This document shows, one piece after another, positions 1 to 64,000 of a stretch of 64,000 bases of DNA. Numbering within the stretch: the first letter of the stretch is position 1; the number at the start of each line of letters is the position of its first letter. Under the pieces are notes generated by a model that saw only the letters and a list, made by a program, of their open reading frames with translations, was not told the origin of the DNA and did no database searches. The DNA is from a virus: IMG/VR virus record IMGVR_UViG_3300025137_000018, positions 32,001 through 96,000 of that record, one strand, 5' to 3'. A program made the translations under genes and the position numbers.

Positions 1-156
1 TTTGAAGGTCAAGAAATGGAAGCTATTGGCGGTCTTAGAAATAGAACTGTCGCATTCCTAAATCAAGCATCTGAAGCCCAAGGCAAAGAAGCTCCGGAAG
101 GAATGGTTCCAGAAGCAGATCCAGAAATGGTAACTGCTGAAGAAGTAGCAGAATAG
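1..156 (+). CDS. 3' end of an acidic hypothetical protein (partial)
   Basis: Frame 1 is open from base 1 (FEGQEMEAIGGLRNRTVAFL...EEVAE) to TAG at 154-156. Confidence 0.7.
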   Translation, partial: FEGQEMEAIGGLRNRTVAFLNQASEAQGKEAPEGMVPEADPEMVTAEEVAE

Positions 157-173
157 TTGAAAGATTAGCCTAT

Positions 174-200
174 TGCGGAGGTGGCTCCTCCGTATTTTAT
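174..200 (+). terminator. Probable intrinsic terminator
   Basis: GCGGAGG-tggct-CCTCCGT stem followed by ATTTTATT. Confidence 0.6.
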
Positions 201-224
201 TAATTTTATTATGAAGGATTTATT

Positions 225-482
225 ATGGATCGCAATGAAAAAGCACGCTTAATCGAAGCACTAAAACGAGGTTCTGTTACAGTAACCTTTCAAAAAATTG
301 ACTCAGACGAAATTAGAGTCATGCCATGTACTCTCAACCCCACAGTTCTAAAAGCTAATGGAATTCAATCTGTTATCGAAAACATCGATCCTAACACAGA
401 TCACATCGCTGCTTGGTCTCTCGACAAAGACGCATGGAGATCGTTTAGATTGGATACTGTCCTTGGTTGGGAGGTACTATGA
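225..482 (+). CDS. Small SH3/WYL-like beta-barrel protein
   Basis: VTVTFQK..R.M.CTL...WSLDKDAWRSFR pattern typical of T4-like small SH3-fold proteins; GGA RBS. Confidence 0.6.
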   Translation: MDRNEKARLIEALKRGSVTVTFQKIDSDEIRVMPCTLNPTVLKANGIQSVIENIDPNTDHIAAWSLDKDAWRSFRLDTVLGWEVL

Positions 483-1417
483 TGCAAGAATTTCTTTGGG
501 TAGAGAAATATCGTCCACAAACAATTAGTGATACAATTTTACCAAATTCAATTAAGAAAACTTTTGAAGATATTGTTAAAGGGGGTGACTTACACAATAT
601 GCTTCTTACCGGCTCAGCCGGCCTTGGTAAAACTACAGTCGCTAAAGCATTGTGTAACGAGTTGTCATTAGATTTTATTATAATTAATGGCTCCGAAGAG
701 GGTAACATTGATACTCTCAGAGGTAAAATCAAGCAGTTTGCTTCATCGGTATCATTACAGGGTGGCTATAAAGTAGTTATCCTTGATGAAGCAGACTACT
801 TGAACCCACAATCAACACAACCAGCTTTGCGTGGATTCATAGAAGAATTCTCAGGAAACTGTAGGTTTATATTAACATGCAATTTCAAAAACAGGATTAT
901 TGATCCACTTCATTCTCGATGTACAACCATTGAGTTTAATGTACCTAAAAAATCAATGCCAAAACTCTGTGATCAATTTCTTAATCGCTGTGAATATATT
1001 CTAAAACAAGAAAATATTACTTACGATCGTAACGTTGTTGCAGAACTTATTATTAAACATATGCCCGACTGGCGTAAAGTTTTAAATGAGTTACAGCGAT
1101 ATAGTACCAGTGGAACAATTGATACTGGAATACTTGTAACGCTTTCTGATGTATCTATTAGTGATTTAATGGAACATCTAAAACTTAAAAACTTTAAACT
1201 TATGCGACAATGGGTTGCAGACAATATTGACACAGAACCAGCTTCACTCTTTCGTAAAGTTTACGATAACATGAATGAATATGTTGATCCTCAAAGTATA
1301 CCGCAACTGGTACTTATTTTGGCCGATTACCAATACAAGAATTCATTTGTTGCTGATCACGAGTTAAATATGGTTGCATGTTTAACTGAAATAATGGCTG
1401 GAGTAAAATTCAAATGA
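479..1417 (+). CDS. 44: Clamp loader AAA+ subunit gp44
   Basis: LWVEKYRP, Walker A GSAGLGKT, DEAD, SRC motifs; GGAGG RBS before ATG 479. Confidence 0.97.
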   Translation: MMQEFLWVEKYRPQTISDTILPNSIKKTFEDIVKGGDLHNMLLTGSAGLGKTTVAKALCNELSLDFIIINGSEEGNIDTLRGKIKQFASSVSLQGGYKVVILDEADYLNPQSTQPALRGFIEEFSGNCRFILTCNFKNRIIDPLHSRCTTIEFNVPKKSMPKLCDQFLNRCEYILKQENITYDRNVVAELIIKHMPDWRKVLNELQRYSTSGTIDTGILVTLSDVSISDLMEHLKLKNFKLMRQWVADNIDTEPASLFRKVYDNMNEYVDPQSIPQLVLILADYQYKNSFVADHELNMVACLTEIMAGVKFK

Positions 1418-1809
1418 TTAAACCAAATTTATTTAGAAGATCTACAATGTGGATCGTAGATAGCTGGAGAAACGTAATGGATGTTAGATATAATCCCTTA
1501 AAGTATGTTCCAGACCCAAGCTTACAAGCATATTTTATGTTAGTACTATTTGTAATGTGGAGTGCATTCTTTGGCTTAATAGCTATATACTATATAGGAT
1601 TTATTAACTATAGCATTGTTGCAAGTATTTTAGTTCATGCCGCAATATTAATACCAATCGTAATAACTAATGCAATCTTTGTAGATGCCGAAAGAGATGG
1701 ACATGCATGGTTAGCTGAATGGCGAGAAGAACAATCAGTTTACAAAATATTTCTAAGTAGAACTTCTAAGGGAGTTAGAATACTTTGGGATATTGACAAG
1801 GAAGCATAA
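1414..1809 (+). CDS. Hypothetical membrane protein (2 TM)
   Basis: Two hydrophobic stretches; overlaps flanking genes (ATGA / TAATG). Confidence 0.75.
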   Translation: MIKPNLFRRSTMWIVDSWRNVMDVRYNPLKYVPDPSLQAYFMLVLFVMWSAFFGLIAIYYIGFINYSIVASILVHAAILIPIVITNAIFVDAERDGHAWLAEWREEQSVYKIFLSRTSKGVRILWDIDKEA

Positions 1810-2192
1810 TGAGTAATCCCTTTGATTATCTAAAAGCAATTAATAATTCTAAAAAGAATATTATCGTAGACGACTTATCTGAAAACGAGTATAATGCCTT
1901 TATGGTAAATAGAGGTTTATCATTTTTTCCTGATACTGTTCTTATGGCTAATGAAATGAATATATCACATCATTTAGATAGCAAGCTTCAATTCGATTTT
2001 CTTATAAATATTATTAAGAAAAAGAGTAGATTTACTAAATGGTCTAAGAAGACTGACATAGCAAATCTTGAAGTAATTAAACAATATTATGGATATAGCA
2101 ATGAAAAAGCTAGATCTGTTTTATCATTATTCAGCAATGACGAAATTGCTGATTTGAATCAAAGGATTAGTAAAGGTGGAAGAACTAAATAA
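1809..2192 (+). CDS. 62: Clamp loader small subunit gp62
   Basis: NPFDYLKAIN, NRGLS, YYGYSNEKA; synteny with gp44 and regA. Confidence 0.93.
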   Translation: MSNPFDYLKAINNSKKNIIVDDLSENEYNAFMVNRGLSFFPDTVLMANEMNISHHLDSKLQFDFLINIIKKKSRFTKWSKKTDIANLEVIKQYYGYSNEKARSVLSLFSNDEIADLNQRISKGGRTK

Positions 2193-2598
2193 CAGCCCAA
2201 TACAAGATTGGACACCTGGTTCGATGCTAGAAGTATCACTCAATGAACCAGACGATTTTCTAAAAGTAAGAGAAACATTAACCAGAATTGGAGTGGCTTC
2301 TCGCAAAGAAAGTAAACTATATCAATCGTGTCATATTCTGCATAAGCAGGGTAGATACTTTATTGTACATTTTAAAGAATTATTTCTATTAGATGGAAAA
2401 CCATCCAATCTATTAGAAAACGATGTTCAGCGACGCAACACAATTGCAACGCTGTTATCAGATTGGGGGTTGGTCTCTATGATTGAACCTAATCTGTTTA
2501 AGGACGTAGCACCTTTGAGACAAATCAAAGTGATACCACACAAAGATAAAGCTCTTTGGGAATTATGTCCAAAATATAACATAGGAAACACAAACTAA
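2176..2598 (+). CDS. regA: Translational repressor RegA
   Basis: DDFLKVRETLTRIG, LYQSCHILHKQG.YFIVHFKELF signature. Confidence 0.96.
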   Translation: MEELNNSPIQDWTPGSMLEVSLNEPDDFLKVRETLTRIGVASRKESKLYQSCHILHKQGRYFIVHFKELFLLDGKPSNLLENDVQRRNTIATLLSDWGLVSMIEPNLFKDVAPLRQIKVIPHKDKALWELCPKYNIGNTN

Positions 2599-2610
2599 CT
2601 TCCTAAGTTG

Positions 2611-2618
2611 TATAAATA
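2611..2618 (+). promoter_or_regulatory. T4-type late promoter (gp55)
   Basis: Intergenic TATAAATA upstream of hsp20. Confidence 0.75.
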
Positions 2619-2679
2619 AACGTGGATGCCGAATAATCGGGTCCATATATTAATCTTGCTTTAAATAGGAGAAACTAAA

Positions 2680-3135
2680 ATGGTAAGAAATGCAATGAAC
2701 GTGCCGCGTTCCCTCTTTATTGGATTTGATCCAATATTAAACGAACTTGAAAGAATCCACCAAGCTGGAAGATCTCAAGATAATTACCCTCCACACAACG
2801 TTGTGAAAATCGATGACGATAATTTCAATATCGAACTTGCAGTTGCTGGATTTTCTAATGATGATATTTCATTAGAAGTAAAGGACGGTATTCTTTTAAT
2901 AAAAGGTCAACATAATGAAGACGATGAACGTGAATATGCACATAAAGGTATATCATCCCGCAAATTTGAGAAGTCCTTCCGACTCTCAGAATTTGTCGTA
3001 ATAGACGGGGCTAATCTAGTGAACGGAATACTTGTGGTTAACGCCAGAGTTGAGGTTCCAGAAGAGAGGCGTCCTAGGAAGATCGAAATCGGGTCTGCTG
3101 GGGCATCAAAGAAGAAGGAATTTATTCAAGAATAG
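2680..3135 (+). CDS. hsp20: Small heat shock protein Hsp20/IbpA-like
   Basis: NYPPHNV, IELAVAGF, HKGISSRKF, NGIL motifs. Confidence 0.95.
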   Translation: MVRNAMNVPRSLFIGFDPILNELERIHQAGRSQDNYPPHNVVKIDDDNFNIELAVAGFSNDDISLEVKDGILLIKGQHNEDDEREYAHKGISSRKFEKSFRLSEFVVIDGANLVNGILVVNARVEVPEERRPRKIEIGSAGASKKKEFIQE

Positions 3136-3192
3136 ATTCCGGTGAGCAGCGAAAACTCAGTGGATTGTTTAACAATTTACTGGAGTCAAATC

Positions 3193-3312
3193 ATGGGTTA
3201 CATACGTAAACACAAGGATGGCATTAGGACTGGATTCGAATTAGTGTTAATCATGGCTGGGATATTTGCAGTATCACCAATCATAATTTATCTGCAATTG
3301 AATTCATATTAA
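3193..3312 (+). CDS. Small membrane peptide, 39 aa (not in ORF track)
   Basis: GGAG RBS, ATG 3193, MGYIRKHKDGIRTGFELVLIMAGIFAVSPIIIYLQLNSY, followed by a terminator. Confidence 0.6.
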   Translation: MGYIRKHKDGIRTGFELVLIMAGIFAVSPIIIYLQLNSY

Positions 3313-3323
3313 TGACTAAGCTT

Positions 3324-3354
3324 AGTCGGGGGAGTCATCTCCCCCTACTTTTTT
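3324..3354 (+). terminator. Intrinsic terminator
   Basis: GGGGGAG-tcat-CTCCCCC stem plus T run. Confidence 0.85.
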
Positions 3355-3365
3355 CATTTTACATG

Positions 3366-3394
3366 TGTACATATGCAGTAAAGTATGGTATAAT
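3366..3394 (+). promoter_or_regulatory. Sigma70-type promoter for gp43
   Basis: TGTACA-N17-TATAAT with TG extended -10. Confidence 0.85.
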
Positions 3395-3419
3395 AGACTA
3401 TATTATCAAAGGTGAATGA

Positions 3420-5933
3420 ATGAATTTTTATACTAATGTCGGCCGATATGGCAATATGCTACTCTATCGTGGTATCGAAAACGGTAATCGAGTAAGCAGA
3501 AAAGTAAAATACAAACCAACCTTGTACGTCGCTACAAGTAAACCTACAGATTGGACAGCATTGGATGGAACACCAGTTGCACCAGTCACACAATTCGAAT
3601 CTATGCGTGATGCTAAAGATTGGATTGGTTTAAACAAAGAAGTTTCAGGCAGAAAAATATACGGAAACAACCGTTATATTTCTACGTTTATAAACGAAAA
3701 GTTTCCAGGAGATATTAAATTTGATCGTAACGCAATTAACGTTACTACAATCGATATCGAAGTCGCATCAGATGACGGGTTTCCTGAACCAGATGTAGCC
3801 TCAAAAGAAGTTACTGCTATCTGTATTAAAAACAATATTGACAATACTTATTACGTGTGGGCATTAAGAGATTACGATGTAAATCAATCTATTATGCAAA
3901 CAAATCGTGTCGTGTATAAAAAATGCGATACTGAAGGTCAACTACTTCTAGACTTTATAACACATTGGTCATCACCAACACATTGCCCAGATGTTGTTAC
4001 TGGTTGGAACTCAAGATTCTTTGATATTCCATACCTTGTAAACAGAATTAATAATTTACTAGGTTCTGACTGGGTTAAAAAGTTATCACCTTGGGGATTA
4101 ATTGATTCACGTGATGTTACTATTATGGCTCGTAAGCAAACTGCATACGAAATTGCTGGTATATCTCAACTTGATTATATGGAACTATTTAAGAAGTTCG
4201 GTTACTCATACGGTGCACAAGAATCCTATTCACTTAATCATATATCACATGTTGTTCTAGGCGAGAAGAAACTTTCTTACGAAGAACACTCAAGTTTATT
4301 TAGTTTATACTTAAACGATCATCAAAAGTTTATTGATTACAATATTAAAGATGTTGAATTAGTCGATAGGATCGAAGATAAACTTGGTCTTATTACACTA
4401 GCTCTAACTATGGCTTATCGCGGTGGTGTTAACTATGGTGATACATTTGGAACTACAGCGATATGGGATTCTATTATTTACAGGGATCTTTCAACTCAGA
4501 AAATTGCAGTTCCATTTCAAGAAGATAAAGTAAAAACACCGTATCCTGGAGGATATGTTAAAGATCCACAAGTTGGAATACATGATTGGGTAGTATCATT
4601 TGATTTAAATTCACTATATCCATCGTTAATTATGCAATACAATATGTCACCAGAAACAATAGCCTCTGGTGAATTATCTGATTATGATGTTGACAGTATT
4701 CTTAAAAGCAATACAATTGTAGATAACAGAGGAAAGGCTGTAAGTGCAAATGGCCAATATTTTAATATCGATAAAAAGGGCATCTTGCCTAAAATCATTG
4801 AACAGATGTATGGAGAACGTGTTCAAATTAAAAAGGCTATGATTAAAGCACAAAAAGAATTACAGAAGGTAGATAAAAATGATAAACAAGAAGTATACAG
4901 AATTGAAAGGGATATTGCAATCAACGAAAACAGGCAAATGTCTATTAAAATTCTCCTTAATTCTCTTTATGGTGCTCTTGGCAACAAGTACTTCAGATTT
5001 TTCGATCAACGAATTGCCGAAGGAATTACACTCTCCGGACAACTTACAATACGATGGGCTGAAGAAGCTATCAATACATATCTCAATAAAGTGCTCAAAA
5101 CGAAAAAAGATTACGTCTTGGCCATCGACACCGATTCGGTGTATGTATGCTTAAACGACCTAGTTAAAGCGGTTAACCCTAGTAATCCTATTGATTTTCT
5201 AGACACAGTCTGTAGAGAAAAGCTAGAACCTGTTCTTGAAGAAGCATATAAAAAGTTATATAGTATCATGGGTGGTATCGAAAACAAAATGGTCATGGGA
5301 CGAGAAGTAATTGCTGATCGTGGTCTTTGGACAGCAAAGAAAAGATATATTCTTAATGTGCATGATAATGAAGGTGTACGATATGCAGAGCCTAAACTTA
5401 AAATTATGGGCATTGAAGCTATTAAATCTTCTACACCAGCACCATGTCGAGAAGCACTAAAAGAAATATTTAAAGTTATTATGCATTCATCTGAATCTGA
5501 TGTACAAAAATCTATTGAGCATTTCAGACAATACTTCAGAACACTAGAACCAAACAATATTGCGTTCCCTAGGGGAATAACCAATCTTACATCGTTTCAA
5601 GACAGAAACACAATTTACAAAAAAGGCACTCCAATACATGCTCGTGGCGGAATACTTTACAACAAATTAATCGATGATCTATCGCTAGGTAAGCGATATA
5701 ACAAAATCAATAATGGCGAAAAGATTAAATTCATTTATCTTAGAACGCCTAATCCTATAAAGGAAAATGTTATATCATTCCTAGATTATCTTCCAACGGA
5801 GTTTGGATTGAATAAATATATTGATCACGAAACCCAATTTCAAAAAACTTTCCTAGATCCTATCGAACCAATACTCGATGCGATTGGTTGGTCTTCAAAA
5901 GAGGTATCTACGCTAGATGAGTTTTTTGGATAA
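3420..5933 (+). CDS. 43: Family B DNA polymerase gp43
   Basis: DIEV exonuclease, SFDLNSLYPS, KILLNSLYG, DTDS motifs; C-terminal TLDEFFG clamp-binding tail. Confidence 0.98.
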   Translation: MNFYTNVGRYGNMLLYRGIENGNRVSRKVKYKPTLYVATSKPTDWTALDGTPVAPVTQFESMRDAKDWIGLNKEVSGRKIYGNNRYISTFINEKFPGDIKFDRNAINVTTIDIEVASDDGFPEPDVASKEVTAICIKNNIDNTYYVWALRDYDVNQSIMQTNRVVYKKCDTEGQLLLDFITHWSSPTHCPDVVTGWNSRFFDIPYLVNRINNLLGSDWVKKLSPWGLIDSRDVTIMARKQTAYEIAGISQLDYMELFKKFGYSYGAQESYSLNHISHVVLGEKKLSYEEHSSLFSLYLNDHQKFIDYNIKDVELVDRIEDKLGLITLALTMAYRGGVNYGDTFGTTAIWDSIIYRDLSTQKIAVPFQEDKVKTPYPGGYVKDPQVGIHDWVVSFDLNSLYPSLIMQYNMSPETIASGELSDYDVDSILKSNTIVDNRGKAVSANGQYFNIDKKGILPKIIEQMYGERVQIKKAMIKAQKELQKVDKNDKQEVYRIERDIAINENRQMSIKILLNSLYGALGNKYFRFFDQRIAEGITLSGQLTIRWAEEAINTYLNKVLKTKKDYVLAIDTDSVYVCLNDLVKAVNPSNPIDFLDTVCREKLEPVLEEAYKKLYSIMGGIENKMVMGREVIADRGLWTAKKRYILNVHDNEGVRYAEPKLKIMGIEAIKSSTPAPCREALKEIFKVIMHSSESDVQKSIEHFRQYFRTLEPNNIAFPRGITNLTSFQDRNTIYKKGTPIHARGGILYNKLIDDLSLGKRYNKINNGEKIKFIYLRTPNPIKENVISFLDYLPTEFGLNKYIDHETQFQKTFLDPIEPILDAIGWSSKEVSTLDEFFG

Positions 5934-5937
5934 ACAC

Positions 5938-5966
5938 TGTACATTTAATATAAAATATGGTATAAT
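5938..5966 (+). promoter_or_regulatory. Sigma70-type promoter
   Basis: TGTACA-N17-TATAAT, extended -10. Confidence 0.85.
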
Positions 5967-5986
5967 AGTACCAAAGGAAAATACTT

Positions 5987-6283
5987 ATGAAAGATGAATA
6001 TAAATTAGTACGACTATCTTCTGGTGAAGAAGTGGTCGGTAAAGTTACACAAAATGAAGAATCAATTACCATTACAGATGGTTATTCTTTGATTCCAGCA
6101 GGTGAAGGTAAAATTGGCTTCATGCCATTTATGGCTTATACAAAAGCAGCAGAAGGTATTACTATTCCAAATAGTTTTATTCTATTTACTGTTGATCCAA
6201 TAGATGAACTAGTAGATCAAGTTAAAGCTATGAGCAGTCCAATTCAAGTGCCAGAAAAGCAAGGAATTATTACAAATGTCTAA
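5987..6283 (+). CDS. Conserved T4-like hypothetical protein (Sm-like fold)
   Basis: KLVRLSSGEEVVG N-terminus, common in T4-like phages; RBS. Confidence 0.7.
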   Translation: MKDEYKLVRLSSGEEVVGKVTQNEESITITDGYSLIPAGEGKIGFMPFMAYTKAAEGITIPNSFILFTVDPIDELVDQVKAMSSPIQVPEKQGIITNV

Positions 6284-6677
6284 GAATTGGGTAGAAGATA
6301 TTCATTTAATGCAAAGCAAATATCTTACTAGACAATGGGTTGAAAATAATCCTGAGAAACTAAAAAAGTTTCTTGAGTTTAGAGTTGAGTTTTTAAAAGA
6401 AGAACTAATGGAAACAAAAGCTGCGGTTACTAATAATGATCCAGAAGAAATAGTAGATGGTTTAATTGATCTATGTGTTGTTGCTATTGGTACACTTGAT
6501 GCATTTGGTGTTAATCCCTATAAAGCTTGGGATGCTGTACTAGAAGCTAATATGAACAAAGAAGTAGGACAAAAGCCAACTAGGCCAAATCCACTAGGAG
6601 TTCCAGACCTAATTAAACCTGAAGGTTGGACCGCTCCATCACACGCAGAGAATCATGGTAAGTTTAACGATATTTAA
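6276..6677 (+). CDS. MazG-like nucleotide pyrophosphohydrolase
   Basis: EELME...EIVDGLIDL, ANMNK, DLIKPEGW motifs. Confidence 0.85.
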   Translation: MSKNWVEDIHLMQSKYLTRQWVENNPEKLKKFLEFRVEFLKEELMETKAAVTNNDPEEIVDGLIDLCVVAIGTLDAFGVNPYKAWDAVLEANMNKEVGQKPTRPNPLGVPDLIKPEGWTAPSHAENHGKFNDI

Positions 6678-7572
6678 CAGTATATACGATAACAAAACTG
6701 ATAAAAGCATTACATATAAATCATTTGATGATTTTGAAAAAATATTGTATCAGTTATCGGAAAGTACTAAATATCCAACTAAAAAATCAGCACCATTAAT
6801 ATCTCCAGCAACTTATGTACCGGAGACAACTCGTGCAAACGATAATGTTCTTAGTTGGGGTGGTTTTGGAATCGTAGATGTAGATGATTATATTGGAAGT
6901 ATCGATGATATTTCTGAGGTGTATAGCGAATACAAATACGTATGTTATTCCACTGCTAGCTCGACTGAAGAACACCCTAAGTTTCGTTTAGTATTTCCAC
7001 TAACAAGAGCTATAAATAAAGATGAAATCAAACATTTTTGGTACGCATTAAATAAAGAGATAGGAGATATCGCAGATGCCCAAACAAAAGACCTCAGCAG
7101 AATGTATTACGTCCCAGCCAAATATAAAGGATCTTACAATTTCATATTCTCACACGATGGATCTACCATGGACCCCGCAAAACTTATGGAAAAACACAGA
7201 TACGTCGTACCAAATGAATCGTTTTTCGATAAGTTACCAGAAGCTATTAAAAAAGGTCTTATACAACATCGACAAGCAAAACTCGATAACACTAACTTTT
7301 CATGGACAGGATATCAAGACTGCCCTTTTATAAACAAAAAACAAATTGAAGAATACAAAACTTTATCAGGTGCTGGCTGGTATTACAAACTATATCAGAT
7401 AATGGTTTCAATAGCAGGTAATGCAATGTCTAAGGGTTATCCAATAACATCTAAAGAAATTGAATATATCATTAGAGATCTCGATGCAAACACTGGAAAT
7501 TGGTACGCAAAAAGACCAATTAATAAAGAAGCTGAAAGAGCTATTGAATTTATTTTTAAAAACAATATATAG
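6655..7572 (+). CDS. AEP/PrimPol-type primase-like protein
   Basis: DVDD acidic motif, YSTASS...PKFRLVFPL, KDLSRMYYVP; no DnaG zinc ribbon or TOPRIM motifs. Confidence 0.7.
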   Translation: MVSLTIFNSIYDNKTDKSITYKSFDDFEKILYQLSESTKYPTKKSAPLISPATYVPETTRANDNVLSWGGFGIVDVDDYIGSIDDISEVYSEYKYVCYSTASSTEEHPKFRLVFPLTRAINKDEIKHFWYALNKEIGDIADAQTKDLSRMYYVPAKYKGSYNFIFSHDGSTMDPAKLMEKHRYVVPNESFFDKLPEAIKKGLIQHRQAKLDNTNFSWTGYQDCPFINKKQIEEYKTLSGAGWYYKLYQIMVSIAGNAMSKGYPITSKEIEYIIRDLDANTGNWYAKRPINKEAERAIEFIFKNNI

Positions 7573-7581
7573 GAGTATATT

Positions 7582-8142
7582 ATGGAACAACTTTTTCACA
7601 AACACATTATTAAAATAACAGGTATTATTTGTTTACCTTTATTACTAGCTTTCTTTTTTTCAAAAGTTCAAGCCGAAGATCATAACTATACATGGCATGG
7701 TCATACTATGGAATTAAACCCAGAATTACAAGATTCACAATACTGTTTGGCCAAGAACATTTATTTTGAAGCTGGTAATCAACCAGTTGCTGGTAAAATT
7801 GCAGTCGCACAAGTAGTTCAGAATAGAGTTATAAACAAAAATTATCCAAATAATATTTGTGATGTTGTATATCAAGCAAAATTAAAAGAAAATTGGAAAG
7901 GTAATCTTATTCCAGTTAGGCATATGTGCCAGTTCAGTTGGTTCTGTGACGGTAAATCAGATGATCCAGTTGATAGTGCAACTTGGATGTTTTCTTTATT
8001 AGTTGCTGATTCCGTTATGAATGGAGAGTATGGCGATATTACCGAAGGGGCAACTCACTACCATGCAGACTCAGTATATCCTTATTGGGCTGAGTCTTTA
8101 AATCAAACAGTTATAATCAACAATCACACGTTTTATAAATAG
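7582..8142 (+). CDS. SleB-like cell wall hydrolase
   Basis: CLAKNIYFEA, VAQVVQNRV, CQFSW, GATHYHA; N-terminal TM/signal. Confidence 0.92.
   Translation: MEQLFHKHIIKITGIICLPLLLAFFFSKVQAEDHNYTWHGHTMELNPELQDSQYCLAKNIYFEAGNQPVAGKIAVAQVVQNRVINKNYPNNICDVVYQAKLKENWKGNLIPVRHMCQFSWFCDGKSDDPVDSATWMFSLLVADSVMNGEYGDITEGATHYHADSVYPYWAESLNQTVIINNHTFYK
8134..8141 (+). promoter_or_regulatory. T4-type late promoter
   Basis: TATAAATA just upstream of the groES-like gene. Confidence 0.7.
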
Positions 8143-8159
8143 ATAATAGGAGAATAATT

Positions 8160-8411
8160 ATGAAAATGATTGGAACAAACGTCTTAGTAACAGAGACAGC
8201 AAAGGAAGATACTACTGCAGGTGGTATCATTTTAACAGCAGATACGACCAAAGGGTCTAAACCCGCACTAGTACTTTTAGTAGGACCAGATGTAGTTGAT
8301 GTAGCCAAAGGAGATAGAGTATATCTTGATTGGCCAAATGCTATGCCAGTAGATATAGAAGGAAAGGCCGGTGCAATAATCGATATGGAACATATCAAGG
8401 CAGTAGTATAA
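8160..8411 (+). CDS. groES: Co-chaperonin GroES-like
   Basis: TTAGGIIL mobile loop, VGPDV..V..GDRV. Confidence 0.85.
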   Translation: MKMIGTNVLVTETAKEDTTAGGIILTADTTKGSKPALVLLVGPDVVDVAKGDRVYLDWPNAMPVDIEGKAGAIIDMEHIKAVV

Positions 8412-8833
8412 TGTATACTTATAACGTAACAGTAACAAGAATAGTAGATGGAGATACAGTCGACGTAGATGTCGATTTAGGCTTCGGAATGGTTTATAAA
8501 AAGCAAAGAGTAAGAATGCTAGGTATTGATACACCTGAATCTAGAACTAGAAATCTAGAAGAAAAGTATTACGGTAAACAATCAAAGTATTTCTTAGAAA
8601 GTTTATTAAAGGATGCTGATGTAAGATTAGTATCACATGATAAAGGAAAATTTGGTAGAATTCTAGGTGAACTATTTATTTATGGAAACATGGATAAATC
8701 TGTAAATCAGATAATGATTGATAACTATCATGCAGTACCATACTTTGGTCAATCCAAAGATGATACTGAACAAGGACACTTGTGGAATAAGCAAGCTCTA
8801 AATGAACAAGGTATTATATATCAACCAAAATAA
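8411..8833 (+). CDS. Thermonuclease (SNase-like)
   Basis: RIVDGDTVD, RMLGIDTPE, GKFGRILG; ATG 8411 overlaps the groES stop. Confidence 0.9.
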   Translation: MYTYNVTVTRIVDGDTVDVDVDLGFGMVYKKQRVRMLGIDTPESRTRNLEEKYYGKQSKYFLESLLKDADVRLVSHDKGKFGRILGELFIYGNMDKSVNQIMIDNYHAVPYFGQSKDDTEQGHLWNKQALNEQGIIYQPK

Positions 8834-8845
8834 TCAAAAAAAGTG

Positions 8846-8874
8846 TGTACAATTGAATAAAACTATGGTATAAT
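8846..8874 (+). promoter_or_regulatory. Sigma70-type promoter heading the DNA-modification operon
   Basis: TGTACA-N17-TATAAT, extended -10. Confidence 0.85.
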
Positions 8875-8900
8875 AGTACTATAAACAGAAAGGTTATATT

Positions 8901-9239
8901 ATGAAAGAATCACTAAAAGTATTACAAGAATGTGCCGAACTTCAGGCCAAGAAAAGTAATGACTATCAAAATCCAAACTCCAGGATTAAACAAGCAGATT
9001 ATTACCCTCGCGGTGTAGCTTCAATCCTGGATATTATCCATGCTAAAACACTCAGAATGTTCTCAGTACTAGAAGCTATGGAATCAGATCCCAATTACAA
9101 CCCTAACTTTGAATCACTAGAAGACTCTGGTAAAGATTTAATTAACTATGCTTCGTTTATGGTTGCATATATGAGAGGTGGAATCGACGGCCAATCAGAA
9201 AACAATGACTTTTTAAATAGGAACAAAAATGAATCTTGA
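8901..9239 (+). CDS. Nucleotide-modification-associated domain protein (Nmad1/DUF1599-like)
   Basis: KKSNDY ... K.LR ... EDS..DLINYA all-alpha pattern; adjacent to the gp42-like gene. Confidence 0.65.
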   Translation: MKESLKVLQECAELQAKKSNDYQNPNSRIKQADYYPRGVASILDIIHAKTLRMFSVLEAMESDPNYNPNFESLEDSGKDLINYASFMVAYMRGGIDGQSENNDFLNRNKNES

Positions 9240-9894
9240 AATAGATCAATTAAGAACTTACTTTAGTAACGAACTTCGTAATGAAAGATTTACGGTGGAC
9301 AGAAATGGTAGTAAAACAATTGAACTAATTGGTGCTTCGTTTTATGCTGATGAACCAGCTATATATGGTGTTCCAAACAAAGCTTATATTGATGCAGAAC
9401 TAAATTGGTACAACAGCCAATCTACAAACATTAATGATATCTATTTAGATAGCGATAAAGAACCACCAGCAGCATGGAAGATGACTGCTAACGAACACGG
9501 TGAGATTAATTCAAATTATGGTCATTTAATTTATTCTGATAAGTATGGTGCACAGTTTGATATGGCACTAACTGAATTGTTACAAAATCCAGATTCACGT
9601 AGAGCATCAATGATCTATACACGACCAAGTATATGGTGTGAATATAATGAAAATGGTAAAAACGACTTTATATGTACAAACTCTGTTACATACTATATCC
9701 GTGAAGGTAAACTAAATTGTGTAGTACAAATGCGATCTAATGATGTTATCTTTGGTTATCGTAATGATTATGCATGGCAAAAAGCAGTACTTGATGATAT
9801 GGCAGGAATGCTAACAATATCTCCAGGCGAAATCGTTTGGCAAGTACAAAACTTACATGTATACGAAAGACATTTTGATTTGGTAAATGCATGA
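9229..9894 (+). CDS. 42: dCMP hydroxymethylase-like (T4 gp42 family, thymidylate synthase fold)
   Basis: DFICTNSV catalytic Cys and MRSNDVIFGYRNDYAWQ, matching T4 gp42 with the cytosine-specifying Asp. Confidence 0.88.
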   Translation: MNLEIDQLRTYFSNELRNERFTVDRNGSKTIELIGASFYADEPAIYGVPNKAYIDAELNWYNSQSTNINDIYLDSDKEPPAAWKMTANEHGEINSNYGHLIYSDKYGAQFDMALTELLQNPDSRRASMIYTRPSIWCEYNENGKNDFICTNSVTYYIREGKLNCVVQMRSNDVIFGYRNDYAWQKAVLDDMAGMLTISPGEIVWQVQNLHVYERHFDLVNA

Positions 9895-10334
9895 ACAATA
9901 AATGGGACAATAGATACTTAAACCTAGCAAGGGAAGTTTCAACTTGGTCAAAAGATCCAAGTACTCAAGTAGGTGCAGTAGCAATTGGAGAAATGGGGCA
10001 AGTATTAGCACAAGGTTACAATGGATTCCCTAGGGGTGTTAATGATTCTCTTGAAAGATATAACGATAAAGAAGTTAAATACCGATACGTAGTTCATGCA
10101 GAAATGAATTGTATCTATAATGCTACATTTACTGGAGCATCTCTAAACAATGCTACAATGTATGTTTGGGGTTTACCAGTTTGCAATGAATGTGCAAAGG
10201 GTTTAGCTCAAGTTGGAGTTAAGAGAGTAGTATCACCTAAGACGATTGCAGATGTACCAGACAAATGGAAGATATCAGCAATTAACACAGTTGATTTATT
10301 AAAGGAGGTTGGTATAACATATGACTTCATTTAA
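9891..10334 (+). CDS. cd: dCMP deaminase
   Basis: SKDPSTQVGA, HAEMN, PVCNEC zinc motifs. Confidence 0.93.
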   Translation: MNNKWDNRYLNLAREVSTWSKDPSTQVGAVAIGEMGQVLAQGYNGFPRGVNDSLERYNDKEVKYRYVVHAEMNCIYNATFTGASLNNATMYVWGLPVCNECAKGLAQVGVKRVVSPKTIADVPDKWKISAINTVDLLKEVGITYDFI

Positions 10335-10575
10335 TGAACAATTACTGTATAAGAAAAATAGAAATAACTCTAAGTTTAAAGATTATACTAAGGAAGATTT
10401 AGAAAATCGTATCGAAAATTTTCAAAAAGATTTAGCTAGATTACACGTACTTAATGCTCCAGAATCAATAAAACAAAATACACAAAATATGCTTGGAGAG
10501 ATTGTAAAAGAATATAAGCTGAGATATGATAAAGGTGAATTTCAATACACAGGAGAAATCTCAAAAAATGGTTGA
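10321..10575 (+). CDS. Hypothetical protein
   Basis: GGAGG RBS, coupled ORF inside the operon. Confidence 0.6.
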   Translation: MTSFNEQLLYKKNRNNSKFKDYTKEDLENRIENFQKDLARLHVLNAPESIKQNTQNMLGEIVKEYKLRYDKGEFQYTGEISKNG

Positions 10576-10867
10576 TTACACACAAGAAGAATTAGCTAAT
10601 TCTAAAAGAATTTTTAAATCGGCAACACCTAAGTATACTTTAGATTGGTATATTAAATGGGTAGCATCAATTGTGGTTTTAGCTGCAATGTCAATACGAG
10701 GTGTCGAAGGATTTCAAATATGGGACTTAGGTCTTAGTGTCATAGGAATATTTCTATGGTTAATAGTATCGGTTTTATGGAAAGATAGAGCACTCATTTT
10801 ATTAAATGGTGCTGGATTATTTTTATTAATAAAAAACTTAGTAACGCATTTAGTAAACGGAGGATAA
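10568..10867 (+). CDS. Hypothetical membrane protein (3 TM)
   Basis: AGGAG RBS before ATG 10568; three hydrophobic helices. Confidence 0.7.
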   Translation: MVDYTQEELANSKRIFKSATPKYTLDWYIKWVASIVVLAAMSIRGVEGFQIWDLGLSVIGIFLWLIVSVLWKDRALILLNGAGLFLLIKNLVTHLVNGG

Positions 10868-11701
10868 ATGGAACACTTAATTATACCTACATTAGGTAGG
10901 ATGGATAAACAAAGAACTTACGATAACTTACCAGAAAAGTATCAAAAACTGGTAAAATTTATAGTTCAAGATCATGAGTACGCTCCTATGAGAGAGCGAT
11001 ACGGAGATGCTGTAGTAAAACTACCTAAAGAAATTTCTAGGTTATCGCCAACACGACAATGGATATGGGACGAGTTTTATAGCACAAAGCACATGGTCTT
11101 AGACGATGACTTTGAGTACTTTAAATATAAAGGCCCAGCACCTGAAGGTATGGACACTAAATGGGAAACCAAGGATATGACAGAAGAAGAGTTTGATGAT
11201 GCTTTTGCCACATTCGACAAATGGATAAAAGAAGAAAAAATTTATCATGGCGGATTCTCAACATCTTGGGTTGTACCAGATCTAAAGTATTGGCCACATC
11301 AAAATAACGTAAGGATTATGACCAACTGTTATTTTGATTCTAAAAATTTACCAAGAAATCTTATATGGGATAGGTTAGAAACTTCTCAAGATTTTGATGC
11401 TAATCTTCAATTGCTTACTCAAGGGTTTGCAAATAGGATTACCACGAGGTATCGTGTTAGCGTAACAGCAACTAACACAGCAGGTGGTTGTTCAAATTAT
11501 AGAACAATTGAATTAAGTAATAAAGTGCATCAGCAATTAGCTGAAATTTATCCAGATTATGTTGCTCTAAAAAGCAAGGTATTGGCTAACGGACCATGGA
11601 AAGGACAAGACAGAATTACTTGTCATATTAGCTGGTCAAAAGCTTATAAAGATGCAATTAAAAAACAACAAGAATCAAGTTTGGAGACATTTTTCGGATG
11701 A
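10868..11701 (+). CDS. DNA glycosyltransferase-like (GT-A; TET-associated / glucosyl-hmC transferase family)
   Basis: IIPTLGR start, MVLDDD metal motif, QDFD, AGGCS; C-terminal SLETFFG. Confidence 0.75.
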   Translation: MEHLIIPTLGRMDKQRTYDNLPEKYQKLVKFIVQDHEYAPMRERYGDAVVKLPKEISRLSPTRQWIWDEFYSTKHMVLDDDFEYFKYKGPAPEGMDTKWETKDMTEEEFDDAFATFDKWIKEEKIYHGGFSTSWVVPDLKYWPHQNNVRIMTNCYFDSKNLPRNLIWDRLETSQDFDANLQLLTQGFANRITTRYRVSVTATNTAGGCSNYRTIELSNKVHQQLAEIYPDYVALKSKVLANGPWKGQDRITCHISWSKAYKDAIKKQQESSLETFFG

Positions 11702-12906
11702 AACACGCAGGTATAGTACCACTAATTGGTGGTGAAATTTTGGCATCAGCAGATGCTTATGGAACAGACCCAGAATATTTAATGACATATTCTGGATTTA
11801 TGGCTAATGAAACACACCTTTTAAATTATTATAAGGAACAAGGAAAGGATATTCCGTATCATGTTTTAGATGAAACGTCCGAAAAAATGAAGAATGTGGA
11901 CATTGTTTCCTCAGTTTGTCCATGTGCTGGATTAAGTACTTATCATAACTCACACGGTGAACAGAACGAAAACAATCAGTGGATGGAAAAATCATCTGAA
12001 TATGTTTTAAAGGAAGTTAAACCAAAGGTATTATGGGGAGAGAACGCACCAGGATTATCTGGAAAGATTGGTAAATTTATGAGAGAAAAGCTCTATAAGA
12101 TCGGCCAAGATAATGGATATAACTTTTCAATTTATTTAACTAAAAGTTTACAGCATGGTAATCCACAGTACCGTAAAAGAACATTCTTTTTCTTTTGGAA
12201 AAAAGATGAATTTAACGATAGGATTCCATTATTTAATTATTATAATAAAGAAAGACCTATGATTCAAGATCTAATTAAAGGCGTTGATACTAACTTTCAA
12301 ACACAGGTATTAAATACTAAAACACCTTCGCAGGATGATCCATATTATAAGTACACCTTAGAAGTTGAATCTAAATGTACTCATGCTGAATTTGTTGAAA
12401 GACATTCACACGAGGAAAAATCTATTAATGTAGAATCTAGGTTAATGAAACTTGGTCATGATCATCTTAAACTTGCTGAATGGATGGATCAATATCCTCA
12501 ATTTGAAAGAGAAGCTGCAAAGGCTAGACGTAAAGCTGGAAAGATTGCATCAGGCGGTGGAATCATGCTTAGAGGTACAATTATTCCAATTAATTACATT
12601 GGTGCATTCGTTGTACATTTACCTAAAGTTATTGCACACCCAACAGAAGATAGATACTTAAATGTTGCTGAAGGGAAAGCTATTATGGGATTACCTTTGG
12701 ATATGGAAGTGCTAGATGTTGAAAAGAATTATAATCATATTTGCCAAAACGTTCCATTTGCTACAGCAAGGGATATGGCAGTAGAGGTTAAATCAGTATT
12801 AGAAGGTAAAAGAGATAGTGTTGAAACTACCTACTTATTCCAAAATAATTTAAACAGAAGTTATGATTATAAAAGAGAAGAAAATAGTTTAGAGGCGTTC
12901 TTATGA
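11698..12906 (+). CDS. C5-cytosine DNA methyltransferase-like protein
   Basis: PC (VCPCAGLS), ENAP, PQYRKR, RYLNVAE..IMGLP, QNVP motifs; motif I degenerate (PLIGG). Confidence 0.8.
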   Translation: MKHAGIVPLIGGEILASADAYGTDPEYLMTYSGFMANETHLLNYYKEQGKDIPYHVLDETSEKMKNVDIVSSVCPCAGLSTYHNSHGEQNENNQWMEKSSEYVLKEVKPKVLWGENAPGLSGKIGKFMREKLYKIGQDNGYNFSIYLTKSLQHGNPQYRKRTFFFFWKKDEFNDRIPLFNYYNKERPMIQDLIKGVDTNFQTQVLNTKTPSQDDPYYKYTLEVESKCTHAEFVERHSHEEKSINVESRLMKLGHDHLKLAEWMDQYPQFEREAAKARRKAGKIASGGGIMLRGTIIPINYIGAFVVHLPKVIAHPTEDRYLNVAEGKAIMGLPLDMEVLDVEKNYNHICQNVPFATARDMAVEVKSVLEGKRDSVETTYLFQNNLNRSYDYKREENSLEAFL

Positions 12907-13679
12907 AAATCTTATTAACAGGAAGCAAAAGCGGGCCAAGAAAAGGTTTTATTGCAAGTAGATTTGCTAAGAAATTTAAAGATGAATATGATATTGTAGA
13001 GTACACTGCAGACATTAGAAATGCAGAAGGTATCATTGTAAGTGATTTTGATTTAGTAATACATCTTGCAGCACTAGCTGGTGTTAGAAGATCTCACGAA
13101 ATTCCTCAAGAATATTGGAAAACAAATGTAACTGCATCTAAATATATTTTTGAAGCTTGTGAAAAAGCTAATGTTCCAATCATATATGCTTCATCATCTA
13201 GTGTTTACGAATGGTGGTTATCTCCTTATGCTTCTACTAAGTATGCTATGGAGGCTATAGCACCTAAGAACTCTATTGGATTAAGATTCCATACGGTATA
13301 CGGTCCTAACAGCAGGCCAGATATGTTATACGATGCACTTTTAAGAAAAGATCCTAAGTTAACTTATTTAACTAATCACACAAGAGATTGGACTCATGTA
13401 GATGATGTATGTAATGCTATAGATATTTGCATAACATATTTTGATCGTATAGTTCATCATAAAGCAATTGATGTTGGTAATGGTAAACCTGTTACAGTAA
13501 AAGAAATGGCTGATAAAGTTTGGCCAGAGAATAATTTACCACTAAAAGAAGTTACTGGTGAACGACAAGATACATGTGCTGATCCATCAATTTTAACTAA
13601 ATACGGTTGGGTTGCTAATCACCATGTATTAGAAGAAACAACAAAACAATTAGAATTAAACTCGGAAGGTATTATATAA
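12903..13679 (+). CDS. NAD-dependent epimerase/dehydratase (extended SDR)
   Basis: ILLTG...GFIA, HLAA, ASSSSVY, YASTK, RDWTHVDD. Confidence 0.9.
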   Translation: MKILLTGSKSGPRKGFIASRFAKKFKDEYDIVEYTADIRNAEGIIVSDFDLVIHLAALAGVRRSHEIPQEYWKTNVTASKYIFEACEKANVPIIYASSSSVYEWWLSPYASTKYAMEAIAPKNSIGLRFHTVYGPNSRPDMLYDALLRKDPKLTYLTNHTRDWTHVDDVCNAIDICITYFDRIVHHKAIDVGNGKPVTVKEMADKVWPENNLPLKEVTGERQDTCADPSILTKYGWVANHHVLEETTKQLELNSEGII

Positions 13680-14533
13680 TGAAATTAGCAATTATAGGAC
13701 ATGGCTTTGTAGGTAAAGCAGTTGATTATGGATTTAGTAATCAGTTAGTAAAAAAGAAAATTATAGATCCAAACTATGGCCATAATAATAACGATCAACG
13801 CAAATTAAAAGATTGGAAACCTGATGTAATTTTTGTGTGTGTTCCTACACCTATGGGCAACGATGGTAATATCAATAGTAGTATTTTAAAATCTGTAATG
13901 GATAATCTTGATGAATGTGTAAAAGAAACATTAATTGTAATTAAATCAACTGTTACACCAGATGTAATAAGTAACTATAAATATTGGAATAACGTAGTAT
14001 ATAATCCAGAGTTTTTAACAGAAAAATCAGCATGTGAACAATTTGTAAATCCTGAGTTTCATATCTTTGGTGGTGAGTCATATAATACTGAAAAGTTAGA
14101 AGAATATTATGAAAAATATAGTTTATGTACTCCATGCCCATCTTATCATATGAACCATGAAGAAGCTTCTTTGGTTAAATACTCAATCAATTCATTCCTA
14201 GCAACTAAGATTACGTTTTTTAATCAACTCTACGATCTGTGCAGAATTAACGGCAATGTTAATTTCAATACTATTATTAAAGCAGTTGGTGCTGATAATA
14301 GAATTGCACCATCGCATACTAAAGTTCCAGGATTTGATGGAAAGCAAGGATACGGCGGTGCATGTTTTCCTAAAGATACTTTGGCTTTTGCAAAATTCAG
14401 CAATGAACTTTCTCTCTTAGCTAAAGCAATTGAGATAAACAATGATTATAGATCTCAATACGAAAGAGACGAAAGAGAAAAAGAACAAAATATTCAATTT
14501 AACCATGTACATTCAACCAAAAGTATGGTATAA
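13679..14533 (+). CDS. UDP-glucose/GDP-mannose 6-dehydrogenase family
   Basis: [30 protein letters not shown]. Confidence 0.92.
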
Positions 14534-14534
14534 T
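14506..14534 (+). promoter_or_regulatory. Sigma70-type promoter for the bS21-uvsX-41 operon
   Basis: TGTACA-N17-TATAAT. Confidence 0.85.
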
Positions 14535-14559
14535 AACTATATTATTAATAAGGAGAAAT

Positions 14560-14817
14560 ATGCCAAGCGTAGATTTAAGACCTCGTAAGAGGCACCCAAA
14601 AGACAAAAGACCATCAACCGAAATGCCATTCGATGTTGCTCTTAGAAAATTTAGAAAAGCAGTTGAAAGAGCTGGAACTCTTCAGGATATAAGACGAAAA
14701 GAGTTTTATGAAAAGCCAACTGCTAAAAAGAAAAGGAAAAAAGCAGAAGCCTTAGCCAGATGGCGTAAAAAAGAACGCTCCATGCAATTAAGACCAGAAC
14801 GTGGTCGAGGAAAATAA
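14560..14817 (+). CDS. rpsU: Ribosomal protein bS21
   Basis: [17 protein letters not shown]...[10 protein letters not shown]. Confidence 0.93.
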
Positions 14818-14819
14818 TA

Positions 14820-15887
14820 ATGGGAATAATGGATAAACTTAAAAAGAACTCTAGAATTAAAGGTACTGATATTCTAGAAAAGTCAATATACTTTGGTGAA
14901 AAGGATATAGTTACAACAAGTGTACCAATGATAAACGTCGCACTTTCAGGAGATGTCGATGGTGGTTTATCATCTGGTCTAACAGTTTTAGCAGGTCCAA
15001 GTAAACATTTTAAAACCTCGTTTGCATTACTAATGGCTGGAGCATATATGAAAGAACATGACGATGCTGTTATGTTGTTTTATGATTCAGAATTTGGTTC
15101 ACCACAATCTTACTTTGAGTCCTTTGGAATTGATATTTCAAGGGTATTACACACACCAATCACAGACGTAGAACAACTAAAGTTTGATTTAGTTAATCAA
15201 TTAGATACGATTGAAAGAGACGATAAGGTTATTGTCGTAATCGATTCTATTGGTAACTTAGCTTCTAAGAAAGAATTAGAAGATGCATTAAACGAAAAAT
15301 CAGTTGCTGACATGTCAAGAGCTAAAGCACTAAAGGGATTGTTTAGAATGGTCACTCCTTATCTGACTATGAAGAACATCCCTTTACTTGCTGTTAATCA
15401 TACATACCAAGAAATTGGATTGTTTCCTAAAGCAGTTGTATCAGGTGGTACTGGAATTTACTATTCAGCTGATAACATTTGGATTATTGGTAGAAGGCAG
15501 AACAAGAAAGGATCCGAAGTTAAAGGATATGATTTTGTTGTTAATGTTGAGAAATCAAGGTTTGTAAAAGAAAAATCTAAGATTCCAATTAGTGTAACAT
15601 GGGAAGGTGGTATTTCAGAATACAGTGGCCTACTTGATGTAGCACTAGCTGGAAATTATGTTGCTAAACCAAGTAATGGTTGGTACTGTAGAGTTGATCA
15701 AGAAACCGGTGAACTGCTAGAACCAAAGGTAAGAGAAAAAGATACTCTTGATCAAAAATTTTGGAATCCAATTTTTGAAGGAACCGATTTTAAGAAATTT
15801 ATTAAAGGTCATTACCAAATTGGCCAGAAGCCATTAATTGCAATGGACGAAGATTTCACTGTACTTTCAGAGGAAGATGATGTATAA
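14820..15887 (+). CDS. uvsX: RecA-like recombinase UvsX
   Basis: AGPSKHFKT, DSIGNLASKKE, VSGGTG. Confidence 0.97.
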   Translation: MGIMDKLKKNSRIKGTDILEKSIYFGEKDIVTTSVPMINVALSGDVDGGLSSGLTVLAGPSKHFKTSFALLMAGAYMKEHDDAVMLFYDSEFGSPQSYFESFGIDISRVLHTPITDVEQLKFDLVNQLDTIERDDKVIVVIDSIGNLASKKELEDALNEKSVADMSRAKALKGLFRMVTPYLTMKNIPLLAVNHTYQEIGLFPKAVVSGGTGIYYSADNIWIIGRRQNKKGSEVKGYDFVVNVEKSRFVKEKSKIPISVTWEGGISEYSGLLDVALAGNYVAKPSNGWYCRVDQETGELLEPKVREKDTLDQKFWNPIFEGTDFKKFIKGHYQIGQKPLIAMDEDFTVLSEEDDV

Positions 15888-16221
15888 TATATCAGATAGC
15901 GATTTTACACTAGTAGAAAATCCTGAATCAGATTTCTACGGTGTAAAGCTTTTAACCGGAAAGTACAAAGACGTTACAGTTGTTTACGGAAAGGTTTCAA
16001 TAAAAGAAAATGAAGAACTTGATATTGGAACCTTAGAGTTTACTTGGACATGCATTGATCCAGCTGAATTTAATAATAAAGAACTTAATAAGAATGAAGA
16101 GTTTAACAATCATTTAGGCGACGTACTTCAATATATTATATCTGATTCATTGGAAAAAAAGAAGGGACAAATTGGACATATCAACACAAATACCAACACA
16201 CGTACTAAATCATCTACTTAA
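15880..16221 (+). CDS. Hypothetical protein at the gp40 position
   Basis: Lies between uvsX and gene 41 as T4 gp40 does; homology to gp40 not confirmed. Confidence 0.6.
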   Translation: MYNISDSDFTLVENPESDFYGVKLLTGKYKDVTVVYGKVSIKENEELDIGTLEFTWTCIDPAEFNNKELNKNEEFNNHLGDVLQYIISDSLEKKKGQIGHINTNTNTRTKSST

Positions 16222-17560
16222 TGATGAGTTATTCTGCCGTAGGGTAATACCATTTTTAAAGAAGGAATATTTTGAAGGCGAACACCGAGTAGTATTTGAT
16301 CTTATAGTAGATTTTGTAAGTAATCATAATAAATTACCTACAAGTAAAATATTAGAAATTGAATTAACTGGTGTACAAGCACCAGATGATTTACTCAATA
16401 GATCATCACACTTAATCACAGAAATTAAAGAAAGATCTGACATTGAAACAGAATGGCTAATTAAAGAATCAGAAAAGTGGTGTCAAGAAAAAGCAATCTA
16501 TGGTGCAATCATGGATTCCATTCAAATCATCGATGGTAAAAAACCAGAGTTACAAGCAGGTGCAATACCTGATATTTTATCTCAAGCATTAGGCGTATCA
16601 TTCGATCAAGATATCGGTCACGATTATATTGATAATTCAGAAGACCGTTATGAGTTTTACAATAAAGTCGAAGAGCGTATACCATTTGATCTAGGTTACT
16701 TTAACAAAATTACCAAAGGTGGTTTACCAAAGAAAAGTTTAAACATATGCCTTGCTGGTACTGGTGTAGGTAAATCACTCTTTATGTGTCATTGCTCAGC
16801 AGCTAATATTTCTGAAGGAAAGAACGTATTGTACATTACAATGGAAATGGCTGAAGAAAGAATTGCTGAAAGGGTCGATGCTAATTTAATGAATTTTCCA
16901 ATAGAACAATTGGATACTTTACCACAGAATGTATTTAATCAAAAGATTGAAAAGATTGCAAAGGGACACATTGGTAAATTAATCGTAAAAGAATATCCTA
17001 CAGGTGCAGCACATGTTGGCCATTTTAGAGCATTGTTAAACGAATTAAAGCTTAAAAAGAACTTCCGTCCCGATATAATCTATATTGATTATTTGAATAT
17101 TTGTGCCTCTTCTCGTATGAAAGGCCTTGGTGGAAACATAAATACTTATTCATACATTAAAGCAATCGCTGAAGAGCTGAGAGGTTTAGCAGTAGAGTTT
17201 AATGTACCAATCGTGAGTGCGACTCAAACCACGAGATCTGGCTTCAGTAATACTGATGTTGGATTAGAAGATACTTCGGAATCATTCGGTCTACCAGCAA
17301 CGGCTGATTTAATGTTTGCGTTAATATCAACAGAGGAGCTTGAAGAGTTAGGACAAATACTCGTTAAGCAATTGAAAAATCGTTATAATGATCCAACAAA
17401 GTATAAACGCTTTGTTATTGGGGTCGATAGATCTCGTATGAAACTTTATGACGTAGAGGAGGAAGCACAAACTGATATTATGTCAGATATGGTTCCTGAT
17501 AAACCAATAAACAAATTCGGGGAATCTGAAGGCAAAGATTTTTCAGAGTTTAAAATATAG
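16172..17560 (+). CDS. 41: Replicative helicase gp41
   Basis: AGTGVGKS, TMEMAEE, IDYLNIC, SATQTTR, KQLKNRY. Confidence 0.97.
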   Translation: MDISTQIPTHVLNHLLNDELFCRRVIPFLKKEYFEGEHRVVFDLIVDFVSNHNKLPTSKILEIELTGVQAPDDLLNRSSHLITEIKERSDIETEWLIKESEKWCQEKAIYGAIMDSIQIIDGKKPELQAGAIPDILSQALGVSFDQDIGHDYIDNSEDRYEFYNKVEERIPFDLGYFNKITKGGLPKKSLNICLAGTGVGKSLFMCHCSAANISEGKNVLYITMEMAEERIAERVDANLMNFPIEQLDTLPQNVFNQKIEKIAKGHIGKLIVKEYPTGAAHVGHFRALLNELKLKKNFRPDIIYIDYLNICASSRMKGLGGNINTYSYIKAIAEELRGLAVEFNVPIVSATQTTRSGFSNTDVGLEDTSESFGLPATADLMFALISTEELEELGQILVKQLKNRYNDPTKYKRFVIGVDRSRMKLYDVEEEAQTDIMSDMVPDKPINKFGESEGKDFSEFKI

Positions 17561-17571
17561 AGGAAAAATAT

Positions 17572-17748
17572 ATGTTAAATACAATTAAAACTTACGTAAG
17601 TGCAAGACTTGGGGAAAGAACTACTTGGGACGGAACTACACTATGTGTTGTTTGTGGATCAGTAATCCTATTCGGCGGAGTTGCTAAATTACTAGCATGG
17701 GCTGGATTTGCATGGGGTGTATATACTTTAGTTAAGAAAGAATCTTAA
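17572..17748 (+). CDS. Small membrane protein, 58 aa (not in ORF track)
   Basis: AGGA RBS; MLNTIKTYVSARLGERTTWDG...LAWAGFAWGVYTLVKKES. Confidence 0.75.
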   Translation: MLNTIKTYVSARLGERTTWDGTTLCVVCGSVILFGGVAKLLAWAGFAWGVYTLVKKES

Positions 17749-17758
17749 AGAAATAAAC

Positions 17759-17878
17759 ATGAACGTGAGTCTTATATCATATTCGCAACCCTCAGAGGAC
17801 CTCGCCCCGACAAAGGGCGGGGATCTTCTTCAATTAAAACCATTCTCTTATACCGAAACTCTTCGGAGTGATACTTAG
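17759..17878 (+). pseudogene. Possible truncated thyX N-terminal remnant (39 aa)
   Basis: MNVSLISYSQPSEDLAPTKGGDLLQL resembles phage ThyX N-termini but breaks off before ARVS; ends across a CUUCGG hairpin. Confidence 0.45.
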
Positions 17879-17892
17879 GCTAATTATTTTGC

Positions 17893-17940
17893 AAATAAAT
17901 GCAGAAAACCCTGTACAATTGAGTCTGGACATGGTATAAT
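17893..17940 (+). promoter_or_regulatory. Strong early promoter with conserved upstream element
   Basis: AAATAAATGCAGAAAACCC-TGTACA-N17-TATAAT. Confidence 0.85.
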
Positions 17941-17971
17941 ATACCTATATTAAATGATAAGGAATCAAATT

Positions 17972-18316
17972 ATGAAGAACAAATTTCACGAACAGAACGT
18001 CAGCGAACTAAGCGGATACCTCAGCAGAATCAAAGCTGATTACCACAGATGGCAAGATAGAAGCCTTAACGGGTGTACCAAAATCAAAGACCAAATGTTT
18101 GACGATTTTTGTGAAAACTTATCTTACACTGTAGGAAGAAACTATATTAAAGTTATGGCTGGCAATTCATGCCATTCATTCATCGTAGCTAAACCTACTA
18201 AAGGATTTAAAGAAGGTGATATATTAATGGCTAAATCATGGAAAGCACCGGCCACTAACTTTGCAAGAGGAAACCTCTTCGAAGATTATACAATCAGATG
18301 GACAGGAGCTCTATAA
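17972..18316 (+). CDS. Early hypothetical protein
   Basis: GRNYIKV...GDILMAKSWKAPA..ARGN, a recurrent phage early-gene family. Confidence 0.75.
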   Translation: MKNKFHEQNVSELSGYLSRIKADYHRWQDRSLNGCTKIKDQMFDDFCENLSYTVGRNYIKVMAGNSCHSFIVAKPTKGFKEGDILMAKSWKAPATNFARGNLFEDYTIRWTGAL

Positions 18317-18507
18317 TGAATTTAGAACAAACAATTAAACTACTAGCTGAAACAGCAGTAGTAGACGGAAAGCAAGTACTTACAGAAGATCAGATAAGAT
18401 CTATGGTAGGTGCACCAACGCTGGAAGAATCTATAACTTGCATATGCGGTAAAAAATTATCAGAAAATAATGATGACTGCTATGACCACATGACAAACGG
18501 AGTATAA
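18316..18507 (+). CDS. Hypothetical protein (Cys/His C-terminus)
   Basis: AGGAG RBS; CICG...CYDHM. Confidence 0.65.
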   Translation: MNLEQTIKLLAETAVVDGKQVLTEDQIRSMVGAPTLEESITCICGKKLSENNDDCYDHMTNGV

Positions 18508-18508
18508 T

Positions 18509-18841
18509 ATGAGTAGAACTAATTCTTATGTAATGACAGCACATGTTAAATCAGCTGGAGACATGCTTGAACTTCAAACAGTAAGAAATGCTGTTAAGAC
18601 TATTAATAAGATGGCTAGACAAACTGATAAAATAAATCAATATCGATATGAGTCAGGTTGGAATGATGTTTCAAAACCTTTAACTCCAAAGTATCGTGTT
18701 AATGTTATGCCAAGAGGACCAAGAACAGCTGCAGCAATTGCTGACGGTAGGCATCCAAGAGCTTATGATTCTACTCTTCCAATACGTCATGCTGAAAGAC
18801 TTGATGTATATATTCATAGACGTGAAGAGAGTTATTGCTAA
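18509..18841 (+). CDS. Hypothetical protein
   Basis: GGAG RBS; contiguous ORF. Confidence 0.7.
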   Translation: MSRTNSYVMTAHVKSAGDMLELQTVRNAVKTINKMARQTDKINQYRYESGWNDVSKPLTPKYRVNVMPRGPRTAAAIADGRHPRAYDSTLPIRHAERLDVYIHRREESYC

Positions 18842-19059
18842 TGTTAAGAGCCTTTAAAGAAATAACTAATTGGGATGACGTAGGATATAAAGTTCCTAAT
18901 CATACTTACATTTTAAATGAACAAGGCCAATGTGTTGGGTTTAGAGCTACTGGAACTAAAAAATATACTCAATTTAAATCACCTATGAAGCAATTTTCAA
19001 AATCTCGTAGAAAGTTTATTGAGCTCAAACCAGCAGAAAAATATATGAGGACTGGATAA
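18835..19059 (+). CDS. Hypothetical protein
   Basis: Coupled ORF; EITNW..PNHTY..FSKSRRKF. Confidence 0.65.
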   Translation: MLMLRAFKEITNWDDVGYKVPNHTYILNEQGQCVGFRATGTKKYTQFKSPMKQFSKSRRKFIELKPAEKYMRTG

Positions 19060-19214
19060 TGGAACGTTGGAAGAGCTGGAAAGTTATTGCAGTAGATGAA
19101 CATAATAATTTAGTAGCAGAATATGTATTTGCTATTGAAGAAGAAGCTTTAGCCTTCTATACTGATATGCTAAATAAAGATTACGAAACAGTATGCTTTA
19201 AGGTTGAAATATAA
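19059..19214 (+). CDS. Hypothetical protein, 51 aa (not in ORF track)
   Basis: TAATG coupling at both ends; MERWKSWKVIAVDEH... Confidence 0.55.
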   Translation: MERWKSWKVIAVDEHNNLVAEYVFAIEEEALAFYTDMLNKDYETVCFKVEI

Positions 19215-19378
19215 TGGAATACGTATTCTTTATTTTAATCATTGGTGTAGGTTGGTCTTCTTATAAGATTGGAATACGTGAAGGTTCTGAAAAAATGATT
19301 GATAAACTTCACGAAATTGGTGTTATTACATACGACGAAAAGGGAAGAATTAAACCAAATCCATTTTTTGGCGACTAA
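19214..19378 (+). CDS. Small membrane-anchored protein, 54 aa (not in ORF track)
   Basis: MEYVFLILIIGVGWSSYKIGIREG...; TAATG coupling. Confidence 0.55.
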   Translation: MEYVFFILIIGVGWSSYKIGIREGSEKMIDKLHEIGVITYDEKGRIKPNPFFGD

Positions 19379-19383
19379 TAACT

Positions 19384-19391
19384 TATAAATA
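19384..19391 (+). promoter_or_regulatory. T4-type late promoter
   Basis: Intergenic TATAAATA heading the 19.4-31.9 kb late cluster. Confidence 0.8.
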
Positions 19392-19417
19392 GAATTGTAT
19401 TTTATACAGGAGATTTT

Positions 19418-20806
19418 ATGAAGAAGTTCATACATAGTTTTAAAGATGGATTTACCGAAGTTAGAGAAGGCGTTGCCTTAAGTCAATCTGAGTTACAAAA
19501 AAATAATAGTAATAGCGGTGAAGCTAGAATAGATATTCTTAAAAAACTCATTAAAAATCGTGATCCAATTCAATTATTAAAAGGCGGTACAGCAATTGTA
19601 ACCGACATTGAAGACGCTCTCCAAAAATTAAATGCATTCGAAAAAGCACCATCTAACATTTCATTTGTTTTTGGCGGTAAAATGATTCCACTATCTCAAC
19701 TTAAAAAGTCAGAGGTATTTGGTGGAGGAGCATCTGGGGCAGGTTCTGGTACTAAAGATACTGCTAGAAACGAATGTCATCAAGCTGTAATGTGCCAAGC
19801 AATGCTTGACCATGGGTTACAAGCTGAAGAATTTTTTACTCAAGATATTCTTAAAGAAGCATACAGAAAGGTAAAAGTAGACGTTGATTTAAAGACTATA
19901 CTTTCATCACCAGATGCTTGGGTATCGTCATCATATAATATTGCAAAAATGATGATTAAGGAAGGTTATATTAATAAAAGTATGACATTCCATAGAGGCG
20001 ATGCTAAGATGATTAAGATATATGCACTTAAAAATCAAGCATATAAAAACAATGGATTTAAACCTTTAAAGGACGATAAATGGAACCCAGGCGATATGTG
20101 GGCGTTATCAACAGATTTTAATATTGATAAAGAACTACCAACATCATCAGTTGGAGCTCTAAATAAAGCAATATTAAAACACTTTAATGACAGAAGATTA
20201 GTTGGTATATCACTTAAAGGGCCAATGACAAAGTTTCCTACTCCATTAAAAGAATATAATAATGAGTATCCACCTGACACAGATAACCATAAACTAAAAA
20301 AGGTCGCCTTAGAATCAGGCAGAGGAAGCTTTTGGTCATCAAAGAGTGCAACTATTGAGTACGATACAGGTGCATTAAACCTTAAGGATAACGCTAATGG
20401 TGAAGCAGTAAAGGCTGAAATCAAAGGAAGTAAAGCAAGAGGCGGTGGATTATCGTGGGGTGTTATTCAAGAGTTTATAAAACGTGAAACTGGTAAAATA
20501 ATACCTGGTCATGCTAAAGGCGTTAAGAAAATAGCACAAAAGATTAAAAAGGGAGATAAAAGATCTATTAAAATATTCTATACAATGTTTAAATACTTTT
20601 ATCCAAATGTTACTGATAAAGAATTTTTCGCAGAATTAGATCAAAAAGATTGGTTCTGGGTATCTGCTAAACTTGGTTCATTATATGTATGTTACTATAT
20701 TGATACTAATACTGGAAAAAAGGCTAATGCAGTTGTAACTCAATTTGTGAATTACGCTGGATCCTCAACACTAGATTCAAGTACATACGTTAAATTAGGA
20801 AAATAG
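19418..20806 (+). CDS. Putative PD-(D/E)XK nuclease-like protein, candidate virion internal protein
   Basis: TARNE...KWNPGDMW...GISLK pattern; N-terminus MKKFIHSFKDGFTE. Confidence 0.55.
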   Translation: MKKFIHSFKDGFTEVREGVALSQSELQKNNSNSGEARIDILKKLIKNRDPIQLLKGGTAIVTDIEDALQKLNAFEKAPSNISFVFGGKMIPLSQLKKSEVFGGGASGAGSGTKDTARNECHQAVMCQAMLDHGLQAEEFFTQDILKEAYRKVKVDVDLKTILSSPDAWVSSSYNIAKMMIKEGYINKSMTFHRGDAKMIKIYALKNQAYKNNGFKPLKDDKWNPGDMWALSTDFNIDKELPTSSVGALNKAILKHFNDRRLVGISLKGPMTKFPTPLKEYNNEYPPDTDNHKLKKVALESGRGSFWSSKSATIEYDTGALNLKDNANGEAVKAEIKGSKARGGGLSWGVIQEFIKRETGKIIPGHAKGVKKIAQKIKKGDKRSIKIFYTMFKYFYPNVTDKEFFAELDQKDWFWVSAKLGSLYVCYYIDTNTGKKANAVVTQFVNYAGSSTLDSSTYVKLGK

Positions 20807-20807
20807 A

Positions 20808-22049
20808 ATGAAGACACTTAAACAAACCTTATCGGAAGCCGCAGGTAAGAACACTCATATGACACATATTGAAGATCTTATTTTGGACGGTGGAGTTAAG
20901 GGAGCACGCCAAGCAATCCTTGCCCTAAGATCACTAAGGGATATGTTAAGCGGTAACGCCAAATCAGCTGTAGACGTTACTGTTAAATGGGACGGTGCTC
21001 CCGCCGTATTTGCTGGTATTGATCCAGGCGATGGAGAATTTTTTGTTGCTAAAAAAGGTATCTTTAATGCAAACCCTAAGGTATATAAATCACATGCTGA
21101 TATTGATGCTGATACTTCAGGCGATTTATCTACAAAATTAAAATTAGCATATGACACTTTTAAAGATCTTGGAATAACTAATGTTATACAAGGTGATTTT
21201 ATGTTTGATAAAAGCGATTTAAAAACAGAAAACATTGGTGGTATAAAACACATAACGTTCCATCCAAATACAATTGTATATGCAGTACCAGTTGGTAGTC
21301 AACTTGCTAAAGATATTACATCTGCAAAGGTTGGAGTAGTATGGCACACAGTTTATACAGGTGCTACATTTGAAACAATGTCAGCTGAGTTCGGAAAAGA
21401 AATAGTACCTAAATTAAAGCCATCTAAAAATGTTTGGATGGTCGATGCAACACTTCCTGATATGTCAGGTACAGCAACATTTACGGCGAAGGAAACTGAA
21501 CAAGTAACTTCACATTTATCTCAAGCAGGTAAAACATTTAAACAAATATCAGGTTCTACATTAAAAGAAATAGAATCTAATAAAGAATTAAACCTTGTGA
21601 TTAATACATTTAATAACACAAAGGTAAGAGCTAACGAAAGAATTAAAGATACTAAAAGACATGTATCAGAATTAATAGTATGGGTTAATAATAGATACCA
21701 AAAGGAAATTGATAAAAGATCATCTCAGAAGGGTAAAGATACTCAAATCGCTAAAAGAAATGAATTATTAAAGTTTTTTAGTAAATCTAATCAAAAAAAC
21801 TTAGAAAAAGTGTTTAATTTACAGAATAATGTGGTGGATGCAAAATTAATTATTATAAATAAACTAAATGGTCTTAACAATATAGGAACGTTCCTTAAGA
21901 CTAAAACCGGATTTAAAGCAACCAACCCAGAAGGTTTTGTTGCAATAGATCGTATGGAAGGTGGCGCGGTCAAGTTAGTTGACAGATTAGAATTCTCAAC
22001 TAATAACTTCGACCCAAATATTATAAAAGGCTGGCAGAATCCAGGCTAA
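20808..22049 (+). CDS. ATP-dependent ligase/nucleotidyltransferase-like protein
   Basis: KWDG (motif I), QGD, EGFV (motif IV), VKLV (motif V); N-terminus MKTLKQTLSE. Confidence 0.6.
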   Translation: MKTLKQTLSEAAGKNTHMTHIEDLILDGGVKGARQAILALRSLRDMLSGNAKSAVDVTVKWDGAPAVFAGIDPGDGEFFVAKKGIFNANPKVYKSHADIDADTSGDLSTKLKLAYDTFKDLGITNVIQGDFMFDKSDLKTENIGGIKHITFHPNTIVYAVPVGSQLAKDITSAKVGVVWHTVYTGATFETMSAEFGKEIVPKLKPSKNVWMVDATLPDMSGTATFTAKETEQVTSHLSQAGKTFKQISGSTLKEIESNKELNLVINTFNNTKVRANERIKDTKRHVSELIVWVNNRYQKEIDKRSSQKGKDTQIAKRNELLKFFSKSNQKNLEKVFNLQNNVVDAKLIIINKLNGLNNIGTFLKTKTGFKATNPEGFVAIDRMEGGAVKLVDRLEFSTNNFDPNIIKGWQNPG

Positions 22050-22070
22050 TGGGATACTTACCGAGGAAAC

Positions 22071-22457
22071 ATGGAAACTTTTAAAGAGTTCACATCAAAG
22101 AATGAAGCTATGTCTATTGCTACTCGTAATAAGATGAAAGCTTCAGCTCGAAAAAACAAAGCTAAAATTATGCTTGGTAAAAAGAAAGCAGCCAAGAAAT
22201 TAGCATCCCCTGAACAGCTTAAGAAAAGAGCTGAAAAACAAGCCAAAAACCTAATAATTAAAAAGATTCTAAAGAACAAAACTAAAGCTGATTTAGGATT
22301 TGCTCAAAGGGCTTCACTTGAAAAACAAGTAGCCAAAAAGCAAGGTGCAATAAAAAAGATTGCTAAAAAACTATTTCCTGCTGTTAAACAAGCAGATAGA
22401 GATAAGTTAAAAAAACAAAAAGCTGAACAATCAGTATTAGATAAAATGGGGAAGTGA
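22071..22457 (+). CDS. Lys-rich basic protein, candidate internal protein
   Basis: METFKEFTSKNE N-terminus; very K/A rich. Confidence 0.7.
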   Translation: METFKEFTSKNEAMSIATRNKMKASARKNKAKIMLGKKKAAKKLASPEQLKKRAEKQAKNLIIKKILKNKTKADLGFAQRASLEKQVAKKQGAIKKIAKKLFPAVKQADRDKLKKQKAEQSVLDKMGK

Positions 22458-23410
22458 TGGAAATTAAGTCGTTTAAAAGTTATTTAGTAGAAGATACAAA
22501 GGATATTACCTTTGTGTTTGGTAGGTTTAATCCACCAACTACAGGGCATGAATTATTATTTGATAAATTAAAGAAAGTATCAAAGGGTTCATATAGAATT
22601 TATGCATCACAATCACAAGACGCAAATAAAAATCCGTTCGATTTTAAAACAAAAGTTAAGATATTAAGAAAGATGTTTCCTAAACATGCACGAAGTGTTA
22701 TGGCAGATAAAGGAATAAGAACAGCTATGGACGTAGCAGTATCATTATATGATCAAGGTTACACTAAAGTTTCTATGGTTGCAGGAGATGATCGAGTTAA
22801 AGAATTTGAAATACTATTAAATAAATATAACGGCGTTGATGCAAGACATGGATTCTATCAATTTGAAGGTGGCCTAAAAGTTATTTCTGCAGGCCAAAGA
22901 GATCCAGATTCAGATGATGTATCTGGAATGTCAGCTTCTAAAATGAGAAAAGCAGCTAAGGACAACGATCTTAGTTCATTCTCTAAAGGTGTTCCATCAA
23001 GTTATAAGGATGTACAAGGCCTATTTAATATGTTACGAAAGGCTATGGGATTAAAAGAATCTAATAATTTTAGACAACATATTCAATTAGATCCAGTATC
23101 AGAAACCAGAGAAGAGTATATTGACGGAACTTTATTTGAAGTAGGAGATACAGTAATAGTAAAAGAAACAAATGAACAGGGCGTTATCAAAATGCTTGGT
23201 TCTAACTATGTTACAGTTCAACTTGAATCTGGAACTAAAAGAGTATGGCTTGACGATATTGCATTAGTTGAAAATTGTGGTGGAGTTGGAGAAGACAAAG
23301 TTACTCAAAAATACCAAAAGATAACTCCAAACGAAAAAGTTTCAAAGAAAAAGAAAAAGAAAAACGGAATGACACAATTAACATTTAGGGATTTTAAAGA
23401 TGAACTTTAA
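22457..23410 (+). CDS. Cytidylyltransferase-like (HIGH superfamily) protein
   Basis: FGRFNPPTTGH, GDDR, GMSASKMR. Confidence 0.85.
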   Translation: MEIKSFKSYLVEDTKDITFVFGRFNPPTTGHELLFDKLKKVSKGSYRIYASQSQDANKNPFDFKTKVKILRKMFPKHARSVMADKGIRTAMDVAVSLYDQGYTKVSMVAGDDRVKEFEILLNKYNGVDARHGFYQFEGGLKVISAGQRDPDSDDVSGMSASKMRKAAKDNDLSSFSKGVPSSYKDVQGLFNMLRKAMGLKESNNFRQHIQLDPVSETREEYIDGTLFEVGDTVIVKETNEQGVIKMLGSNYVTVQLESGTKRVWLDDIALVENCGGVGEDKVTQKYQKITPNEKVSKKKKKKNGMTQLTFRDFKDEL

Positions 23411-23696
23411 ACAATTAAGATCTAGGTTATTGGAAGGAACAATGGAATTTGGTATATTTTCTGATAATCCAGATGAGGCCGAAAAAATAGCACAACAGCT
23501 TGTAATGTTCATGCGAAAAAGCAAAGATATAGTAGTAGGAGACGATAAATCACAAGCCTATTTAGATACTATTGCAGGGTTCATTTACGATGATGAATTA
23601 CTAGATGATTTACATCCAGAAACTGGAAAAGTCGGTAAGGATGCAAATGATATTGTCGTAGCAAGACTAAAAAAACTAGGGGTTAACATACACTAA
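23400..23696 (+). CDS. Hypothetical protein, candidate internal protein
   Basis: MNFKQLRSRLLE N-terminus. Confidence 0.65.
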   Translation: MNFKQLRSRLLEGTMEFGIFSDNPDEAEKIAQQLVMFMRKSKDIVVGDDKSQAYLDTIAGFIYDDELLDDLHPETGKVGKDANDIVVARLKKLGVNIH

Positions 23697-24163
23697 TGAA
23701 AGATTTTAAAGCGTTTTTTAACGAAGCTGAAGATAAAGATATTGGAGACCGTAAAGGAAGCCAACCTAAAGCATACTATGCTAAAGATGCTAAAGGCGAT
23801 GAAATGGCTAAGTCTACCAAGCAAAAGAGGGCAGCTCATTTTAAGAAAAAATCTAGTAAGCCAGCTCCAGGTGATAAATCTGCAGAAACAAAACCTTCAC
23901 AACATACTAAGAAATTTAAAGATATGTTCGGTGAAGCTTCAGCACCTGACAAAGCTCTTAAAAATAAAGCTGATAAGTCAGGTATGCCATTAGGTATATT
24001 AAAGCAAGTATTTAATAGAGGAGTTGCAGCTTGGAAAACGGGACATAGGCCTGGAACAACTGCAGTTCAATGGGGATTAGCAAGAGTTAATTCATTCGTA
24101 ACAAAGTCAAGTGGAACTTGGGGTAAAGCTGATAAAGATTTGGCTGCCAAGGTTAGAGGGTAA
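23696..24163 (+). CDS. Basic hypothetical protein, candidate internal protein
   Basis: MKDFKAFFNE N-terminus; RGVAAWKTGHRPG..QWGLARVNSF domain. Confidence 0.7.
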   Translation: MKDFKAFFNEAEDKDIGDRKGSQPKAYYAKDAKGDEMAKSTKQKRAAHFKKKSSKPAPGDKSAETKPSQHTKKFKDMFGEASAPDKALKNKADKSGMPLGILKQVFNRGVAAWKTGHRPGTTAVQWGLARVNSFVTKSSGTWGKADKDLAAKVRG

Positions 24164-24164
24164 T

Positions 24165-24401
24165 ATGAAAACTTTTAAAGAAAAATCTAATCTTGACGAA
24201 GCGCCATTAGTGATGTCTGATATGGATATGATTGATACACTGTTTAACAAAATAAAAAGTGATATGATGAAAGCCAAAAGAAAAAACCAAGGTGAAAAAA
24301 ACTGGCCAGCGTTACAACAACTAGCAAAAATGGCTGGATATGGTATTACTAAATCAGGCCAAGCTAAAGATAAATCATTTAGGTACGATCTTAAAAAATG
24401 A
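24165..24401 (+). CDS. Hypothetical protein, candidate internal protein
   Basis: GAGG RBS before ATG 24165; MKTFKEKSNLDE. Confidence 0.65.
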   Translation: MKTFKEKSNLDEAPLVMSDMDMIDTLFNKIKSDMMKAKRKNQGEKNWPALQQLAKMAGYGITKSGQAKDKSFRYDLKK

Positions 24402-24628
24402 AAACATTTAAAGAACTCAGAGAAAAGAAAAGCGAATCTTGGGAAGCAGGATATAAAAGAAGAGTTGTAAAAACAACTAAGCCTGAGCACAAAGAAAAAG
24501 GTTATGAATGGAGAATTAAAGGTAAAGAAAAAGATCATTTATCTATTAAGTTATATAAGACTAAACCATCACAATCAGAATTTAATAAGCAAATGAAAAG
24601 AGTTGCAGGCCATGAGTTCGGTGGATAG
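24398..24628 (+). CDS. Hypothetical protein, candidate internal protein
   Basis: MKTFKELRE N-terminus. Confidence 0.65.
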   Translation: MKTFKELREKKSESWEAGYKRRVVKTTKPEHKEKGYEWRIKGKEKDHLSIKLYKTKPSQSEFNKQMKRVAGHEFGG

Positions 24629-25289
24629 TTTTAAAGAACATTATAATATTATGGAAGGTATTAATGATCCTTCTATTTTTAAAGCAGTATTCCTAGCAGG
24701 TGGTCCAGGTTCTGGAAAATCATTTGTTGTAGGTAAAACATCATTAGCGTCATTAGGGTTTAAACTTATAAACACAGATACTAATTATGAAAATGCTCTT
24801 AAAAAGGCTGGACTTACAATGGAGCCAGAATCTATATTTTCTGCTCAAGGCCAAGCATTAAGAGATAAAGCTAAAGCTCTTACTGGTAAACAGTTAACTT
24901 TAGCATTAAAGGGAAGATTAGGAGTAGTTATAGATGGAACTGGTAAAGATTACGCTAAAATAAAAGCTAATGTTGATCAGTTTAGATCTATAGGATACGC
25001 TGTACATATGATATTTGTTAATACTGATTTAGAAACTGCATTAATAAGAAATAATAGCAGAGAAAGAGTATTACCAGATGATCAAGTAGAAAAAATGTGG
25101 AAATCAGTACAGAAAAATATTGGTAAATTCCAAGGGCTTTTTCGTAATAGAATGACAGTAATAGATAACTCAACGGATGCAGATATTAACACATCCACCT
25201 TAGAGGCTTATAAGAATATACAACAGTGGGCTAAGAAACCACCAGAAAATTCATTAGCAGTTAAGTGGATAAATGGACAAAAAAAATGA
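24612..25289 (+). CDS. P-loop kinase (zeta toxin / AAA_33-like)
   Basis: LAGGPGSGKS, VVIDGTG, RN..RER; DSFKEHYNIME N-terminus. Confidence 0.8.
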   Translation: MSSVDSFKEHYNIMEGINDPSIFKAVFLAGGPGSGKSFVVGKTSLASLGFKLINTDTNYENALKKAGLTMEPESIFSAQGQALRDKAKALTGKQLTLALKGRLGVVIDGTGKDYAKIKANVDQFRSIGYAVHMIFVNTDLETALIRNNSRERVLPDDQVEKMWKSVQKNIGKFQGLFRNRMTVIDNSTDADINTSTLEAYKNIQQWAKKPPENSLAVKWINGQKK

Positions 25290-25729
25290 CAAATAAAGAA
25301 AGAAACAAAATCGTATCATCATTTAATTCTAAATGGAAATACAGAAAAGATAAAGAACAGTACGGCATGGCTGATGCATGGAAAATTATATATTCACCCG
25401 ATGGCGAAGGAAAATTTGTAGGAGACTGCGAAGATTATTCTCTATCCATTCTTTACAGATTATGTGGTGAAAGTCATATTAAAATGTGGTGGATGTTATT
25501 AACTCACCAAGCTGGTATATGCTGTGTTGGACCAAGCAAATGGAAAGTATCACACGCAGTTTTAAGATATAAAGGTGAATGGGTGGATAATTGGACTAAG
25601 AAATTTGGTCCTAAATCAGAAATAGAAAAGAATCATACATTCCATATTTTTTACGGATATGGTTGGGCATACTTTACTGCTATTAAAATGATTATAAGTA
25701 AAATAATAAGAACTATTAAGGGAAAATAA
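25286..25729 (+). CDS. Transglutaminase-like cysteine protease
   Basis: GDCEDY, HAVL, WVDN (Cys-His-Asp triad). Confidence 0.75.
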   Translation: MTNKERNKIVSSFNSKWKYRKDKEQYGMADAWKIIYSPDGEGKFVGDCEDYSLSILYRLCGESHIKMWWMLLTHQAGICCVGPSKWKVSHAVLRYKGEWVDNWTKKFGPKSEIEKNHTFHIFYGYGWAYFTAIKMIISKIIRTIKGK

Positions 25730-25731
25730 AA

Positions 25732-25983
25732 ATGAAAAATTTTAAAGAATTAAGGGAAAGCCAAACAATCTTAGAAAGAATATTCAAAGCTACATTGGAT
25801 TTTGATATGGGTGATCCAAGAGACCACGAAGTAGACTGGGAAGATGACGGAGTTTACATCGACTCTTGGGATAAGCGAGAAATGGAATTAGTTGTCATGA
25901 GTAAAGATAAAAGAGGTTTAGAAAAATGGTTAGTAGATGTATATGGTCTATCTAAGAGAGACGTAAAGGGGATGGTAAAATGA
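25732..25983 (+). CDS. Hypothetical protein, candidate internal protein
   Basis: MKNFKELRE N-terminus. Confidence 0.65.
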   Translation: MKNFKELRESQTILERIFKATLDFDMGDPRDHEVDWEDDGVYIDSWDKREMELVVMSKDKRGLEKWLVDVYGLSKRDVKGMVK

Positions 25984-26444
25984 AGCAATTTATAGAATTA
26001 AGAGAAAAGACGCGTCTAGCTATGCGTGGTATGAACTTAAAGCAAATAAAACAGAAATTTAAAAAAGAGATTGACGCTTATCAGAAAGGTAAAGAGCTAG
26101 ACTGGAAAGCTGAAGCTGCTTTACTGGGATGGGCAATTGGAGCTGGCGAAATTAAAACTGATGATCCAGACGAATTGGATAATTGGTTAATGAAAAACGT
26201 TGAAGATAAAAAGGATTTTGATAATCTTAAAGAGTCTGTAGAGACAGTTGACGAAGCTAAGCCCCCAAGAATGAAAGGACTATCAATATACGGTTCTGAA
26301 ATTAGTGGATTAAAATATAAAAATGGTACCTATAGTGCTCAAGCAGTAGTATATGGTAGTAATAAATTAGGATATAGAGTCAGAAATGAGTTTGGAGATT
26401 TTGAAACTCTTGACCTTAAAACATTCGCAAAAAGATTTGGCTAA
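25980..26444 (+). CDS. Hypothetical protein, candidate internal protein
   Basis: MKQFIELRE N-terminus. Confidence 0.65.
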   Translation: MKQFIELREKTRLAMRGMNLKQIKQKFKKEIDAYQKGKELDWKAEAALLGWAIGAGEIKTDDPDELDNWLMKNVEDKKDFDNLKESVETVDEAKPPRMKGLSIYGSEISGLKYKNGTYSAQAVVYGSNKLGYRVRNEFGDFETLDLKTFAKRFG

Positions 26445-26812
26445 TGCATAAATTTTTAGAGCACATCGATGAAAGATTTGGACTATACGAAGGTAGGAAT
26501 GTTCCATTAGAGCAACCTATGATTGAAGCTCCTGAACCAACGCTTAATAAGCCAAGCAGAAGCTCAGGCCCAAAGAAATATGTTGTATATGTTAAGAATC
26601 CAAAAACCGGCAATGTAAAGAAAATTAATTTTGGTGACGAAAAGGGAGGTTTAACCTCTAAAATAAACGATAGAGATGCTGCAAGAAACTTTGCATCTCG
26701 TCATAACTGCGATACTAAAACGGATAAACTATCACCAGGATACTGGTCATGTAGACTACCAAAGTACGCAAAAGACTTAGGACTTAAAGGTGGCGGAAAC
26801 TATTTTTGGTAA
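26444..26812 (+). CDS. Conserved hypothetical protein
   Basis: MHKFLEHIDE; KKYVVYVKNP..KKINFGD..FASRHNC..YWSC. Confidence 0.7.
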   Translation: MHKFLEHIDERFGLYEGRNVPLEQPMIEAPEPTLNKPSRSSGPKKYVVYVKNPKTGNVKKINFGDEKGGLTSKINDRDAARNFASRHNCDTKTDKLSPGYWSCRLPKYAKDLGLKGGGNYFW

Positions 26813-27080
26813 TCCATATATCGATAGTGTATTAAACAGTACTACTATTGAAAGATCATTCTCCTTAGATAGAGAGGACGCAGAATATGTTTGGCACACC
26901 GATAAAGAATTAAGAGAAGTAGAAATATTAAATGGTGAAGGATGGCAATTCCAATACGAAAATTGCTTACCATGGTTAATAGAAAAGGGAATGGTGTTTT
27001 ATATACCATTAGGAGAAAGTCATAGACTAATAAAAGGTAAAACTACCTTACATTGTAGGATTATAAAACATGCCAAATAG
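26790..27080 (+). CDS. Cupin-like hypothetical protein
   Basis: WHTD..R...GWQFQ...IP...HRLIKG. Confidence 0.6.
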   Translation: MAETIFGNPYIDSVLNSTTIERSFSLDREDAEYVWHTDKELREVEILNGEGWQFQYENCLPWLIEKGMVFYIPLGESHRLIKGKTTLHCRIIKHAK

Positions 27081-27378
27081 CAATACCGCATCGCAACAAA
27101 GAGCTGAAGCTGCTTTAAGACTCGACAGAATAGAAGAAAAAATCGATAGAATGTCTGAAGCAATTATAGCACTTGCTCGAGCTGAAGAAAAAATTCAAAC
27201 CCTCACATCATTTTCTAAACAACAATCAGAGCAGATTGTTTTACTTATAAATAGAATAGACAAAGTGGAAAACATTGTAATAAACAATGCAAATACAATT
27301 AATATAATTAATAAAATATTTTGGATAGTAATGGCTGCAGCTGCAACCACTATTACTGGAATGTTAATAATGCAATAA
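27070..27378 (+). CDS. Coiled-coil protein with C-terminal TM
   Basis: RLDRIEEKID heptads; hydrophobic C-terminus. Confidence 0.65.
   Translation: MPNSNTASQQRAEAALRLDRIEEKIDRMSEAIIALARAEEKIQTLTSFSKQQSEQIVLLINRIDKVENIVINNANTINIINKIFWIVMAAAATTITGMLIMQ
27246..27253 (+). promoter_or_regulatory. Probable internal late promoter
   Basis: TATAAATA about 140 nt upstream of the 27392 gene. Confidence 0.5.
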
Positions 27379-27391
27379 AATAGGAGAAAAT

Positions 27392-28741
27392 ATGAAATTG
27401 CAAGATAAAGAAACTCTAAGCGTTGCAGCAGCAGTCCAGAACGTATTAGAAGGTAAAAAGCCTGCAGTTAAGGAAGAACTAAAGTATCCACATGCGATGT
27501 ATCATCCTGAAACTGGCAAAGAAGAAACTGCAAAAAACGAAGAAGAGCATAAAGCTTTATCTGATAAGGGTTATACACATGAGAAGAACGAATCTCCTGA
27601 AGAACCTAAAGCTAAAGGCGAAAAAGATTTTAAAGCTAAGCATGTAGTTAAGAAATCTGGTGCAAAATCTGATGGTTCAGTAGTAAAAGAAGATGTTGAC
27701 GCACTTCATGAAGAAGCTATTGAAATGGATAAAGAACTTTCTGAAGGCTTTTCTCCATCTCAAGTTAAAGCTGCTATAAAAATTGCTACTAAAATGGGTG
27801 GTAATATGACAGGTGCTATTAGAAAAATCGAAGCTATGAAAAAAGGTTTATCTGATGAAAAAGCAGTTAATGATGCATTACGTGCAGCTAACGAAGGTAC
27901 AATGTCAGAAGAAGAAAAATCTGCAAAGCAGAAAAAGTACCAAGATTTCTTTAATAAAGCACTTAAAAAGTTTGGTGTTAAATCACCTGCTGAACTCGAC
28001 GGCGATAAGAAAAAAGAATTCTTTGATTATATCGATAAGAATTATGAAGCTGACGATGAAGAAGATGAAATCGTATCAGAAGGTAAGGTTACAGTTGATG
28101 TTGACTGGATTGGCGATAGCAAAGTAACTAAAGATGCTGAAAAGAAATTTAAAGTAAAAATTAAAGTAGACGCTAGAAAAGGTACTGCTGATGTAACTGG
28201 TGATAGTAAGCAAGTTGTTAAAATGTTAATGGATAAAGACGTATACGGATTAGATAAAGGTGACATTGAAGACATGTTCCCAGGCCTTATGAAAGGTAAA
28301 TTAGAATCTGTTGATGAAAGCATGAGTTTACCTAAAGCTCCTTTAAAGGGAATGCATTTAACTGGATTTTCTGGAAAGTTTAAATTAAACCAAACGTCTG
28401 GCCATGAAGATAATTACTCTCCTGAAGTTCTTAAAGATGTAAAAACTGGTTTAAAAATAGTAGAGAAACATCTTAAGAAACAAGGAATGAGATTCAAAGA
28501 AGAAGAAGTTCTAGTTGGGCCTAAAAACCATGCGAAAGAACATGGCTTTAAGGTTGGAGATTTTGATTCCGAGTTTGCAATAAATATCTTTCCAGGATTT
28601 CCAGGCAAGAACCCAGATCTACCAAAGGGTAAATCTGAAGATGATATTAACTTAGATGATATGGTCAAAGACCTAGGTAAATTAAAATCATTCGGTAACT
28701 TTAAAAATGATTTCTCAGATAACTGGGGTGGTCGTAAATAA
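27392..28741 (+). CDS. Large E/K-rich multidomain protein, likely virion-associated
   Basis: AGGAG RBS; highly charged, several (L/V/I)-x-E junctions between segments. Confidence 0.6.
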   Translation: MKLQDKETLSVAAAVQNVLEGKKPAVKEELKYPHAMYHPETGKEETAKNEEEHKALSDKGYTHEKNESPEEPKAKGEKDFKAKHVVKKSGAKSDGSVVKEDVDALHEEAIEMDKELSEGFSPSQVKAAIKIATKMGGNMTGAIRKIEAMKKGLSDEKAVNDALRAANEGTMSEEEKSAKQKKYQDFFNKALKKFGVKSPAELDGDKKKEFFDYIDKNYEADDEEDEIVSEGKVTVDVDWIGDSKVTKDAEKKFKVKIKVDARKGTADVTGDSKQVVKMLMDKDVYGLDKGDIEDMFPGLMKGKLESVDESMSLPKAPLKGMHLTGFSGKFKLNQTSGHEDNYSPEVLKDVKTGLKIVEKHLKKQGMRFKEEEVLVGPKNHAKEHGFKVGDFDSEFAINIFPGFPGKNPDLPKGKSEDDINLDDMVKDLGKLKSFGNFKNDFSDNWGGRK

Positions 28742-28756
28742 GACCAAATAAGCTCT

Positions 28757-28764
28757 TATAAATA
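28757..28764 (+). promoter_or_regulatory. T4-type late promoter
   Basis: TATAAATA 5 nt before ATG 28770. Confidence 0.75.
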
Positions 28765-28769
28765 ACTAT

Positions 28770-29141
28770 ATGATGAAATTATTTGATAAACTGACTAGTA
28801 GGAACTTTAAGCTATTTGCTGCTAACCATTATAATAACCCTGAATGTATTTCAGTGGAAGAATTTATAGAGGATGTAAGTAGATTTAAATACTTAAAACG
28901 ATTGTTGAAAAGGTATGAGCAATCAGGTGATTTACAGGAAAGATTAATCCTAAATCATCTGATTGTAATATACAATGTGTTTGGCATTGAAGCTGCTGAT
29001 AGAATGGTTTGGTTCAAAGTGAACGAAGCACACTATCCAGCATTGAAAACCTTTTTAGTATTTTTACATTTTATAAAAGAAAACGATAAGGTAGAAATAC
29101 CTGTGGACACTAACATAGTGGAAAGGTTAAGAAATATATGA
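28770..29141 (+). CDS. Conserved T4-like hypothetical protein
   Basis: YNNPEC...RFKYLKRLL...ERLILNHLI..YNVFG. Confidence 0.75.
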   Translation: MMKLFDKLTSRNFKLFAANHYNNPECISVEEFIEDVSRFKYLKRLLKRYEQSGDLQERLILNHLIVIYNVFGIEAADRMVWFKVNEAHYPALKTFLVFLHFIKENDKVEIPVDTNIVERLRNI

Positions 29142-29752
29142 GAACTGTATTAAATAAACGAAACGAAATAAACGAAGGTTTATTGTCTCGTGGTGCAGAT
29201 ATGGTTTATGCTATTAGATTTCTTAAACTTTTAGTAACACCATTTAAAAAGACAGAGGCTTTTAAACAAGGCCTTGTTGATGAAAATGGTTATAGAACAG
29301 AAATACCAATTGAAACTAATGACCAAAGATCGGCATTTACAATATTTCATAGATTGGTATTTAATGTTAAAAAATTAATGGCTAAGGTTCCATTTGGTAA
29401 AACCAGACTAGCATCTTATGCTGCAGCTTTATTTCTTGTTAAAGAACACACTGGAATATCAAGTGAAAGATTAAAAAGTATATTAATAGAATCTGGAGAA
29501 ACTGATTTAGATATTATTAATGAAAGTGCTTGGTTTGAAAACAATAATAAACTAAATAAAGGTACTTATACATTAGTTAATGATATTGCTTCACCAGATA
29601 CTGCTGAATTTATAGCTAGAAAAAACACAAAGGTAATAGTAACAGAAGTAACAGAACCAGCTGATACATTATTTGATATAAATATATACAAGGTTAAACA
29701 CTTAAATACCAAACAATTTGTATATATAACAAATATGGATATAAAAAGATGA
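29138..29752 (+). CDS. Conserved T4-like hypothetical protein
   Basis: RFLKLLVTPF..T.AF..G.VD..G; FHRLVFNVKK; SYAAAL. Confidence 0.75.
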   Translation: MRTVLNKRNEINEGLLSRGADMVYAIRFLKLLVTPFKKTEAFKQGLVDENGYRTEIPIETNDQRSAFTIFHRLVFNVKKLMAKVPFGKTRLASYAAALFLVKEHTGISSERLKSILIESGETDLDIINESAWFENNNKLNKGTYTLVNDIASPDTAEFIARKNTKVIVTEVTEPADTLFDINIYKVKHLNTKQFVYITNMDIKR

Positions 29753-29970
29753 AATATAAAAGTTTTAAACAATGGGAAGATGCTGCTGCTAATTCTGTAG
29801 CAAGTGGTGGAGTCGATATGGCTCCAAACGCTATGGGTAAAAAAGCACTTCTTAAAAGAAGAAAAAAATCTGAAGGTAAATACGACGGCCGTACCAAAGA
29901 AGGTAGAAAATTCGTAGAAAGAATGTTAGCAAAGAGGTTGGCCAGAGAAGCTAAAAAAATAGAGAAATAA
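29749..29970 (+). CDS. Small basic protein, candidate internal protein
   Basis: MKYKSFKQWEDAAAN; YDGRTKEGRKFVERM. Confidence 0.7.
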   Translation: MKYKSFKQWEDAAANSVASGGVDMAPNAMGKKALLKRRKKSEGKYDGRTKEGRKFVERMLAKRLAREAKKIEK

Positions 29971-29974
29971 TATT

Positions 29975-30367
29975 ATGTCGAAAATTTTGATGGGAATTAT
30001 AGGAGCTATGGGACTTATAGGGTTTATGTATTATAATTTCTCTGTAGTACCTATGAAGACTAAACTAGAAGAACAATCCAAAGTAATTATAGCACAAGAC
30101 CTAAGAGACCAAGAACAAAAGGCCACAATCGAGGCCATTCAAAATAATCTTCAAAAAACTTCACAAGAGTTAACAGGATTACAAGTTAGAAATCAAGCAT
30201 ACGAAACAGAAATGAATGAGTATATGGATATATTCAGACGTCATAATCTGTCTAAATTGGCTAGTGCCAAACCTGGTATGATTGAGAAAAGAGCAAACAC
30301 TAGAACAAAGGAGGCATTCGATGCGATTGAAGCAGATAGTCAGCGTATTAGCACTCTTAACGATTAG
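29975..30367 (+). CDS. Inner-membrane spanin (Rz-like)
   Basis: N-terminal TM, periplasmic coiled coil, AKPGMIEKR; overlapped by a lipoprotein gene. Confidence 0.75.
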   Translation: MSKILMGIIGAMGLIGFMYYNFSVVPMKTKLEEQSKVIIAQDLRDQEQKATIEAIQNNLQKTSQELTGLQVRNQAYETEMNEYMDIFRRHNLSKLASAKPGMIEKRANTRTKEAFDAIEADSQRISTLND

Positions 30368-30821
30368 TGGTTGTTCACTACTTCAACAAGCTCCAAGAGA
30401 AGTTGAAATAATAACAAAACCAGTTCAGATAGATATTGTTCAGCCAGTAATGCCTAGAGCAATAGATTTAAAAGAACCTAAATGGTATGTAGTTTCAGAT
30501 ACCAAGATAATAGAAAATTGTCTAAAAGATCCTGAAACTAAAAAATCAAACTGTAAATTAGGTAGAGAAGATTTATACCCAGAAGGATATACATACCTTG
30601 ATAAATTTATAGATGATATAAAGAAAAACCATGGCGGTGATATTGTATTTGTTGCTATGACTGTTGATGATTATGAGTTAATGTCTTATAATACTCAAGA
30701 AATTAAAAGATATATTAATCAGCTCGGCGAGGTGATAGTTTACTATAGGAATGTAACAATAAATGATGAAAATGCTGCAGCAGTTGAAATTAAACTGGAG
30801 AAAAAAAATGGCAACGACTAG
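30321..30821 (+). CDS. Outer-membrane spanin lipoprotein (Rz1-like)
   Basis: GGAGG RBS, ATG 30321, lipobox ISGC; overlaps the i-spanin 3' end. Confidence 0.75.
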   Translation: MRLKQIVSVLALLTISGCSLLQQAPREVEIITKPVQIDIVQPVMPRAIDLKEPKWYVVSDTKIIENCLKDPETKKSNCKLGREDLYPEGYTYLDKFIDDIKKNHGGDIVFVAMTVDDYELMSYNTQEIKRYINQLGEVIVYYRNVTINDENAAAVEIKLEKKNGND

Positions 30822-31569
30822 AATGAAAGAAACAATGACAGTATGGGAAAGAGCAGAGGTAGCAGCTAAGCTATCCGCAATCGCATATATGAATCCTAAA
30901 CCTGCAGAAACTGCAGCAAAAAAGCTAGGGTTTAACTCAGCAAATCTAATTAGTAGAGACGGAGCAGAAGTATTGGTATGTAAAGACCGTAATGATATGT
31001 GGTTTGCTTTTAGAGGAACAGAACCTTCAAAACTAAATGATGTATTAGCTGACCTTAAAGTAATTAAGAATACTGCTAAAGCTGGTGGTAAAGTTCACGG
31101 TGGATTCCAAGAAGAAGTAGATGACTTATGGATGGATATAGTAAAAGAACTTGATCATAATGACCAGTTAAAAGTAAGAAAAGATGTTTACTTTACTGGA
31201 CATAGCTTAGGTGCAGCCATGGCTACTATCAGTTCAACTAGGTATCAACCAGAAGAACTATTTACATTTGGTTCTCCAAGAGTTGGCGGAAAGCATTTTA
31301 TAAAGAATATCAAAGCTGATCATTATAGATTCATGAATAATAATGATATTGTATGTAGAATCCCACCAGCATGGCTAGGATTTAGACATCATGGTGAAAT
31401 GATTTATTTTGATAGATTCGGTAATAAAGCACTTAAGCCAACATGGGCTGATACGTTGTATGGTATATGGAATTCATGGAAAAGATTTAAATTCTTTGAT
31501 GGAGTTGTAGATCACGGAATGCCTAATTATGTACAAGCAATTAAAAAGCTTGCAAAAATTAAGGAATAA
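30808..31569 (+). CDS. Class 3 lipase
   Basis: AFRGT, VHGGF, FTGHSLGAA, TFGSPRVG, DIVCRIP, DH. Confidence 0.92.
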   Translation: MATTRMKETMTVWERAEVAAKLSAIAYMNPKPAETAAKKLGFNSANLISRDGAEVLVCKDRNDMWFAFRGTEPSKLNDVLADLKVIKNTAKAGGKVHGGFQEEVDDLWMDIVKELDHNDQLKVRKDVYFTGHSLGAAMATISSTRYQPEELFTFGSPRVGGKHFIKNIKADHYRFMNNNDIVCRIPPAWLGFRHHGEMIYFDRFGNKALKPTWADTLYGIWNSWKRFKFFDGVVDHGMPNYVQAIKKLAKIKE

Positions 31570-31571
31570 TC

Positions 31572-31898
31572 ATGAACTGGCTTATCATACTCACACTTAA
31601 ATCAATTTTATCTTCAATCATTGGTAGTTCATTTTACAAATGGTTTGAAGGTACTACTGTAGGTATCTGGTTTCAAAAGAAAGTAGATACGTTTATGCAA
31701 TATCTTGCTGTAAAGTATGATATAGAATTAGCTAAGAAAGATGCTAAATTTAGAAAACAATATCCACTTGTAGCCGAAAGACTTGATTATGTAGAAAGTA
31801 TCGCACATTGTAAATGCGGTATTGAAGAGTTCGACGGCTATAAACCTCTTATATCTCGAATTGAAGAAATTGAAAGAAGACTCAAAATAAAAAAATAA
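31572..31898 (+). CDS. Hypothetical protein
   Basis: AGGA RBS; hydrophobic N-terminus. Confidence 0.65.
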   Translation: MNWLIILTLKSILSSIIGSSFYKWFEGTTVGIWFQKKVDTFMQYLAVKYDIELAKKDAKFRKQYPLVAERLDYVESIAHCKCGIEEFDGYKPLISRIEEIERRLKIKK

Positions 31899-31908
31899 CA
31901 CAAACTGG

Positions 31909-31937
31909 TGTACATTTGTTGAGTTCTATGGTATAAT
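31909..31937 (+). promoter_or_regulatory. Sigma70-type promoter for nrdAB
   Basis: TGTACA-N17-TATAAT. Confidence 0.85.
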
Positions 31938-31979
31938 AGATATATTAAATGAAACACAATATGAACAGGGATAAACATT

Positions 31980-34286
31980 ATGGGCATAAATGTCACTAAG
32001 AGGGACGGCACTCTCCAAAGCTTCGATTTAGAAAAAGTACATAAGGTACTCGAATGGGCCGTAGAAGATATATCAGGTGTATCTCAATCAGAGATAGAAC
32101 TAAAATCAAATATTCAATTATACGATAAAATACCCGCTTATGATATACACGAATTACTTATCAAAAGTGCATCTGAATTAATATCTGAGCATACACCAAA
32201 CTATCAATACGTAGCGGCTCGATTAATCAATTATAAATTACGAAAAGAAGTTTATGGCGAATATAAACCATGGTCTCTTGCTCATCTTATTATTGAAAAT
32301 GTCTCACGTGGGGTATACGATGGCGATATTATGAAAAGCTACACTCGCGAAGAGATAGATCAATTAGATACATATATAAAGCATGACAGAGATGATCTAT
32401 TCACGTATGCTGGAATGGAACAGTTCCGTGGTAAATACCTAGTACAAGATAGAAAAGAAAAAATCCATTATGAAACACCACAGATGCTTTACATGATGGT
32501 TGCGGCAACTCTATTTTCAAATTATGCAAAAGAAACTCGAATGAAATTTGTAAAGGATTATTATGATGCAATTTCCCAATTTTATATATCACTCCCTACT
32601 CCAATTATGGCAGGAGTGCGTACACCAACCCGTCAGTTTTCAAGCTGTGTGCTTATCGAATCTGGCGATTCTCTTGACAGCATTAACGCTACTGCCACCT
32701 CTATCGTAAAATACATTAGTAAGAAAGCAGGTATTGGTATTGGTGCTGGTTCTATTAGAGCCAATGGTGCTAAAGTCGGTGATGGTTCAGTTGTTCATAC
32801 TGGATTAATTCCATTTTTAAAATATTTTCAAGCTGCGGTAAAATCATGTTCACAAGGTGGTGTTCGTGGTGGTGCAGCAACTGTATATCTACCACTATGG
32901 CATTATGAATTTGAAGACTTAGTAGTACTTAAAAACAATAAAGGAACTGATGAAACTCGTGTACGACACATGGATTACGCGTTCCAATTAAATAAGTTAA
33001 TGTACGAAAGACTATTAACAGGTGGTAATATAACCTTCTTTGATCCTAATGATGTGCCAGGGTTGTATGAATCGTTCTTTGATGACCAAGACAAATTTAA
33101 AGAGTTATATGAAAAATACGAAAGAGCTTATTCTGTGCGTAAAAAATCTTTACCAGCACTTGAAGTATTTCAGCAGTTATTAACTGAAAGAAAAGATACT
33201 GGTAGAATTTATATAATGAATGTCGACCATGCAAATGAACATGGAGCATTTAAACCAGATAGAGCACCAATTAGAATGAGTAATCTGTGTTGTGAAATTG
33301 ATTTACCTACAAAGCCATTACAATCATACAATGACGATGAAGGGGAAATTTCACTATGTACGTTATCCGCAATTAATTGGGGTTTAATTAACCATCCTGG
33401 AGAATTTAAAAAGTACTGTGAGTTAGCAGTAAGAGGTTTAGATGAATTATTGGATTATCAGGCATATCCAATTCCAGCTGCAGAAAAATCTACAATGGCT
33501 CGTAGACCATTAGGTATTGGTATTATTAACCTAGCTTATTTCTTAGCAAAAAGAGGATTAAAATACGATGAGTCAGCATTTAAAATTGTAGATGAATACG
33601 CAGAATCTTGGTCATATTATCTTATAAGAGCTTCATCAAAATTAGCTAGAGAAAAAGGTAAAATATCTGCAATTGATGACACAAAATACGGCTCTGGAGT
33701 ACTTCCAATTGATACATATAAAGGTGCAGTAGATAATTTAATAGAGCATAAAGAACGCGTACCTTGGAAACAATTAAGAACTCACTTAAAAGAACACGGT
33801 ATTAGAAACAGCACTTTAATGGCATTAATGCCAGCTGAAACATCTGCACAAATTAGTAATAGCACTAATGGTATTGAACCACCTAGAGCACTTGTATCTT
33901 ATAAACAATCTAAGGACGGTGTATTAGCTCAGGTTGTTCCAGGATACCATCATTTAAAAAATAAATATGATTTATTGTGGGATCAAGAAGGAACTGATGG
34001 ATATCTCAAGATATGTGCTATCCTTCAAAAGTATATTGATCAGGGTATTAGTGTTAATACTTCTTACAATCCAGAAAAGTTTGAAGACAATAAAATTCCT
34101 ATGTCGTTAATGATACAGGATCTTGTTAATGCGTACAAATTTGGATTAAAACAACTCTACTATTTTAACACTCATGATGGTGCAGGAGAAATGAAAGACG
34201 ATGACCATCATACATACGATAGTGGAACAACTGAAACCCAGTCAGTAATTATTGACGATGACGATTGCGAAAGCTGTAAAATTTAA
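31980..34286 (+). CDS. nrdA: Class Ia ribonucleotide reductase alpha subunit
   Basis: ATP cone VTKRDG, SSCVL, SNLCCEI, LYY, C-terminal CESC. Confidence 0.98.
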   Translation: MGINVTKRDGTLQSFDLEKVHKVLEWAVEDISGVSQSEIELKSNIQLYDKIPAYDIHELLIKSASELISEHTPNYQYVAARLINYKLRKEVYGEYKPWSLAHLIIENVSRGVYDGDIMKSYTREEIDQLDTYIKHDRDDLFTYAGMEQFRGKYLVQDRKEKIHYETPQMLYMMVAATLFSNYAKETRMKFVKDYYDAISQFYISLPTPIMAGVRTPTRQFSSCVLIESGDSLDSINATATSIVKYISKKAGIGIGAGSIRANGAKVGDGSVVHTGLIPFLKYFQAAVKSCSQGGVRGGAATVYLPLWHYEFEDLVVLKNNKGTDETRVRHMDYAFQLNKLMYERLLTGGNITFFDPNDVPGLYESFFDDQDKFKELYEKYERAYSVRKKSLPALEVFQQLLTERKDTGRIYIMNVDHANEHGAFKPDRAPIRMSNLCCEIDLPTKPLQSYNDDEGEISLCTLSAINWGLINHPGEFKKYCELAVRGLDELLDYQAYPIPAAEKSTMARRPLGIGIINLAYFLAKRGLKYDESAFKIVDEYAESWSYYLIRASSKLAREKGKISAIDDTKYGSGVLPIDTYKGAVDNLIEHKERVPWKQLRTHLKEHGIRNSTLMALMPAETSAQISNSTNGIEPPRALVSYKQSKDGVLAQVVPGYHHLKNKYDLLWDQEGTDGYLKICAILQKYIDQGISVNTSYNPEKFEDNKIPMSLMIQDLVNAYKFGLKQLYYFNTHDGAGEMKDDDHHTYDSGTTETQSVIIDDDDCESCKI

Positions 34287-34298
34287 AGGATATATAAA

Positions 34299-35372
34299 AT
34301 GGCAATATTGAAGAAAAATAAAAAATCACATCTAGCAAAGAACATGTTTTTAGATGAAGCAGTAGATATACAAAGGTTTGATACTTTAAAATACCCACAA
34401 ATAGATAAAATTACAGAAAAACAGCTTGGATTCTTTTGGAGGCCTGAAGAGGTAGATATTTCAAAAGATAAAAAAGATTTTGAAGGATTAACCGAACACG
34501 AAAAGCATATTTTTACAAGTAATCTTAAAAGACAAATTCTTTTAGATTCTGTTCAAGGTAGAGCACCAAACCTAGCATTTCTACCAATTGCAAGTTTACC
34601 AGAAATTGAAAACTGGATTGAAACTTGGAGCTTCTTTGAAACAATACACAGTAGATCATATACACATATTATTAGAAATATTTATCCAGATCCTTCAATA
34701 GTGTTTGATGGCATGCTTAATGTAAAAGAAATATTAGATTGTGGTAATGATATTGCAAAATATTACGATGACTTAATTACATGCAATCACGGACCAACAA
34801 ATAAGATGGATCATAAAAGAGCATTATATATGTGCTTAATGTCAGCTAATGCATTAGAAGGTATTAGGTTTTATGTGTCATTTGCATGTTCTTGGGCATT
34901 TGCTGAACTTAAAAAAATGGAAGGTAATGCAAAGATTATTAAGTTTATTGCTAGAGATGAAAATACACATTTAGCAGGTACAACGGTTTTAATTAAAAAT
35001 CTATTAAAAGAAGATAAAGATTATATTAAAATTGCTAAGGAAATGGAAGACGAAGTAGTAAAATTATTTACTAAAGTTATAGAACAAGAAAAAGAATGGG
35101 CACATTATTTATTTAAAGATGGCTCTATGATTGGACTTAACGAAAATATTTTAGGTAGCTATATTGAATGGATTGGTTGTAAGAGAATGAGAGCATTAAG
35201 TTTAACATGCCCTTACACTGTTCCTAAAATAAACCCATTGCCATGGACTGAAAAATGGATTGGTGGTGGTAATGTGCAAGTAGCTCCACAAGAAACTGAA
35301 ATTAGTTCATATGTTACAGGTGGTGTTAAACAAGACGTTGACCAAAAGTCATTATCAGGATTAAGTTTATAG
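34299..35372 (+). CDS. nrdB: Class Ia ribonucleotide reductase beta subunit
   Basis: FFWRPEE, ETIHSRSY, EGIRFY, RDENTH, APQETEISSY. Confidence 0.98.
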   Translation: MAILKKNKKSHLAKNMFLDEAVDIQRFDTLKYPQIDKITEKQLGFFWRPEEVDISKDKKDFEGLTEHEKHIFTSNLKRQILLDSVQGRAPNLAFLPIASLPEIENWIETWSFFETIHSRSYTHIIRNIYPDPSIVFDGMLNVKEILDCGNDIAKYYDDLITCNHGPTNKMDHKRALYMCLMSANALEGIRFYVSFACSWAFAELKKMEGNAKIIKFIARDENTHLAGTTVLIKNLLKEDKDYIKIAKEMEDEVVKLFTKVIEQEKEWAHYLFKDGSMIGLNENILGSYIEWIGCKRMRALSLTCPYTVPKINPLPWTEKWIGGGNVQVAPQETEISSYVTGGVKQDVDQKSLSGLSL

Positions 35373-35554
35373 TGAATAACGAAGTACGGTGGTTTAAAAT
35401 AATTAAACATGCACTCGGGTCCTTTGGTAAGGACGATGGGTACGACAGTGATAACGAAGTTCTTATTACATATGTTCGTATGTCTATAGTAGGTTCTAAT
35501 CTACTATGTGTATGGATAATCATTATAAACATTATTTTAGGATGGATACAGTGA
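35372..35554 (+). CDS. Small membrane protein
   Basis: WFKIIKHALGSF..D, C-terminal TM; similar to the 42543 ORF. Confidence 0.5.
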   Translation: MNNEVRWFKIIKHALGSFGKDDGYDSDNEVLITYVRMSIVGSNLLCVWIIIINIILGWIQ

Positions 35555-35730
35555 AACCTGAGAAAGTTTTACAGGTAGTAAACTTAGCCCCAAGTGAAGC
35601 TTGGGTAGAAAAAATAACAGAAATACATCCAATGCGTCAGATATTTTGGGCAACAGTAATTCAAGCATGTGTGTTTGGGTTTATGTTACTAGCGTTTTGG
35701 ATAATTAACGGAGCAGTAAATTGGTTATAG
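35551..35730 (+). CDS. Small membrane protein
   Basis: GTG start at 35551; VVNLAPSE..HPMRQ then TM. Confidence 0.55.
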   Translation: MKPEKVLQVVNLAPSEAWVEKITEIHPMRQIFWATVIQACVFGFMLLAFWIINGAVNWL

Positions 35731-35954
35731 AAATTTATAGTAAAACACAATGTCCATTTTGCGACATGGCAGTACGTAAAGCTGAAGCTATGGTACAAGA
35801 GTCAACCAACATTACATATGTAAAATATATGTTAAATGATGATTTCACACGAGAAGAGCTATTTGAGAAGTTTCCAACAGCAAGAACGTTTCCTCAAATA
35901 ACAATCGATGGTGAATCAATCGGAGGCTGGGACCAATTTAAGGATATAGTCTAA
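35721..35954 (+). CDS. nrdC: Glutaredoxin
   Basis: CPFC, RTFPQI, IGG. Confidence 0.93.
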   Translation: MVIEIYSKTQCPFCDMAVRKAEAMVQESTNITYVKYMLNDDFTREELFEKFPTARTFPQITIDGESIGGWDQFKDIV

Positions 35955-36124
35955 TGTCAACTACAATAATAGAATGCAATGTGTGTTTTCATGCTTCTGA
36001 AATTTATTACGAAATTGATGAAGACGATAACCCAGATCTACTTCCAAAACATTGTCCATTTTGTGGTTATAAAGAACCAGAAGAAAATTTTGATGAAGAT
36101 TGGGAAGATATAGACGATACATAA
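35954..36124 (+). CDS. Small acidic zinc-ribbon protein, 56 aa (not in ORF track)
   Basis: CNVC...HCPFCG with acidic tail; TAATG coupling. Confidence 0.7.
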   Translation: MSTTIIECNVCFHASEIYYEIDEDDNPDLLPKHCPFCGYKEPEENFDEDWEDIDDT

Positions 36125-36132
36125 ATATAATT

Positions 36133-36555
36133 ATGGAATGGTTATATAAAGGTAGAGTGTTTGTCCCACCAGAGAATTTTAGTAGTGATGATTACTATGG
36201 CTTTGTTTACGAAATAACAAATCGTTGCAATGGTAAAAAGTATATAGGAAAGAAATTTTTCTGGAGCCAAAAAACATTGGCTAAAACAAAGACTAGAAAA
36301 CGTAGAAAAAAAATATTAATAGAATCTGATTGGAGAAATTATTTTGGATCAAATAAAATTTTATCTGAAGAAGTTAAAACTCAAGGCGAAAGTATTTTCC
36401 ATAGAAATATTTTGCATTTATGTAACACTAAAGGTGAATGTGCTTACCTGGAGGCTAAAGAGCAATTCGATAAAGAAGTATTAATGTCAGATAAATATTA
36501 TAACGGTATTATCAATGTTAGACTTGGCGGAAATGCAGTAAAAGGGCTAAAATAA
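36133..36555 (+). CDS. GIY-YIG endonuclease
   Basis: GFVY..KKYIGKK, YFGS, E, YYN; CATAAATA 5 nt upstream. Confidence 0.8.
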   Translation: MEWLYKGRVFVPPENFSSDDYYGFVYEITNRCNGKKYIGKKFFWSQKTLAKTKTRKRRKKILIESDWRNYFGSNKILSEEVKTQGESIFHRNILHLCNTKGECAYLEAKEQFDKEVLMSDKYYNGIINVRLGGNAVKGLK

Positions 36556-36558
36556 CAC

Positions 36559-36587
36559 TGTACAATCAATGGAATATATGGTATAAT
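36559..36587 (+). promoter_or_regulatory. Sigma70-type promoter
   Basis: TGTACA-N17-TATAAT, 6 nt before ATG 36594. Confidence 0.8.
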
Positions 36588-36593
36588 AACACT

Positions 36594-36992
36594 ATGAAAG
36601 CAGAAAAAAGTAATGTAATTCAGTTTCCTACAGAACGTAGATTAGCTGAAGTAGAGGAAGAACGAATGGATATCATGCTTCAAAACGAAGATGATGCTAT
36701 CAATGTTGCTCATTACATAATGGATTTAATACAATCAGCATTAGATGAATTATCAGTAGAATATCCAGATCTTAATATTGACATGTCAGATAATGAAGAT
36801 GTTAACTATAAAGATTTTATGGTTATTCTAAATATGCTTGTTAGTTTATTTTTCAGAAGAGCTGGAATGGATCATATCTTACATGAAGATTTAGAAAATT
36901 CATATGCAAAATTAGCCGCTTTAGTTGCTTTCAGACTAGAAGATTACCAATTAACAGTAGAGGACGTTGAAGACGAAGATGATATTACTTGA
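36594..36992 (+). CDS. Acidic hypothetical protein
   Basis: NVIQFP N-terminal motif; directly downstream of promoter. Confidence 0.65.
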   Translation: MKAEKSNVIQFPTERRLAEVEEERMDIMLQNEDDAINVAHYIMDLIQSALDELSVEYPDLNIDMSDNEDVNYKDFMVILNMLVSLFFRRAGMDHILHEDLENSYAKLAALVAFRLEDYQLTVEDVEDEDDIT

Positions 36993-37839
36993 TTATAGCC
37001 AAATCGCACTATCAAATATTATAGTGCAAAAACTAAATGATGAAAAAATGATTAGACACATGATACTAAACAGTATCAGAATGTATAATAAAAAATACCG
37101 AAATGAGTATGGCCAAATGGTTATATGTGCTGACGGTATGAATACTTGGAGAAAAGAATTTTTTCCAGAATACAAAGCTCATAGAAAAAAGAAGAGAGCA
37201 GAAACCGATTCAACTATGGATTGGACCGAAGTATTTAGAATTTTAAATTTGGTTAGAGAAGAACTTAAAGATAATTTTCCATATAAAGTAGTACATATGG
37301 AAGGTGCAGAGGCTGATGATATTATTGGTGCTCTAGTACAAAATACTCAAGAGTTTGGCAATCATGAACCAGTAATGATTATATCTTCTGATAAAGATTT
37401 TATACAATTACACAAATATTCAAATGTAAAACAGTTTTCACCAATTCAAAAGAAAGCTGTTTCAGATAAAAATCCTAGGACATATTGTTTTGAACATATA
37501 TGTCGTGGCGACAAGGGAGATGGTATACCAAATATACTATCACCTGATAACTCTTTTGTTGATGAAATAAGGCAATCGCCAATGACACAAAAGAAAATAG
37601 CTTATTGGTTAGAAAACTCCGATAAGCTACAAGAAGTGATGACAACTGAGGAATTCAGAAATTACCAAAGGAATAAAAAACTTATTGATTTGGAAGAAAT
37701 CCCGTTTGATCTATCTCAAACTATTATAAATAATTTTGTAGAGCAAAAGCCAGCTATGCGAATGAAAGTTTTAAACTATCTAATTAAAAACAGATTAAAG
37801 AATCTGGTTGAATGTGCGGAGGAATTTTACAATGGCTAA
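36979..37839 (+). CDS. rnh: T4 RNase H (5'-3' exonuclease)
   Basis: MILLD, YKAHR, EADD, SSDKDF, GDKGDGIPN. Confidence 0.95.
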   Translation: MILLDYSQIALSNIIVQKLNDEKMIRHMILNSIRMYNKKYRNEYGQMVICADGMNTWRKEFFPEYKAHRKKKRAETDSTMDWTEVFRILNLVREELKDNFPYKVVHMEGAEADDIIGALVQNTQEFGNHEPVMIISSDKDFIQLHKYSNVKQFSPIQKKAVSDKNPRTYCFEHICRGDKGDGIPNILSPDNSFVDEIRQSPMTQKKIAYWLENSDKLQEVMTTEEFRNYQRNKKLIDLEEIPFDLSQTIINNFVEQKPAMRMKVLNYLIKNRLKNLVECAEEFYNG

Positions 37840-38305
37840 TTTATTAATCTCTGAGGTATTAACTAATACCGGTAAAAAAAGAGGAAAAGCTGAGAAGCAA
37901 AAATATCTAAAAGACAACTATTCGGTTGCCTTAATTACAGTACTAAAAGGAGCTTGGGATCCCATTGTAGAATGGAATCTTCCTAAAGGCGTGCCACCTT
38001 ACGTAAAGGACGATGCACCTATAGGACATAGCCCTAGTAGTATACATTTAGAGCAGAAAAGATTACCTTACCTTGTTAAAGGTCATCCTTTAGCAAAAGG
38101 ATTATCACAGAGTAAGGTAGAAACAATGTTTATTAGCATGTTAGAATCAGTACATCCTGACGAAGCTGATATTCTTATTGCAATGAAGGACAAGGCATTT
38201 ACTAGTAAGTTCGGTGGTGTTACTAAAAAAATGGTAGCAGAAGTATGGCCTGACCTATTCAGTGATATGGTGTTAGATGACGCTATTGTTGATAAAGCAA
38301 TCTAA
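37832..38305 (+). CDS. Conserved T4-like hypothetical protein
   Basis: LPKGVPPY, ETMFISMLESVHPDEA; GGAGG RBS. Confidence 0.75.
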   Translation: MANLLISEVLTNTGKKRGKAEKQKYLKDNYSVALITVLKGAWDPIVEWNLPKGVPPYVKDDAPIGHSPSSIHLEQKRLPYLVKGHPLAKGLSQSKVETMFISMLESVHPDEADILIAMKDKAFTSKFGGVTKKMVAEVWPDLFSDMVLDDAIVDKAI

Positions 38306-38382
38306 TTAAAATTAACTTAACAGGAGAACCCAATACCTATATTATGTTTTTTTAAATTTTAACTAACCAACAAGGAGAATCC

Positions 38383-38547
38383 ATGCACGGTATTCATCGA
38401 TTGAGGCGAGATATTATTGAAACTAAACATTATAGAATGAGATTAATTAAAAAAGGCAAAGAAGTTCTGGCATATAAAATGGCTAAAAAAGTATTATATA
38501 TGGAAAAGAATCTTCAAGATCTTGAACGGGTATATATGGGGAGGTAA
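38383..38547 (+). CDS. Small basic protein, 54 aa (not in ORF track)
   Basis: AAGGAG RBS; MHGIHRLRRDIIETKHY... Confidence 0.6.
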   Translation: MHGIHRLRRDIIETKHYRMRLIKKGKEVLAYKMAKKVLYMEKNLQDLERVYMGR

Positions 38548-38554
38548 ACCATTG

Positions 38555-38583
38555 GGTTAACCTCAGACGTGGGGTTAACTTTT
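38555..38583 (+). terminator. Intrinsic terminator
   Basis: GTTAACCTCA-gacg-TGGGGTTAAC then TTTT. Confidence 0.75.
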
Positions 38584-38604
38584 ACTAAAACATGCAAATA
38601 CATG

Positions 38605-38633
38605 TGTACATTATGTCTAAAATATGGTATAAT
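38605..38633 (+). promoter_or_regulatory. Sigma70-type promoter
   Basis: TGTACA-N17-TATAAT. Confidence 0.85.
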
Positions 38634-38664
38634 AGCATATATAAACTAATAAAAGAAGTATATT

Positions 38665-38916
38665 ATGAATGAATTTTTAATTGAAAAAAACGTATACAAC
38701 GGTGGTATACAAAAGGTATTTAAATTTCCTAACGGATATGGTGCAAGTGTTGTAAGGCACAAAGGTAGTTACGGCTACATGAAAGGCCAATGGGAAATTG
38801 CTGTTCTTGACGAATCTGGTGCTATATGTTACAGCACTCCAATTACAGATAATGTAATTGGTTACCTCAATGATCCAGAAGTTGATAATCTATTAGGCCA
38901 AATCTCTAGATTATGA
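38665..38916 (+). CDS. Hypothetical phage protein
   Basis: FPNGYGASVV..SYG...WEIAVL. Confidence 0.75.
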   Translation: MNEFLIEKNVYNGGIQKVFKFPNGYGASVVRHKGSYGYMKGQWEIAVLDESGAICYSTPITDNVIGYLNDPEVDNLLGQISRL

Positions 38917-39467
38917 ATATATTTATCTTAAATAATGATCCAGTGAAAGCGGCACAAGACCAGTGCGATAAACATGTGGTCAAAATGATTGTAGAATCAG
39001 CACAAATGCTTTCTACAGTACATCGTATGCTTGATGGCGTAATGGAACGTAGGCCATCAAAGTCTGGTTCCATGTTACAATACTTTAAACTCAATGACGA
39101 AAGAGAAGACATTCTTTATAAGGCATGTCATTTTAATCATCCATCTACAGTATGGACCAGAGAATCAGTACATAATTACAAGTGGCATTATGAACATTTT
39201 GTAGCCTTATGTGATGAGTATACATACAGATATGGTAAGATACATTCAACAGATCGTAAACTTAGAGGAGAGTTATATGACATACCAGATAATATTCCTC
39301 AAATACCAATGACTCCATTTAAATTAGCAATGGCTTCATTTCCAGAATGTATCTCAGAATGTCCAATTACGTCATATCGTAAATTTTATGAAACAAAACA
39401 ACATAGGTTCAATATGGCTTGGACTAAACGAGAAGTACCGGAGTGGTTTAATTATGCCAATGTATGA
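38913..39467 (+). CDS. Pyrimidine-dimer DNA glycosylase-like (DenV superfamily)
   Basis: MNIFIL...DKHVVKMIVESAQMLST, NHPSTVW, EYTYRYGKIH. Confidence 0.75.
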   Translation: MNIFILNNDPVKAAQDQCDKHVVKMIVESAQMLSTVHRMLDGVMERRPSKSGSMLQYFKLNDEREDILYKACHFNHPSTVWTRESVHNYKWHYEHFVALCDEYTYRYGKIHSTDRKLRGELYDIPDNIPQIPMTPFKLAMASFPECISECPITSYRKFYETKQHRFNMAWTKREVPEWFNYANV

Positions 39468-39696
39468 TTTTAAAAATTTAGAAACTGATGAAGTAGAAAC
39501 CAAAATGATGTCAATTGCTGACATGGAAGAATATGTTAAAGATCCAAATATTCAACAAGTTATATCTCCATCTCATATAGGTCATGAAGGAAATAAATCT
39601 ATATTAACAAGAGCTGGAGGCGGTTGGAAAGAAGTTCAAGATAGAATTAAAAGCGGATTGCCACCAAAAGATAGGGATAACATTAAAACAAAATGA
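39454..39696 (+). CDS. FmdB-like small protein
   Basis: MPMYDFKN..T; GWKEV. Confidence 0.6.
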   Translation: MPMYDFKNLETDEVETKMMSIADMEEYVKDPNIQQVISPSHIGHEGNKSILTRAGGGWKEVQDRIKSGLPPKDRDNIKTK

Positions 39697-40376
39697 ATAA
39701 GAAGCCATCAAAACTTAGGATTGAGCACTTAGCCAAATTAGAACCACTAACAGAAAATCAGAAATTAGCATTTGATTCATTTGCTTCTGGTAATCATATG
39801 TGTTTAGATGGTTCAGCAGGTACAGGTAAAACCTTTATATCATTATACCTCGCATTAGAAGCTGTCTTAAAGAAAGAATACAGTAAAGTTATTATTGTAC
39901 GTTCTGCAGTTCCTACAAGAGATATGGGATTCCTACCAGGAACGCAAGAAGAAAAAGAAGATGCATACACTGCACCTTACAAAGCTATTGTTAATGATTT
40001 ATTTCAAGATAACGATGGATGGACCAAAATGATCCAAAATAAAAATATAGAGTTTCTTACAACTTCGTTTATAAGAGGATTAACTATTAAAAACGCTATT
40101 GTAATAGTTGATGAATCTCAAAACTGTAATTACCATGAGCTATGTTCAGTAATCACAAGGTTAGGAGAAGACTGCAGATTTATAACGTCAGGTGATTATT
40201 ATCAATCTGATTTTACAAGAAATGGTGATAAAGACGGAATTAAAGAATTTATTAACATTATTAAAAACATGAAATATTTTGATCATATCGAATTTTCATG
40301 GGAAGATATCGTACGAAGTGGATTCGTAAGAGACTTTATTATGACAAAGGAATTATATGAAAATGGGAAACTTTAA
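39693..40376 (+). CDS. phoH: PhoH-like ATPase
   Basis: GSAGTGKT, GFLPG, RGLT, DESQN, TRLG, GD..QSD. Confidence 0.95.
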   Translation: MNKKPSKLRIEHLAKLEPLTENQKLAFDSFASGNHMCLDGSAGTGKTFISLYLALEAVLKKEYSKVIIVRSAVPTRDMGFLPGTQEEKEDAYTAPYKAIVNDLFQDNDGWTKMIQNKNIEFLTTSFIRGLTIKNAIVIVDESQNCNYHELCSVITRLGEDCRFITSGDYYQSDFTRNGDKDGIKEFINIIKNMKYFDHIEFSWEDIVRSGFVRDFIMTKELYENGKL

Positions 40377-41040
40377 ACATGAACCAATTGATCTTGGCTA
40401 TACAGACCTTAACGCACAATCTACTGGCTCTGGGCGAGAGTACACCGATCCTGATAATAATAGGTATCCTAGTGTTACAACAGTACTTTCAATATTAAGT
40501 GAAGATCATATTCGTGCTTGGAGAGCACGTGTAGGAGAAGAAGAAGCCAATAGGATATCACGAAGAGCTTCTACAAGAGGCACTAAAGTACATGCAGTAT
40601 TAGAAAAGTATGTAGATAACGATAAGGATTATTTAGATGGTGCAAATCCAATTGTCACTTCTAATTTTCTTGAAGTTAAAAAGATTTTAGATGAAAGATT
40701 AAGTTTAGTTTATGCTCAAGAAGCAGCATTATATTCTAAACACTTAGGGTTAGCTGGAAGAGTTGATTGTGTAGGTGTATGGGATGGAAAAAACTCAATT
40801 ATAGATTATAAAACAGCAGCCAAACATAAACGAAAAGAATGGTGTGAAAACTATTTTATTCAAGAAACCGCATATGCTATTATGTGGGAAGAAAGAACAG
40901 GAATGCCAATTACACAATTGGTAACTGTAATCGCAGGAGACGAAGGCGCACAAGTCTTTGTTGAAAATCGCGATAATTGGAGCAATAAGTTATTAGAGAC
41001 AATTGCTGAATACAAAAAACGTAAGATTTTCGGGAGATAA
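40357..41040 (+). CDS. PD-(D/E)XK exonuclease (Cas4/ExoV-like)
   Basis: YPSVTTVL, RGTKVH, AGRVD, IIDYKT, QETAYA. Confidence 0.85.
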   Translation: MKMGNFKHEPIDLGYTDLNAQSTGSGREYTDPDNNRYPSVTTVLSILSEDHIRAWRARVGEEEANRISRRASTRGTKVHAVLEKYVDNDKDYLDGANPIVTSNFLEVKKILDERLSLVYAQEAALYSKHLGLAGRVDCVGVWDGKNSIIDYKTAAKHKRKEWCENYFIQETAYAIMWEERTGMPITQLVTVIAGDEGAQVFVENRDNWSNKLLETIAEYKKRKIFGR

Positions 41041-41041
41041 G

Positions 41042-41251
41042 ATGAAAAACTTTAGAGATCAGATGGTAAAAACGTCTATGGATTATATGCAAGCTCAGGC
41101 TGCAAAACACAAAATGAATGCAGATATTATTCTAAGCAATCACGTATCTGTTGGTGAACATTCAGACCAAATGGAAACACTTGAAAAAGAGCTTGGTATG
41201 ATGGTTGATTACATTGACAAATACGAAATTTTAGAAAAATATTTTAAATAA
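41042..41251 (+). CDS. Hypothetical protein
   Basis: GGAG RBS; VGEHSD motif common in T4-like phages. Confidence 0.65.
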   Translation: MKNFRDQMVKTSMDYMQAQAAKHKMNADIILSNHVSVGEHSDQMETLEKELGMMVDYIDKYEILEKYFK

Positions 41252-41697
41252 TGTTAAAGTGGTTACAAAATCATGAATCAAAGGGCCACGTAGGTATTAC
41301 ATGTGGCGCCTTTGATCTACTTCATGCTGGGCATATTACAATGCTAGCAGAAGCTAAAAATGAATGTGATTATTTAGTAGTAGCACTTCAGTGTGATCCT
41401 ACACTTGATAGACCAGAAAAAAACAAACCTGTTCAATCAATAGTTGAACGTCAATTACAAGTTGCTGCAGTTAGGTATGTCGACGATGTAATTATCTATA
41501 ATACAGAAGAAGAGTTAAAGGATATATTTCTATCACTTCCAATAGATGTAAGAATTATTGGATCTGATTACTTAAATAAAGACTTTACTGGTAAAAACAT
41601 ATGCGAAGAAAGAAATATTCGTATAGTTTATAACACTAGAGATCACTCTTTTTCTTCTACTTCCTTACGAGAAAGAATCAAAAAACAAGAGAAATAA
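41251..41697 (+). CDS. TagD-like cytidylyltransferase
   Basis: GAFDLLHAGH, GSDY, RDHSFSSTSLR. Confidence 0.9.
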   Translation: MLKWLQNHESKGHVGITCGAFDLLHAGHITMLAEAKNECDYLVVALQCDPTLDRPEKNKPVQSIVERQLQVAAVRYVDDVIIYNTEEELKDIFLSLPIDVRIIGSDYLNKDFTGKNICEERNIRIVYNTRDHSFSSTSLRERIKKQEK

Positions 41698-41738
41698 TGC
41701 AGAAAACCCTGTACAAATGTGTATAATAATGGTATAAT
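41692..41738 (+). promoter_or_regulatory. Early promoter with conserved upstream element
   Basis: AAATAATGCAGAAAACCC-TGTACA-N17-TATAAT. Confidence 0.85.
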
Positions 41739-41767
41739 ATACATATTAAACAAACAAATAAAGAAAG

Positions 41768-42364
41768 ATGAACGATAAAAAGATGAAAGAAAATATAATT
41801 TTAGTAGATTGCGATGGAGTATTATGTGATTGGGAATACTCATTTACGCAGTGGATGAACCATAAAGGTTATCCAACAAGTGATTACACTCAATATAATG
41901 TTGCTAAAAGGTTTAATTTAACTCAAGAGTTTAGTAAAAAGAGTGTTCAACAATTTAACGAATCAGCTGCAATTGCTTTTTTACCACCTTTAAGAGATGC
42001 TGTCTATTACATGAAAAGACTTAATATGTTACATGGTTATAGATTCCATTGTATTACATCCTTAAGTGATAATAAATACGCTCAGAGATTAAGAACTCAA
42101 AACCTAGAATTACTTTTTGGTAAAGAATTATTTGACGATTATATCTATCTACCTTGCGGTGCTGATAAAGATAAAGAACTTAAAAGGTACGAAGGTACAG
42201 AATGCTTTTGGGTAGAAGACAAAGTAGAGAACGCAGAAGTTGGAAAGGCCTTCGGTCTTAATTCAATTCTTGTGGCTCATGAACATAACGCTTATTATGA
42301 AGGAAATATTCCAAGGTATTGGAAGTGGAAAGACATATATAAGCATATAACTGGAGAAGTATAA
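41768..42364 (+). CDS. HAD-family phosphatase (T4 30.2-like / 5'-nucleotidase)
   Basis: DCDGVL, ITS, K, WVED. Confidence 0.8.
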   Translation: MNDKKMKENIILVDCDGVLCDWEYSFTQWMNHKGYPTSDYTQYNVAKRFNLTQEFSKKSVQQFNESAAIAFLPPLRDAVYYMKRLNMLHGYRFHCITSLSDNKYAQRLRTQNLELLFGKELFDDYIYLPCGADKDKELKRYEGTECFWVEDKVENAEVGKAFGLNSILVAHEHNAYYEGNIPRYWKWKDIYKHITGEV

Positions 42365-42546
42365 TGCCAATGAAATTTAAACCAAGTCAATCCTTAAGAA
42401 GTAAAGCTTCAGGAAAAACTACAATACAACATTTTTATATGAAGTCAACACCTTTAAAGGATTTGACTGAAGCGTTGGAAAACCGCAATACCACAAGTAA
42501 GAGAAAACAAAAAATACGTAACGAATTAGTAAGAAGAGGGACGTGA
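42364..42546 (+). CDS. Hypothetical protein
   Basis: GGAG RBS; KQKIRNELVRRG. Confidence 0.6.
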   Translation: MPMKFKPSQSLRSKASGKTTIQHFYMKSTPLKDLTEALENRNTTSKRKQKIRNELVRRGT

Positions 42547-42722
42547 AGAAGTGGTGGAGAATCTGGGCTAAAAGCCTAGGAGAAAAAGTTGGTGAAACTG
42601 ACACTCAAGCTAATACTGTAGCAAGCATTAGAACTATTTGGTGGATAACTCACATGGCAACATGCTGGTTTATCATACTAAACGCTATAGCAAACCACGG
42701 TTGGGGACTTATAGGATTCTGA
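42543..42722 (+). CDS. Small membrane protein, 59 aa (not in ORF track)
   Basis: GTG start; WWRIWAKSLGEK..D..A..RT..TM. Confidence 0.65.
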   Translation: MKKWWRIWAKSLGEKVGETDTQANTVASIRTIWWITHMATCWFIILNAIANHGWGLIGF

Positions 42723-42725
42723 GTA

Positions 42726-42836
42726 TTATAACCTGGTGTTTTCTATAGTGGTATTACAGCAATGGTGTTTTATAACTCTGTGTAATCTACCTGACTTCAT
42801 CATCTTATGAAATTTTTTAAAATATCTTCTTAACAT
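42726..42836 (-). CDS. Small basic antisense-oriented protein, 36 aa (not in ORF track)
   Basis: MLRRYFKKFHKMMKSGRLHRVIKHHCCNTTIENTRL fills the + strand gap; own late promoter 7 nt upstream. Confidence 0.6.
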   Translation of the reverse strand: MLRRYFKKFHKMMKSGRLHRVIKHHCCNTTIENTRL

Positions 42837-42843
42837 ACACTAC

Positions 42844-42851
42844 TATTTATA
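42844..42851 (-). promoter_or_regulatory. T4-type late promoter on the minus strand
   Basis: TATTTATA on + strand = TATAAATA on - strand. Confidence 0.6.
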
Positions 42852-42857
42852 AGACTT

Positions 42858-43079
42858 ATGGCAACAAAAAACGAAATAACAGGCGACTCTATTAAAAGTA
42901 AGGGTCCAAGTAAAAAATACTCTGATAACTGGGATGCAGTCTTTGGTAAAAAGAAAAATGAGCTTAGCGAATCAGAAATAATGCAGGCCGAGTTAGAACC
43001 TATTCCTACAGAAAAAGAAGGAAGTTTCTATGGTTATAAACCAAAGCATGATAACTTTTATCCAGAGTTAGACGACTAA
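42858..43079 (+). CDS. Hypothetical protein
   Basis: KNEITGDSIKSK..Y.DNWDAVF. Confidence 0.65.
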   Translation: MATKNEITGDSIKSKGPSKKYSDNWDAVFGKKKNELSESEIMQAELEPIPTEKEGSFYGYKPKHDNFYPELDD

Positions 43080-43258
43080 TGAAAGAACTATGGAACGATT
43101 ACATGGGTAATCTAAAAAGATGGCAGGATAACTCAGACGGTTGGGTATCTACCATGAATGTATCTAAAGAGAATAAAGAAGAATACCAGAGGTATTTAAG
43201 TAAAACATCAAATCCAGTTCCTTATAGAGACTGGCTGAAAGAGGTGCAGCGCTCTTAG
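43079..43258 (+). CDS. Hypothetical protein, 59 aa (not in ORF track)
   Basis: TAATG coupling; stop codon lies inside the tRNA 5' end. Confidence 0.55.
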   Translation: MKELWNDYMGNLKRWQDNSDGWVSTMNVSKENKEEYQRYLSKTSNPVPYRDWLKEVQRS

Positions 43259-43325
43259 CTCAGCTGGATAGAGCAACAGCCTTCTAAGCTGTGGGTCCCA
43301 GGTTCGAATCCTGGAGAGCGTGCCA
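43249..43325 (+). tRNA. tRNA-Arg (anticodon UCU)
   Basis: Acceptor GCGCTCT/AGAGCGT, D stem GCTC/GAGC, anticodon arm ACAGC-CTTCTAA-GCTGT, T arm CCAGG-TTCGAAT-CCTGG, encoded CCA. Confidence 0.96.
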
Positions 43326-43330
43326 AAAAA

Positions 43331-43390
43331 ATATATACTTGAATATATACTTGAATGTATATTAGAATGTATATTAGAATATATAATTAT
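43331..43390. repeat. Degenerate 12-bp tandem repeat x5
   Basis: ATATATACTTGA x2, ATGTATATTAGA x2, ATATATAATTAT. Confidence 0.8.
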
Positions 43391-43411
43391 TAACTAAAAA
43401 AGGAAAGTGAA

Positions 43412-43669
43412 ATGAGTAGTATTATTATACCATCGTCGGATGCAGACAAAAAACGTATCAGAGAAGCAATGCAAGAAATTAGTAACTCTTACATTAGAAT
43501 GGAAAGCGAAAGAGCTTTTGTAAAAGAAGCTATTGAAGCATTAGAAGACGATGTGGAAGTACCAAAGAAGATTCTTCGCAAAATGTCAAAGGCCTTTCAT
43601 AAGCAAAATATATCTGAAATTGTTACAGAAGTTGAGGATATTGAGGCATTAATGGAAGCTACTAAGTAA
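43412..43669 (+). CDS. dsbA: Double-stranded DNA-binding protein DsbA-like
   Basis: EISNS..R...VPKKILRKMSKAFHKQN; size and helical pattern. Confidence 0.7.
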   Translation: MSSIIIPSSDADKKRIREAMQEISNSYIRMESERAFVKEAIEALEDDVEVPKKILRKMSKAFHKQNISEIVTEVEDIEALMEATK

Positions 43670-43676
43670 AAAATCT

Positions 43677-43684
43677 TATAAATA
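43677..43684 (+). promoter_or_regulatory. T4-type late promoter
   Basis: TATAAATA 5 nt before ATG 43690. Confidence 0.75.
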
Positions 43685-43689
43685 GTAGT

Positions 43690-45114
43690 ATGATTAATTT
43701 TAATGGCTACATCACAGAAGAAATAGAAAAACGCGGAGTCACAGAAGTTGTGGTATTAGCACTAGATGCTGATGAAGGAACTGCTGCTGATATAATCTCT
43801 AATGTTTGTGAGTTTAACGATGTTAAATGTACAATTATACATACCAACAAAGCATTCCTAGCGGATAGCGATGTAGAACTAAGAAAAGTTGAAATACATA
43901 ATATTGATGGTGAAGGTAAACTTATATCTTTAGACATTGATAATACAATAGTTTTTGTTAGAGCAGGTGCTGTAGGAACTTTAGTAGGGCAAGCATTAGT
44001 ATCATCTTTACAGACAGCTGGATTCTTTTTAATAAATGATTTAGAATCCATGATGTTATGTAATAATAAAATGGCAACAAGTATTGCATTACAAAGAAAT
44101 AATGTGCAGATACCTAAAACAGTTATTTTAAATAATGAAGAATCTATTGATTTAGCTGTAAAAAGCGTTGGTGGTAAATATCCATTAATCGTAAAAACAC
44201 TTACAGGAACACAAGGTATTGGTGTATCTAAGATCGAATCGTATGATTCATTAATCTCAGTGTGCCAAACATTATGGAAGTTTGAAGCACAGCTGTTATT
44301 GCAAGAATATTTAGACATGAAATCTGATATTAGAACACTTGTAATAAATGGCCATATTATGGCATCAGCTGAAAGAAGACAAACTAAAAAATCTAAGGAC
44401 TTTAGAAAAAATGTTCATAGAGGTGCAGAAGCAATTCCATATAAACTATCTGAAGAAGAGGTAGAAGTAATACTAAATGCTGCTCGAGCAACTGGTGCAT
44501 ATTATTGCGGAGTTGATCATACAGTAGTTAATGGTAAAATATATGTTGTTGAAGTAAACGGTTCGCCTGGTGCTAAATCACACTTTATGGGTTATGATTT
44601 AGAAACTAATAAACCTACTAAACCTTTAACTGCTGAGAAAGCAATTGATTTAATGATTAAACATATATTAGAACCCTACAATAGAAAAACATGGTTTAGA
44701 CAAGAAGCTGGTTATATAGAAACTGTATATATCGAAGGTTATAAACTACCTGTTAGAGCTAAATTTGATACAGGTAATGGTACAGATGCTTCCATGTTAC
44801 ATGTAGATAAAATAGAAATAAAAAATGATAAAGTGTATTGGGAAAAGAATGGTCAAAAATTCGTTAACAAATACCTTGGAAAATCAGTAGCGGTTAGAGG
44901 TCCTACCACCAGAATCGAAAGAGCTAAGGTAGAACTTACGATTAAATTTAATGGTAGATCATATAATGCATTTGTTGGTTTAACTGAAGAAGATTCAGCA
45001 AGTGAAATGTTAGTTAATAGAGAATTAATGACACTTATGAGAATAGCAATTAATCCAAGCTTAAGGTTTGGTATTAGTGATTGGACAAGAAAGAACGATG
45101 AAACTGATGTTTAA
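43690..45114 (+). CDS. rimK: RimK-family ATP-grasp ligase fused to a RimK-associated protease-like domain
   Basis: KTLTGTQGIGV, QEY, DIR, FRKNVHRG, GVD, EVNGSPG; C-terminal AKFDTGNG and MLVNR. Confidence 0.85.
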   Translation: MINFNGYITEEIEKRGVTEVVVLALDADEGTAADIISNVCEFNDVKCTIIHTNKAFLADSDVELRKVEIHNIDGEGKLISLDIDNTIVFVRAGAVGTLVGQALVSSLQTAGFFLINDLESMMLCNNKMATSIALQRNNVQIPKTVILNNEESIDLAVKSVGGKYPLIVKTLTGTQGIGVSKIESYDSLISVCQTLWKFEAQLLLQEYLDMKSDIRTLVINGHIMASAERRQTKKSKDFRKNVHRGAEAIPYKLSEEEVEVILNAARATGAYYCGVDHTVVNGKIYVVEVNGSPGAKSHFMGYDLETNKPTKPLTAEKAIDLMIKHILEPYNRKTWFRQEAGYIETVYIEGYKLPVRAKFDTGNGTDASMLHVDKIEIKNDKVYWEKNGQKFVNKYLGKSVAVRGPTTRIERAKVELTIKFNGRSYNAFVGLTEEDSASEMLVNRELMTLMRIAINPSLRFGISDWTRKNDETDV

Positions 45115-45216
45115 TAATAGAAATATAAAAGTTAGGAAGATAGTTCCAGTGCATGCTTTAACCAAAATCCAGGAAGATAAAACTAAAAAAATTCCTAGGA
45201 AAGAGAAGCATAAGCA

Positions 45217-45224
45217 TATAAATA
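45217..45224 (+). promoter_or_regulatory. T4-type late promoter
   Basis: TATAAATA upstream of 45241. Confidence 0.75.
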
Positions 45225-45240
45225 GTTACGAGGTATAAAA

Positions 45241-45507
45241 ATGGCAGATATAAATTTAGATTTTGATTTTGGTTTTACAGCCGTAGATGAAAATGAATTA
45301 GAAGCAGTACAGAAAGTTACGACACAAGCTTCTGATACATCAGCTAGTTTACAAGAAGCTGAAGAAAAATTAAATAAATTATATAATGCTATATTACCTT
45401 TGCTAACTAACTTAAAGAAAAATCCAGAAAAAGAATATATTCTATGGCCAAATAGAGTTGACAAAATAGAACAATTCGAAGATTTAATATCAGGAATTAT
45501 AAAATGA
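45241..45507 (+). CDS. Conserved hypothetical protein
   Basis: DFDFGFTAVDE, LYNAI.PLL.NLKKNPEKEYILWPNR. Confidence 0.75.
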   Translation: MADINLDFDFGFTAVDENELEAVQKVTTQASDTSASLQEAEEKLNKLYNAILPLLTNLKKNPEKEYILWPNRVDKIEQFEDLISGIIK

Positions 45508-46925
45508 CAATAATATCGTCTGGACAAATAGCTTTACAAGATGGAGGAACTAATCCATCAACCACAGTAGAAAATAAGTTATACGATAATACTATGACAT
45601 CAGGTGTTGATGCTTTACTTGAAATAATAAGAAAGTACGAGCTTCCTGGCGGTGATAGTTTTGATGATTTCGATGAATGGCGAGGAGATCTTTATGGTTT
45701 TAATTCAAGTTTTATTACCACAAGTCTTGCAGGAAATAGTATATTTAACTTTTTAGGTCAAGCTGGAAGTGGAGTACCTGCAGGAACTTTTCGAGGGTCG
45801 TCAGTATCAAATATTGGAACAGCCACAACTGCTTTTACAGATGGCGGTGGAACTTCTCGTACTATAAAAGGTATAATGTGGGGAATACCTGACGGATCTC
45901 CATCACCAAATAACACTAGTAAATGGTTAATATTTGCTCTTTCTGGAACTGGTATTTCTAATTCAGATACTACATTTAAAAGTATAAAAATTACTAAACC
46001 TAGTGGATCACAACAAACATTTACAAGATCTAGTGCATCAGAATACAGTTCAACTACCAATGGTTCTACTGCATGGGCTTGGGAAGTTGAGAGTTCTGGT
46101 ACAACTACTATCGATAATTTAGGAACTAGTGGAAGTGGATGGGACATAGAAATATTTGGTTCAGATATTACAACGACATTAAATAATGGTATTGCGGAAG
46201 AAATGGGCGGTGATGATAGTTCTAATGTTAAAATGTCAGATTATTATAGCCCTGGAACATTTATAGGTTCTGGTTTATCAGGTGTACCATCATCTGGTCA
46301 AATTAAATTTTCTGATTTTTACGGAAAAACACACATAGGGCTTGTAACATCTGCGGTTGAGATACAACCAGCTGCCAAGTATGAACTTATTAGCGGCCCT
46401 CGTGGCTATAGTTATGAAGCTATTCTTCATGGATTTGGACAAACGTATTCTAATACTTACGATAGTACTATTGGAACCGTCAATAGTAATATATCTAGTT
46501 CTATTAAAACAGACTCAGCTCAAGGCAGTGTTATAGGTAGTCCCGATTTAACTCTTTGGGGGCCAGCTGCAGGTACAATAGGCACATTAAGATCAATAAT
46601 GCACTCCTCATCAGGACCTAATCAATCAACAGATAACGTAATAATGATAGTAGAAGGTACAGGAAGTAATAGTAATGCTGGATTTACCAATTTAACAGCA
46701 ACACGAAGTGGTATGACAACATTAACACTTGCAAGAAGTTCTGCTACTTACTATTATTCTTCAACCAATACAACAAGAATATGGTTGTGGGCCGACGTTA
46801 ATTATGCTACAGGTACCCCACTTTCGTTTACTGCTACTCATGAAAGTACATTGTTTCCAGGAGGAGCAGGTAGTGGTAGTGCAAATACAACAACAACTGA
46901 TCGATCAACTTGGACAATATCATAA
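45504..46925 (+). CDS. S/T/G-rich fibre-like virion protein with internal duplication
   Basis: SGQIAL and VPSSGQIKFSDFYG motifs; two RSSA..Y.S.TN.T..W.W segments. Confidence 0.6.
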   Translation: MTIISSGQIALQDGGTNPSTTVENKLYDNTMTSGVDALLEIIRKYELPGGDSFDDFDEWRGDLYGFNSSFITTSLAGNSIFNFLGQAGSGVPAGTFRGSSVSNIGTATTAFTDGGGTSRTIKGIMWGIPDGSPSPNNTSKWLIFALSGTGISNSDTTFKSIKITKPSGSQQTFTRSSASEYSSTTNGSTAWAWEVESSGTTTIDNLGTSGSGWDIEIFGSDITTTLNNGIAEEMGGDDSSNVKMSDYYSPGTFIGSGLSGVPSSGQIKFSDFYGKTHIGLVTSAVEIQPAAKYELISGPRGYSYEAILHGFGQTYSNTYDSTIGTVNSNISSSIKTDSAQGSVIGSPDLTLWGPAAGTIGTLRSIMHSSSGPNQSTDNVIMIVEGTGSNSNAGFTNLTATRSGMTTLTLARSSATYYYSSTNTTRIWLWADVNYATGTPLSFTATHESTLFPGGAGSGSANTTTTDRSTWTIS

Positions 46926-47131
46926 TGTCAAATACAGCATACATAATAGTAGAAGATTGGGATACTCCAAACAGTACATTAAAATGGGCTCAGTTTAGCT
47001 GGTCAGATGGATCTGCACAAATCCATGCAGTATTAGATTCAGAAGATAATACACTTATTGATGAAGCAGCAACACAATATAAAGTTAATGAATGGGTCGA
47101 AGAACATCTACCATGGAATGAAACAGTATGA
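46925..47131 (+). CDS. Hypothetical protein
   Basis: TAATG coupling to the fibre-like gene. Confidence 0.6.
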   Translation: MSNTAYIIVEDWDTPNSTLKWAQFSWSDGSAQIHAVLDSEDNTLIDEAATQYKVNEWVEEHLPWNETV

Positions 47132-47880
47132 AAAATTGGATAGTAAATAGAGTATTCGATTACGCAATCGATAAAGAAAGAACTGAAGCATATTTGGAAT
47201 TTATTAAAGCAAATGTTTCAGGTAAAACAGTAGTTGAACTAGGAGCTGGTTCAGGAATTATGGCATGGTTATGTGTTAAACACGGTGCAACACATGTATA
47301 TGCATATGAAAATAATAAAAGAATTATTAATTGGCTTAAAGTTTTGTTTAAAGACGAGGCCAAAGTAACTATTGTAGAAGAAAATGTATCTACAGCAACA
47401 TTACGAGATGCAGATATATATTTACATGAACATTTTTCATCAAATGTTATTACGGAAGATATCTTAGGTTTATATGCTAACCTTAAAGCTCAAAATTTAG
47501 AAGATAAAACATTCCCAAACAAATTAAAAATGCAATACGGAACATATGATGTAAGTAAAAATACAGATACAACGGGCGCAGATAGATATGCTGAAATTGA
47601 TGATGCAGATATGCTAGAGTTTTTTGCAGCGTGTCCAATGGATGAAATAATGCCAGGTCTTGGATGGTTGCACAAACAAGTAGATGAAAGTGAAGTAACA
47701 ATTAATGGAACTTTATTTGATGGAGATATAAAAGATTTAACACAGTTTACGGCCTCAGATACAAATGATGAATTAGTATTTTGGGAAGCTACATTTAATG
47801 GAGCACATACTTTAAGTAATTGGAAAGGTAAAACTCATTGGAATACCATACCGATTGATAAAGTTGTGAATATGGAATAA
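47128..47880 (+). CDS. SAM-dependent methyltransferase with protein-arginine-methyltransferase-like motifs
   Basis: DKERTEAY, VVELGAGSG, VYAYE, EHFSSNVITE double-E spacing, THW. Confidence 0.75.
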   Translation: MKNWIVNRVFDYAIDKERTEAYLEFIKANVSGKTVVELGAGSGIMAWLCVKHGATHVYAYENNKRIINWLKVLFKDEAKVTIVEENVSTATLRDADIYLHEHFSSNVITEDILGLYANLKAQNLEDKTFPNKLKMQYGTYDVSKNTDTTGADRYAEIDDADMLEFFAACPMDEIMPGLGWLHKQVDESEVTINGTLFDGDIKDLTQFTASDTNDELVFWEATFNGAHTLSNWKGKTHWNTIPIDKVVNME

Positions 47881-48428
47881 TGACATTACCATCAGCTGGA
47901 AACACAATAAGTTTTGGACAACTTCAAACGGAGTTTGGGGGATCTAACCCTATATCTATGAATGAGTATGGAGATAAAATTGGTTTAACTGTCGGCACTA
48001 CCTCAACTCATGATATGGCTGATTTTTATGGCCTTAGTAATAACTTAGGAACTATTGGTATTACTCCAGGTAGTAGATTTGTTGGTAAAGCAAATAGACG
48101 TCATCATGGTTACGAGTCATCTCCTGCTAACGGTTCTATTCAGACATCAACTCCTGTTAGTATGAATGGAGCTACTATTACTCCAACACAAATGAAATGG
48201 ATAGATGTTATTGGTTGGAGATTCCAAGCTACAATTAATAGCGGAACGTGGAATACAACTGCTTGGACAAAGTTCAGAGTTATAGATGATAATGATGACG
48301 AAAGTGATGTAAATTTAGAAAGGTCTACAGTAACTTCTCAGTCAGTAGTTGGAAGTCAGCTTGTTATCGTCTGGCCAGCTGAAGATCAAAATGTCTATGG
48401 AGGCACTCTGACATGGGAGTTAACATAA
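47880..48428 (+). CDS. Fibre-like virion protein
   Basis: ISFGQLQTEFGGSNPISMNEY and MADFYG, related to the middle of the 45504 protein. Confidence 0.6.
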   Translation: MTLPSAGNTISFGQLQTEFGGSNPISMNEYGDKIGLTVGTTSTHDMADFYGLSNNLGTIGITPGSRFVGKANRRHHGYESSPANGSIQTSTPVSMNGATITPTQMKWIDVIGWRFQATINSGTWNTTAWTKFRVIDDNDDESDVNLERSTVTSQSVVGSQLVIVWPAEDQNVYGGTLTWELT

Positions 48429-48429
48429 A

Positions 48430-49350
48430 ATGAAAATATTACTTGTAGGTATGCCAACAACATTTGATTATTTGGTAACACCCCTTACTGCGGCTGGACA
48501 TACTGTACGATTAATTGATGGCACAGACCAAGATTTTTCTTTATTAACTAATGCAACATTAGCTAAGGATTATATCCTAGAACAAATTGCTGCTTTTGTT
48601 CCAGATATGGTAGTTAATGCAATTACACCGGTAGTTCTTCCTGTATCATCAGATTATACTTATGTAGGTAATACTGCAGCAAGTGCGAAATTAGAAACTC
48701 ATAAGTGGGAAACAAGAACAAAGGCTGGAGAGTTAGGTTGGTCATTACCTACAGTGTTAGAAGAATGTAATATGAATGCTGTATCTAATTATGATAAAAC
48801 AGTATATGTAAAACCTAAAGGCGACTGTCAATTAAGACAAATATTTAAAGTACCTGCATCAACAAATAATGAACTACATAATTTAGAGATGACTGCAGAT
48901 GCAGGATATGTAGAAGATGGTGTTGACTATGAAGTTGAAGCTTGGTGCTTCTTTACTATATCTAATGGATCATATTCTATAATAAGAACATTAGGTTGTA
49001 CTGGATATGGAAATGATAAATTAGTAGATTCAACAGGTGACTGGAGACAAGGTGATATCACTCTGGTAGATTTAACTGACGCTCAACGAGCTGCATTCAT
49101 TACAAAATGCGAAGCATGGTTAGACTATGCAGTAACCTTAGGTGGAAATTACGAAGGAACCTTAGGTGGAGCAATTACTGACGATAATACTGTATATTGG
49201 TTTGAACAAAACAGTAGACCTGGAACGTATAACATAGGAATGTTACCTGGGACAGTACAAGATTGGATTGATGGACTAACCACCGATTCAACTAAATCTG
49301 TTAATCAAATAACGGCAGCAACGATAAGATCCGAAAAGGGATTTGGCTAG
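48430..49350 (+). CDS. ATP-grasp enzyme (PurD-like)
   Basis: AKLETHK, VYVKPKG, EVEA, WFEQNSRPG. Confidence 0.65.
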   Translation: MKILLVGMPTTFDYLVTPLTAAGHTVRLIDGTDQDFSLLTNATLAKDYILEQIAAFVPDMVVNAITPVVLPVSSDYTYVGNTAASAKLETHKWETRTKAGELGWSLPTVLEECNMNAVSNYDKTVYVKPKGDCQLRQIFKVPASTNNELHNLEMTADAGYVEDGVDYEVEAWCFFTISNGSYSIIRTLGCTGYGNDKLVDSTGDWRQGDITLVDLTDAQRAAFITKCEAWLDYAVTLGGNYEGTLGGAITDDNTVYWFEQNSRPGTYNIGMLPGTVQDWIDGLTTDSTKSVNQITAATIRSEKGFG

Positions 49351-49352
49351 AT

Positions 49353-49682
49353 ATGACTATAAATTTTAAAAATACTTGGAGACCATTACCAAGTTGCGTA
49401 ACTATAAAGGAAAGTACAATAGATGGTTTAGGACTATTTGCTGTTGAGAATATACCCTTAGGCACTGACTTAGGATTAATGAGATTTATGTATCATGATA
49501 CATTTGTAAGAACAGCTCTAGGATCTTTTTCTAATCACTGTGAAGAACCTAACTGTGTTAACATGAGCAGTATTAATGAGCATGGAGACGAAGAGTATAC
49601 TTTAGTTACTAATCAAGATATCAAAATTGGAGATGAGTTAACGCTTTGTTATCAAATGAAGCAGTATTATATAGGAGAATAA
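49353..49682 (+). CDS. SET-domain methyltransferase
   Basis: GLGLFA, NHCEEPN, DIKIGDELTLCY. Confidence 0.88.
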   Translation: MTINFKNTWRPLPSCVTIKESTIDGLGLFAVENIPLGTDLGLMRFMYHDTFVRTALGSFSNHCEEPNCVNMSSINEHGDEEYTLVTNQDIKIGDELTLCYQMKQYYIGE

Positions 49683-49683
49683 A

Positions 49684-50148
49684 ATGTTTTTTAATAAAAA
49701 TAAAGATATTGATGTAGATCAATTAAGAGAACAATTAATAATAGACGAGGGTCAGGTAAATGAAATATATCATGATCACCTTGGCTATGCTACATTTGGC
49801 ATTGGACATTTGGTATTGGAAGGAGACCCAGAATTCGGGTTGGCGTTGGGTACTGCAGTCTCAGAGGATAGAGTTATATCATGCTTCGCCAAGGATGTAG
49901 AGACAGTCATAAGTGATTGCATAAAATTACACAACGGGTGGGATGGATATCCACAAGAAGTAAAACAAGTCATTGCGAACATGATGTTCAACATGGGACT
50001 TACGCGCTTAAGTAAATTTAAAAAGCACAATGCAGCGCTGCAGTGTGGTGATTGGCCGGTAGCGGCTATTGAAGGGAGAGATTCAAGATGGTACAAGCAA
50101 GTAACGAACAGAGCAGAAAGACTTATGGGAAGATTAGAGGCCCTTTAA
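49684..50148 (+). CDS. e: T4-type lysozyme (GH24)
   Basis: DEG...Y.DHLGYATFGIGH, NMMFNMG, SRWYKQVTNRA. Confidence 0.92.
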   Translation: MFFNKNKDIDVDQLREQLIIDEGQVNEIYHDHLGYATFGIGHLVLEGDPEFGLALGTAVSEDRVISCFAKDVETVISDCIKLHNGWDGYPQEVKQVIANMMFNMGLTRLSKFKKHNAALQCGDWPVAAIEGRDSRWYKQVTNRAERLMGRLEAL

Positions 50149-50292
50149 AGGTCGAATCTAGTATTCCACAAGAGAAACAAGAAAATAAGGGTTGGTATTG
50201 GTGTCATGAAAAGCAAGGTCTTTTTAGACACTCAGACTGGCATAAATCAATAAATGAACTTAATTTAAGCAGTTCATAATAAGGAGAAAGAA

Positions 50293-50544
50293 ATGGCAAG
50301 TACAATTAAACTTTTAGGATCTCAAACAGATCTTACATCAGCTACTACAGTAGGAGAAGCCACAGTTGTTAGAGTATTAGCAACTGCAGCTGGAACTATA
50401 ACGCAAAAAGCAGCAGCTGCTGGAGCTACCATAGGTACTATTCAGATGTTAGCAAATACAGAAATCGTATTGGCTAAAGCACCTGCTAATACTTTAGAAG
50501 GTGGTGCAACATTTAAAGTAGTTAAAATCGCTTACAGCAATTAA
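50293..50544 (+). CDS. Small A/T-rich beta protein
   Basis: AAGGAG RBS. Confidence 0.7.
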   Translation: MASTIKLLGSQTDLTSATTVGEATVVRVLATAAGTITQKAAAAGATIGTIQMLANTEIVLAKAPANTLEGGATFKVVKIAYSN

Positions 50545-50555
50545 GTTAATGCCGT

Positions 50556-50873
50556 ATGATAGATATAACCGAGATAGCACATGAAAAACTCGTCGAAAAG
50601 ACGCGCAAAGCTGGTAACAATATTATCAGAATTGGGCTACTTCCTGCTGGTTGCAACGGTTGGAAATACCAGTTTGTATTTGTTACTGAGAGCGATCCAG
50701 ACGACCACATAATAGATTATGGCGATTATATCTTAGTTGTTGAAACAGGCCAGCTTCATAACTTTATGAATATGACCCTTGATTATCAAACCGAGGGTCT
50801 AAATTCAGAATTTAAATTCTTAAATCCAAACGAGGTCGCGTCCTGCGGCTGTGGACAATCAATATCGTTCTAA
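50556..50873 (+). CDS. iscA: A-type Fe-S carrier IscA/HesB
   Basis: GCNGWKY, LDY, NPN..SCGCGQS. Confidence 0.92.
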   Translation: MIDITEIAHEKLVEKTRKAGNNIIRIGLLPAGCNGWKYQFVFVTESDPDDHIIDYGDYILVVETGQLHNFMNMTLDYQTEGLNSEFKFLNPNEVASCGCGQSISF

Positions 50874-50884
50874 ACAATTAATCT

Positions 50885-50892
50885 TATAAATA
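50885..50892 (+). promoter_or_regulatory. T4-type late promoter heading the csg-FecR-cyclase operon
   Basis: TATAAATA 6 nt before ATG 50899. Confidence 0.8.
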
Positions 50893-50898
50893 GATTAT

Positions 50899-51195
50899 AT
50901 GGAAGATTTGTTTACTTTAATTAGAGATGTCGGCGTGCCGATTGCAGCTGCAGTATCATGTGGTGTCTTTGTATTTATAGTAATTAAACAAATATTTAGT
51001 GGTGTATTAGATCAAATAACCACATTAACAATATTTACCAAATCTCTAGAAAATAGAGCTAGATCTATGAATAACGAAATTATTAAAATTGATTTATTAG
51101 TATCTAGTGCTTTAGAGTTAACCCCACCTATAGACCGAGTGGCTCGAGCTGAAAATTTTGCAGAGGACGGGAAAATCGATACAAGAAGAGACTAG
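50899..51195 (+). CDS. Small single-TM coiled-coil protein
   Basis: DVGVPIAAAV TM followed by LENRARSMNNEIIKID. Confidence 0.7.
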   Translation: MEDLFTLIRDVGVPIAAAVSCGVFVFIVIKQIFSGVLDQITTLTIFTKSLENRARSMNNEIIKIDLLVSSALELTPPIDRVARAENFAEDGKIDTRRD

Positions 51196-51201
51196 TAAAC
51201 T

Positions 51202-51468
51202 ATGGACATAGCTGGATTAATTATAGAATTCGGATTTGAAACAATTGCTTTAGTAGGTCTCGGATATTTTGTTTTTTATGTATGGCAATTTGTATCAAAC
51301 GACTTGGAACCAAAGATTGAAGAAATGCATTTCGGTTTAATACGTTTAATAGACCAAGTTAGAATGCTTGATCAAGATATGATTAGATTACAAGAAAAGG
51401 TTAAAGTTGTACTAGAGTATAGAGAAAGACAGAAAATATTAGATATGGAAAACAAAAATGAAGATTAG
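51202..51468 (+). CDS. Small single-TM coiled-coil protein (resembles the preceding gene)
   Basis: EFGFETIALVGLGYFVFYVW TM followed by LIDQVRMLDQDMIRLQ. Confidence 0.7.
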   Translation: MDIAGLIIEFGFETIALVGLGYFVFYVWQFVSNDLEPKIEEMHFGLIRLIDQVRMLDQDMIRLQEKVKVVLEYRERQKILDMENKNED

Positions 51469-51940
51469 AAATATAGCATTCATAGGAATGGTAATATCAT
51501 TTTCAGTATATGCTGATGAAATTAAATTTGGATTTAAAAATCCATCGTTCAGTGGATCTGGAACAGGAGCACATTATTTAACGATTGAGAACCAAGAACA
51601 TTCTCGTAAAAAGGCGATTGAAGATGCTTTAGAAGCTGCAAGAAAAGCTGCAGAAAGAGAAGCTGAAAACTCTACAATGGCCAAGTTTATTAGAAACTTG
51701 GAGAGTAGAATATACTCTCAGATGTCAAAACAATTAGTTGAATCTATGTTTAGTAACGATGGGTCAGTAAGATTTGGTTCATTTACATTAGAAGGTAATG
51801 TAGTAACATACGAAGTACTTATTAACGAAGACGGTACAGAATATATTAAAATGACCATTGTAGATTCAGATGGAACTACAACCGTTATTGAAATACCAGT
51901 AGGAACTGGCAACTTTGGGCAAGATCCAGATGTTGGTTAA
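51458..51940 (+). CDS. csgF: Curli assembly protein CsgF-like
   Basis: Signal peptide then FGFKNPSFSG; F..NLESRIYSQMS; TTTVIEIP. Confidence 0.8.
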   Translation: MKIRNIAFIGMVISFSVYADEIKFGFKNPSFSGSGTGAHYLTIENQEHSRKKAIEDALEAARKAAEREAENSTMAKFIRNLESRIYSQMSKQLVESMFSNDGSVRFGSFTLEGNVVTYEVLINEDGTEYIKMTIVDSDGTTTVIEIPVGTGNFGQDPDVG

Positions 51941-52940
51941 GTATATTTTAGTATTGTTAATGCTTAGCGGATGCGCATCAGTTCCGCAGTGGAGTCCAAA
52001 TCCTCAAGATTGTAATGACCTATCAGGAAAGTACGCTCAAGGTTGGAAAACAGATGTTGATAATGATGGTATTATAAATGATACTGCCTGGGATGTAGCT
52101 AAACAAGGATATATGGGTTATAAAAAGGCAATGGCAAGAAAGTATATTTGCGTTGATGAACCCACTGCAGTTAGATTACCTGCATATGTAGATTTATTAA
52201 ATCTACCTCCAGCAAAGGATATGCCGGTTGTTGCAGTATACGCATTTAAAGATCTAACAGGACAAAGAAAATCAGTAGATAATATAGCATCGTTCTCTAC
52301 TGCAGTTACCCAAGGCGGTACTGAATTATTAATAGATGCTCTCAAAACTGCAGGTGGCGGAACCTGGTTTAGAGTAGTAGAAAGACAAGGGATTGATAAT
52401 CTTGTAAGGGAAAGACAAATTGTAAGATCGACCCGACAAGATGTTGCTAAAGCCGAAGGGACTGAAGCACGAGGAGTTGGACCTCTCTTATTCGCTGGAA
52501 TGATTATAGAGGGAGGTATTATTGGTTATGATGCTAATACGGAAACAGGTGGACGCGGCGCACGAACACTTGGTATAGGTTTTAGTAAAATGTATCGTAA
52601 AGACGTTGTTACAGTTTCTGTGAGAGCAGTATCTGTATTAACGGGTGAAGTTTTGTTAAACGTCCAAAGTAAGAAATCGGTATTATCTTACGGAAGTGGT
52701 GGTGACTTGTTTAGATTTATTGAACAGGGAACACAACTTATAGAATATGAGGACGGTGTAGGTAATAATGAGTCAGTAACATATGCAGTTAGAGCTGCTA
52801 TTGAAGCTGCAGTTTTGGAATTAATCTACCAGGGTCATGACCGTAAATTCTGGGATATAACCGCGGGTCATCGTCATCCACATCAATTTGATGGCAAAAA
52901 CGATAAACACGCAATTAACGAGGAAAACGAAAATGAATAA
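51930..52940 (+). CDS. csgG: Curli secretion channel CsgG-like lipoprotein
   Basis: Lipobox LSGC; AVYAFKDLTGQRK, STAVTQG, VERQGIDNLVRERQI, IEGGIIGYD, TGEVL. Confidence 0.92.
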   Translation: MLVKYILVLLMLSGCASVPQWSPNPQDCNDLSGKYAQGWKTDVDNDGIINDTAWDVAKQGYMGYKKAMARKYICVDEPTAVRLPAYVDLLNLPPAKDMPVVAVYAFKDLTGQRKSVDNIASFSTAVTQGGTELLIDALKTAGGGTWFRVVERQGIDNLVRERQIVRSTRQDVAKAEGTEARGVGPLLFAGMIIEGGIIGYDANTETGGRGARTLGIGFSKMYRKDVVTVSVRAVSVLTGEVLLNVQSKKSVLSYGSGGDLFRFIEQGTQLIEYEDGVGNNESVTYAVRAAIEAAVLELIYQGHDRKFWDITAGHRHPHQFDGKNDKHAINEENENE

Positions 52941-53673
52941 ACTTTTAAGTATAGTTGTCTTAGGACTATTATCAACATCGTTTGTTTATGCTGCAGCTAC
53001 TGATGATAACGAAATTAGAATAGATCAAACTGGTGACACTTTAATCTTATATATCGATCAAGTAGGTTTTGGTAACAAAATAGGACTCACCGATTACTCT
53101 GGAAGTCCTGCAGATATGACAATAATAGGTTCAAGCTTAACATTTAATCTTGACCAGATTGGTAATCAGAATTTAATCTACGGCCCGCTGAAGCTAGACT
53201 CATCTTCTTTAACATTCAATTTAACTGGAGATTCAAATAAGGTAGATTGGGATATAGGTACAACAGGTAGTTCTGATACTACTAATTATGCCTTTGCTGT
53301 TACTGGAGATAGTAATACATTTGATATAGACCAAGGTAAAGTTGGAGCAAGTGCTGAAAGATTAGATGCTGATTTAATATTAATTGGTAACTCAAACGTA
53401 TTTGATTTAGATTTTGAAACCGATGATGTAACTTGGAATTTTGAAATTACTGGAGACAGTAATAATGTTAATACATTACAGAAAGATGGTTCACAAAAAA
53501 TAACGCTTGAATTAGTAGGTGATAGTGCAGATATTGATATTAATCAATTATCAGGTACATGTGCTGCTAGTGGCGGAGGTTGTGCAACTCCTAATGCAAT
53601 TATAAATTTAGATATTACATCAGACAATGCTAAGATTCAGATCAACCAGAAAGATTCTGGTAGCGACTCTTAG
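52933..53673 (+). CDS. Secreted curlin-like beta-repeat protein
   Basis: Signal peptide; repeats of x-I-x-(Q/T)-G-D-S-N-x-x-x-I-x-Q; C-terminal CAASGGGC. Confidence 0.75.
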   Translation: MNKLLSIVVLGLLSTSFVYAAATDDNEIRIDQTGDTLILYIDQVGFGNKIGLTDYSGSPADMTIIGSSLTFNLDQIGNQNLIYGPLKLDSSSLTFNLTGDSNKVDWDIGTTGSSDTTNYAFAVTGDSNTFDIDQGKVGASAERLDADLILIGNSNVFDLDFETDDVTWNFEITGDSNNVNTLQKDGSQKITLELVGDSADIDINQLSGTCAASGGGCATPNAIINLDITSDNAKIQINQKDSGSDS

Positions 53674-54736
53674 TTTACTATTCATCACTGGAATCGCCTA
53701 TGCTGATTCCATTGGTGACATAGTAGAGTCAACTGGCATCGGCCAGATTGTTCGTAATAATGAACAAATAGTAGTAGCTAATGCATTAGCAATAGAACTA
53801 AATGATGAAGCAAAAACTGGTAACGGAAGAATGCTTATTGAGTTTTTAGATAAGGCTCAATTATCCTTAAAGGAACATTCTGAAGTACTAATAGACGAAA
53901 TATATTATGACCCTGATCCTTCACTCTCAAAAATGAGTATGAAGTTTACAATGGGAACGGCAAGATTCGCATCTGGAAGATTAGGATTAGTGAATAAAGC
54001 CAATATTGATATCAAGACTCCTACGGCCTCAATTGCCGTACGGGGAACTGATTTTACAACAACAGTAGATGAGTTAGGTAGAAGCCTAATCATATTACTA
54101 CCAGATGAGAATGGTGACCCATCTGGTGAGATAGTAGTTTCTAATGAAGGCGGAGTAGTTACATTAAACGAAGCCTATGCCGCAACAATGGTATCATCAT
54201 TAGATTCATCACCAACACAGTCAATCGTAGTGAATGGTATTACACCAGCATTAATTGACAATATGTTTATTGTATCACCTCCACCGGCAGTTGCTGAAAG
54301 AATACAAGAAGAAATGGCCGATGAAGCGAACGAAGACCAAGGGCTATTAGATATAGATTTTTTAGAGTTCACTGAGTTAGAAGAAGATGAGTTAGAAGAA
54401 GATGAACTTGAAGATTTTACCGAACTGGATATTGATGAATTAAGTGTCGATTTTTTAGTAGATGTATTAAACGCCATAGACAATTCAGATGTTCTAAATA
54501 CAATAGGCGAATTTAATATCAAAGGTGCTAGTAAAGGATTTAATATTAAATCCCAATGGAATGTTTTTTTACAAGATGGCGATTTAGTATTGTATAGAAG
54601 CGTTAATGGTGTTATAAGTGTTAAAATAGGTGCAGCTGGTAATTTTGCATTAGAAGCTATAACTCCAACTTGGGACGGACTAATAACTGGAAACGAGGGT
54701 GATGATATCCTCATTTATATAAATCAGGTGAATTAA
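53627..54736 (+). CDS. FecR-domain periplasmic/secreted protein with acidic linker
   Basis: Signal/TM; TGNG, IKTPTASIAVRGTDF, GEIVV; D/E-rich linker. Confidence 0.85.
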   Translation: MLRFRSTRKILVATLSLLFITGIAYADSIGDIVESTGIGQIVRNNEQIVVANALAIELNDEAKTGNGRMLIEFLDKAQLSLKEHSEVLIDEIYYDPDPSLSKMSMKFTMGTARFASGRLGLVNKANIDIKTPTASIAVRGTDFTTTVDELGRSLIILLPDENGDPSGEIVVSNEGGVVTLNEAYAATMVSSLDSSPTQSIVVNGITPALIDNMFIVSPPPAVAERIQEEMADEANEDQGLLDIDFLEFTELEEDELEEDELEDFTELDIDELSVDFLVDVLNAIDNSDVLNTIGEFNIKGASKGFNIKSQWNVFLQDGDLVLYRSVNGVISVKIGAAGNFALEAITPTWDGLITGNEGDDILIYINQVN

Positions 54737-54737
54737 T

Positions 54738-55511
54738 ATGTTAGATAAATTAGAAGAATATTCAATGAAAGCTTTAATATGGGCAAGTGTTTTATTTTGG
54801 CCTATTATTATATTGTCACTACTTTTAGCACCACTGTTTGCAAATGCTGATGATAATATTATTACTATGGAACAAACAGGTGATACCTTTCAATTAGGTG
54901 TTGATCAATTTGGTTATAGTAATGAAATTAAAATGCTAGATGGTAATTCATATATTACAGCCACAAGTTTAGATATGTATTTAGTCCAGGTTAATACAAG
55001 TACTGGTGCACTTCCTAATAAAATTACATTCGATGAAATAAGTGGAACAGGTAATCAAATGAAATTAGCTCAAGGTGTTGCATGGAATACTCTTGATTCT
55101 GACACTGATTTAACTTGGTCGCATGATAGTTATGAAGGGGGCGGCCATGAAATTGATATTATTATGTACGGTGACAACAATAAATTAGCAGTTCAACAAA
55201 CGAACCAAACTGGTGCAGCCGACGGACATAACTTTGATCTACATTTAGCTGGTGATAATAATGAAGTTAAAATAAAACAACAAAGTAATGGTTCTAAGAC
55301 TATTGACCTAACAATTTACAATGATAATAACGATGTGTTTATTCGTCAATATGGTCAAGGGTCATCACACAATGCTAATATTACGTTAGATGGACTATAT
55401 AACACTGATTTAATTTTAAAACAATTAGGTACATCAGGTTCCAATGCATACACACTTAACCAAAACTGTTTTACAGTTGGTGGTTGCTCAGTGTCAGTAA
55501 CTCAGGAGTAA
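54738..55511 (+). CDS. Second curlin-like beta-repeat protein
   Basis: Signal; DNIITMEQTGD, GDNNKLAVQQ, GDNNEVKIKQQ, NDNNDVFIRQ; C-terminal CFTVGGC. Confidence 0.75.
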   Translation: MLDKLEEYSMKALIWASVLFWPIIILSLLLAPLFANADDNIITMEQTGDTFQLGVDQFGYSNEIKMLDGNSYITATSLDMYLVQVNTSTGALPNKITFDEISGTGNQMKLAQGVAWNTLDSDTDLTWSHDSYEGGGHEIDIIMYGDNNKLAVQQTNQTGAADGHNFDLHLAGDNNEVKIKQQSNGSKTIDLTIYNDNNDVFIRQYGQGSSHNANITLDGLYNTDLILKQLGTSGSNAYTLNQNCFTVGGCSVSVTQE

Positions 55512-55513
55512 TT

Positions 55514-55999
55514 ATGGCATATTCAGACGAAGTAGTAAAGAGATTTGAAGCGGTTCTAGCCAACCCTAAAAAACATTCTGTTGGCTCATTAGATAGAAAG
55601 GATCCAAAAGTAGCAACCGGTCTTGCAGGAGCTCCTGCATGTGGTGACGTAATGCAATTACAGCTATTACTCGATGATGATGAAAAGATTATCGATGTTA
55701 AATTTAAAACATATGGTTGTGGGTCAGCAATTGCATCTTCATCATTGTTTGTTGATATGATGATGGGTCTAACTATCGAAGAAGCAAAACTAATTAAAGA
55801 TAAGGACATTGCAGAGGTCTTACAACTTCCACCAATTAAATTACATTGTAGCGTATTAGCAGAAGATGCTATTAAACAAGCTATGGTAGATTACGAAACA
55901 AAAAACGACAAAGACTACACACATCCAATTTTAGACCAACCTAAATCTATGATAGGTCATAATAGACCACCACTCGAAAGAGAGGACTTCATAGAATGA
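55514..55999 (+). CDS. iscU: Fe-S scaffold IscU
   Basis: MAYSDEV, GAPACGDVM, FKTYGCGSAIASSS, LPPIKLHCSVLAEDAI; AGGAG RBS. Confidence 0.95.
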   Translation: MAYSDEVVKRFEAVLANPKKHSVGSLDRKDPKVATGLAGAPACGDVMQLQLLLDDDEKIIDVKFKTYGCGSAIASSSLFVDMMMGLTIEEAKLIKDKDIAEVLQLPPIKLHCSVLAEDAIKQAMVDYETKNDKDYTHPILDQPKSMIGHNRPPLEREDFIE

Positions 56000-56082
56000 T
56001 AAAAAATTATTATAGATTTATAAGAATGAAGTACGGATACAGACTTGCATCTAAAGGAATTTTAGTGGATATATACGTATGA
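55996..56082 (+). CDS. Possible 28-aa peptide
   Basis: GAGGA RBS; ATGA overlaps on both sides. Confidence 0.4.
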   Translation: MIKNYYRFIRMKYGYRLASKGILVDIYV

Positions 56083-56354
56083 CAATAGAATGCCCAGAAG
56101 AATATTATGAGTGTCTTACCGAAGAAGAATATGATGAAATATTAGAACTCTTCGAAGAGAATGAAATATCATTTCCAGATTCAATTCAACCAGAAAGCGT
56201 AAGCGATGCACAAGCAGTAGCTGATTTTACGTGGCAAGTGCTATTCTTATCTCCATGGGAATTAGCTTATATAGCTTTACCAATGAGCGTATTAGCCTTT
56301 TATGGATTAACTATATACGCTATTTTTAAATGGGTCCAGAGAAAATTTAGCTAA
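56079..56354 (+). CDS. Small membrane protein with acidic N-terminus
   Basis: CPEEYYEC acidic segment then TM; TAATG-coupled to the cyclase. Confidence 0.65.
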   Translation: MTIECPEEYYECLTEEEYDEILELFEENEISFPDSIQPESVSDAQAVADFTWQVLFLSPWELAYIALPMSVLAFYGLTIYAIFKWVQRKFS

Positions 56355-58192
56355 TGAAACTAATAACCAGTATTTGGACAACCATAATACTGTCACTTAT
56401 TCTTATAGGTATAAGAATAATTGATCCTAGCTTTGTTCAGCAGTTAAGATTAAACACTTTTGATCAATATATTTCTACCATTCCAGAAAAGAAATCAGAT
56501 ATAGTTCTACTGAATATAGGAGAAGAATCCTTAGGTTTATTAGGACAATATCCATTCCCTCGTCAAACTTACGCACAATTAATATCTGATTTAAGGAATG
56601 CTAATGCAGGATTAATTGGATTTACTTTAATGTTTCCAGAGGCTGATAGATTCGGTGGAGACGAAGTGTTTGCTTCTTGGGTAAATGATAATGGTATTAT
56701 CTTATCTCAGGATGCAGATGAAAATGGAAGAAGTACTAAAGCACCCTATGTTGGTTCAGTAACATTTGGTACAGGTGATCCATTAGATTGGGCTATAAGA
56801 TATAAAGGATTAGTTACAAATATAACTGAAATAGAACAAGGTGCATGGGGTACTGGATTAATAAATGGCATGCCAGAAGTCGATGGATTAGTGCGTAGAA
56901 TACCTTTGTTAAGTCAAATTAATAAGGAACTATACCCATCGTTTGCACTAGAACTTCTTAGAGTATCTAATGAACGATTATCTTATACTGTAAAAGTTAA
57001 TGATGTAGGTATAGAAGAAATAATTATTAGGCCATTTAGAATTACTACAGATCCTAATGGATCATTCTGGATTAACCATAATTATACCTTTACGGAAATA
57101 GAGGTCGGGACCAAGCTACCTGATCTTCAGGGCCAAACAGTTCTAATTGGACTGACAGCGAAGGGATTAGCGGCCCAGATTCCAACTCCTGCTGGTCTTC
57201 AATCAGCTCATCATATTCAGGCTGCGTCCATCCAGTCAATAATGGATGAAATATCGATATCTCGTCCTCTCTGGGCGGATTTAATTGAAATCCTGGTAAT
57301 GCTAATTGCCTCGGGACTCTTAATCTATATTGTGTATTACCGTTCGATTCGTTCATCAGCCATAATCTTCGTTGGGATTGCGATCTCGACCGGAGCTTCT
57401 GTTGCATACGTCTGGAATGAATGGGGAATTCTCCTTGATATTAGTTACTTTTCACTATTATATATAATAGTATTCTCATCAGCAAGTTTTAATAATTTTT
57501 ATAAACAATATATGTTAAGGCAACAGATAAAGAAACAGTTTGAGACCTATTTAGATCCTAAACAAGTATACCTATTACAGAAAAATCCAGGTTTATTAAA
57601 GCTTGGTGGAGAGCGAAAACAGATGTCGTTTCTTTTTATGGATATTGTAGGCTTTACTCCTATATCAGAACACTATAAGAACAATGATGATCCAGAAGGA
57701 TTAGTAGAATTAATTAATGAATTTCTTAATGCAATGACAAATATTATTCTTGCAAATGGTGGTACTATTGACAAATATATGGGGGACTGTATAATGGCAT
57801 TTTGGAATGCTCCATTACCCTGTGAAAATCACGCTGAAATGGCAGTTAAATCAGCGATAGAAATAGAGACTAAAACAAATGAACTTAAAGAGTTATATTC
57901 TGCCAGGGGTTTGCCTGACATTAATGTTGGTACTGGCGTTAACACCGGTGATTGTATTGTTGGTAACATGGGTAGTGAATCCAGATTTGACTACTCGGTT
58001 ATTGGAGATGCAGTCAATCTTGCCGCGAGGCTTGAGGCTACCGCTGCAAGGCATGAATATATAGAATATAAAACCATCATTTCTGAGGATACTTACAGCA
58101 GGTTACCCTCTAGCCTAAAATGCACAAAAATTGGCCAAATAACTGTAAAAGGTAAAAAAGACCTTATAACCATATATTCTCCTTCGTTATAA
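56354..58192 (+). CDS. CHASE2-sensor class III adenylate cyclase
   Basis: N-terminal TM, CHASE2 (GQYPFPR, DGLVRRIPL), 3 TM, FMDIVGFT, DKYMGDCIMA, GDAVNLAARLE, VKGK. Confidence 0.93.
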   Translation: MKLITSIWTTIILSLILIGIRIIDPSFVQQLRLNTFDQYISTIPEKKSDIVLLNIGEESLGLLGQYPFPRQTYAQLISDLRNANAGLIGFTLMFPEADRFGGDEVFASWVNDNGIILSQDADENGRSTKAPYVGSVTFGTGDPLDWAIRYKGLVTNITEIEQGAWGTGLINGMPEVDGLVRRIPLLSQINKELYPSFALELLRVSNERLSYTVKVNDVGIEEIIIRPFRITTDPNGSFWINHNYTFTEIEVGTKLPDLQGQTVLIGLTAKGLAAQIPTPAGLQSAHHIQAASIQSIMDEISISRPLWADLIEILVMLIASGLLIYIVYYRSIRSSAIIFVGIAISTGASVAYVWNEWGILLDISYFSLLYIIVFSSASFNNFYKQYMLRQQIKKQFETYLDPKQVYLLQKNPGLLKLGGERKQMSFLFMDIVGFTPISEHYKNNDDPEGLVELINEFLNAMTNIILANGGTIDKYMGDCIMAFWNAPLPCENHAEMAVKSAIEIETKTNELKELYSARGLPDINVGTGVNTGDCIVGNMGSESRFDYSVIGDAVNLAARLEATAARHEYIEYKTIISEDTYSRLPSSLKCTKIGQITVKGKKDLITIYSPSL

Positions 58193-58220
58193 CCTTATAA
58201 CTAAAAAGTATAAAAAACAC

Positions 58221-58249
58221 TGTACATTTGGATCCAGCCATGATAGAAT
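58221..58249 (+). promoter_or_regulatory. Sigma70-type promoter
   Basis: TGTACA-N17-TAGAAT with TG. Confidence 0.75.
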
Positions 58250-58277
58250 ATACCTATATTAACCAATCAGGAAATTT

Positions 58278-58697
58278 ATGATTTATTTAGAGATTAATGG
58301 TCAAATAAAGAATAAAAAGGCGATATATGTCTACCTAGAAAATCTATCTAGGTCGTTAAATATACACAGATTAAGATCTAAAGCGATTTTCGTCAGGTTT
58401 AGTAAAGAGCTCGACGATGGTAACCAGGGTAATTGCTGGGGTGATCGTAAAGAAGGATATATAACTATTAATATAGCCAAAACCTGTGAAGGAGAACCTT
58501 ACTCAACGGCCGAGGTGATGCAAACTCTAGCACATGAGATGGTTCATGCCAAACAATATTTACGAGGGGAACTGGACGGCTACAGTGGATCTTGGAAGGG
58601 TCGTAAGCCACGTAACTATAAGTACCTTAATCAACCATGGGAAATAGAAGCTTATGGAAGAGAAGAATATCTATTTGGTACATGTTGGTCACATTAA
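58278..58697 (+). CDS. HEXXH zinc metallopeptidase-like protein
   Basis: TLAHEMVHAKQY, PWEIEAY. Confidence 0.8.
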   Translation: MIYLEINGQIKNKKAIYVYLENLSRSLNIHRLRSKAIFVRFSKELDDGNQGNCWGDRKEGYITINIAKTCEGEPYSTAEVMQTLAHEMVHAKQYLRGELDGYSGSWKGRKPRNYKYLNQPWEIEAYGREEYLFGTCWSH

Positions 58698-58712
58698 TTG
58701 CAAAATAAATGC

Positions 58713-58761
58713 AAATAAATGCAGAAAACACTGTACATTCAACCAAAAACTATGGTATAAT
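58713..58761 (+). promoter_or_regulatory. Early promoter with conserved upstream element
   Basis: AAATAAATGCAGAAAACAC-TGTACA-N18-TATAAT. Confidence 0.85.
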
Positions 58762-58794
58762 ATACATATAAATTAATCAAACAAGGAATATATT

Positions 58795-59007
58795 ATGAAA
58801 ATCATCGCTCAAAGAACATCACCAGTAACAGGTAAAGATAACCAAATGGTAATATTTGCCACTAATGAGCAGTTAATTGCTTGGCACGAGGGCATGCTTA
58901 TTCAGGACGCAATGCCTGAAGCGACAGTGGATCAGAGAGAGTTTCTGATCTCTGGCTGTACACCACAGTGCTGGGCCTCAATGTTCGGACCTGAGGACGA
59001 TTCATAA
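58795..59007 (+). CDS. Early hypothetical protein
   Basis: LIQDAMP...QREFLISG. Confidence 0.7.
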   Translation: MKIIAQRTSPVTGKDNQMVIFATNEQLIAWHEGMLIQDAMPEATVDQREFLISGCTPQCWASMFGPEDDS

Positions 59008-59222
59008 TGGCTATGTCAATGGCTTACTGCGACTACATCGCACATACTATAATCAAACCTGGTCTCGATAAAGATTCTTCTCACTCTAATGGATTACTTG
59101 TTAATGTAGATAGAGTAAAGATGGATCTACACAAGGAAGGTTGGATGCAAACTACCACAAAAACTATTGAATGCTCAGACATCCATGGCAAAAGCTATAG
59201 GATTACTGTAGAAGAAATTTAA
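59007..59222 (+). CDS. Early hypothetical protein
   Basis: GAGGA RBS, TAATG coupling. Confidence 0.65.
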   Translation: MAMSMAYCDYIAHTIIKPGLDKDSSHSNGLLVNVDRVKMDLHKEGWMQTTTKTIECSDIHGKSYRITVEEI

Positions 59223-59270
59223 AAATAAATGCAGAAAACACTGTACATTTGGTTAAAGACCTGGTACAAT
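59223..59270 (+). promoter_or_regulatory. Early promoter with conserved upstream element
   Basis: AAATAAATGCAGAAAACAC-TGTACA-N17-TACAAT. Confidence 0.8.
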
Positions 59271-59307
59271 ATACATATAAAATAAAACTTGATAAGGAAA
59301 CTACATT

Positions 59308-59580
59308 ATGAAAAAATCAATTATTAACGCAATAGATTCAATCGAAACAAGTTCAGAAATGAATGAAGTTATTGAATTAATCAAAATTAAACAGAAACAA
59401 TTACGTGCAGTAAAGGCACTTAATGTTAAAAACAGTATTAGTGTTGGATCACCAGTACTTGTAAACTCAAGGTCAGGTACCGAAGAAGGTACTGTTACTA
59501 AAATCAAACGTACTAAAGCAGTTGTTGAAATCAACGGCCGTCTTTGGAACTGTCCTCTATCAATCTTAAAAGCAGTATAA
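59308..59580 (+). CDS. Early hypothetical protein (KOW/SH3-like C-terminus)
   Basis: VGSPV...GTVTKIKRTKAVV...W. Confidence 0.7.
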   Translation: MKKSIINAIDSIETSSEMNEVIELIKIKQKQLRAVKALNVKNSISVGSPVLVNSRSGTEEGTVTKIKRTKAVVEINGRLWNCPLSILKAV

Positions 59581-59591
59581 GGAATAATATA

Positions 59592-59900
59592 ATGACAGAC
59601 ACTAACAGAATTGCACTTATTAAAGCTGCAGCAGAAAAGGCTCGAGAAAAAAGAGAAATGAAGCGTGTAATACACACAATGGATCTTCGTAAAGCTAAGA
59701 TTAAAGCTGAAACAAAAGCAGCTATGAGGTTGCATAAAAAGCTCACCAAGCAAGTATTAAAAGCTGGTGATAAAGCACCGTCATCCTTTGAATGTAATAA
59801 ACCAGAAAATATGTATTACTCTGATACAGATACTCAAGCATTTATTGCTGGATCTACTATAATGGATGCATATAACGAAGGTAAAAATGACTGGGACTAA
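59592..59900 (+). CDS. Early hypothetical protein
   Basis: AAGGA RBS before ATG 59592. Confidence 0.65.
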   Translation: MTDTNRIALIKAAAEKAREKREMKRVIHTMDLRKAKIKAETKAAMRLHKKLTKQVLKAGDKAPSSFECNKPENMYYSDTDTQAFIAGSTIMDAYNEGKNDWD

Positions 59901-60045
59901 TAGAACAATACAAAGAGCTATAGCTCTTAGAACAGCTCGAGATAAAGCACAAAATCCAGAGTTTAAACAACTCTGGGATCAGAAATTAAGAGAGTTAATA
60001 AGGCTAGCAGAATTAGGAAGGAGTTCACATGACACAGTACACTGA
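59887..60045 (+). CDS. Hypothetical protein, 52 aa (not in ORF track)
   Basis: MTGTNRTIQRAIALRTARDKAQNPEFKQLWDQKL... Confidence 0.55.
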   Translation: MTGTNRTIQRAIALRTARDKAQNPEFKQLWDQKLRELIRLAELGRSSHDTVH

Positions 60046-60247
60046 TGCAGTAGAGTACCAAAGACGTAAAATGGCAGTTGAAAAATGGTCAGGTCAAGTT
60101 GAGTACATTTTAGGACAAGATGGATATGTTGAAAAGGCATATAACTCAGGATTGGTTACACGTGAATATCGTGATGGTACTTTTGAAGTAGTAACAGAGG
60201 AAAAGCCAATGTCAGAGTTACTTATTGAAGCACCAGGAAATGTATAA
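60029..60247 (+). CDS. Hypothetical protein
   Basis: AGGAG RBS. Confidence 0.65.
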   Translation: MTQYTDAVEYQRRKMAVEKWSGQVEYILGQDGYVEKAYNSGLVTREYRDGTFEVVTEEKPMSELLIEAPGNV

Positions 60248-60555
60248 TGGCAGTAACTAATTTTTATGCAGGATCACTTAGGTATGGACCTAACGGCAAA
60301 AAGCGTAAGACCAAATCTATGTCTAAACCTAAGATAAAAACAATGGCCGACTTTGATTGGTCAACACCAAAACAAAATTCAGCAGTAAGGCAAACAACAC
60401 ACTATCCTTCTGCACCATTAACTCCAGTAAACAGTAAGGTAGAAGACCAAAGCTGGAAGCTCGAAGAGAGTAAGAAATTCACAGTCGCACCAGCATATAA
60501 TAAAGGTGCATATCAAGTCATACCAAAGGGTGACGTTAAACATATAGGGAAATAA
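60247..60555 (+). CDS. Conserved hypothetical protein
   Basis: TVAPAYNKGAYQVI C-terminal motif. Confidence 0.7.
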   Translation: MAVTNFYAGSLRYGPNGKKRKTKSMSKPKIKTMADFDWSTPKQNSAVRQTTHYPSAPLTPVNSKVEDQSWKLEESKKFTVAPAYNKGAYQVIPKGDVKHIGK

Positions 60556-60556
60556 A

Positions 60557-60760
60557 ATGGAAATAGTATTATCAATAATAGGATTATTTGTTTTTGTTTA
60601 CTTGTGCACAGGTGCTATTTTATTAGTTCAAGACTCAGAAACAAGACATAGTATTCGTAAAGAATTAAAAAATAAATACCCAGATTTATCTAGAGATCAA
60701 ATAAGGGTATTATCATATATAAAATTAAAAGAAACGTTGGAGAAGCAAAATGAAAAATGA
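60557..60760 (+). CDS. Small membrane protein
   Basis: N-terminal TM. Confidence 0.6.
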   Translation: MEIVLSIIGLFVFVYLCTGAILLVQDSETRHSIRKELKNKYPDLSRDQIRVLSYIKLKETLEKQNEK

Positions 60761-60983
60761 ATACATGCTATTAAGTTCTTATCGTGGCGATGGAAAGTTT
60801 AAAAACCGTAAAGTAGAAGTTTTACGAACCGTTGGATCTAAACATAATTTTGGTATTAGAATGTATATTAACGATAATGCATTAGGAATAGAATGGTTTA
60901 ATGGGCATAACGAAGCGTATGCAGAAAGCGCTGCTGAAAATTATGTTCTAGGTATTAAGGACTATAAGCGATTAGGTGAATAA
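60750..60983 (+). CDS. Hypothetical protein
   Basis: YAESAAENYVLGI. Confidence 0.65.
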   Translation: MKNEYMLLSSYRGDGKFKNRKVEVLRTVGSKHNFGIRMYINDNALGIEWFNGHNEAYAESAAENYVLGIKDYKRLGE

Positions 60984-60987
60984 ACAC

Positions 60988-61016
60988 TGTACATTATATT
61001 TAAACTATGGTATAAT
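60988..61016 (+). promoter_or_regulatory. Sigma70-type promoter
   Basis: TGTACA-N17-TATAAT. Confidence 0.85.
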
Positions 61017-61044
61017 GGTTATATTATTACAAAAGGAGTATTAA

Positions 61045-62211
61045 ATGGCAAAAGCTAAGCGTAGAGGACCTTCATTAGAAGATAAGCATTTAGGTAGTGA
61101 ACCTAGTTATCATGGTGTTGAGTTTAAAACTAAAGAAGAGTTAAGGACTGCTTATCATAAAGCATCTAACTATTTTAACTATTTTAATAATGCAAAAACT
61201 AATGCACCTGCAGTAATACTATATGCTGAAAAGACACTAGGATTTTCAAAGAAAGATATTCAAGCACTTAAAAAGGTAGAAAACTGGAAACTCAATCAAG
61301 GCATTGGTAATATTATACGATGTATTAATTCAGGATTACCATTAGATAAATTTACTGATGGCAATACAGTTAATGATAAAATTCAAGAAAGGCTAAATGA
61401 ACTTCTTAAAGAAGGTAAAAAACTAGTTGCTATTCAGAAAGCTGAGCCTCCTAAAGTTATTATATCACCTGCAGAAAGAATGAGAACAAAAATCTCACAA
61501 ACTATTATGGGTGATTTTGATGAGATGGTTGTAGATAAATGGATGGATGGAGAGTTCGATAATATTAAATTCCCTGCATATAGTTTATTAGCCACACACA
61601 AAATTAAAGGTGCAGGAATAAAAATATTTAGAGAAAAAATGCAGTTTGAACTTGACTGTATTAGTGATGCATATAATAAAACATGCGAACAGGCCGAGGA
61701 AGCTTATTCACATATCACTAAAGGTAATAAGAAGAAAATGATTACCTTGCTCGAAAAGACTATTGACGATATTGATAGACTTAAGGCTAATAATAAAACA
61801 ATTAAAGTACCTAGGGCTAAAAAGCCAAAGGCGTCTGATCAACAAGTTGCAAAGCTTAAGTTTAAATCAGATGACATTGAATATAAGTGCACATCTATTA
61901 ATCCAATAATGATACCAGGTAAAAATACCTTATATGTATTTAACACTAAGACAAGAGCTCTAGCAATGTACATAACCGATTCGCCTAAAGGATTTGAAGT
62001 TAAGGGTACATCTATTAAGAATTTTAATCCCGCACTAAGTAAGCAGACAAAACTTAGAAAACCAGATGAGGTATTACCTCTTATTATAAACAAAACAATC
62101 ATTCAGTCAATGAAAGTATGGGATACTTTTACTACAGTGATTAAAGAACCTAATGGTAGAATTAATGATGATTGCATATTACTTAAGGTGGGAGACATCA
62201 ATATACAATGA
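61045..62211 (+). CDS. Conserved T4-like hypothetical protein
   Basis: AAGGAG RBS; FNTKTR, VKGTSI, LRKP, NGRIN. Confidence 0.75.
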   Translation: MAKAKRRGPSLEDKHLGSEPSYHGVEFKTKEELRTAYHKASNYFNYFNNAKTNAPAVILYAEKTLGFSKKDIQALKKVENWKLNQGIGNIIRCINSGLPLDKFTDGNTVNDKIQERLNELLKEGKKLVAIQKAEPPKVIISPAERMRTKISQTIMGDFDEMVVDKWMDGEFDNIKFPAYSLLATHKIKGAGIKIFREKMQFELDCISDAYNKTCEQAEEAYSHITKGNKKKMITLLEKTIDDIDRLKANNKTIKVPRAKKPKASDQQVAKLKFKSDDIEYKCTSINPIMIPGKNTLYVFNTKTRALAMYITDSPKGFEVKGTSIKNFNPALSKQTKLRKPDEVLPLIINKTIIQSMKVWDTFTTVIKEPNGRINDDCILLKVGDINIQ

Positions 62212-62447
62212 TTGATCTTGAACAGAAAATAATGACTAAAAAACGATTCACTACAGCAGTTGAAATGTTAGTCGCAAAAAACAATATGAGTTATATAGAC
62301 GCTATGACTTATGTAATAGAAGAAAGAGGGATGGATTATAGTAATATTAAGAGATTACTAAGTGATGCACTTAAGGCCAAATTAGAGGCCGAAGCATCAG
62401 GTTTAAACCTTATTGAAGCGGAGAAAGGAAATAAACTACCTATCTAG
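62208..62447 (+). CDS. 33: Late transcription coactivator gp33
   Basis: F...VE..V....SYIDA...LKAKLEAEA..LNL...KLPI; synteny 33-59-32. Confidence 0.88.
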   Translation: MIDLEQKIMTKKRFTTAVEMLVAKNNMSYIDAMTYVIEERGMDYSNIKRLLSDALKAKLEAEASGLNLIEAEKGNKLPI

Positions 62448-62448
62448 A

Positions 62449-63057
62449 ATGAATGATCCATATGATGTTTATAAGTTATATCAGTCTTTAAAGTTACACT
62501 TTGAGACAGACGGCTATGATGCCATAAAGTATAATTTTAAAACATCTGTTAAACCTCAATCATTTTTTAAACGAAGAGATAAATTCTTCTTTGCCAAATT
62601 AGGTAAACACTACGGTAAAGATATCACTGAATACCTCATTGCAAACTTTGTTAATGACGTATCATACGTTGGTGATATGATTAATACCGATGGTGAAAGG
62701 AACTACCTTGAGCATAAAAGAATAAAAGAATCACTGCATCGTGTGTTTTCAATTGATATAAATATACTTGCAGAATACTCAGAGAGCAATGATTTAACCT
62801 TTGATGATTTATTAATCGTTAAAGAACATAATCAACCACCTCTGATTATAAAGCTTTGGATGCAAGAAGAGATATCGTTACAAACGGTAGCTATTCTTAA
62901 TTCCTTAACTGGGTTTATGCAAGGTGCCCAAAAGAGTATAACAGAAACCATTTCATGGCCTGGTATATTCCGAAAGGTTACCAAGTATCAACCCTTCGTA
63001 AAGTACGACCCTGATAAATGTACAAAATTAATCAGAAAGTCCTTTACAAAATCATAG
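62449..63057 (+). CDS. 59: Helicase loader gp59
   Basis: YQSLKLHF..YDAIKYNFK, RRDKFFF.KL; synteny. Confidence 0.9.
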   Translation: MNDPYDVYKLYQSLKLHFETDGYDAIKYNFKTSVKPQSFFKRRDKFFFAKLGKHYGKDITEYLIANFVNDVSYVGDMINTDGERNYLEHKRIKESLHRVFSIDINILAEYSESNDLTFDDLLIVKEHNQPPLIIKLWMQEEISLQTVAILNSLTGFMQGAQKSITETISWPGIFRKVTKYQPFVKYDPDKCTKLIRKSFTKS

Positions 63058-63071
63058 AAATATGATATAAT
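63043..63071 (+). promoter_or_regulatory. Sigma70-type promoter for gene 32
   Basis: TTTACA-N17-TATAAT with TG. Confidence 0.75.
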
Positions 63072-63147
63072 AGATATATATTATGAATAAAGTGGATAAA
63101 ATAGAAAAGGTCTTAGACCTTAATACAACGCAATACGGAGAAATACA

Positions 63148-64000
63148 ATGTCATTTGCAAACTTAAAGAGCTCACGAGGCTCGTCAATCGACAAACTCGT
63201 TAAAGCAGCTGAAGCTGTGTCATCACCAAAGTCAGAATCAAAGGGTTACGGCGACGATAGATTTTGGGCACCCCAAAGGGATAAAGCAGGTAATGGTTAT
63301 GCCGTTATCCGATTCCTACCTCAGAAAGAGGGAGAGGATTTACCTTGGGTACGATATTGGGATCATGGCTTTAAAGGCCCTACTGGTCTCTGGTATATCG
63401 AAAATTCTTTAACTTCTGTTGGTCAGCAAGATCCAGTTTCTGAAATGAATTCAGAACTGTGGAATACTGGTCGAGATGAAGATAAAGCTACCGCTCGTGA
63501 TAGAAAAAGACGTTTACATTATGTGTCAAACATTATGGTCGTGTCTGATCCATCTAACCCAGAAAATGAAGGAAAAGTATTCCTTTATAAATTTGGTAAG
63601 AAAATCTTTGATAAGATTATGGATGTTATGCAACCACAATTTGAAGATGAGCAACCAGTAAATCCATATGATTTCTGGGAAGGTGCGGATTTTAAAATTA
63701 AAATTCGTAAAGTAGAAGGTTGGGTAAACTATGATAAGTCAGAGTTTGCATCACCAGCTGCACTACACGGTGGAGATGAAGGAATGCTAGAGGATGTATA
63801 CGGACAGTTACATTCATTAGGTGATTTCCTTGATGTTAAGAACTATAAAACATACGATGAGCTAAAAGGCAAGTTGAATAAAGTTCTTGGGATTACTGCC
63901 GGAGCAACTGCTGAATCCTATATGGAAACAGCGCCATCAGTTACAACAAATGAGTTTGTACCTGAGGCTCCAGCCACTGAAGCACCTACAGCAGAAGCGT
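63148..64000 (+). CDS. 32: Single-stranded DNA-binding protein gp32 (partial, runs off the window)
   Basis: MSFANLK, DKAGNGYAVIRFLP, WYIENSLT, YKFGKKIFDKI, NYDKSEF; absent from the ORF track because there is no stop. Confidence 0.96.
   Translation, partial: MSFANLKSSRGSSIDKLVKAAEAVSSPKSESKGYGDDRFWAPQRDKAGNGYAVIRFLPQKEGEDLPWVRYWDHGFKGPTGLWYIENSLTSVGQQDPVSEMNSELWNTGRDEDKATARDRKRRLHYVSNIMVVSDPSNPENEGKVFLYKFGKKIFDKIMDVMQPQFEDEQPVNPYDFWEGADFKIKIRKVEGWVNYDKSEFASPAALHGGDEGMLEDVYGQLHSLGDFLDVKNYKTYDELKGKLNKVLGITAGATAESYMETAPSVTTNEFVPEAPATEAPTAEA

Follow-up and report, generated by a model that had tools for sequence, protein, structure and literature searches.

T-even phages carry glucosylated 5-hydroxymethylcytosine (glucosyl-hmC) in their DNA. 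The T4 system comprises the gp56 dCTPase, gp42, gp1, Cd and the alpha- and beta-glucosyltransferases; hm-dCMP is made before replication by gp42, with dCMP deaminase, and the DNA is glycosylated after replication. T2 and T6 have a second-sugar transferase, the beta-glucosyl-HMC-alpha-glucosyltransferase. Phage clusters of a methyltransferase (MT), a 5mYOX(TET) and a glycosyltransferase (GT) have been described as 'subclass II', with a GT-A (JGT-like, R...DDD...EDY/F) and a sugar epimerase, and contig 57 (epimerase and GT) and contig 91 (GT alone) gave hexuronic-acid-5hmC, 433 amu (Pyle, Lund, O'Toole and Saleh, bioRxiv 10.1101/2023.12.21.572611). HMM mining in the same work also turned up GT contigs associated with ThyS, on which genes for dCMP deaminase, a methyltransferase and gp45 lie close by. 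The T4-like phages RB69, DLP3 and RL38JI have glycosylated 5-hydroxycytosine (5hoC; Lee et al., NAR 2026, PMC13326640). Arabinosylated cytosines occur in RB69 and DLP3. Lastly, Bacillus phage SP-15 has a hypermodified thymine with phosphoglucuronolactone, a product chemically known to hold uronic acid, and a UDP-glucose dehydrogenase (UGD) in its DNA-hypermodification cluster.

The locus described here belongs to an uncultured marine T4-like phage (IMG/VR record IMGVR_UViG_3300025137_000018). The window, that is the whole stretch analysed, covers 64,000 nt (positions 32,001 to 96,000 of the record); its contig is 126,379 bp long and about 70% complete, so that absences from it are weak evidence. 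As in the T-even phages, hm-dCMP would be made by gp42 before replication, with dCMP deaminase, and the DNA glycosylated afterwards. Unlike them, the phage has only one transferase (of GT-A type and bearing a clamp tail), a dehydrogenase and epimerase of its own, a C5-MTase-fold protein within the module and probably a sugar other than glucose; no gp56-type dCTPase was identified in it, MazG and Nmad1-family proteins being found instead. A GT-A-type DNA glycosyltransferase and a sugar epimerase are shared with the Pyle clusters (contigs 57 and 91 were compared by description). However, those clusters make 5hmC after replication with MT and TET, no Tet_JBP gene was found in the contig of the window, the phage adds a truncated UGD, and the third GT motif is QDF instead of EDY/F. 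A thymidylate-synthase homologue, DNA GTs and NDP-sugar genes link the locus to RB69, DLP3 and RL38JI, whose synthases carry D169N and make 5hoC, whose sugar route to arabinose uses an isomerase, a kinase and a nucleotidyltransferase rather than UGD, and whose GTs are GT-B. The SP-15 base is uracil-derived (DHPU) where the one predicted here is cytosine-derived; its UGD is full length (436 aa) with only 29% identity to that of the window, and its GTs are GT-B or teichoic-acid-like.

Glycosylation of hmC on the phage DNA is likely from the gene content. The fuller reading, a two-stage cytosine hypermodification module with a clamp-tethered GT and a UDP-hexuronic acid donor, is one for which our confidence is evenly balanced.

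Architecture of the operon

Nine coupled ORFs occupy positions 8901-14533 on the + strand, at the positions originally given. Families were assigned by comparing profile bit scores with the curated cut-off of each family. The features are as follows.

5910..5930, +, C-terminal tail of DNA polymerase, TLDEFFG, the reference clamp-binding tail (kept in 11/11 orthologues)
6276..6677, +, MazG-like NTP pyrophosphohydrolase, candidate dCTPase (PRA-PH, PF01503, 43.7 bits; phrog_671; N-terminal half of phrog_18404)
8846..8874, +, phage promoter TGTACA-N17-TATAAT (extended form TGTACA-N13-ATGGTATAAT) at the operon start, one of 19 contig copies
8901..9239, +, Nmad1 (DUF1599)-family protein, 112 aa (phrog_18404 'hydrolase', E 4.1e-12, C-terminal half of profile)
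9229..9894, +, dCMP hydroxymethylase, T4 gp42 orthologue (Thymidylat_synt, 67.7 vs 24.3 bits; E 4.2e-70 to 1b49)
9891..10334, +, dCMP deaminase (dCMP_cyt_deam_1, PF00383, 67.2 vs 25 bits; HAE and PVCNEC zinc motifs; phrog_174, E 4.3e-41)
10321..10575, +, 84-aa ORF of no credible family, with matches only in loci 95-100% identical
10526..10867, +, DUF6552 small membrane protein (69.6 bits vs cut-off 27)
10868..11701, +, TAGT-family DNA glycosyltransferase, 277 aa (PF20691, 65.9 vs 27.5 bits; phrog_842, E 2.1e-35)
11678..11698, +, C-terminal tail of the GT, SLETFFG, putative gp45-clamp-binding epitope (kept in 14/14 orthologues)
11698..12906, +, C5-cytosine-methyltransferase-fold protein, 402 aa (DNA_methylase, 67.2 vs 22 bits; Foldseek top match M.HhaI, E 1.9e-9)
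12886..12903, +, tail of the MTase-like protein, SLEAFL, putative clamp-binding epitope (terminal in 14/15 orthologues, sub-terminal in one)
12903..13679, +, minimised extended short-chain dehydrogenase/reductase (SDR), 258 aa, UDP-glucuronate-4-epimerase-like (Epimerase, 81.4 vs 20.9 bits)
13679..14533, +, short nucleotide-sugar 6-dehydrogenase (UGD), 284 aa (UDPG_MGDP_dh central domain 65.9 bits, N domain 57.1; no C-terminal domain)
14506..14534, +, next copy of the promoter, which closes the operon and opens the bS21-uvsX-gp41 unit

Successive ORFs overlap or abut (9229/9239, 9891/9894, 10321/10334, 10526/10575, 10867/10868, 11698/11701, 12903/12906 and 13679). The prediction of a single promoter held: each of the 19 motif copies in the contig lies directly 5' of a gene, and none lies between those at 8846 and 14506. 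A generic sigma-70 scan showed no enrichment (41 seen, 45.1 +/- 6.4 expected), and terminators were not found. The operon genes are all under purifying selection, with dN/dS of 0.05-0.20, similar to the polymerase. The DUF6552 protein is conserved in a clade of 65-79% identity and has a homologue in phage C48C1, while the 84-aa ORF may not be a conserved gene. The operon is less than 'self-contained', as it was first called: it depends on the host, or on other parts of the phage, for UDP-glucose, dTMP synthesis and nucleotide kinases, and neither ThyX nor a second ThyA was found in the phage sequence (contig about 70% complete).

Nucleotide-stage enzymes

The gp42 orthologue keeps the equivalents of Cys148, Asp145, Asp171 and Asp179 of the T4 dCMP hydroxymethylase (Cys149, Asp146, Asp172 and Asp180, counted by hand), and both the Cys nucleophile and the RND Asp that had been predicted were present. 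In the published signature, N177D and L143D/E with D169 retained denote an hmC synthase and D169N marks a 5hoC synthase (Lee et al.). The position of residue 169 is Asp in the window protein, and RSND occurs in it and in 13/13 orthologues compared. Judged from these residues, the protein carries the signature of a 5hm-dCMP synthase and not of a 5-hydroxy-dCMP synthase. The two kinds of enzyme are close kin with N177D and L143D/E in common, so that the homologue might be imagined to make 5-hydroxy-dCMP, with the sugar directly on the C5 oxygen as in RB69. Given the absence of D169N and a match far closer to T4 gp42 than to MilA (E 4e-70 vs 6e-4), this is extremely unlikely. The hm-dCMP product originally predicted from gp42 chemistry is thus supported by orthology and by the residue signature.

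The Nmad1-like assignment stood for the family, since 5/7 orthologues match PF07659 (best E 7.4e-7), but not for the window's own copy, which gave no match to that profile. The gene lies directly 5' of gp42 in relatives. The phrog_18404 profile is matched in its N-terminal half by the MazG-like protein and in its C-terminal half by the Nmad1-like protein, making the latter a candidate partner or subunit of a dCTP/dCDP pyrophosphatase. The split match also makes plausible the suggestion that MazG at 6276 acts as the dCTPase; the gene exists but lies outside the operon, in the transcription unit before it, which has its promoter at 5938.

In the first stage, MazG, the Nmad1-family protein or both would convert dCTP and dCDP to dCMP, from which the gp42 orthologue would make 5-hydroxymethyl-dCMP. 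The dCMP deaminase, whose prediction was borne out, would send part of the dCMP to dUMP and so feed host thymidylate synthesis. Kinases would then yield hm-dCTP for incorporation by the phage polymerase.

Glycosyltransferase, methyltransferase-like protein and clamp-type tails

Profile matches place the window GT in the DNA-GT family associated with T2/T6 and with TET; its PHROG bears the name of the T2/T6 second-sugar transferase. Homologues occur in 615 phage records and often abut gp42, as they do in Klebsiella and Serratia T4-like phages. The original call of a GT-A enzyme was upheld as to DNA-GT family (PF20691 and phrog_842) but not as to fold, the structure model giving no confirmation (pLDDT 51.6); the grounds for GT-A are the family to which the protein belongs and the invariant motifs R11, D79-D81 and Q174-D175-F176. 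Donor specificity is not readable from the GT sequence.

The C5-MTase-like protein was also as predicted. Its motifs are P75-C76, E115-N116-A117, Q157xR159xR161 and Q350-N351-V352-P353, with IVPLIGGE in place of motif I. It has 2256 relatives and consistently accompanies modules of gp42 and a GT. If every C is hmC, it is hard to see what a C5-MTase would do, which counts against the two-stage reading.

The polymerase shares an acidic-hydrophobic tail with the GT and the MTase-like protein and with no other ORF (3/152). In relatives the same tail occurs on non-homologous DNA modifiers, namely the AGT-type GT and MT of L117 and the TET of C48C1 and L111. The T4 proteins gp43, gp55 and gp33 bind the clamp through C-termini that can replace one another, and this phage's own gp55 ends LELFMV. 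Because they share the polymerase's tail, both the GT and the MTase-like protein are likely to act on DNA at the gp45 clamp. In the second stage the SLETFFG tail would tether the GT to the sliding clamp, and 5hmC would be glycosylated on nascent DNA.

Source of the sugar

The SDR was correctly predicted to be epimerase-like. Its closest solved relatives are UDP-GlcA 4-epimerases, MoeE5, 5u4q and BcUGAepi (structures 6kv9, 5u4q and 6zl6), and residues with assigned roles are S98-S100, Y109, K113, T131 and R138. By hand count, Ser98-Ser99-Ser100, Thr131 and Arg138 align with the BcUGAepi carboxylate binders 126-128, 178 and 185. Decarboxylases have Glu at position 128 (BcUGAepi numbering) where the window SDR has Ser. 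The retained carboxylate binders and the missing decarboxylase Glu favour galacturonate or glucuronate over a pentose. Of the non-glucose sugars first proposed, uronic acid is therefore plausible and pentose disfavoured. The UDP-xylose route, too, has UGD and then an SDR as its first half, and this order would suit an SDR that decarboxylates UDP-glucuronate to UDP-xylose, or onwards to arabinose, giving pentosyl-hmC; the arabinosylated cytosines of RB69 and DLP3 point the same way. We regard this as very improbable given the epimerase-like alignment, the Ser at 128 and the known phage arabinose route, which has no UGD.

Compared with full-length forms, the SDR shows deletions: GxxGxxG no longer has its canonical spacing, the beta2 NAD-ribose region is gone, and some 13 residues are missing ahead of the catalytic Tyr. 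The UGD has NAD and central domains and a catalytic C229 in GGACFPKD. The UDP-binding C-terminal domain (PF03720) is missing from it and was found nowhere in the contig, so that the predicted UDP-glucose dehydrogenase was matched in two domains and not in the third; against the NCBIfam subfamily it scored 139.2, under the cut-off of 189.8. With this domain missing and the SDR shortened, both enzymes are only putatively active on UDP-sugars. The GT might then add glucose to hmC, and the truncated UGD and SDR oxidise and epimerise the DNA-bound sugar, their UDP-binding parts having been lost since the substrate is no nucleotide sugar. The short two-domain UGD is a large, mostly viral family, and the SDR of the window clade is shortened too, both as this would suggest. 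However, neither SDR nor UGD ends in the clamp-type tail by which the DNA-acting enzymes are recognised here, and in L022- and L117-type phages the partner of this short UGD is a UDP-GlcA epimerase of typical, full-length form (L022: 5u4q-like, E 1.3e-78). We know of no precedent for such oxidation or epimerisation of a DNA-bound sugar, which also counts against it, and tailoring after transfer is quite improbable.

A tentative but more serious possibility is plain glucosyl-hmC, in which the GT takes host UDP-glucose as the T-even transferases do, and UGD and SDR are backbone or auxiliary genes (for envelope or LPS sugars, or as a UDP-glucose drain) adjoining the place where the hmC module inserted. 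Phage homologues of the GT are annotated as glucosyltransferases, both SDR and UGD are truncated, and the published reading for pelagimyophages makes UGD an LPS-related auxiliary gene. The great majority of the 80 UGD loci have uvsX next to the gene; as this placement is general in the phage group, the adjacency of UGD in the operon is not specific, and its proximity to the GT may be just the position of a hypervariable island. Other UGD loci lie alongside Kdo genes or a TET and 5hmU-kinase-like set. Among 31 well-flanked loci, 11 carry UGD without gp42 or TET within 10 kb (8 of these also without SDR), and C48C1 has SDR and UGD at the same place without gp42, GT or MT. However, 10 of those 11 records are 5-22% fragments and hence uninformative, and all UGD-bearing records at least 60% complete (the window's own contig, G001, G005, C48C1 and G007) carry gp42 or Tet_JBP. 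C48C1, L111 and G007, which lack gp42, carry a Tet_JBP enzyme, which gives them a hydroxymethyl-pyrimidine route as well. Contiguity of GT, SDR, UGD and MT survives in a second, rearranged context next to gp45/gp44 (L022/L023/L025), and L117-type phages keep the gene set with a T4 AGT-family GT replacing TAGT. No other GT family that could consume the UGD/SDR product was found: GT2, GT8, GT1 and AGT genes were not found in the 126 kb contig, nor GT2 or GT8 above family cut-off in five related records. There is also the precedent of epimerase-dependent HexA-5hmC.

Whether the sugar on hmC is a uronic acid we judge to be an evenly poised question. If it is, UDP-glucuronate would come from oxidation of host UDP-glucose by the short UGD, and the SDR would turn it by epimerisation into the putative donor, UDP-galacturonate. 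The product would be a (galact/gluc)uronosyl-hmC, an acidic and bulky base. The original suggestion of an undescribed base went too far, since HexA-modified 5hmC has already been obtained from phage GT-A and epimerase clusters. Uronosyl-hmC would, if present, block restriction and Cas nucleases. As far as its genes indicate, the operon is a variant of a known phage means of shielding DNA from bacterial nucleases.

A promoter-bounded operon in a marine T4-like phage

The window corresponds to bases 32001-96000 of its source contig, a single linear sequence of 126,379 bp with a GC content of 34.7%, classified in IMG/VR as ~70% complete, with nearly all of its genes on the + strand. The contig encodes a T4-type replisome comprising a family-B polymerase, UvsX, gp41, gp45 and gp55, with the gp45 gene at 31096-31767 in contig coordinates. 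The nearest named phage is C48C1, a member of the Kyanoviridae (polymerase identity 53%), and the T4-like cyanophages come next (46–48%). The source is an uncultured marine T4-like phage. A near-identity DNA search of phage records with the operon gave no match. The operon occupies 8901-14533 and consists of nine ORFs whose stops and starts overlap or abut.

8901-9239, Nmad1-family protein
9229-9894, gp42 homologue
third ORF, dCMP deaminase
fourth and fifth ORFs, two small ORFs
10868-11701, TAGT-family DNA glycosyltransferase (GT)
11698-12906, C5-methyltransferase-fold protein (MTase-like)
12903-13679, UDP-glucuronate-4-epimerase-like protein (SDR)
13679-14533, short UDP-glucose dehydrogenase

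The 126-kb contig has 19 copies of a highly conserved promoter motif, TGTACA-N13-ATGGTATAAT. Of these, 17 are on the + strand and 2 on the - strand, and each is directly upstream of a gene. Copies in the window include those at 3366, 5938, 8846, 14506, 17912, 31909, 36559, 38605, 41710, 58221, 58732, 59242 and 60988. They probably mark early or middle transcription units, and the sequence AAATGCA(G/A)AAAAC often precedes them. As the copies at 8846 and 14506 flank the nine coupled ORFs (the next one upstream being that at 5938) and none lies within, the operon is one promoter-bounded unit, in agreement with the original prediction of a single promoter. A generic sigma-70 scan of the sequence showed no enrichment, so this assignment relies on the phage-specific 19-copy motif. 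The scan found no terminator-like site, hence transcription may also read through into the operon from upstream. Family searches supported all of the gene labels given originally with some refinement, in that the Nmad assignment holds at the level of the family only, the glycosyltransferase belongs to PF20691 and the dehydrogenase has two domains. The observation is therefore confirmed, while its interpretation is upheld in part.

Several other genes lie near the operon or elsewhere in the window.

6276-6677, MazG-like protein
6655-7572, 305-aa protein with no Pfam/NCBIfam match, 46% identical to a C48C1 gene annotated 'DNA primase'; in many relatives it has a syntenic place after the polymerase
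7582-8142, cell-wall hydrolase (Hydrolase_2) whose N-terminus resembles a signal sequence, just upstream of the operon
8160-8411, Cpn10/GroES homologue, just upstream of the operon
8330-8833, staphylococcal-nuclease-like gene, just upstream of the operon
14560-14817, homologue of ribosomal protein bS21 (PF01165, 54.8 bits) that opens the uvsX-gp41 unit and is extended at its N-terminus by a basic stretch
20808-22049, DUF6267 protein (346 bits)
24603-25289, P-loop kinase (AAA_33 / Zeta_toxin Pfam matches), a candidate nucleotide kinase

Predicted synthesis of the base and glycosylation of the DNA

The gp42 homologue matches T4 gp42 over its full length (E 4.2e-70). Two key residues were located by aligning it with 1b49 and with the PDB chains of two mutants, 6l18 (D179N) and 6a9a (C148S). 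The catalytic Cys (T4 C148) is present in FICTN, and the cytosine-selecting Asp (T4 D179, equivalent to E. coli N177D) is present in YRNDYAWQ. The sequence NDFIC places an acidic residue, Asp, at the L143 position, -3 from the Cys. Lee et al. showed that a flavin-dependent synthesis of 5-hydroxy-dCMP is the reaction of many 'gp42-like' enzymes, those of RB69, DLP3 and RL38JI among them, and that such a 5hoC synthase is recognised by an Asn where E. coli ThyA has D169 (NAR 2026, PMC13326640). The window protein keeps Asp at this position (MRSND, with the spacing found in T4), and RSND is found there in T4 gp42, in the window protein and in 13/13 orthologues inspected. A 5hoC synthase was rejected in view of this Asp, and the predicted product is 5-hydroxymethyl-dCMP.

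In T4, Cd feeds dUMP to thymidylate synthase. The dCMP deaminase of the operon would most simply have the same role, the receiving thymidylate synthase presumably being that of the host. No second ThyA, ThyX or Tet_JBP was found in the contig, which is weak evidence because the contig is only ~70% complete.

There are two candidates for the dCTPase, the MazG-like protein and the Nmad1-family protein. They match opposite halves of phrog_18404 (264 positions), the MazG-like protein at 47-139 in the N-terminal half and the Nmad1-like protein at 170-254 in the C-terminal half. The split match hints at a fusion of both parts in other phages, and they may work together here. The Nmad1 family (DUF1599, PF07659) is matched by 5 of 7 orthologues, the best with E 7.4e-7, the window copy being unmatched even at E<=5. 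The names TAGT and Nmad are said to go back to Iyer et al. in 2013. A PF18909 protein lies upstream of gp42 in L022, a locus of a related phage, and was considered as a homologue of the first gene of the operon. The profile comparison showed no similarity, and the two are different families at the same position.

The glycosyltransferase scores 65.9 bits (cut-off 27.5) with PF20691, TET-associated glycosyltransferase, in a match that spans positions 3-205 of the 205 in the profile, and it falls in phrog_842 (E 2.1e-35), which is annotated as T2/T6 beta-glucosyl-HMC-alpha-glucosyltransferase. A sequence search of solved structures found no relative, and the AlphaFold2 model, from an 8-sequence alignment, has a mean pLDDT of 51.6. 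The GT-A enzymes described by Pyle, Lund, O'Toole and Saleh are similar to the base-J glucosyltransferase of trypanosomes and have the motifs R...DDD...EDY/F (bioRxiv 2023, 10.1101/2023.12.21.572611). Compared by eye with these motifs, R11 and D79-D80-D81 are invariant, and Q174-D175-F176 stands as the third motif with Gln for Glu. Genes for the other glycosyltransferase families GT2, GT8, GT1 and AGT were not found in the contig (weak evidence at ~70% completeness), and neither GT2 nor GT8 scored over the cut-off in five related records.

A C-terminal tail of the kind [ST]xL[DE]xF[FL]G is found, with the strict pattern, on only 3 of the 152 ORFs of the contig. These are the polymerase (TLDEFFG), the glycosyltransferase (SLETFFG) and the MTase-like protein (SLEAFL). 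Orthologues keep the tail in 11/11, 14/14 and 14/15 cases respectively, with varying residues before it, and in the single exception among the MTase-like proteins the motif is 8 residues from the end. Related phages have the same tail on non-homologous modifiers, namely the T4 AGT-family transferase and the MTase-like protein of L117 and the Tet_JBP dioxygenases of C48C1 and L111. Two further proteins without an assigned role in related phages also end in a clamp-type tail, and gp55 of the window phage ends in LELFMV. In T4, gp43, gp55 and gp33 have acidic-hydrophobic C-termini that are interchangeable as sliding-clamp epitopes (PMC2988020). No such tail is present on the enzymes acting on nucleotides and sugar nucleotides, i.e. 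Nmad1, gp42, the deaminase, the SDR and the dehydrogenase. Since the tail is shared with the polymerase and missing from these enzymes, the prediction is that the gp45 clamp carries the glycosyltransferase and the MTase-like protein, which would act on nascent DNA. A connection between the T4 alpha-glucosyltransferase and gp45 was reportedly treated by Sommer et al. in 2004. We regard it as likely that hmC DNA is glycosylated at the fork. More generally, the clamp-type tail may mark the DNA-acting enzymes of these clusters, whether TAGT, AGT, TET or C5-MTase-like.

The putative sugar donor and its genes in other phages

The three best solved relatives of the SDR are MoeE5 (6kv9), 5u4q, which was deposited under another name, and the Bacillus cereus protein 6zl6. 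MoeE5 and BcUGAepi (6zl6) are characterised UDP-glucuronate 4-epimerases. In BcUGAepi the substrate carboxylate is held by T126, S127, S128 and T178 and the product carboxylate by R185, while the decarboxylases UXS, UAXS and ArnA have Glu at 128, according to Borg and Nidetzky. A hand count on the 6zl6 alignment gave S98, S99, S100, Y109, K113, T131 and R138 as the equivalents in the SDR, Y109 and K113 being those of the catalytic YxxxK, with no Glu at 128. As the residues that hold the carboxylate are kept and the decarboxylase Glu is missing, epimerisation to UDP-galacturonate is favoured over decarboxylation to a pentose. A route through UDP-xylose was rejected for the same reason. The original prediction had proposed a sugar other than glucose, either a uronic acid or a pentose. 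These residues make a uronic acid plausible and a pentose unlikely. In our estimate the chances that a hexuronic acid is the sugar on hmC are evenly balanced.

Both sugar-nucleotide enzymes are shortened. The SDR lacks the canonical N-terminal GxxGxxG and the beta2 acidic residue of the full-length form (~315-345 aa). Its N-terminus reads TGSKSGPRKGFIA with an insertion, followed by a deletion of ~25 residues; a further ~13 residues are deleted before the Tyr, and the C-terminus is shortened. The full-length form is found in L022, L025, L117 and C48C1, that of L022 matching 5u4q with E 1.3e-78. The dehydrogenase keeps the NAD-binding and central domains, and the catalytic Cys in GGAC229FPKD, the Lys/Asn pair K167 and N171, and NPEF are invariant in 8/8 family members. 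It ends where chains of 393-494 aa have ~100-200 residues more, and it scores 139.2 against TIGR03026, below the cut-off of 189.8. The C-terminal UDP-binding domain PF03720 is missing from it and was not found in the contig, again weak evidence at ~70% completeness. The two-domain dehydrogenase forms a large, mostly viral family. The dehydrogenase of phage SP-15 was at first taken for a short form, which would have connected the family with a known uronic-acid DNA; this argument was discarded because the protein is annotated at full length, 436 aa. The SDR and the dehydrogenase have dN/dS of 0.12-0.20, indicating purifying selection as for the polymerase. Both are real genes with a putative activity on UDP-sugars.

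Two IMG/VR scans gave 43 loci, many of them from shared contigs. Those long enough to span the operon have the same gene order, and their conserved genes are 57-100% identical at the protein level; some clades lack the two small ORFs. Three loci (L022, L023 and L025) are of a rearranged kind from a different phage type, in which the module adjoins gp45/gp44 and runs PF18909 protein, gp42, B12-radical-SAM enzyme, deaminase, unannotated protein, GT, SDR, dehydrogenase and MTase-like protein. In L102-L108, L116, L117, L123 and L128 a gene of the T4 alpha-glucosyltransferase family replaces the TAGT, directly before the SDR, dehydrogenase and MTase-like genes. The run of GT, SDR, dehydrogenase and MTase-like genes survives both the rearrangement and the swap of the glycosyltransferase for an unrelated DNA glycosyltransferase family. 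Radical-SAM enzymes are encoded between gp42 and the glycosyltransferase at L022:4437-6383 and at L117:5218-5952 and 6207-7067, one of them with a B12-binding domain, and suggest extra chemistry on the base or the sugar in phages of these types.

The dehydrogenase might instead serve a purpose other than DNA modification. A published analysis of pelagimyophages counted UDP-glucose dehydrogenase among the LPS-related auxiliary genes. The operon also encodes a small membrane protein, DUF6552 (10526-10867), and C48C1 has a homologue ~800 bp downstream of its Tet_JBP gene cluster; a membrane protein is easier to reconcile with a surface glycan than with DNA as the target. A profile scan of IMG/VR with the short dehydrogenase gave at least 539 relatives, and in the large majority of the 80 that were kept it is close upstream of uvsX. 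There were 31 well-flanked loci, defined by 6 kb or more of upstream and 1 kb or more of downstream sequence and not de-duplicated. Of these, 19 have gp42, accompanied by TAGT, SDR and MTase-like genes in 10, by AGT, SDR and MTase-like genes in 4, by AGT only in 1, by SDR and X67 (a 344-aa protein of C48C1 and other phages) in 2 and by SDR only in 2. The remaining 12 comprise 1 with Tet_JBP and SDR, 3 with SDR only and 8 with none of these genes. C48C1 has the SDR and the dehydrogenase at the same place, and no gp42, GT or MTase-like gene was found in the 146 kb of it compared. The short dehydrogenase is a general gene of the phage group. Given its place upstream of uvsX in varied loci, some without gp42, GT or MTase-like genes, adjacency by itself proves little.

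This case against linkage is softened by the phages that lack gp42. C48C1 has at 49583-53030 of OQ984149.1 (L003:3583-7030) a Tet_JBP gene (tail SLEEFFV), then X67, then UDP-galactopyranose mutase, which looks like a glyco-hypermodification cluster of the TET route. In L094, L095 and L098 the X67 gene is flanked by those of the deaminase and the SDR, and X67 may be an unrecognised DNA glycosyltransferase. L111, too, carries TET. Among 11 records without gp42 or TET nearby, the sole large one (110 kb) has Tet_JBP elsewhere and the other 10 are fragments of 5-22%. All 5 of the records examined that are at least 60% complete and have the dehydrogenase combine it with a route to 5-hydroxymethylpyrimidine. 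Upstream of uvsX, and after the primase-like gene wherever that was detected, there appears to be a hypervariable island of DNA hypermodification. Its contents in L066-L131 include gp42 with TAGT, gp42 with radical-SAM enzymes and AGT, TET with amidotransferase, GNAT and a 5hmU-kinase-like P-loop kinase (L111), and the genes for Kdo-8-P synthase and CMP-Kdo synthetase (L075); all of these loci contain the dehydrogenase, the gene used to find them.

The C5-methyltransferase-like protein and known clusters

The MTase-like protein scores 67.2 bits against the C5-MTase profile (cut-off 22), the match starting at profile position 50, and its best Foldseek match is M.HhaI with E 1.9e-9 (model pLDDT 69). 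Residues P75-C76, E115-N116-A117, Q157/R159/R161 and Q350-N351-V352-P353 are invariant in 9/9 sequences and we take them to be motifs IV (PC), VI (ENV), VIII (QxRxR) and X. The AdoMet-binding motif I, FxGxG, is missing from the family and is replaced by (I/V)PL(I/V)GG, which is also found in cyanophage S-TIM5 and Pseudoalteromonas phage XG4. There are 2256 relatives at E<=1e-3, and the protein is under purifying selection. It is present in 14 of the 31 well-flanked loci and gp42 is present in all 14. The unannotated record of XG4 (PP712099.1 100-6580, L050) encodes a gp42-type protein (RSCD/FPND), a 559-aa nucleotidyltransferase fusion, a GT-B-like protein, a 368-aa protein and, last, the MTase-like protein. 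It appears to be a third kind of cytosine glycosylation cluster with this protein. A second DUF6267 gene is found at L050:10132-11235, a few kb from that cluster. In S-TIM5, by contrast, the neighbour is an ordinary full-length ThyA. One solved relative, 8yf3, is a carboxymethyltransferase using carboxy-SAM.

If replacement of cytosine by hmC were complete, a C5 methylase would have no substrate. Either replacement is partial and the MTase-like protein methylates the remaining cytosine, or it acts otherwise, at C6/C5 of 5hmC. Liutkeviciute et al. are said to have reported C5-methyltransferases acting on 5hmC. A bolder form of the second possibility is that the protein is not a cytosine methylase and uses Cys76/Glu115 for covalent C6 chemistry on 5hmC or its glycoside, giving a further undescribed derivative on top of the uronic-acid sugar; we think this improbable. 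The protein would then work without AdoMet or with another cofactor, which fits the replacement of motif I throughout the family. The constant company of gp42, the XG4 cluster, the number of relatives (over 2000), the purifying selection and the carboxy-SAM of 8yf3 would be compatible with such a reading.

Clusters of phage methyltransferase, TET and glycosyltransferase genes have been reassembled in E. coli, and 'subclass II' clusters pair a glycosyltransferase with a sugar epimerase (Pyle et al., 10.1101/2023.12.21.572611). In the same work, contig 57 (epimerase and GT) and contig 91 (GT alone) each gave a hexuronic-acid 5hmC of 433 amu, with differing retention times, and HMM mining gave ~25,000 contigs with a GT, some of them ThyS-associated and with genes annotated as dCMP deaminase, methyltransferase and gp45 in the vicinity. 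An acidic sugar on 5hmC and the logic of a glycosyltransferase plus an epimerase are thus already known. Compared by description, the present operon differs in its gp42 route to 5hmC, in the phage's own truncated dehydrogenase and minimised epimerase, in the clamp tails and in having the MTase-like protein without TET. A literature search of incomplete coverage found no report of uronic-acid-hmC in native virion DNA and only Pyle et al. for hexuronic acid, 5hmC and phage combined.

The analysis also brought out two large families, the C5-MTase-like proteins with an altered cofactor motif and the two-domain dehydrogenases without the UDP-binding domain. If galacturonosyl- or glucuronosyl-hmC is present in virions, it would be the natural, pre-replicative counterpart, by the gp42 route, of a base observed so far only with MT/TET clusters reconstituted in E. 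coli, and the phages carrying it would form an abundant marine T4-like group. An acidic sugar on every cytosine would alter DNA packaging, sensitivity to nucleases and CRISPR, and sequencing behaviour.

Follow-up and report, generated by a model that had tools for sequence, protein, structure and literature searches.

On balance, we favour the reading that the genes at 50899–58192 of the viral DNA analysed here (the window, a stretch of 64,000 nucleotides) make up a type VIII (curli-like) secretion module of marine T4-like myophages of the SAR11/OM43 type, the core operon of which is common to a few Caulobacterales, and that within this module a FecR-domain protein and a CHASE2 domain would act as a periplasmic sensor pair that makes cAMP synthesis respond to curlin export or assembly, or to the state of the envelope. 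The module was identified from Pfam and PHROG matches, from the gene order of Pelagibacter phage HTVC008M and Methylophilales phage Melnitz, in both of which the cassette is annotated, and from its published description (PMC9599517, PMC7029224). The cluster itself is already known from marine SAR11-type phages and is not a new discovery. Ten tightly packed ORFs on the + strand (50899–58192) are all present where the original prediction had placed them, and the gene content that it claimed is borne out by ORF positions and Pfam matches. In order, the features are:

50885–50892, + strand: late box, T4-type TATAAATA, intergenic, 6 nt 5′ of the first cassette ATG (50899)
50899–51195, + strand: tm1, 98-aa bitopic membrane protein (phrog_18771, PHROG 2.7e-21)
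51202–51468, + strand: tm2, 88-aa paralogue of tm1 (phrog_18771, PHROG 2e-22; the two were aligned)
51458–51940, + strand: CsgF homologue with signal peptide (Pfam CsgF 3.7e-15; phrog_35372 2.3e-35)
51915–52940, + strand: CsgG, predicted outer-membrane channel lipoprotein (Pfam CsgG 5.8e-51)
52933–53673, + strand: curlin-like subunit A, predicted exported beta-solenoid (start from homologues; profile, AF2)
53627–54736, + strand: predicted exported FecR-domain protein (Pfam FecR 5.6e-8; AF2 pLDDT 81.6)
54738–55511, + strand: curlin-like subunit B, predicted exported (alignment with A; Pfam Curlin_rpt 18.4 bits, below cut-off)
55514–55999 (ORF from 55484), + strand: IscU/NifU_N Fe-S scaffold (Pfam NifU_N 2.1e-38)
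56079–56354, + strand: tm3, 91 aa, C-terminal TM 62–83 (weak PHROG match, 0.0054)
56354–58192, + strand: receptor-type class III adenylate cyclase (Pfam CHASE2 1.2e-37, Guanylate_cyc 5.1e-21)
58221–58249, + strand: early-type promoter motif opening the next transcription unit, one of 13 intergenic + strand copies

Successive genes are separated by 6, −11, −26, −8, −47, 1, 2, 79 and −1 nt (negative values being overlaps), as computed with the homologue-supported starts of curlin A (52933) and IscU (55514). A T4-lysozyme-like gene is found at 49684–50148, some 0.75 kb upstream of the cassette and close to the 0.7 kb originally given.

Sequence and fold together identify CsgG as a predicted lipoprotein channel of the outer membrane and CsgF as its predicted partner. 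Residues 86–316 of CsgG match solved E. coli CsgG structures (7.8e-44), the lipobox cysteine is residue 20, and some 70 additional residues follow the lipobox, recognised by comparison with the CsgG proteins of HTVC008M and Melnitz. The constriction loop is altered: in an alignment to E. coli CsgG, two of the three residues that we take to form the E. coli constriction are different. As single sequences, curlins A and B score 18.3 and 18.4 bits against a Pfam cut-off of 20.7 bits. A profile built from 26 curlin-like proteins, compared with the sequences of solved structures, matched E. coli CsgA (8enq, 3.4e-5) and Pontibacter CsgA (8c50, 0.028), and at E <= 1 it matched curlins only. The AF2 model of curlin A is a beta-solenoid (pLDDT 79), and in a VIA comparison the model aligns with Pontibacter CsgA 8c50 at Z 16.1 and with E. 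coli CsgA 8enq at Z 10.4, its structure matches also including many generic beta-helices. Curlin B aligns with A at 27% identity, and the two are identified by sequence and modelled fold as putative Sec-exported curlin-like beta-solenoid subunits.

The FecR-domain protein consists of a signal peptide, a FecR beta domain (~30–205), an acidic disordered linker (~213–273) and a C-terminal beta domain (294–366), and terminates in a hydrophobic-x-hydrophobic-x-Q strand. Residues 57–216 of its model align with the PupR cell-surface signalling domain (6ovk_R) at Z 15.3 (137 residues, rmsd 2.7), and the model matches 4m0n at Z 14.5; by sequence and fold, the N-terminal half of this Sec-exported protein is predicted to fold like the periplasmic signalling domain of the FecR/PupR type. 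While it has that fold in common with the FecR/PupR anti-sigma regulators, the window protein is soluble and exported with a different C-terminal half, and neither an anti-sigma domain, a TM anchor, a sigma factor nor a TonB-dependent transducer goes with it. The C-terminal end motif, which is short, is kept in 37 of 40 family members and is common to the FecR-domain protein and both curlins, being present in 3/3 exported cassette proteins versus 1/115 other ORFs in the window; a profile comparison of the FecR protein's C-terminal domain with the curlins gave no homology (hhalign probability 2.3%).

The last gene is predicted, from sequence and fold, to encode a cyclase of the inner membrane whose CHASE2 domain lies in the periplasm and whose ATP-type catalytic residues are complete. 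TM1 is followed by the CHASE2 domain (~29–309), three more TM segments and, in the cytoplasm, the catalytic domain, which matches P. aeruginosa CyaB (3r5g, 1.9e-34). D430, K474, D478, D546, N555 and R559 are all present, and are conserved in 25, 24, 25, 20, 24 and 25 of 25 sequences, respectively. In a tree of 25 sequences the T8SS-linked cyclases separate from those found in FecR-CHASE2 pairs only at 100/100 support, which argues for their single origin. As for readers of cAMP, the 126-kb phage record (~70% complete) yielded neither a cNMP-binding nor a GAF domain, and only 2 of 41 genomes of a SAR11-labelled family (that of a Pelagibacter-labelled MAG, which may not be the host's) have a cNMP-binding domain, so the host CRP-type regulation envisaged in the original prediction finds little footing. 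With a recognisable cAMP receptor absent from the phage record and from 39/41 SAR11-family genomes, we know of no protein that would read what the proposed sensor puts out.

In genes and order the cassette is, apart from its inserts, like the T8SS modules of HTVC008M, Melnitz and the HTVC023P-type podophages (PMC7029224, PMC9004378, PMC9599517). CsgG is 46% identical to its counterpart in HTVC008M and 39% to that in Melnitz, the corresponding values being 37% and 33% with FecR and 45% and 35% with the cyclase; relative to both phages, the window adds IscU and a small tail-anchored protein before the cyclase as well as the CsgG N-terminal segment. The E. coli curli system (CsgBAC-CsgDEFG) has the CsgG lipoprotein channel, CsgF and the curlin-repeat beta-solenoid subunits in common with the window, whereas the window operon contains in addition a FecR-domain protein and a cyclase, and the phage record has no detectable CsgE, the gate. 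CsgC, CsgD and CsgE are described as absent from viral modules in the accessible text of PMC9599517. The original prediction knew of no account of the cassette as a signalling system, but that paper (2022, mSystems), as far as its accessible text goes, already treats FecR, the cyclase and a 'histidine kinase' as conserved members of the cluster with a putative regulatory role, and gives co-occurrence statistics, phylogenies and metatranscriptome matches for it. The 'histidine kinase' label, applied there to small membrane proteins, is unsupported: tm1, in which an N-terminal TM segment (11–29) and a coiled coil precede a charged, conserved C-terminus, belongs to no Pfam family at E <= 0.1, and its profile compared with PDB sequences gave coiled-coil noise only.

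The late promoter predicted ahead of the cassette is confirmed as a consensus box at 50885–50892. Across the whole window TATAAATA occurs 17 times versus 15.0 ± 3.7 in shuffles, no excess over chance, though 5 of the 15 on the + strand fall between genes, while ORFs cover ~98% of the window. Three intergenic copies lie 6–7 nt ahead of an ORF start, the box-to-ATG spacing of the cassette being repeated at 28757 and 43677. The position of this consensus box, the one basis for the timing, suggests that the cassette may be made late in infection. The early promoter placed at the cassette end likewise holds up as a recurrent motif at 58221, directly past the cyclase stop; the motif consists of TGTACA and, after 12–13 nt, an extended −10 box that mostly reads ATGGTATAAT, and its 13 copies are all on the + strand, intergenic and 35–71 nt ahead of an ORF, none being inside the cassette. 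In one study, four metatranscriptome runs from seawater contain near-identical contigs that span csgG, curlin A and the FecR gene, consistent with transcription of the cassette, DNA carry-over being possible.

Conservation was surveyed in the best 80 (closest in CsgG) of at least 583 CsgG-bearing IMG/VR loci. The prediction had named as one refutation that cyclase and FecR genes fail to accompany csgFG, and it withstands this check: in this set of the best 80 of at least 583, FecR was present in 58/58 and the cyclase in 31/31 loci with room for them, the latter over a 32–97% identity range. In the same best 80 of at least 583, tm1 and tm2 occur in 77/78 loci, and they are missing from bacterial operons; they are phage-specific additions. 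IscU stands between curlin B and the cyclase in 7/48 loci and tm3, which has an acidic N-terminus, in 16/48 (again among the best 80 of at least 583), and IscU is absent from this place in HTVC008M and Melnitz; both are passengers, variable inserts, and IscU does not belong to the unit as had been proposed.

The csgF-csgG-curlin(s)-FecR-CHASE2 cyclase operon was also found in two Caulobacteraceae MAGs (L088, L089) and on a 396-kb contig of a Henriciella MAG (L095), with ordinary chromosomal genes such as TonB receptors and methylmalonyl-CoA mutase flanking it in L088 and L095. Among 77 bacterial or MAG loci selected on FecR motifs alone, 34 have a CHASE2 ORF within 1.5 kb of the FecR-type gene, 25 of them without a CsgG match, and 43 have no adjacent CHASE2 gene with the query used. 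Such pairs are on record: a FecR-CHASE2 kinase operon in Burkholderia and Pseudomonas (PMC5192318), and the FecR-domain gene smc02177 beside cyaD1 in S. meliloti (PMC5498481). The Burkholderia 'BiofilmReg' pair (a CHASE2 histidine kinase) and smc02177/cyaD1 are like the window in setting an exported FecR-domain protein beside a membrane protein with periplasmic CHASE2, and their output is biofilm or surface behaviour; the bacterial pairs differ in having no CsgFG or curlins and a FecR protein that is shorter or carries LysM, in many cases without the acidic linker and C-terminal domain. According to the accessible text of PMC5498481, the one genetic study of such a pair, the S. meliloti FecR-domain mutant has the phenotype of the cyclase and Clr mutants, and the gene is a target of the cAMP regulator and is dispensable for perception of the plant signal, so that its product may act downstream, not upstream, of the cyclase. 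Perception there needs the outer-membrane barrel NsrA and not the FecR neighbour (PMC13001267, PMC5498481).

We suggest that the FecR-domain protein and the CHASE2 domain would cooperate as a periplasmic sensor pair, since in many bacteria the two genes are again found together, with a cyclase or a kinase as output and no curli genes beside them. In the phage module this pair might link cAMP synthesis to the state of curlin export or assembly, or of the envelope, possibly through the long acidic linker of FecR and its C-terminal end motif, which both curlins also have; the whole would constitute, we infer, a trans-envelope relay.

Alternatively, the module might only make adhesive fibres on infected cells, for 'sibling capture' aggregation or as a superinfection shield, with FecR and cyclase as inherited baggage lacking any sensory role in infection. 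Fibre hypotheses are in print (PMC7029224, PMC9599517), CsgFG and the curlin-like subunits are genuine, and the phage record and most SAR11-family genomes have no recognisable cAMP reader, but we judge this unlikely: in streamlined phage genomes such baggage should decay, whereas the cyclase is retained in every locus with room (best 80 of at least 583) with its catalytic residues intact, and the Melnitz authors saw no clumping in their cultures (PMC9004378). Podophage versions of the module sometimes go without the cyclase, which is thus dispensable there (PMC9599517). It also seems quite unlikely that CsgG and CsgF are an ungated outer-membrane pore (pinholin- or secretin-like) timing or executing lysis, with curlins and sensor pair as accessories. 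An outer-membrane pore alone does not depolarise the inner membrane, as holins do, which counts against this role. A pore or lysis function was suggested for Melnitz (PMC9004378), and the lack of a recognisable CsgE gate in the phage record, the late box and the nearby lysozyme-like gene are in its favour; however, a lysozyme gene lies within 3.5 kb upstream in just 12/61 related loci (best 80 of at least 583), so the linkage drawn from its position in the window is not supported. Further, two curlin-like subunits, unrecognised in the accessible text of PMC9004378, are conserved with the channel, and the same operon occurs in non-phage chromosomal contexts.

Takeover of host catabolite-type regulation by phage-made cAMP, via a CRP/Clr-type regulator, would follow the precedent of the S. 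meliloti CHASE2 cyclases, which signal via the CRP-family regulator Clr (PMC5498481, PMC13001267), and the operon-bearing Caulobacteraceae and Henriciella MAGs have 7 and 4 cNMP-binding matches, respectively. We nevertheless hold it highly improbable, given the scarcity of cNMP-binding domains noted above and a class III cyclase in only 2/41 genomes of the SAR11-labelled family, a clade infected by the module carrier HTVC008M though the host of the window phage may differ; late expression would also leave host transcription little time to matter. Hardly plausible at all is iron sensing, with the protein acting like the ferric-citrate regulator FecR and tying the module to iron uptake. Such a link, raised in PMC9599517, draws on the Pfam FecR match and on the IscA-like and IscU genes that flank or interrupt the cassette in the window; yet this protein has a signal peptide where FecR has its cytoplasmic anti-sigma domain and TM segment, its gene has neither an ECF sigma factor nor a TonB-dependent transducer as a neighbour in the phage, IscU is in place in just 7/48 loci (best 80 of at least 583), and the CHASE2 sensors that accompany FecR-domain proteins in bacteria differ in output.

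Beyond the accessible text of the earlier descriptions, this analysis finds the 'histidine kinase' label unsupported, IscU variable, and a recognisable cAMP receptor absent from the phage record and from most SAR11-family genomes. It also adds the co-occurrence counts, the chromosomal operons of Caulobacteraceae and Henriciella, and the FecR-CHASE2 pairs without CsgG. As the two genes neighbour each other well beyond phages, it is reasonable to regard the FecR-domain protein and CHASE2 as one sensory unit.

The phage record is 126 kb long and, by the CheckV estimate, about 70% complete; G+C in the window is about 34%, and the + strand carries nearly all genes. Ten + strand ORFs occupy 50899-58192, with successive gaps or overlaps (negative values) of 6, -11, -26, -8, -47, 1, 2, 79 and -1 nt, and their Pfam families agree with the gene content originally predicted for this stretch.

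Genes of the cassette in order (window positions; Pfam E-values)
50899-51195, + strand: tm1, small membrane protein
51202-51468, + strand: tm2, small membrane protein
between tm2 and CsgG, + strand: CsgF (CsgF, 3.7e-15, profile positions 8-132 of 132)
51915-52940, + strand: CsgG (CsgG, 5.8e-51)
52933-53673, + strand: curlin A
53627-54736, + strand: FecR-domain protein (FecR, 5.6e-8)
between the FecR-domain gene and IscU, + strand: curlin B
55514-55999, + strand: IscU (NifU_N, 2.1e-38)
56079-56354, + strand: tm3, small membrane protein
56354-58192, + strand: cyclase (CHASE2, 1.2e-37; Guanylate_cyc, 5.1e-21)

Signal-peptide-like N-termini were read from the translations and the TM prediction for CsgF, both curlins and the FecR-domain protein. 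Just upstream of the cassette, at 50556-50873, lies a gene for an IscA/HesB-like protein with a C-terminal Cys-Gly-Cys-Gly motif, as read from its translation; the phage has two Fe-S cluster assembly genes, this IscA-like gene and IscU, and their positions vary among its relatives.

A scan of IMG/VR with the CsgG alignment found at least 583 loci; only the best 80 were retained, with CsgG identities of 64-86%, so that the sample leans to close relatives; the counts that follow are from these 80. Checked INDEPENDENTLY, the co-occurrence of FecR and cyclase genes with csgFG held throughout, with a FecR gene after csgG at 58/58 viral loci having at least 2.9 kb of room and the cyclase at 31/31 having at least 6.5 kb. 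The tm1 and tm2 genes precede csgF at 77 of the 78 loci with room, and tm3 lies between csgG and the cyclase at 16/48. Two other parts of the original prediction did not hold up: IscU, which it had placed in the unit, lies between curlin B and the cyclase at only 7/48 loci, and a lysozyme-like gene, whose proximity it had remarked on, is found within 3.5 kb upstream at only 12/61. From these counts the conserved unit is tm1, tm2, csgF, csgG, curlin A, FecR, curlin B and cyclase, without IscU, tm3 and lysozyme.

The Pelagibacter phage HTVC008M and the Methylophilales phage Melnitz are annotated with an identical gene order, the Melnitz entries reading 'FecR domain protein' and 'curlin associated repeat protein'. 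As far as the accessible portions of the papers go, a pelagimyophage curli cluster was reported together with a 'sibling capture' proposal (PMC7029224, 2020), CsgGF was proposed to time lysis (PMC9004378, 2022), and SAR11 podo- and myophages were described with one or two 'histidine kinases', CsgF, CsgG, CsgA/B, FecR, a second CsgA/B and an adenylate cyclase (PMC9599517, 2022). The same portion of the last paper names FecR, cyclase and kinase as putative regulators, and gives co-occurrence across 65 ocean stations, metatranscriptome hits and an inferred alphaproteobacterial origin. The statement that no description of these genes as a signalling system existed was therefore wrong, because PMC9599517, in the text accessible, describes exactly that module. 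No mechanism work later than these three papers was found in the literature on pelagiphage curli or on CHASE2 with FecR. The cluster and the idea of FecR/cyclase regulation are thus already published, and the window supplies a further member, which has IscU inserted. What the analysis usefully adds to the accessible parts of that literature is the bacterial chromosomal operons, the finding that FecR-CHASE2 pairing is general, the lack of support for the kinase label, the absence of a recognisable cAMP reader and a shared C-terminal motif.

A late promoter had been predicted ahead of the cassette, and a TATAAATA box is indeed present at 50885, 6 nt upstream of the first ATG. The box is not over-represented (17 copies in the window against 15.0 +/- 3.7 expected), but ORFs cover about 98% of the window and 5 of the 15 + strand copies nevertheless fall between them, and three (28757, 43677 and 50885) sit 6-7 nt before an ORF start; support for TATAAATA as a late promoter box therefore comes only from position, the count being at chance level and giving none. 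Late mRNAs from these three sites would presumably be almost leaderless if transcription starts a few bases past the box, as it does in T4. The early promoter predicted at the cassette end is better founded. A motif of TGTACA, 12-13 nt and then an extended -10 box (ATGGTATAAT in most copies) occurs 13 times in the window (3366, 5938, 8846, 14506, 17912, 31909, 36559, 38605, 41710, 58221, 58732, 59242 and 60988), each time on the + strand, intergenic and 35-71 nt upstream of an ORF, with zero - strand copies in the window and zero copies inside the cassette; it is probably an early/middle promoter class of the phage, and the copy at 58221 lies just past the cyclase stop. With the promoter box before the first ATG and the early-type motif only after the cyclase stop, the cassette looks like one late transcription unit, as judged from motifs rather than transcript ends.

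In a single seawater metatranscriptome study, four runs yielded Logan contigs that match at no less than 99% and extend across csgG and curlin A into the beginning of the FecR gene. They are consistent with transcription of the cassette, showing presence in RNA libraries rather than transcription itself, starts or strand, and gaps between them (for example 57850-58183) carry no meaning. Each of the four runs has contigs with the same 3-nt deletion at 50409 and with clustered substitutions at 50403-50431, within a small gene (50293-50544) upstream of the IscA-like gene; elsewhere they are nearly identical. This local hot spot of microdiversity (50362-50431) coincides with an inverted repeat for which the terminator scan gave a flag on the - strand.

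The export part of the cassette resembles type VIII (curli-like) secretion. CsgG matches the solved E. coli CsgG at 7.8e-44 and has a lipobox with Cys20, as read from the translation, but between lipobox and core it carries about 70 extra residues (about 25-95) with two Cys that are absent from CsgG of HTVC008M, Melnitz and E. coli. In the alignment with E. coli CsgG, two of the three residues that form the E. coli constriction are replaced in the constriction loop. CsgF compared directly with solved CsgF gives a weak match (E 0.31, N-terminal 51 residues). The curlins as single sequences fall just under the Pfam cut-off (18.3 and 18.4 against 20.7 bits), and a 26-sequence curlin profile, searched against 177,635 solved-structure sequences at E <= 1, found only E. 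coli CsgA (8enq, 3.4e-5) and Pontibacter CsgA (8c50, 0.028). The AF2 model of the curlin (pLDDT 79) is a beta-solenoid; in a wide VIA search it matches Pontibacter CsgA 8c50 at Z 16.1, tied with generic beta-helices, and Foldseek against the PDB gave no match at E <= 0.001. A CsgG channel, an adjoining CsgF and secreted curlin-repeat subunits are thus all present, and fibre formation is putative. CsgE (PF10627) had no match in the 126-kb, about 70% complete record; in the accessible text of PMC9599517 it is likewise reported as not present in alphaproteobacterial modules, and in that of PMC9004378 the Melnitz authors saw no clumping.

The cyclase consists of a TM segment (4-28), a CHASE2 domain of about 280 residues, three further TM segments (310-328, 335-353 and 359-377) and a class III catalytic domain, which is closest to P. 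aeruginosa CyaB (3r5g, 1.9e-34). Aligned with CyaB 3r5g, the residues D430, D478, K474, D546, N555 and R559 are present, and among 25 relatives each of the six is conserved in 20 to 25; in class III cyclases D430 and D478 would be the metal-binding pair, K474 and D546 the adenine pair, and N555 and R559 the transition-state pair. Domain layout and catalytic residues are those of a CHASE2 receptor-type class III adenylate cyclase (CyaD1/CyaK-like), and production of cAMP is predicted. In a maximum-likelihood tree of all 25 rows of the cyclase alignment, a hand-picked subset of matches with a midpoint root for drawing only, the 14 cyclases linked to type VIII secretion genes (10 from phages, 4 from bacterial MAGs) split at 100/100 from the 11 bacterial cyclases found only with a FecR partner, and phage and bacterial rows are intermixed within the linked group. 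By this tree the linked cyclases share a single origin. Two Acinetobacter phage MD-2021a records encode relatives with the cyclase domain alone, 35.8% identical over the catalytic domain, and three further PHROGs match that domain, so class III cyclases in phages are not limited to this module.

The tm1 and tm2 proteins, of 98 and 88 residues, are paralogues in one PHROG, each with a single N-terminal TM segment and a helical, coiled-coil-like remainder, and the charged C-terminus of tm1 is strongly conserved. They matched no Pfam family at E <= 0.1, and their profile found only coiled-coil proteins among PDB sequences (best E 0.043). For proteins this short, with no HisKA/H-box or HATPase_c, the 'histidine kinase' label in the accessible text of PMC9599517 is unsupported. 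In the ESM Atlas they fall in virus-only clusters that carry no function, one with the automatic name 'MotA/TolQ/ExbB'. Most homologues have a basic residue directly past the TM segment, which by the positive-inside rule suggests that the helical part is cytoplasmic.

Further searches were made in bacteria, with one genome per species and the FecR alignment as query; the best 80 of 394 relatives were kept, and the ORFs of each locus were searched with the window proteins. The five core genes form an operon in two Caulobacteraceae MAGs (L088 and L089) and in a Henriciella MAG (L095, a 396-kb contig). The flanks of L088 and L095, the two examined, hold by Pfam TonB-dependent receptors, a fumarylacetoacetate-hydrolase-family protein, methylmalonyl-CoA mutase, acyl-CoA dehydrogenase and similar genes, and the operon there sits in real chromosomal settings. 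A family HMM search found tm1/tm2 absent from the bacterial operons. In L088 a calcineurin-like phosphoesterase gene (5785-6645; Metallophos, 8.3e-17) lies directly upstream of csgF; CpdA-type cAMP phosphodiesterases belong to the same superfamily. Seven loci from 'MAGs' labelled Rhodobacterales, Maricaulis, Pelagibacter, Flavobacteriaceae, Luteolibacter and Bacteroidetes (L084, L085, L086, L091, L092, L093 and L099) carry tm1/tm2 and the phage form of the cassette. The two examined, L093 and L099, have strong phage-family matches, L093 with DNA ligase, clamp loader and endolysin, and all seven look like phage contigs mis-binned into bacterial genomes. The operon seems rare in bacteria: with one query at E <= 1e-10, only 1 of the 101 genomes sampled in the order had a Henriciella-type FecR protein, namely the Henriciella MAG itself.

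The pairing of the two sensor genes extends well past the curli genes. Among the best 80 of 394 relatives, selected by FecR motifs only, a CHASE2-bearing ORF lies within 1.5 kb of the FecR ORF at 34/77 loci, 9 of them with csgG and 25 without a CsgG match (two of the 25 cut at the upstream end), and at the other 43/77 no adjacent CHASE2 gene was found with the CHASE2 query used. FecR-CHASE2 pairing is therefore general, the two being neighbours across unrelated genomes. In the accessible text of PMC5192318, a biofilm-regulating operon of Burkholderia has an exported LysM-FecR protein beside a CHASE2 histidine kinase, with a reduced version in P. aeruginosa, and that of PMC5498481 gives the S. 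meliloti order as clr, cyaD1 (CHASE2 cyclase), smc02177 (FecR domain) and smc02178.

The AF2 model of the phage FecR-domain protein (pLDDT 81.6) has three parts.

Parts of the FecR-domain protein (residues)
about 30-205: confident beta domain
about 213-273: disordered acidic stretch
294-366: small confident beta domain

In fold comparisons, the best match to the first of these is the cell-surface signalling domain of PupR, also periplasmic (Z 15.3, rmsd 2.7 over 137 residues); a Parabacteroides anti-sigma factor follows with Z 14.5. Whereas FecR-type anti-sigma regulators have an anti-sigma domain and a TM anchor, the phage protein has a cleavable-type signal peptide there instead, and neither an ECF sigma factor nor a TonB-dependent transducer was found by Pfam among the cassette neighbours, so that we rule out a regulator of the FecR type. 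For model residues 26-121 there is also a match, with Z 6.9 and 73 residues aligned, to 5ix9, a 'cell surface anchoring domain'; it is below the level that implies kinship and is a lead only. Within their last 14 residues 37 of 40 family members have hydrophobic-x-hydrophobic-x-Q, an ending that both curlins share, with the Q invariant in 26/26; only 4 of the 118 + strand ORFs in the window end in this way, three of them being the FecR-domain protein and the two curlins. The C-terminal domain is not a curlin homologue (hhalign of alignment A8 against A7, probability 2.3%), the short end motif being all that they have in common. As a motif the shared end is real, and it may serve all three proteins as a signal for export or docking.

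Taken together, the best-supported reading is that of an operon, captured or shared, that combines curli-like export machinery with an old FecR-CHASE2 periplasmic sensor pair, here with cAMP output. In such an arrangement the FecR and CHASE2 domains would touch, the pair would sense curlin export, fibre state or surface contact, and cAMP might control lysis or superinfection. A complex prediction for CHASE2 23-312 (alignment A5) with FecR 27-230 (A6) returned no verdict (score 0.00 in two runs, without controls) and weighs on neither side of the binding question. The only genetic data on such a pair, those from S. meliloti, cut both ways in the accessible text of the papers: the FecR-domain mutant has the phenotype of the cyclase and regulator mutants, but the cAMP regulator targets the FecR-domain gene, and this gene is dispensable for perception of the plant signal (PMC5498481), which requires the outer-membrane barrel NsrA (PMC13001267).

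How cAMP would be read is a matter on which the genomes bear. No cNMP-binding or GAF domain was found in the about 70% complete phage record, and its single Metallophos match (G000:C1:24259-24834) may by its size be a T4 gp47-type nuclease rather than a phosphodiesterase. In the family of the Pelagibacter-labelled MAG, cNMP-binding domains were found in 2/41 genomes and class III cyclases in 2/41 (40 sampled genomes and the MAG itself, many incomplete); two operon-bearing bacterial MAGs have 4 and 7 cNMP-binding matches. Since HTVC008M infects that clade and carries the module, host CRP-type regulation, one of the outputs originally proposed, is unlikely in such hosts. A more elaborate alternative, to which we give only a slim chance, makes the FecR-domain protein a tether that spans the outer membrane: outside the cell its C-terminal domain would attach to the curlin fibre or to CsgF, the acidic disordered linker, about 60-80 residues long, would pass through the CsgG channel, and the FecR domain would rest on the CHASE2 domain in the periplasm, so that pulling, contact or failure of the fibre would switch cAMP synthesis. 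In a host without cAMP signalling of its own, the reader would then be an unrecognised phage effector, possibly the phage-specific tm1/tm2, that sets lysis timing or superinfection behaviour.

In the surface ocean the module is very common: it is carried by at least 583 IMG/VR contigs, and FecR and the cyclase each have matches in thousands of protein clusters at 90% identity; the biology is ecologically widespread, and the cluster itself is not new. A phage that builds an outer-membrane secretion machine and a cAMP-producing receptor would represent an unusual import of a whole signalling pathway by a virus, since the likely host clade is mostly without cyclases and cAMP receptors. The chromosomal operon offers a bacterial version open to study, if a cultivable carrier exists, and together with the general pairing, the lack of a recognisable cAMP reader and the shared end motif of the exported proteins, it makes the question more testable.
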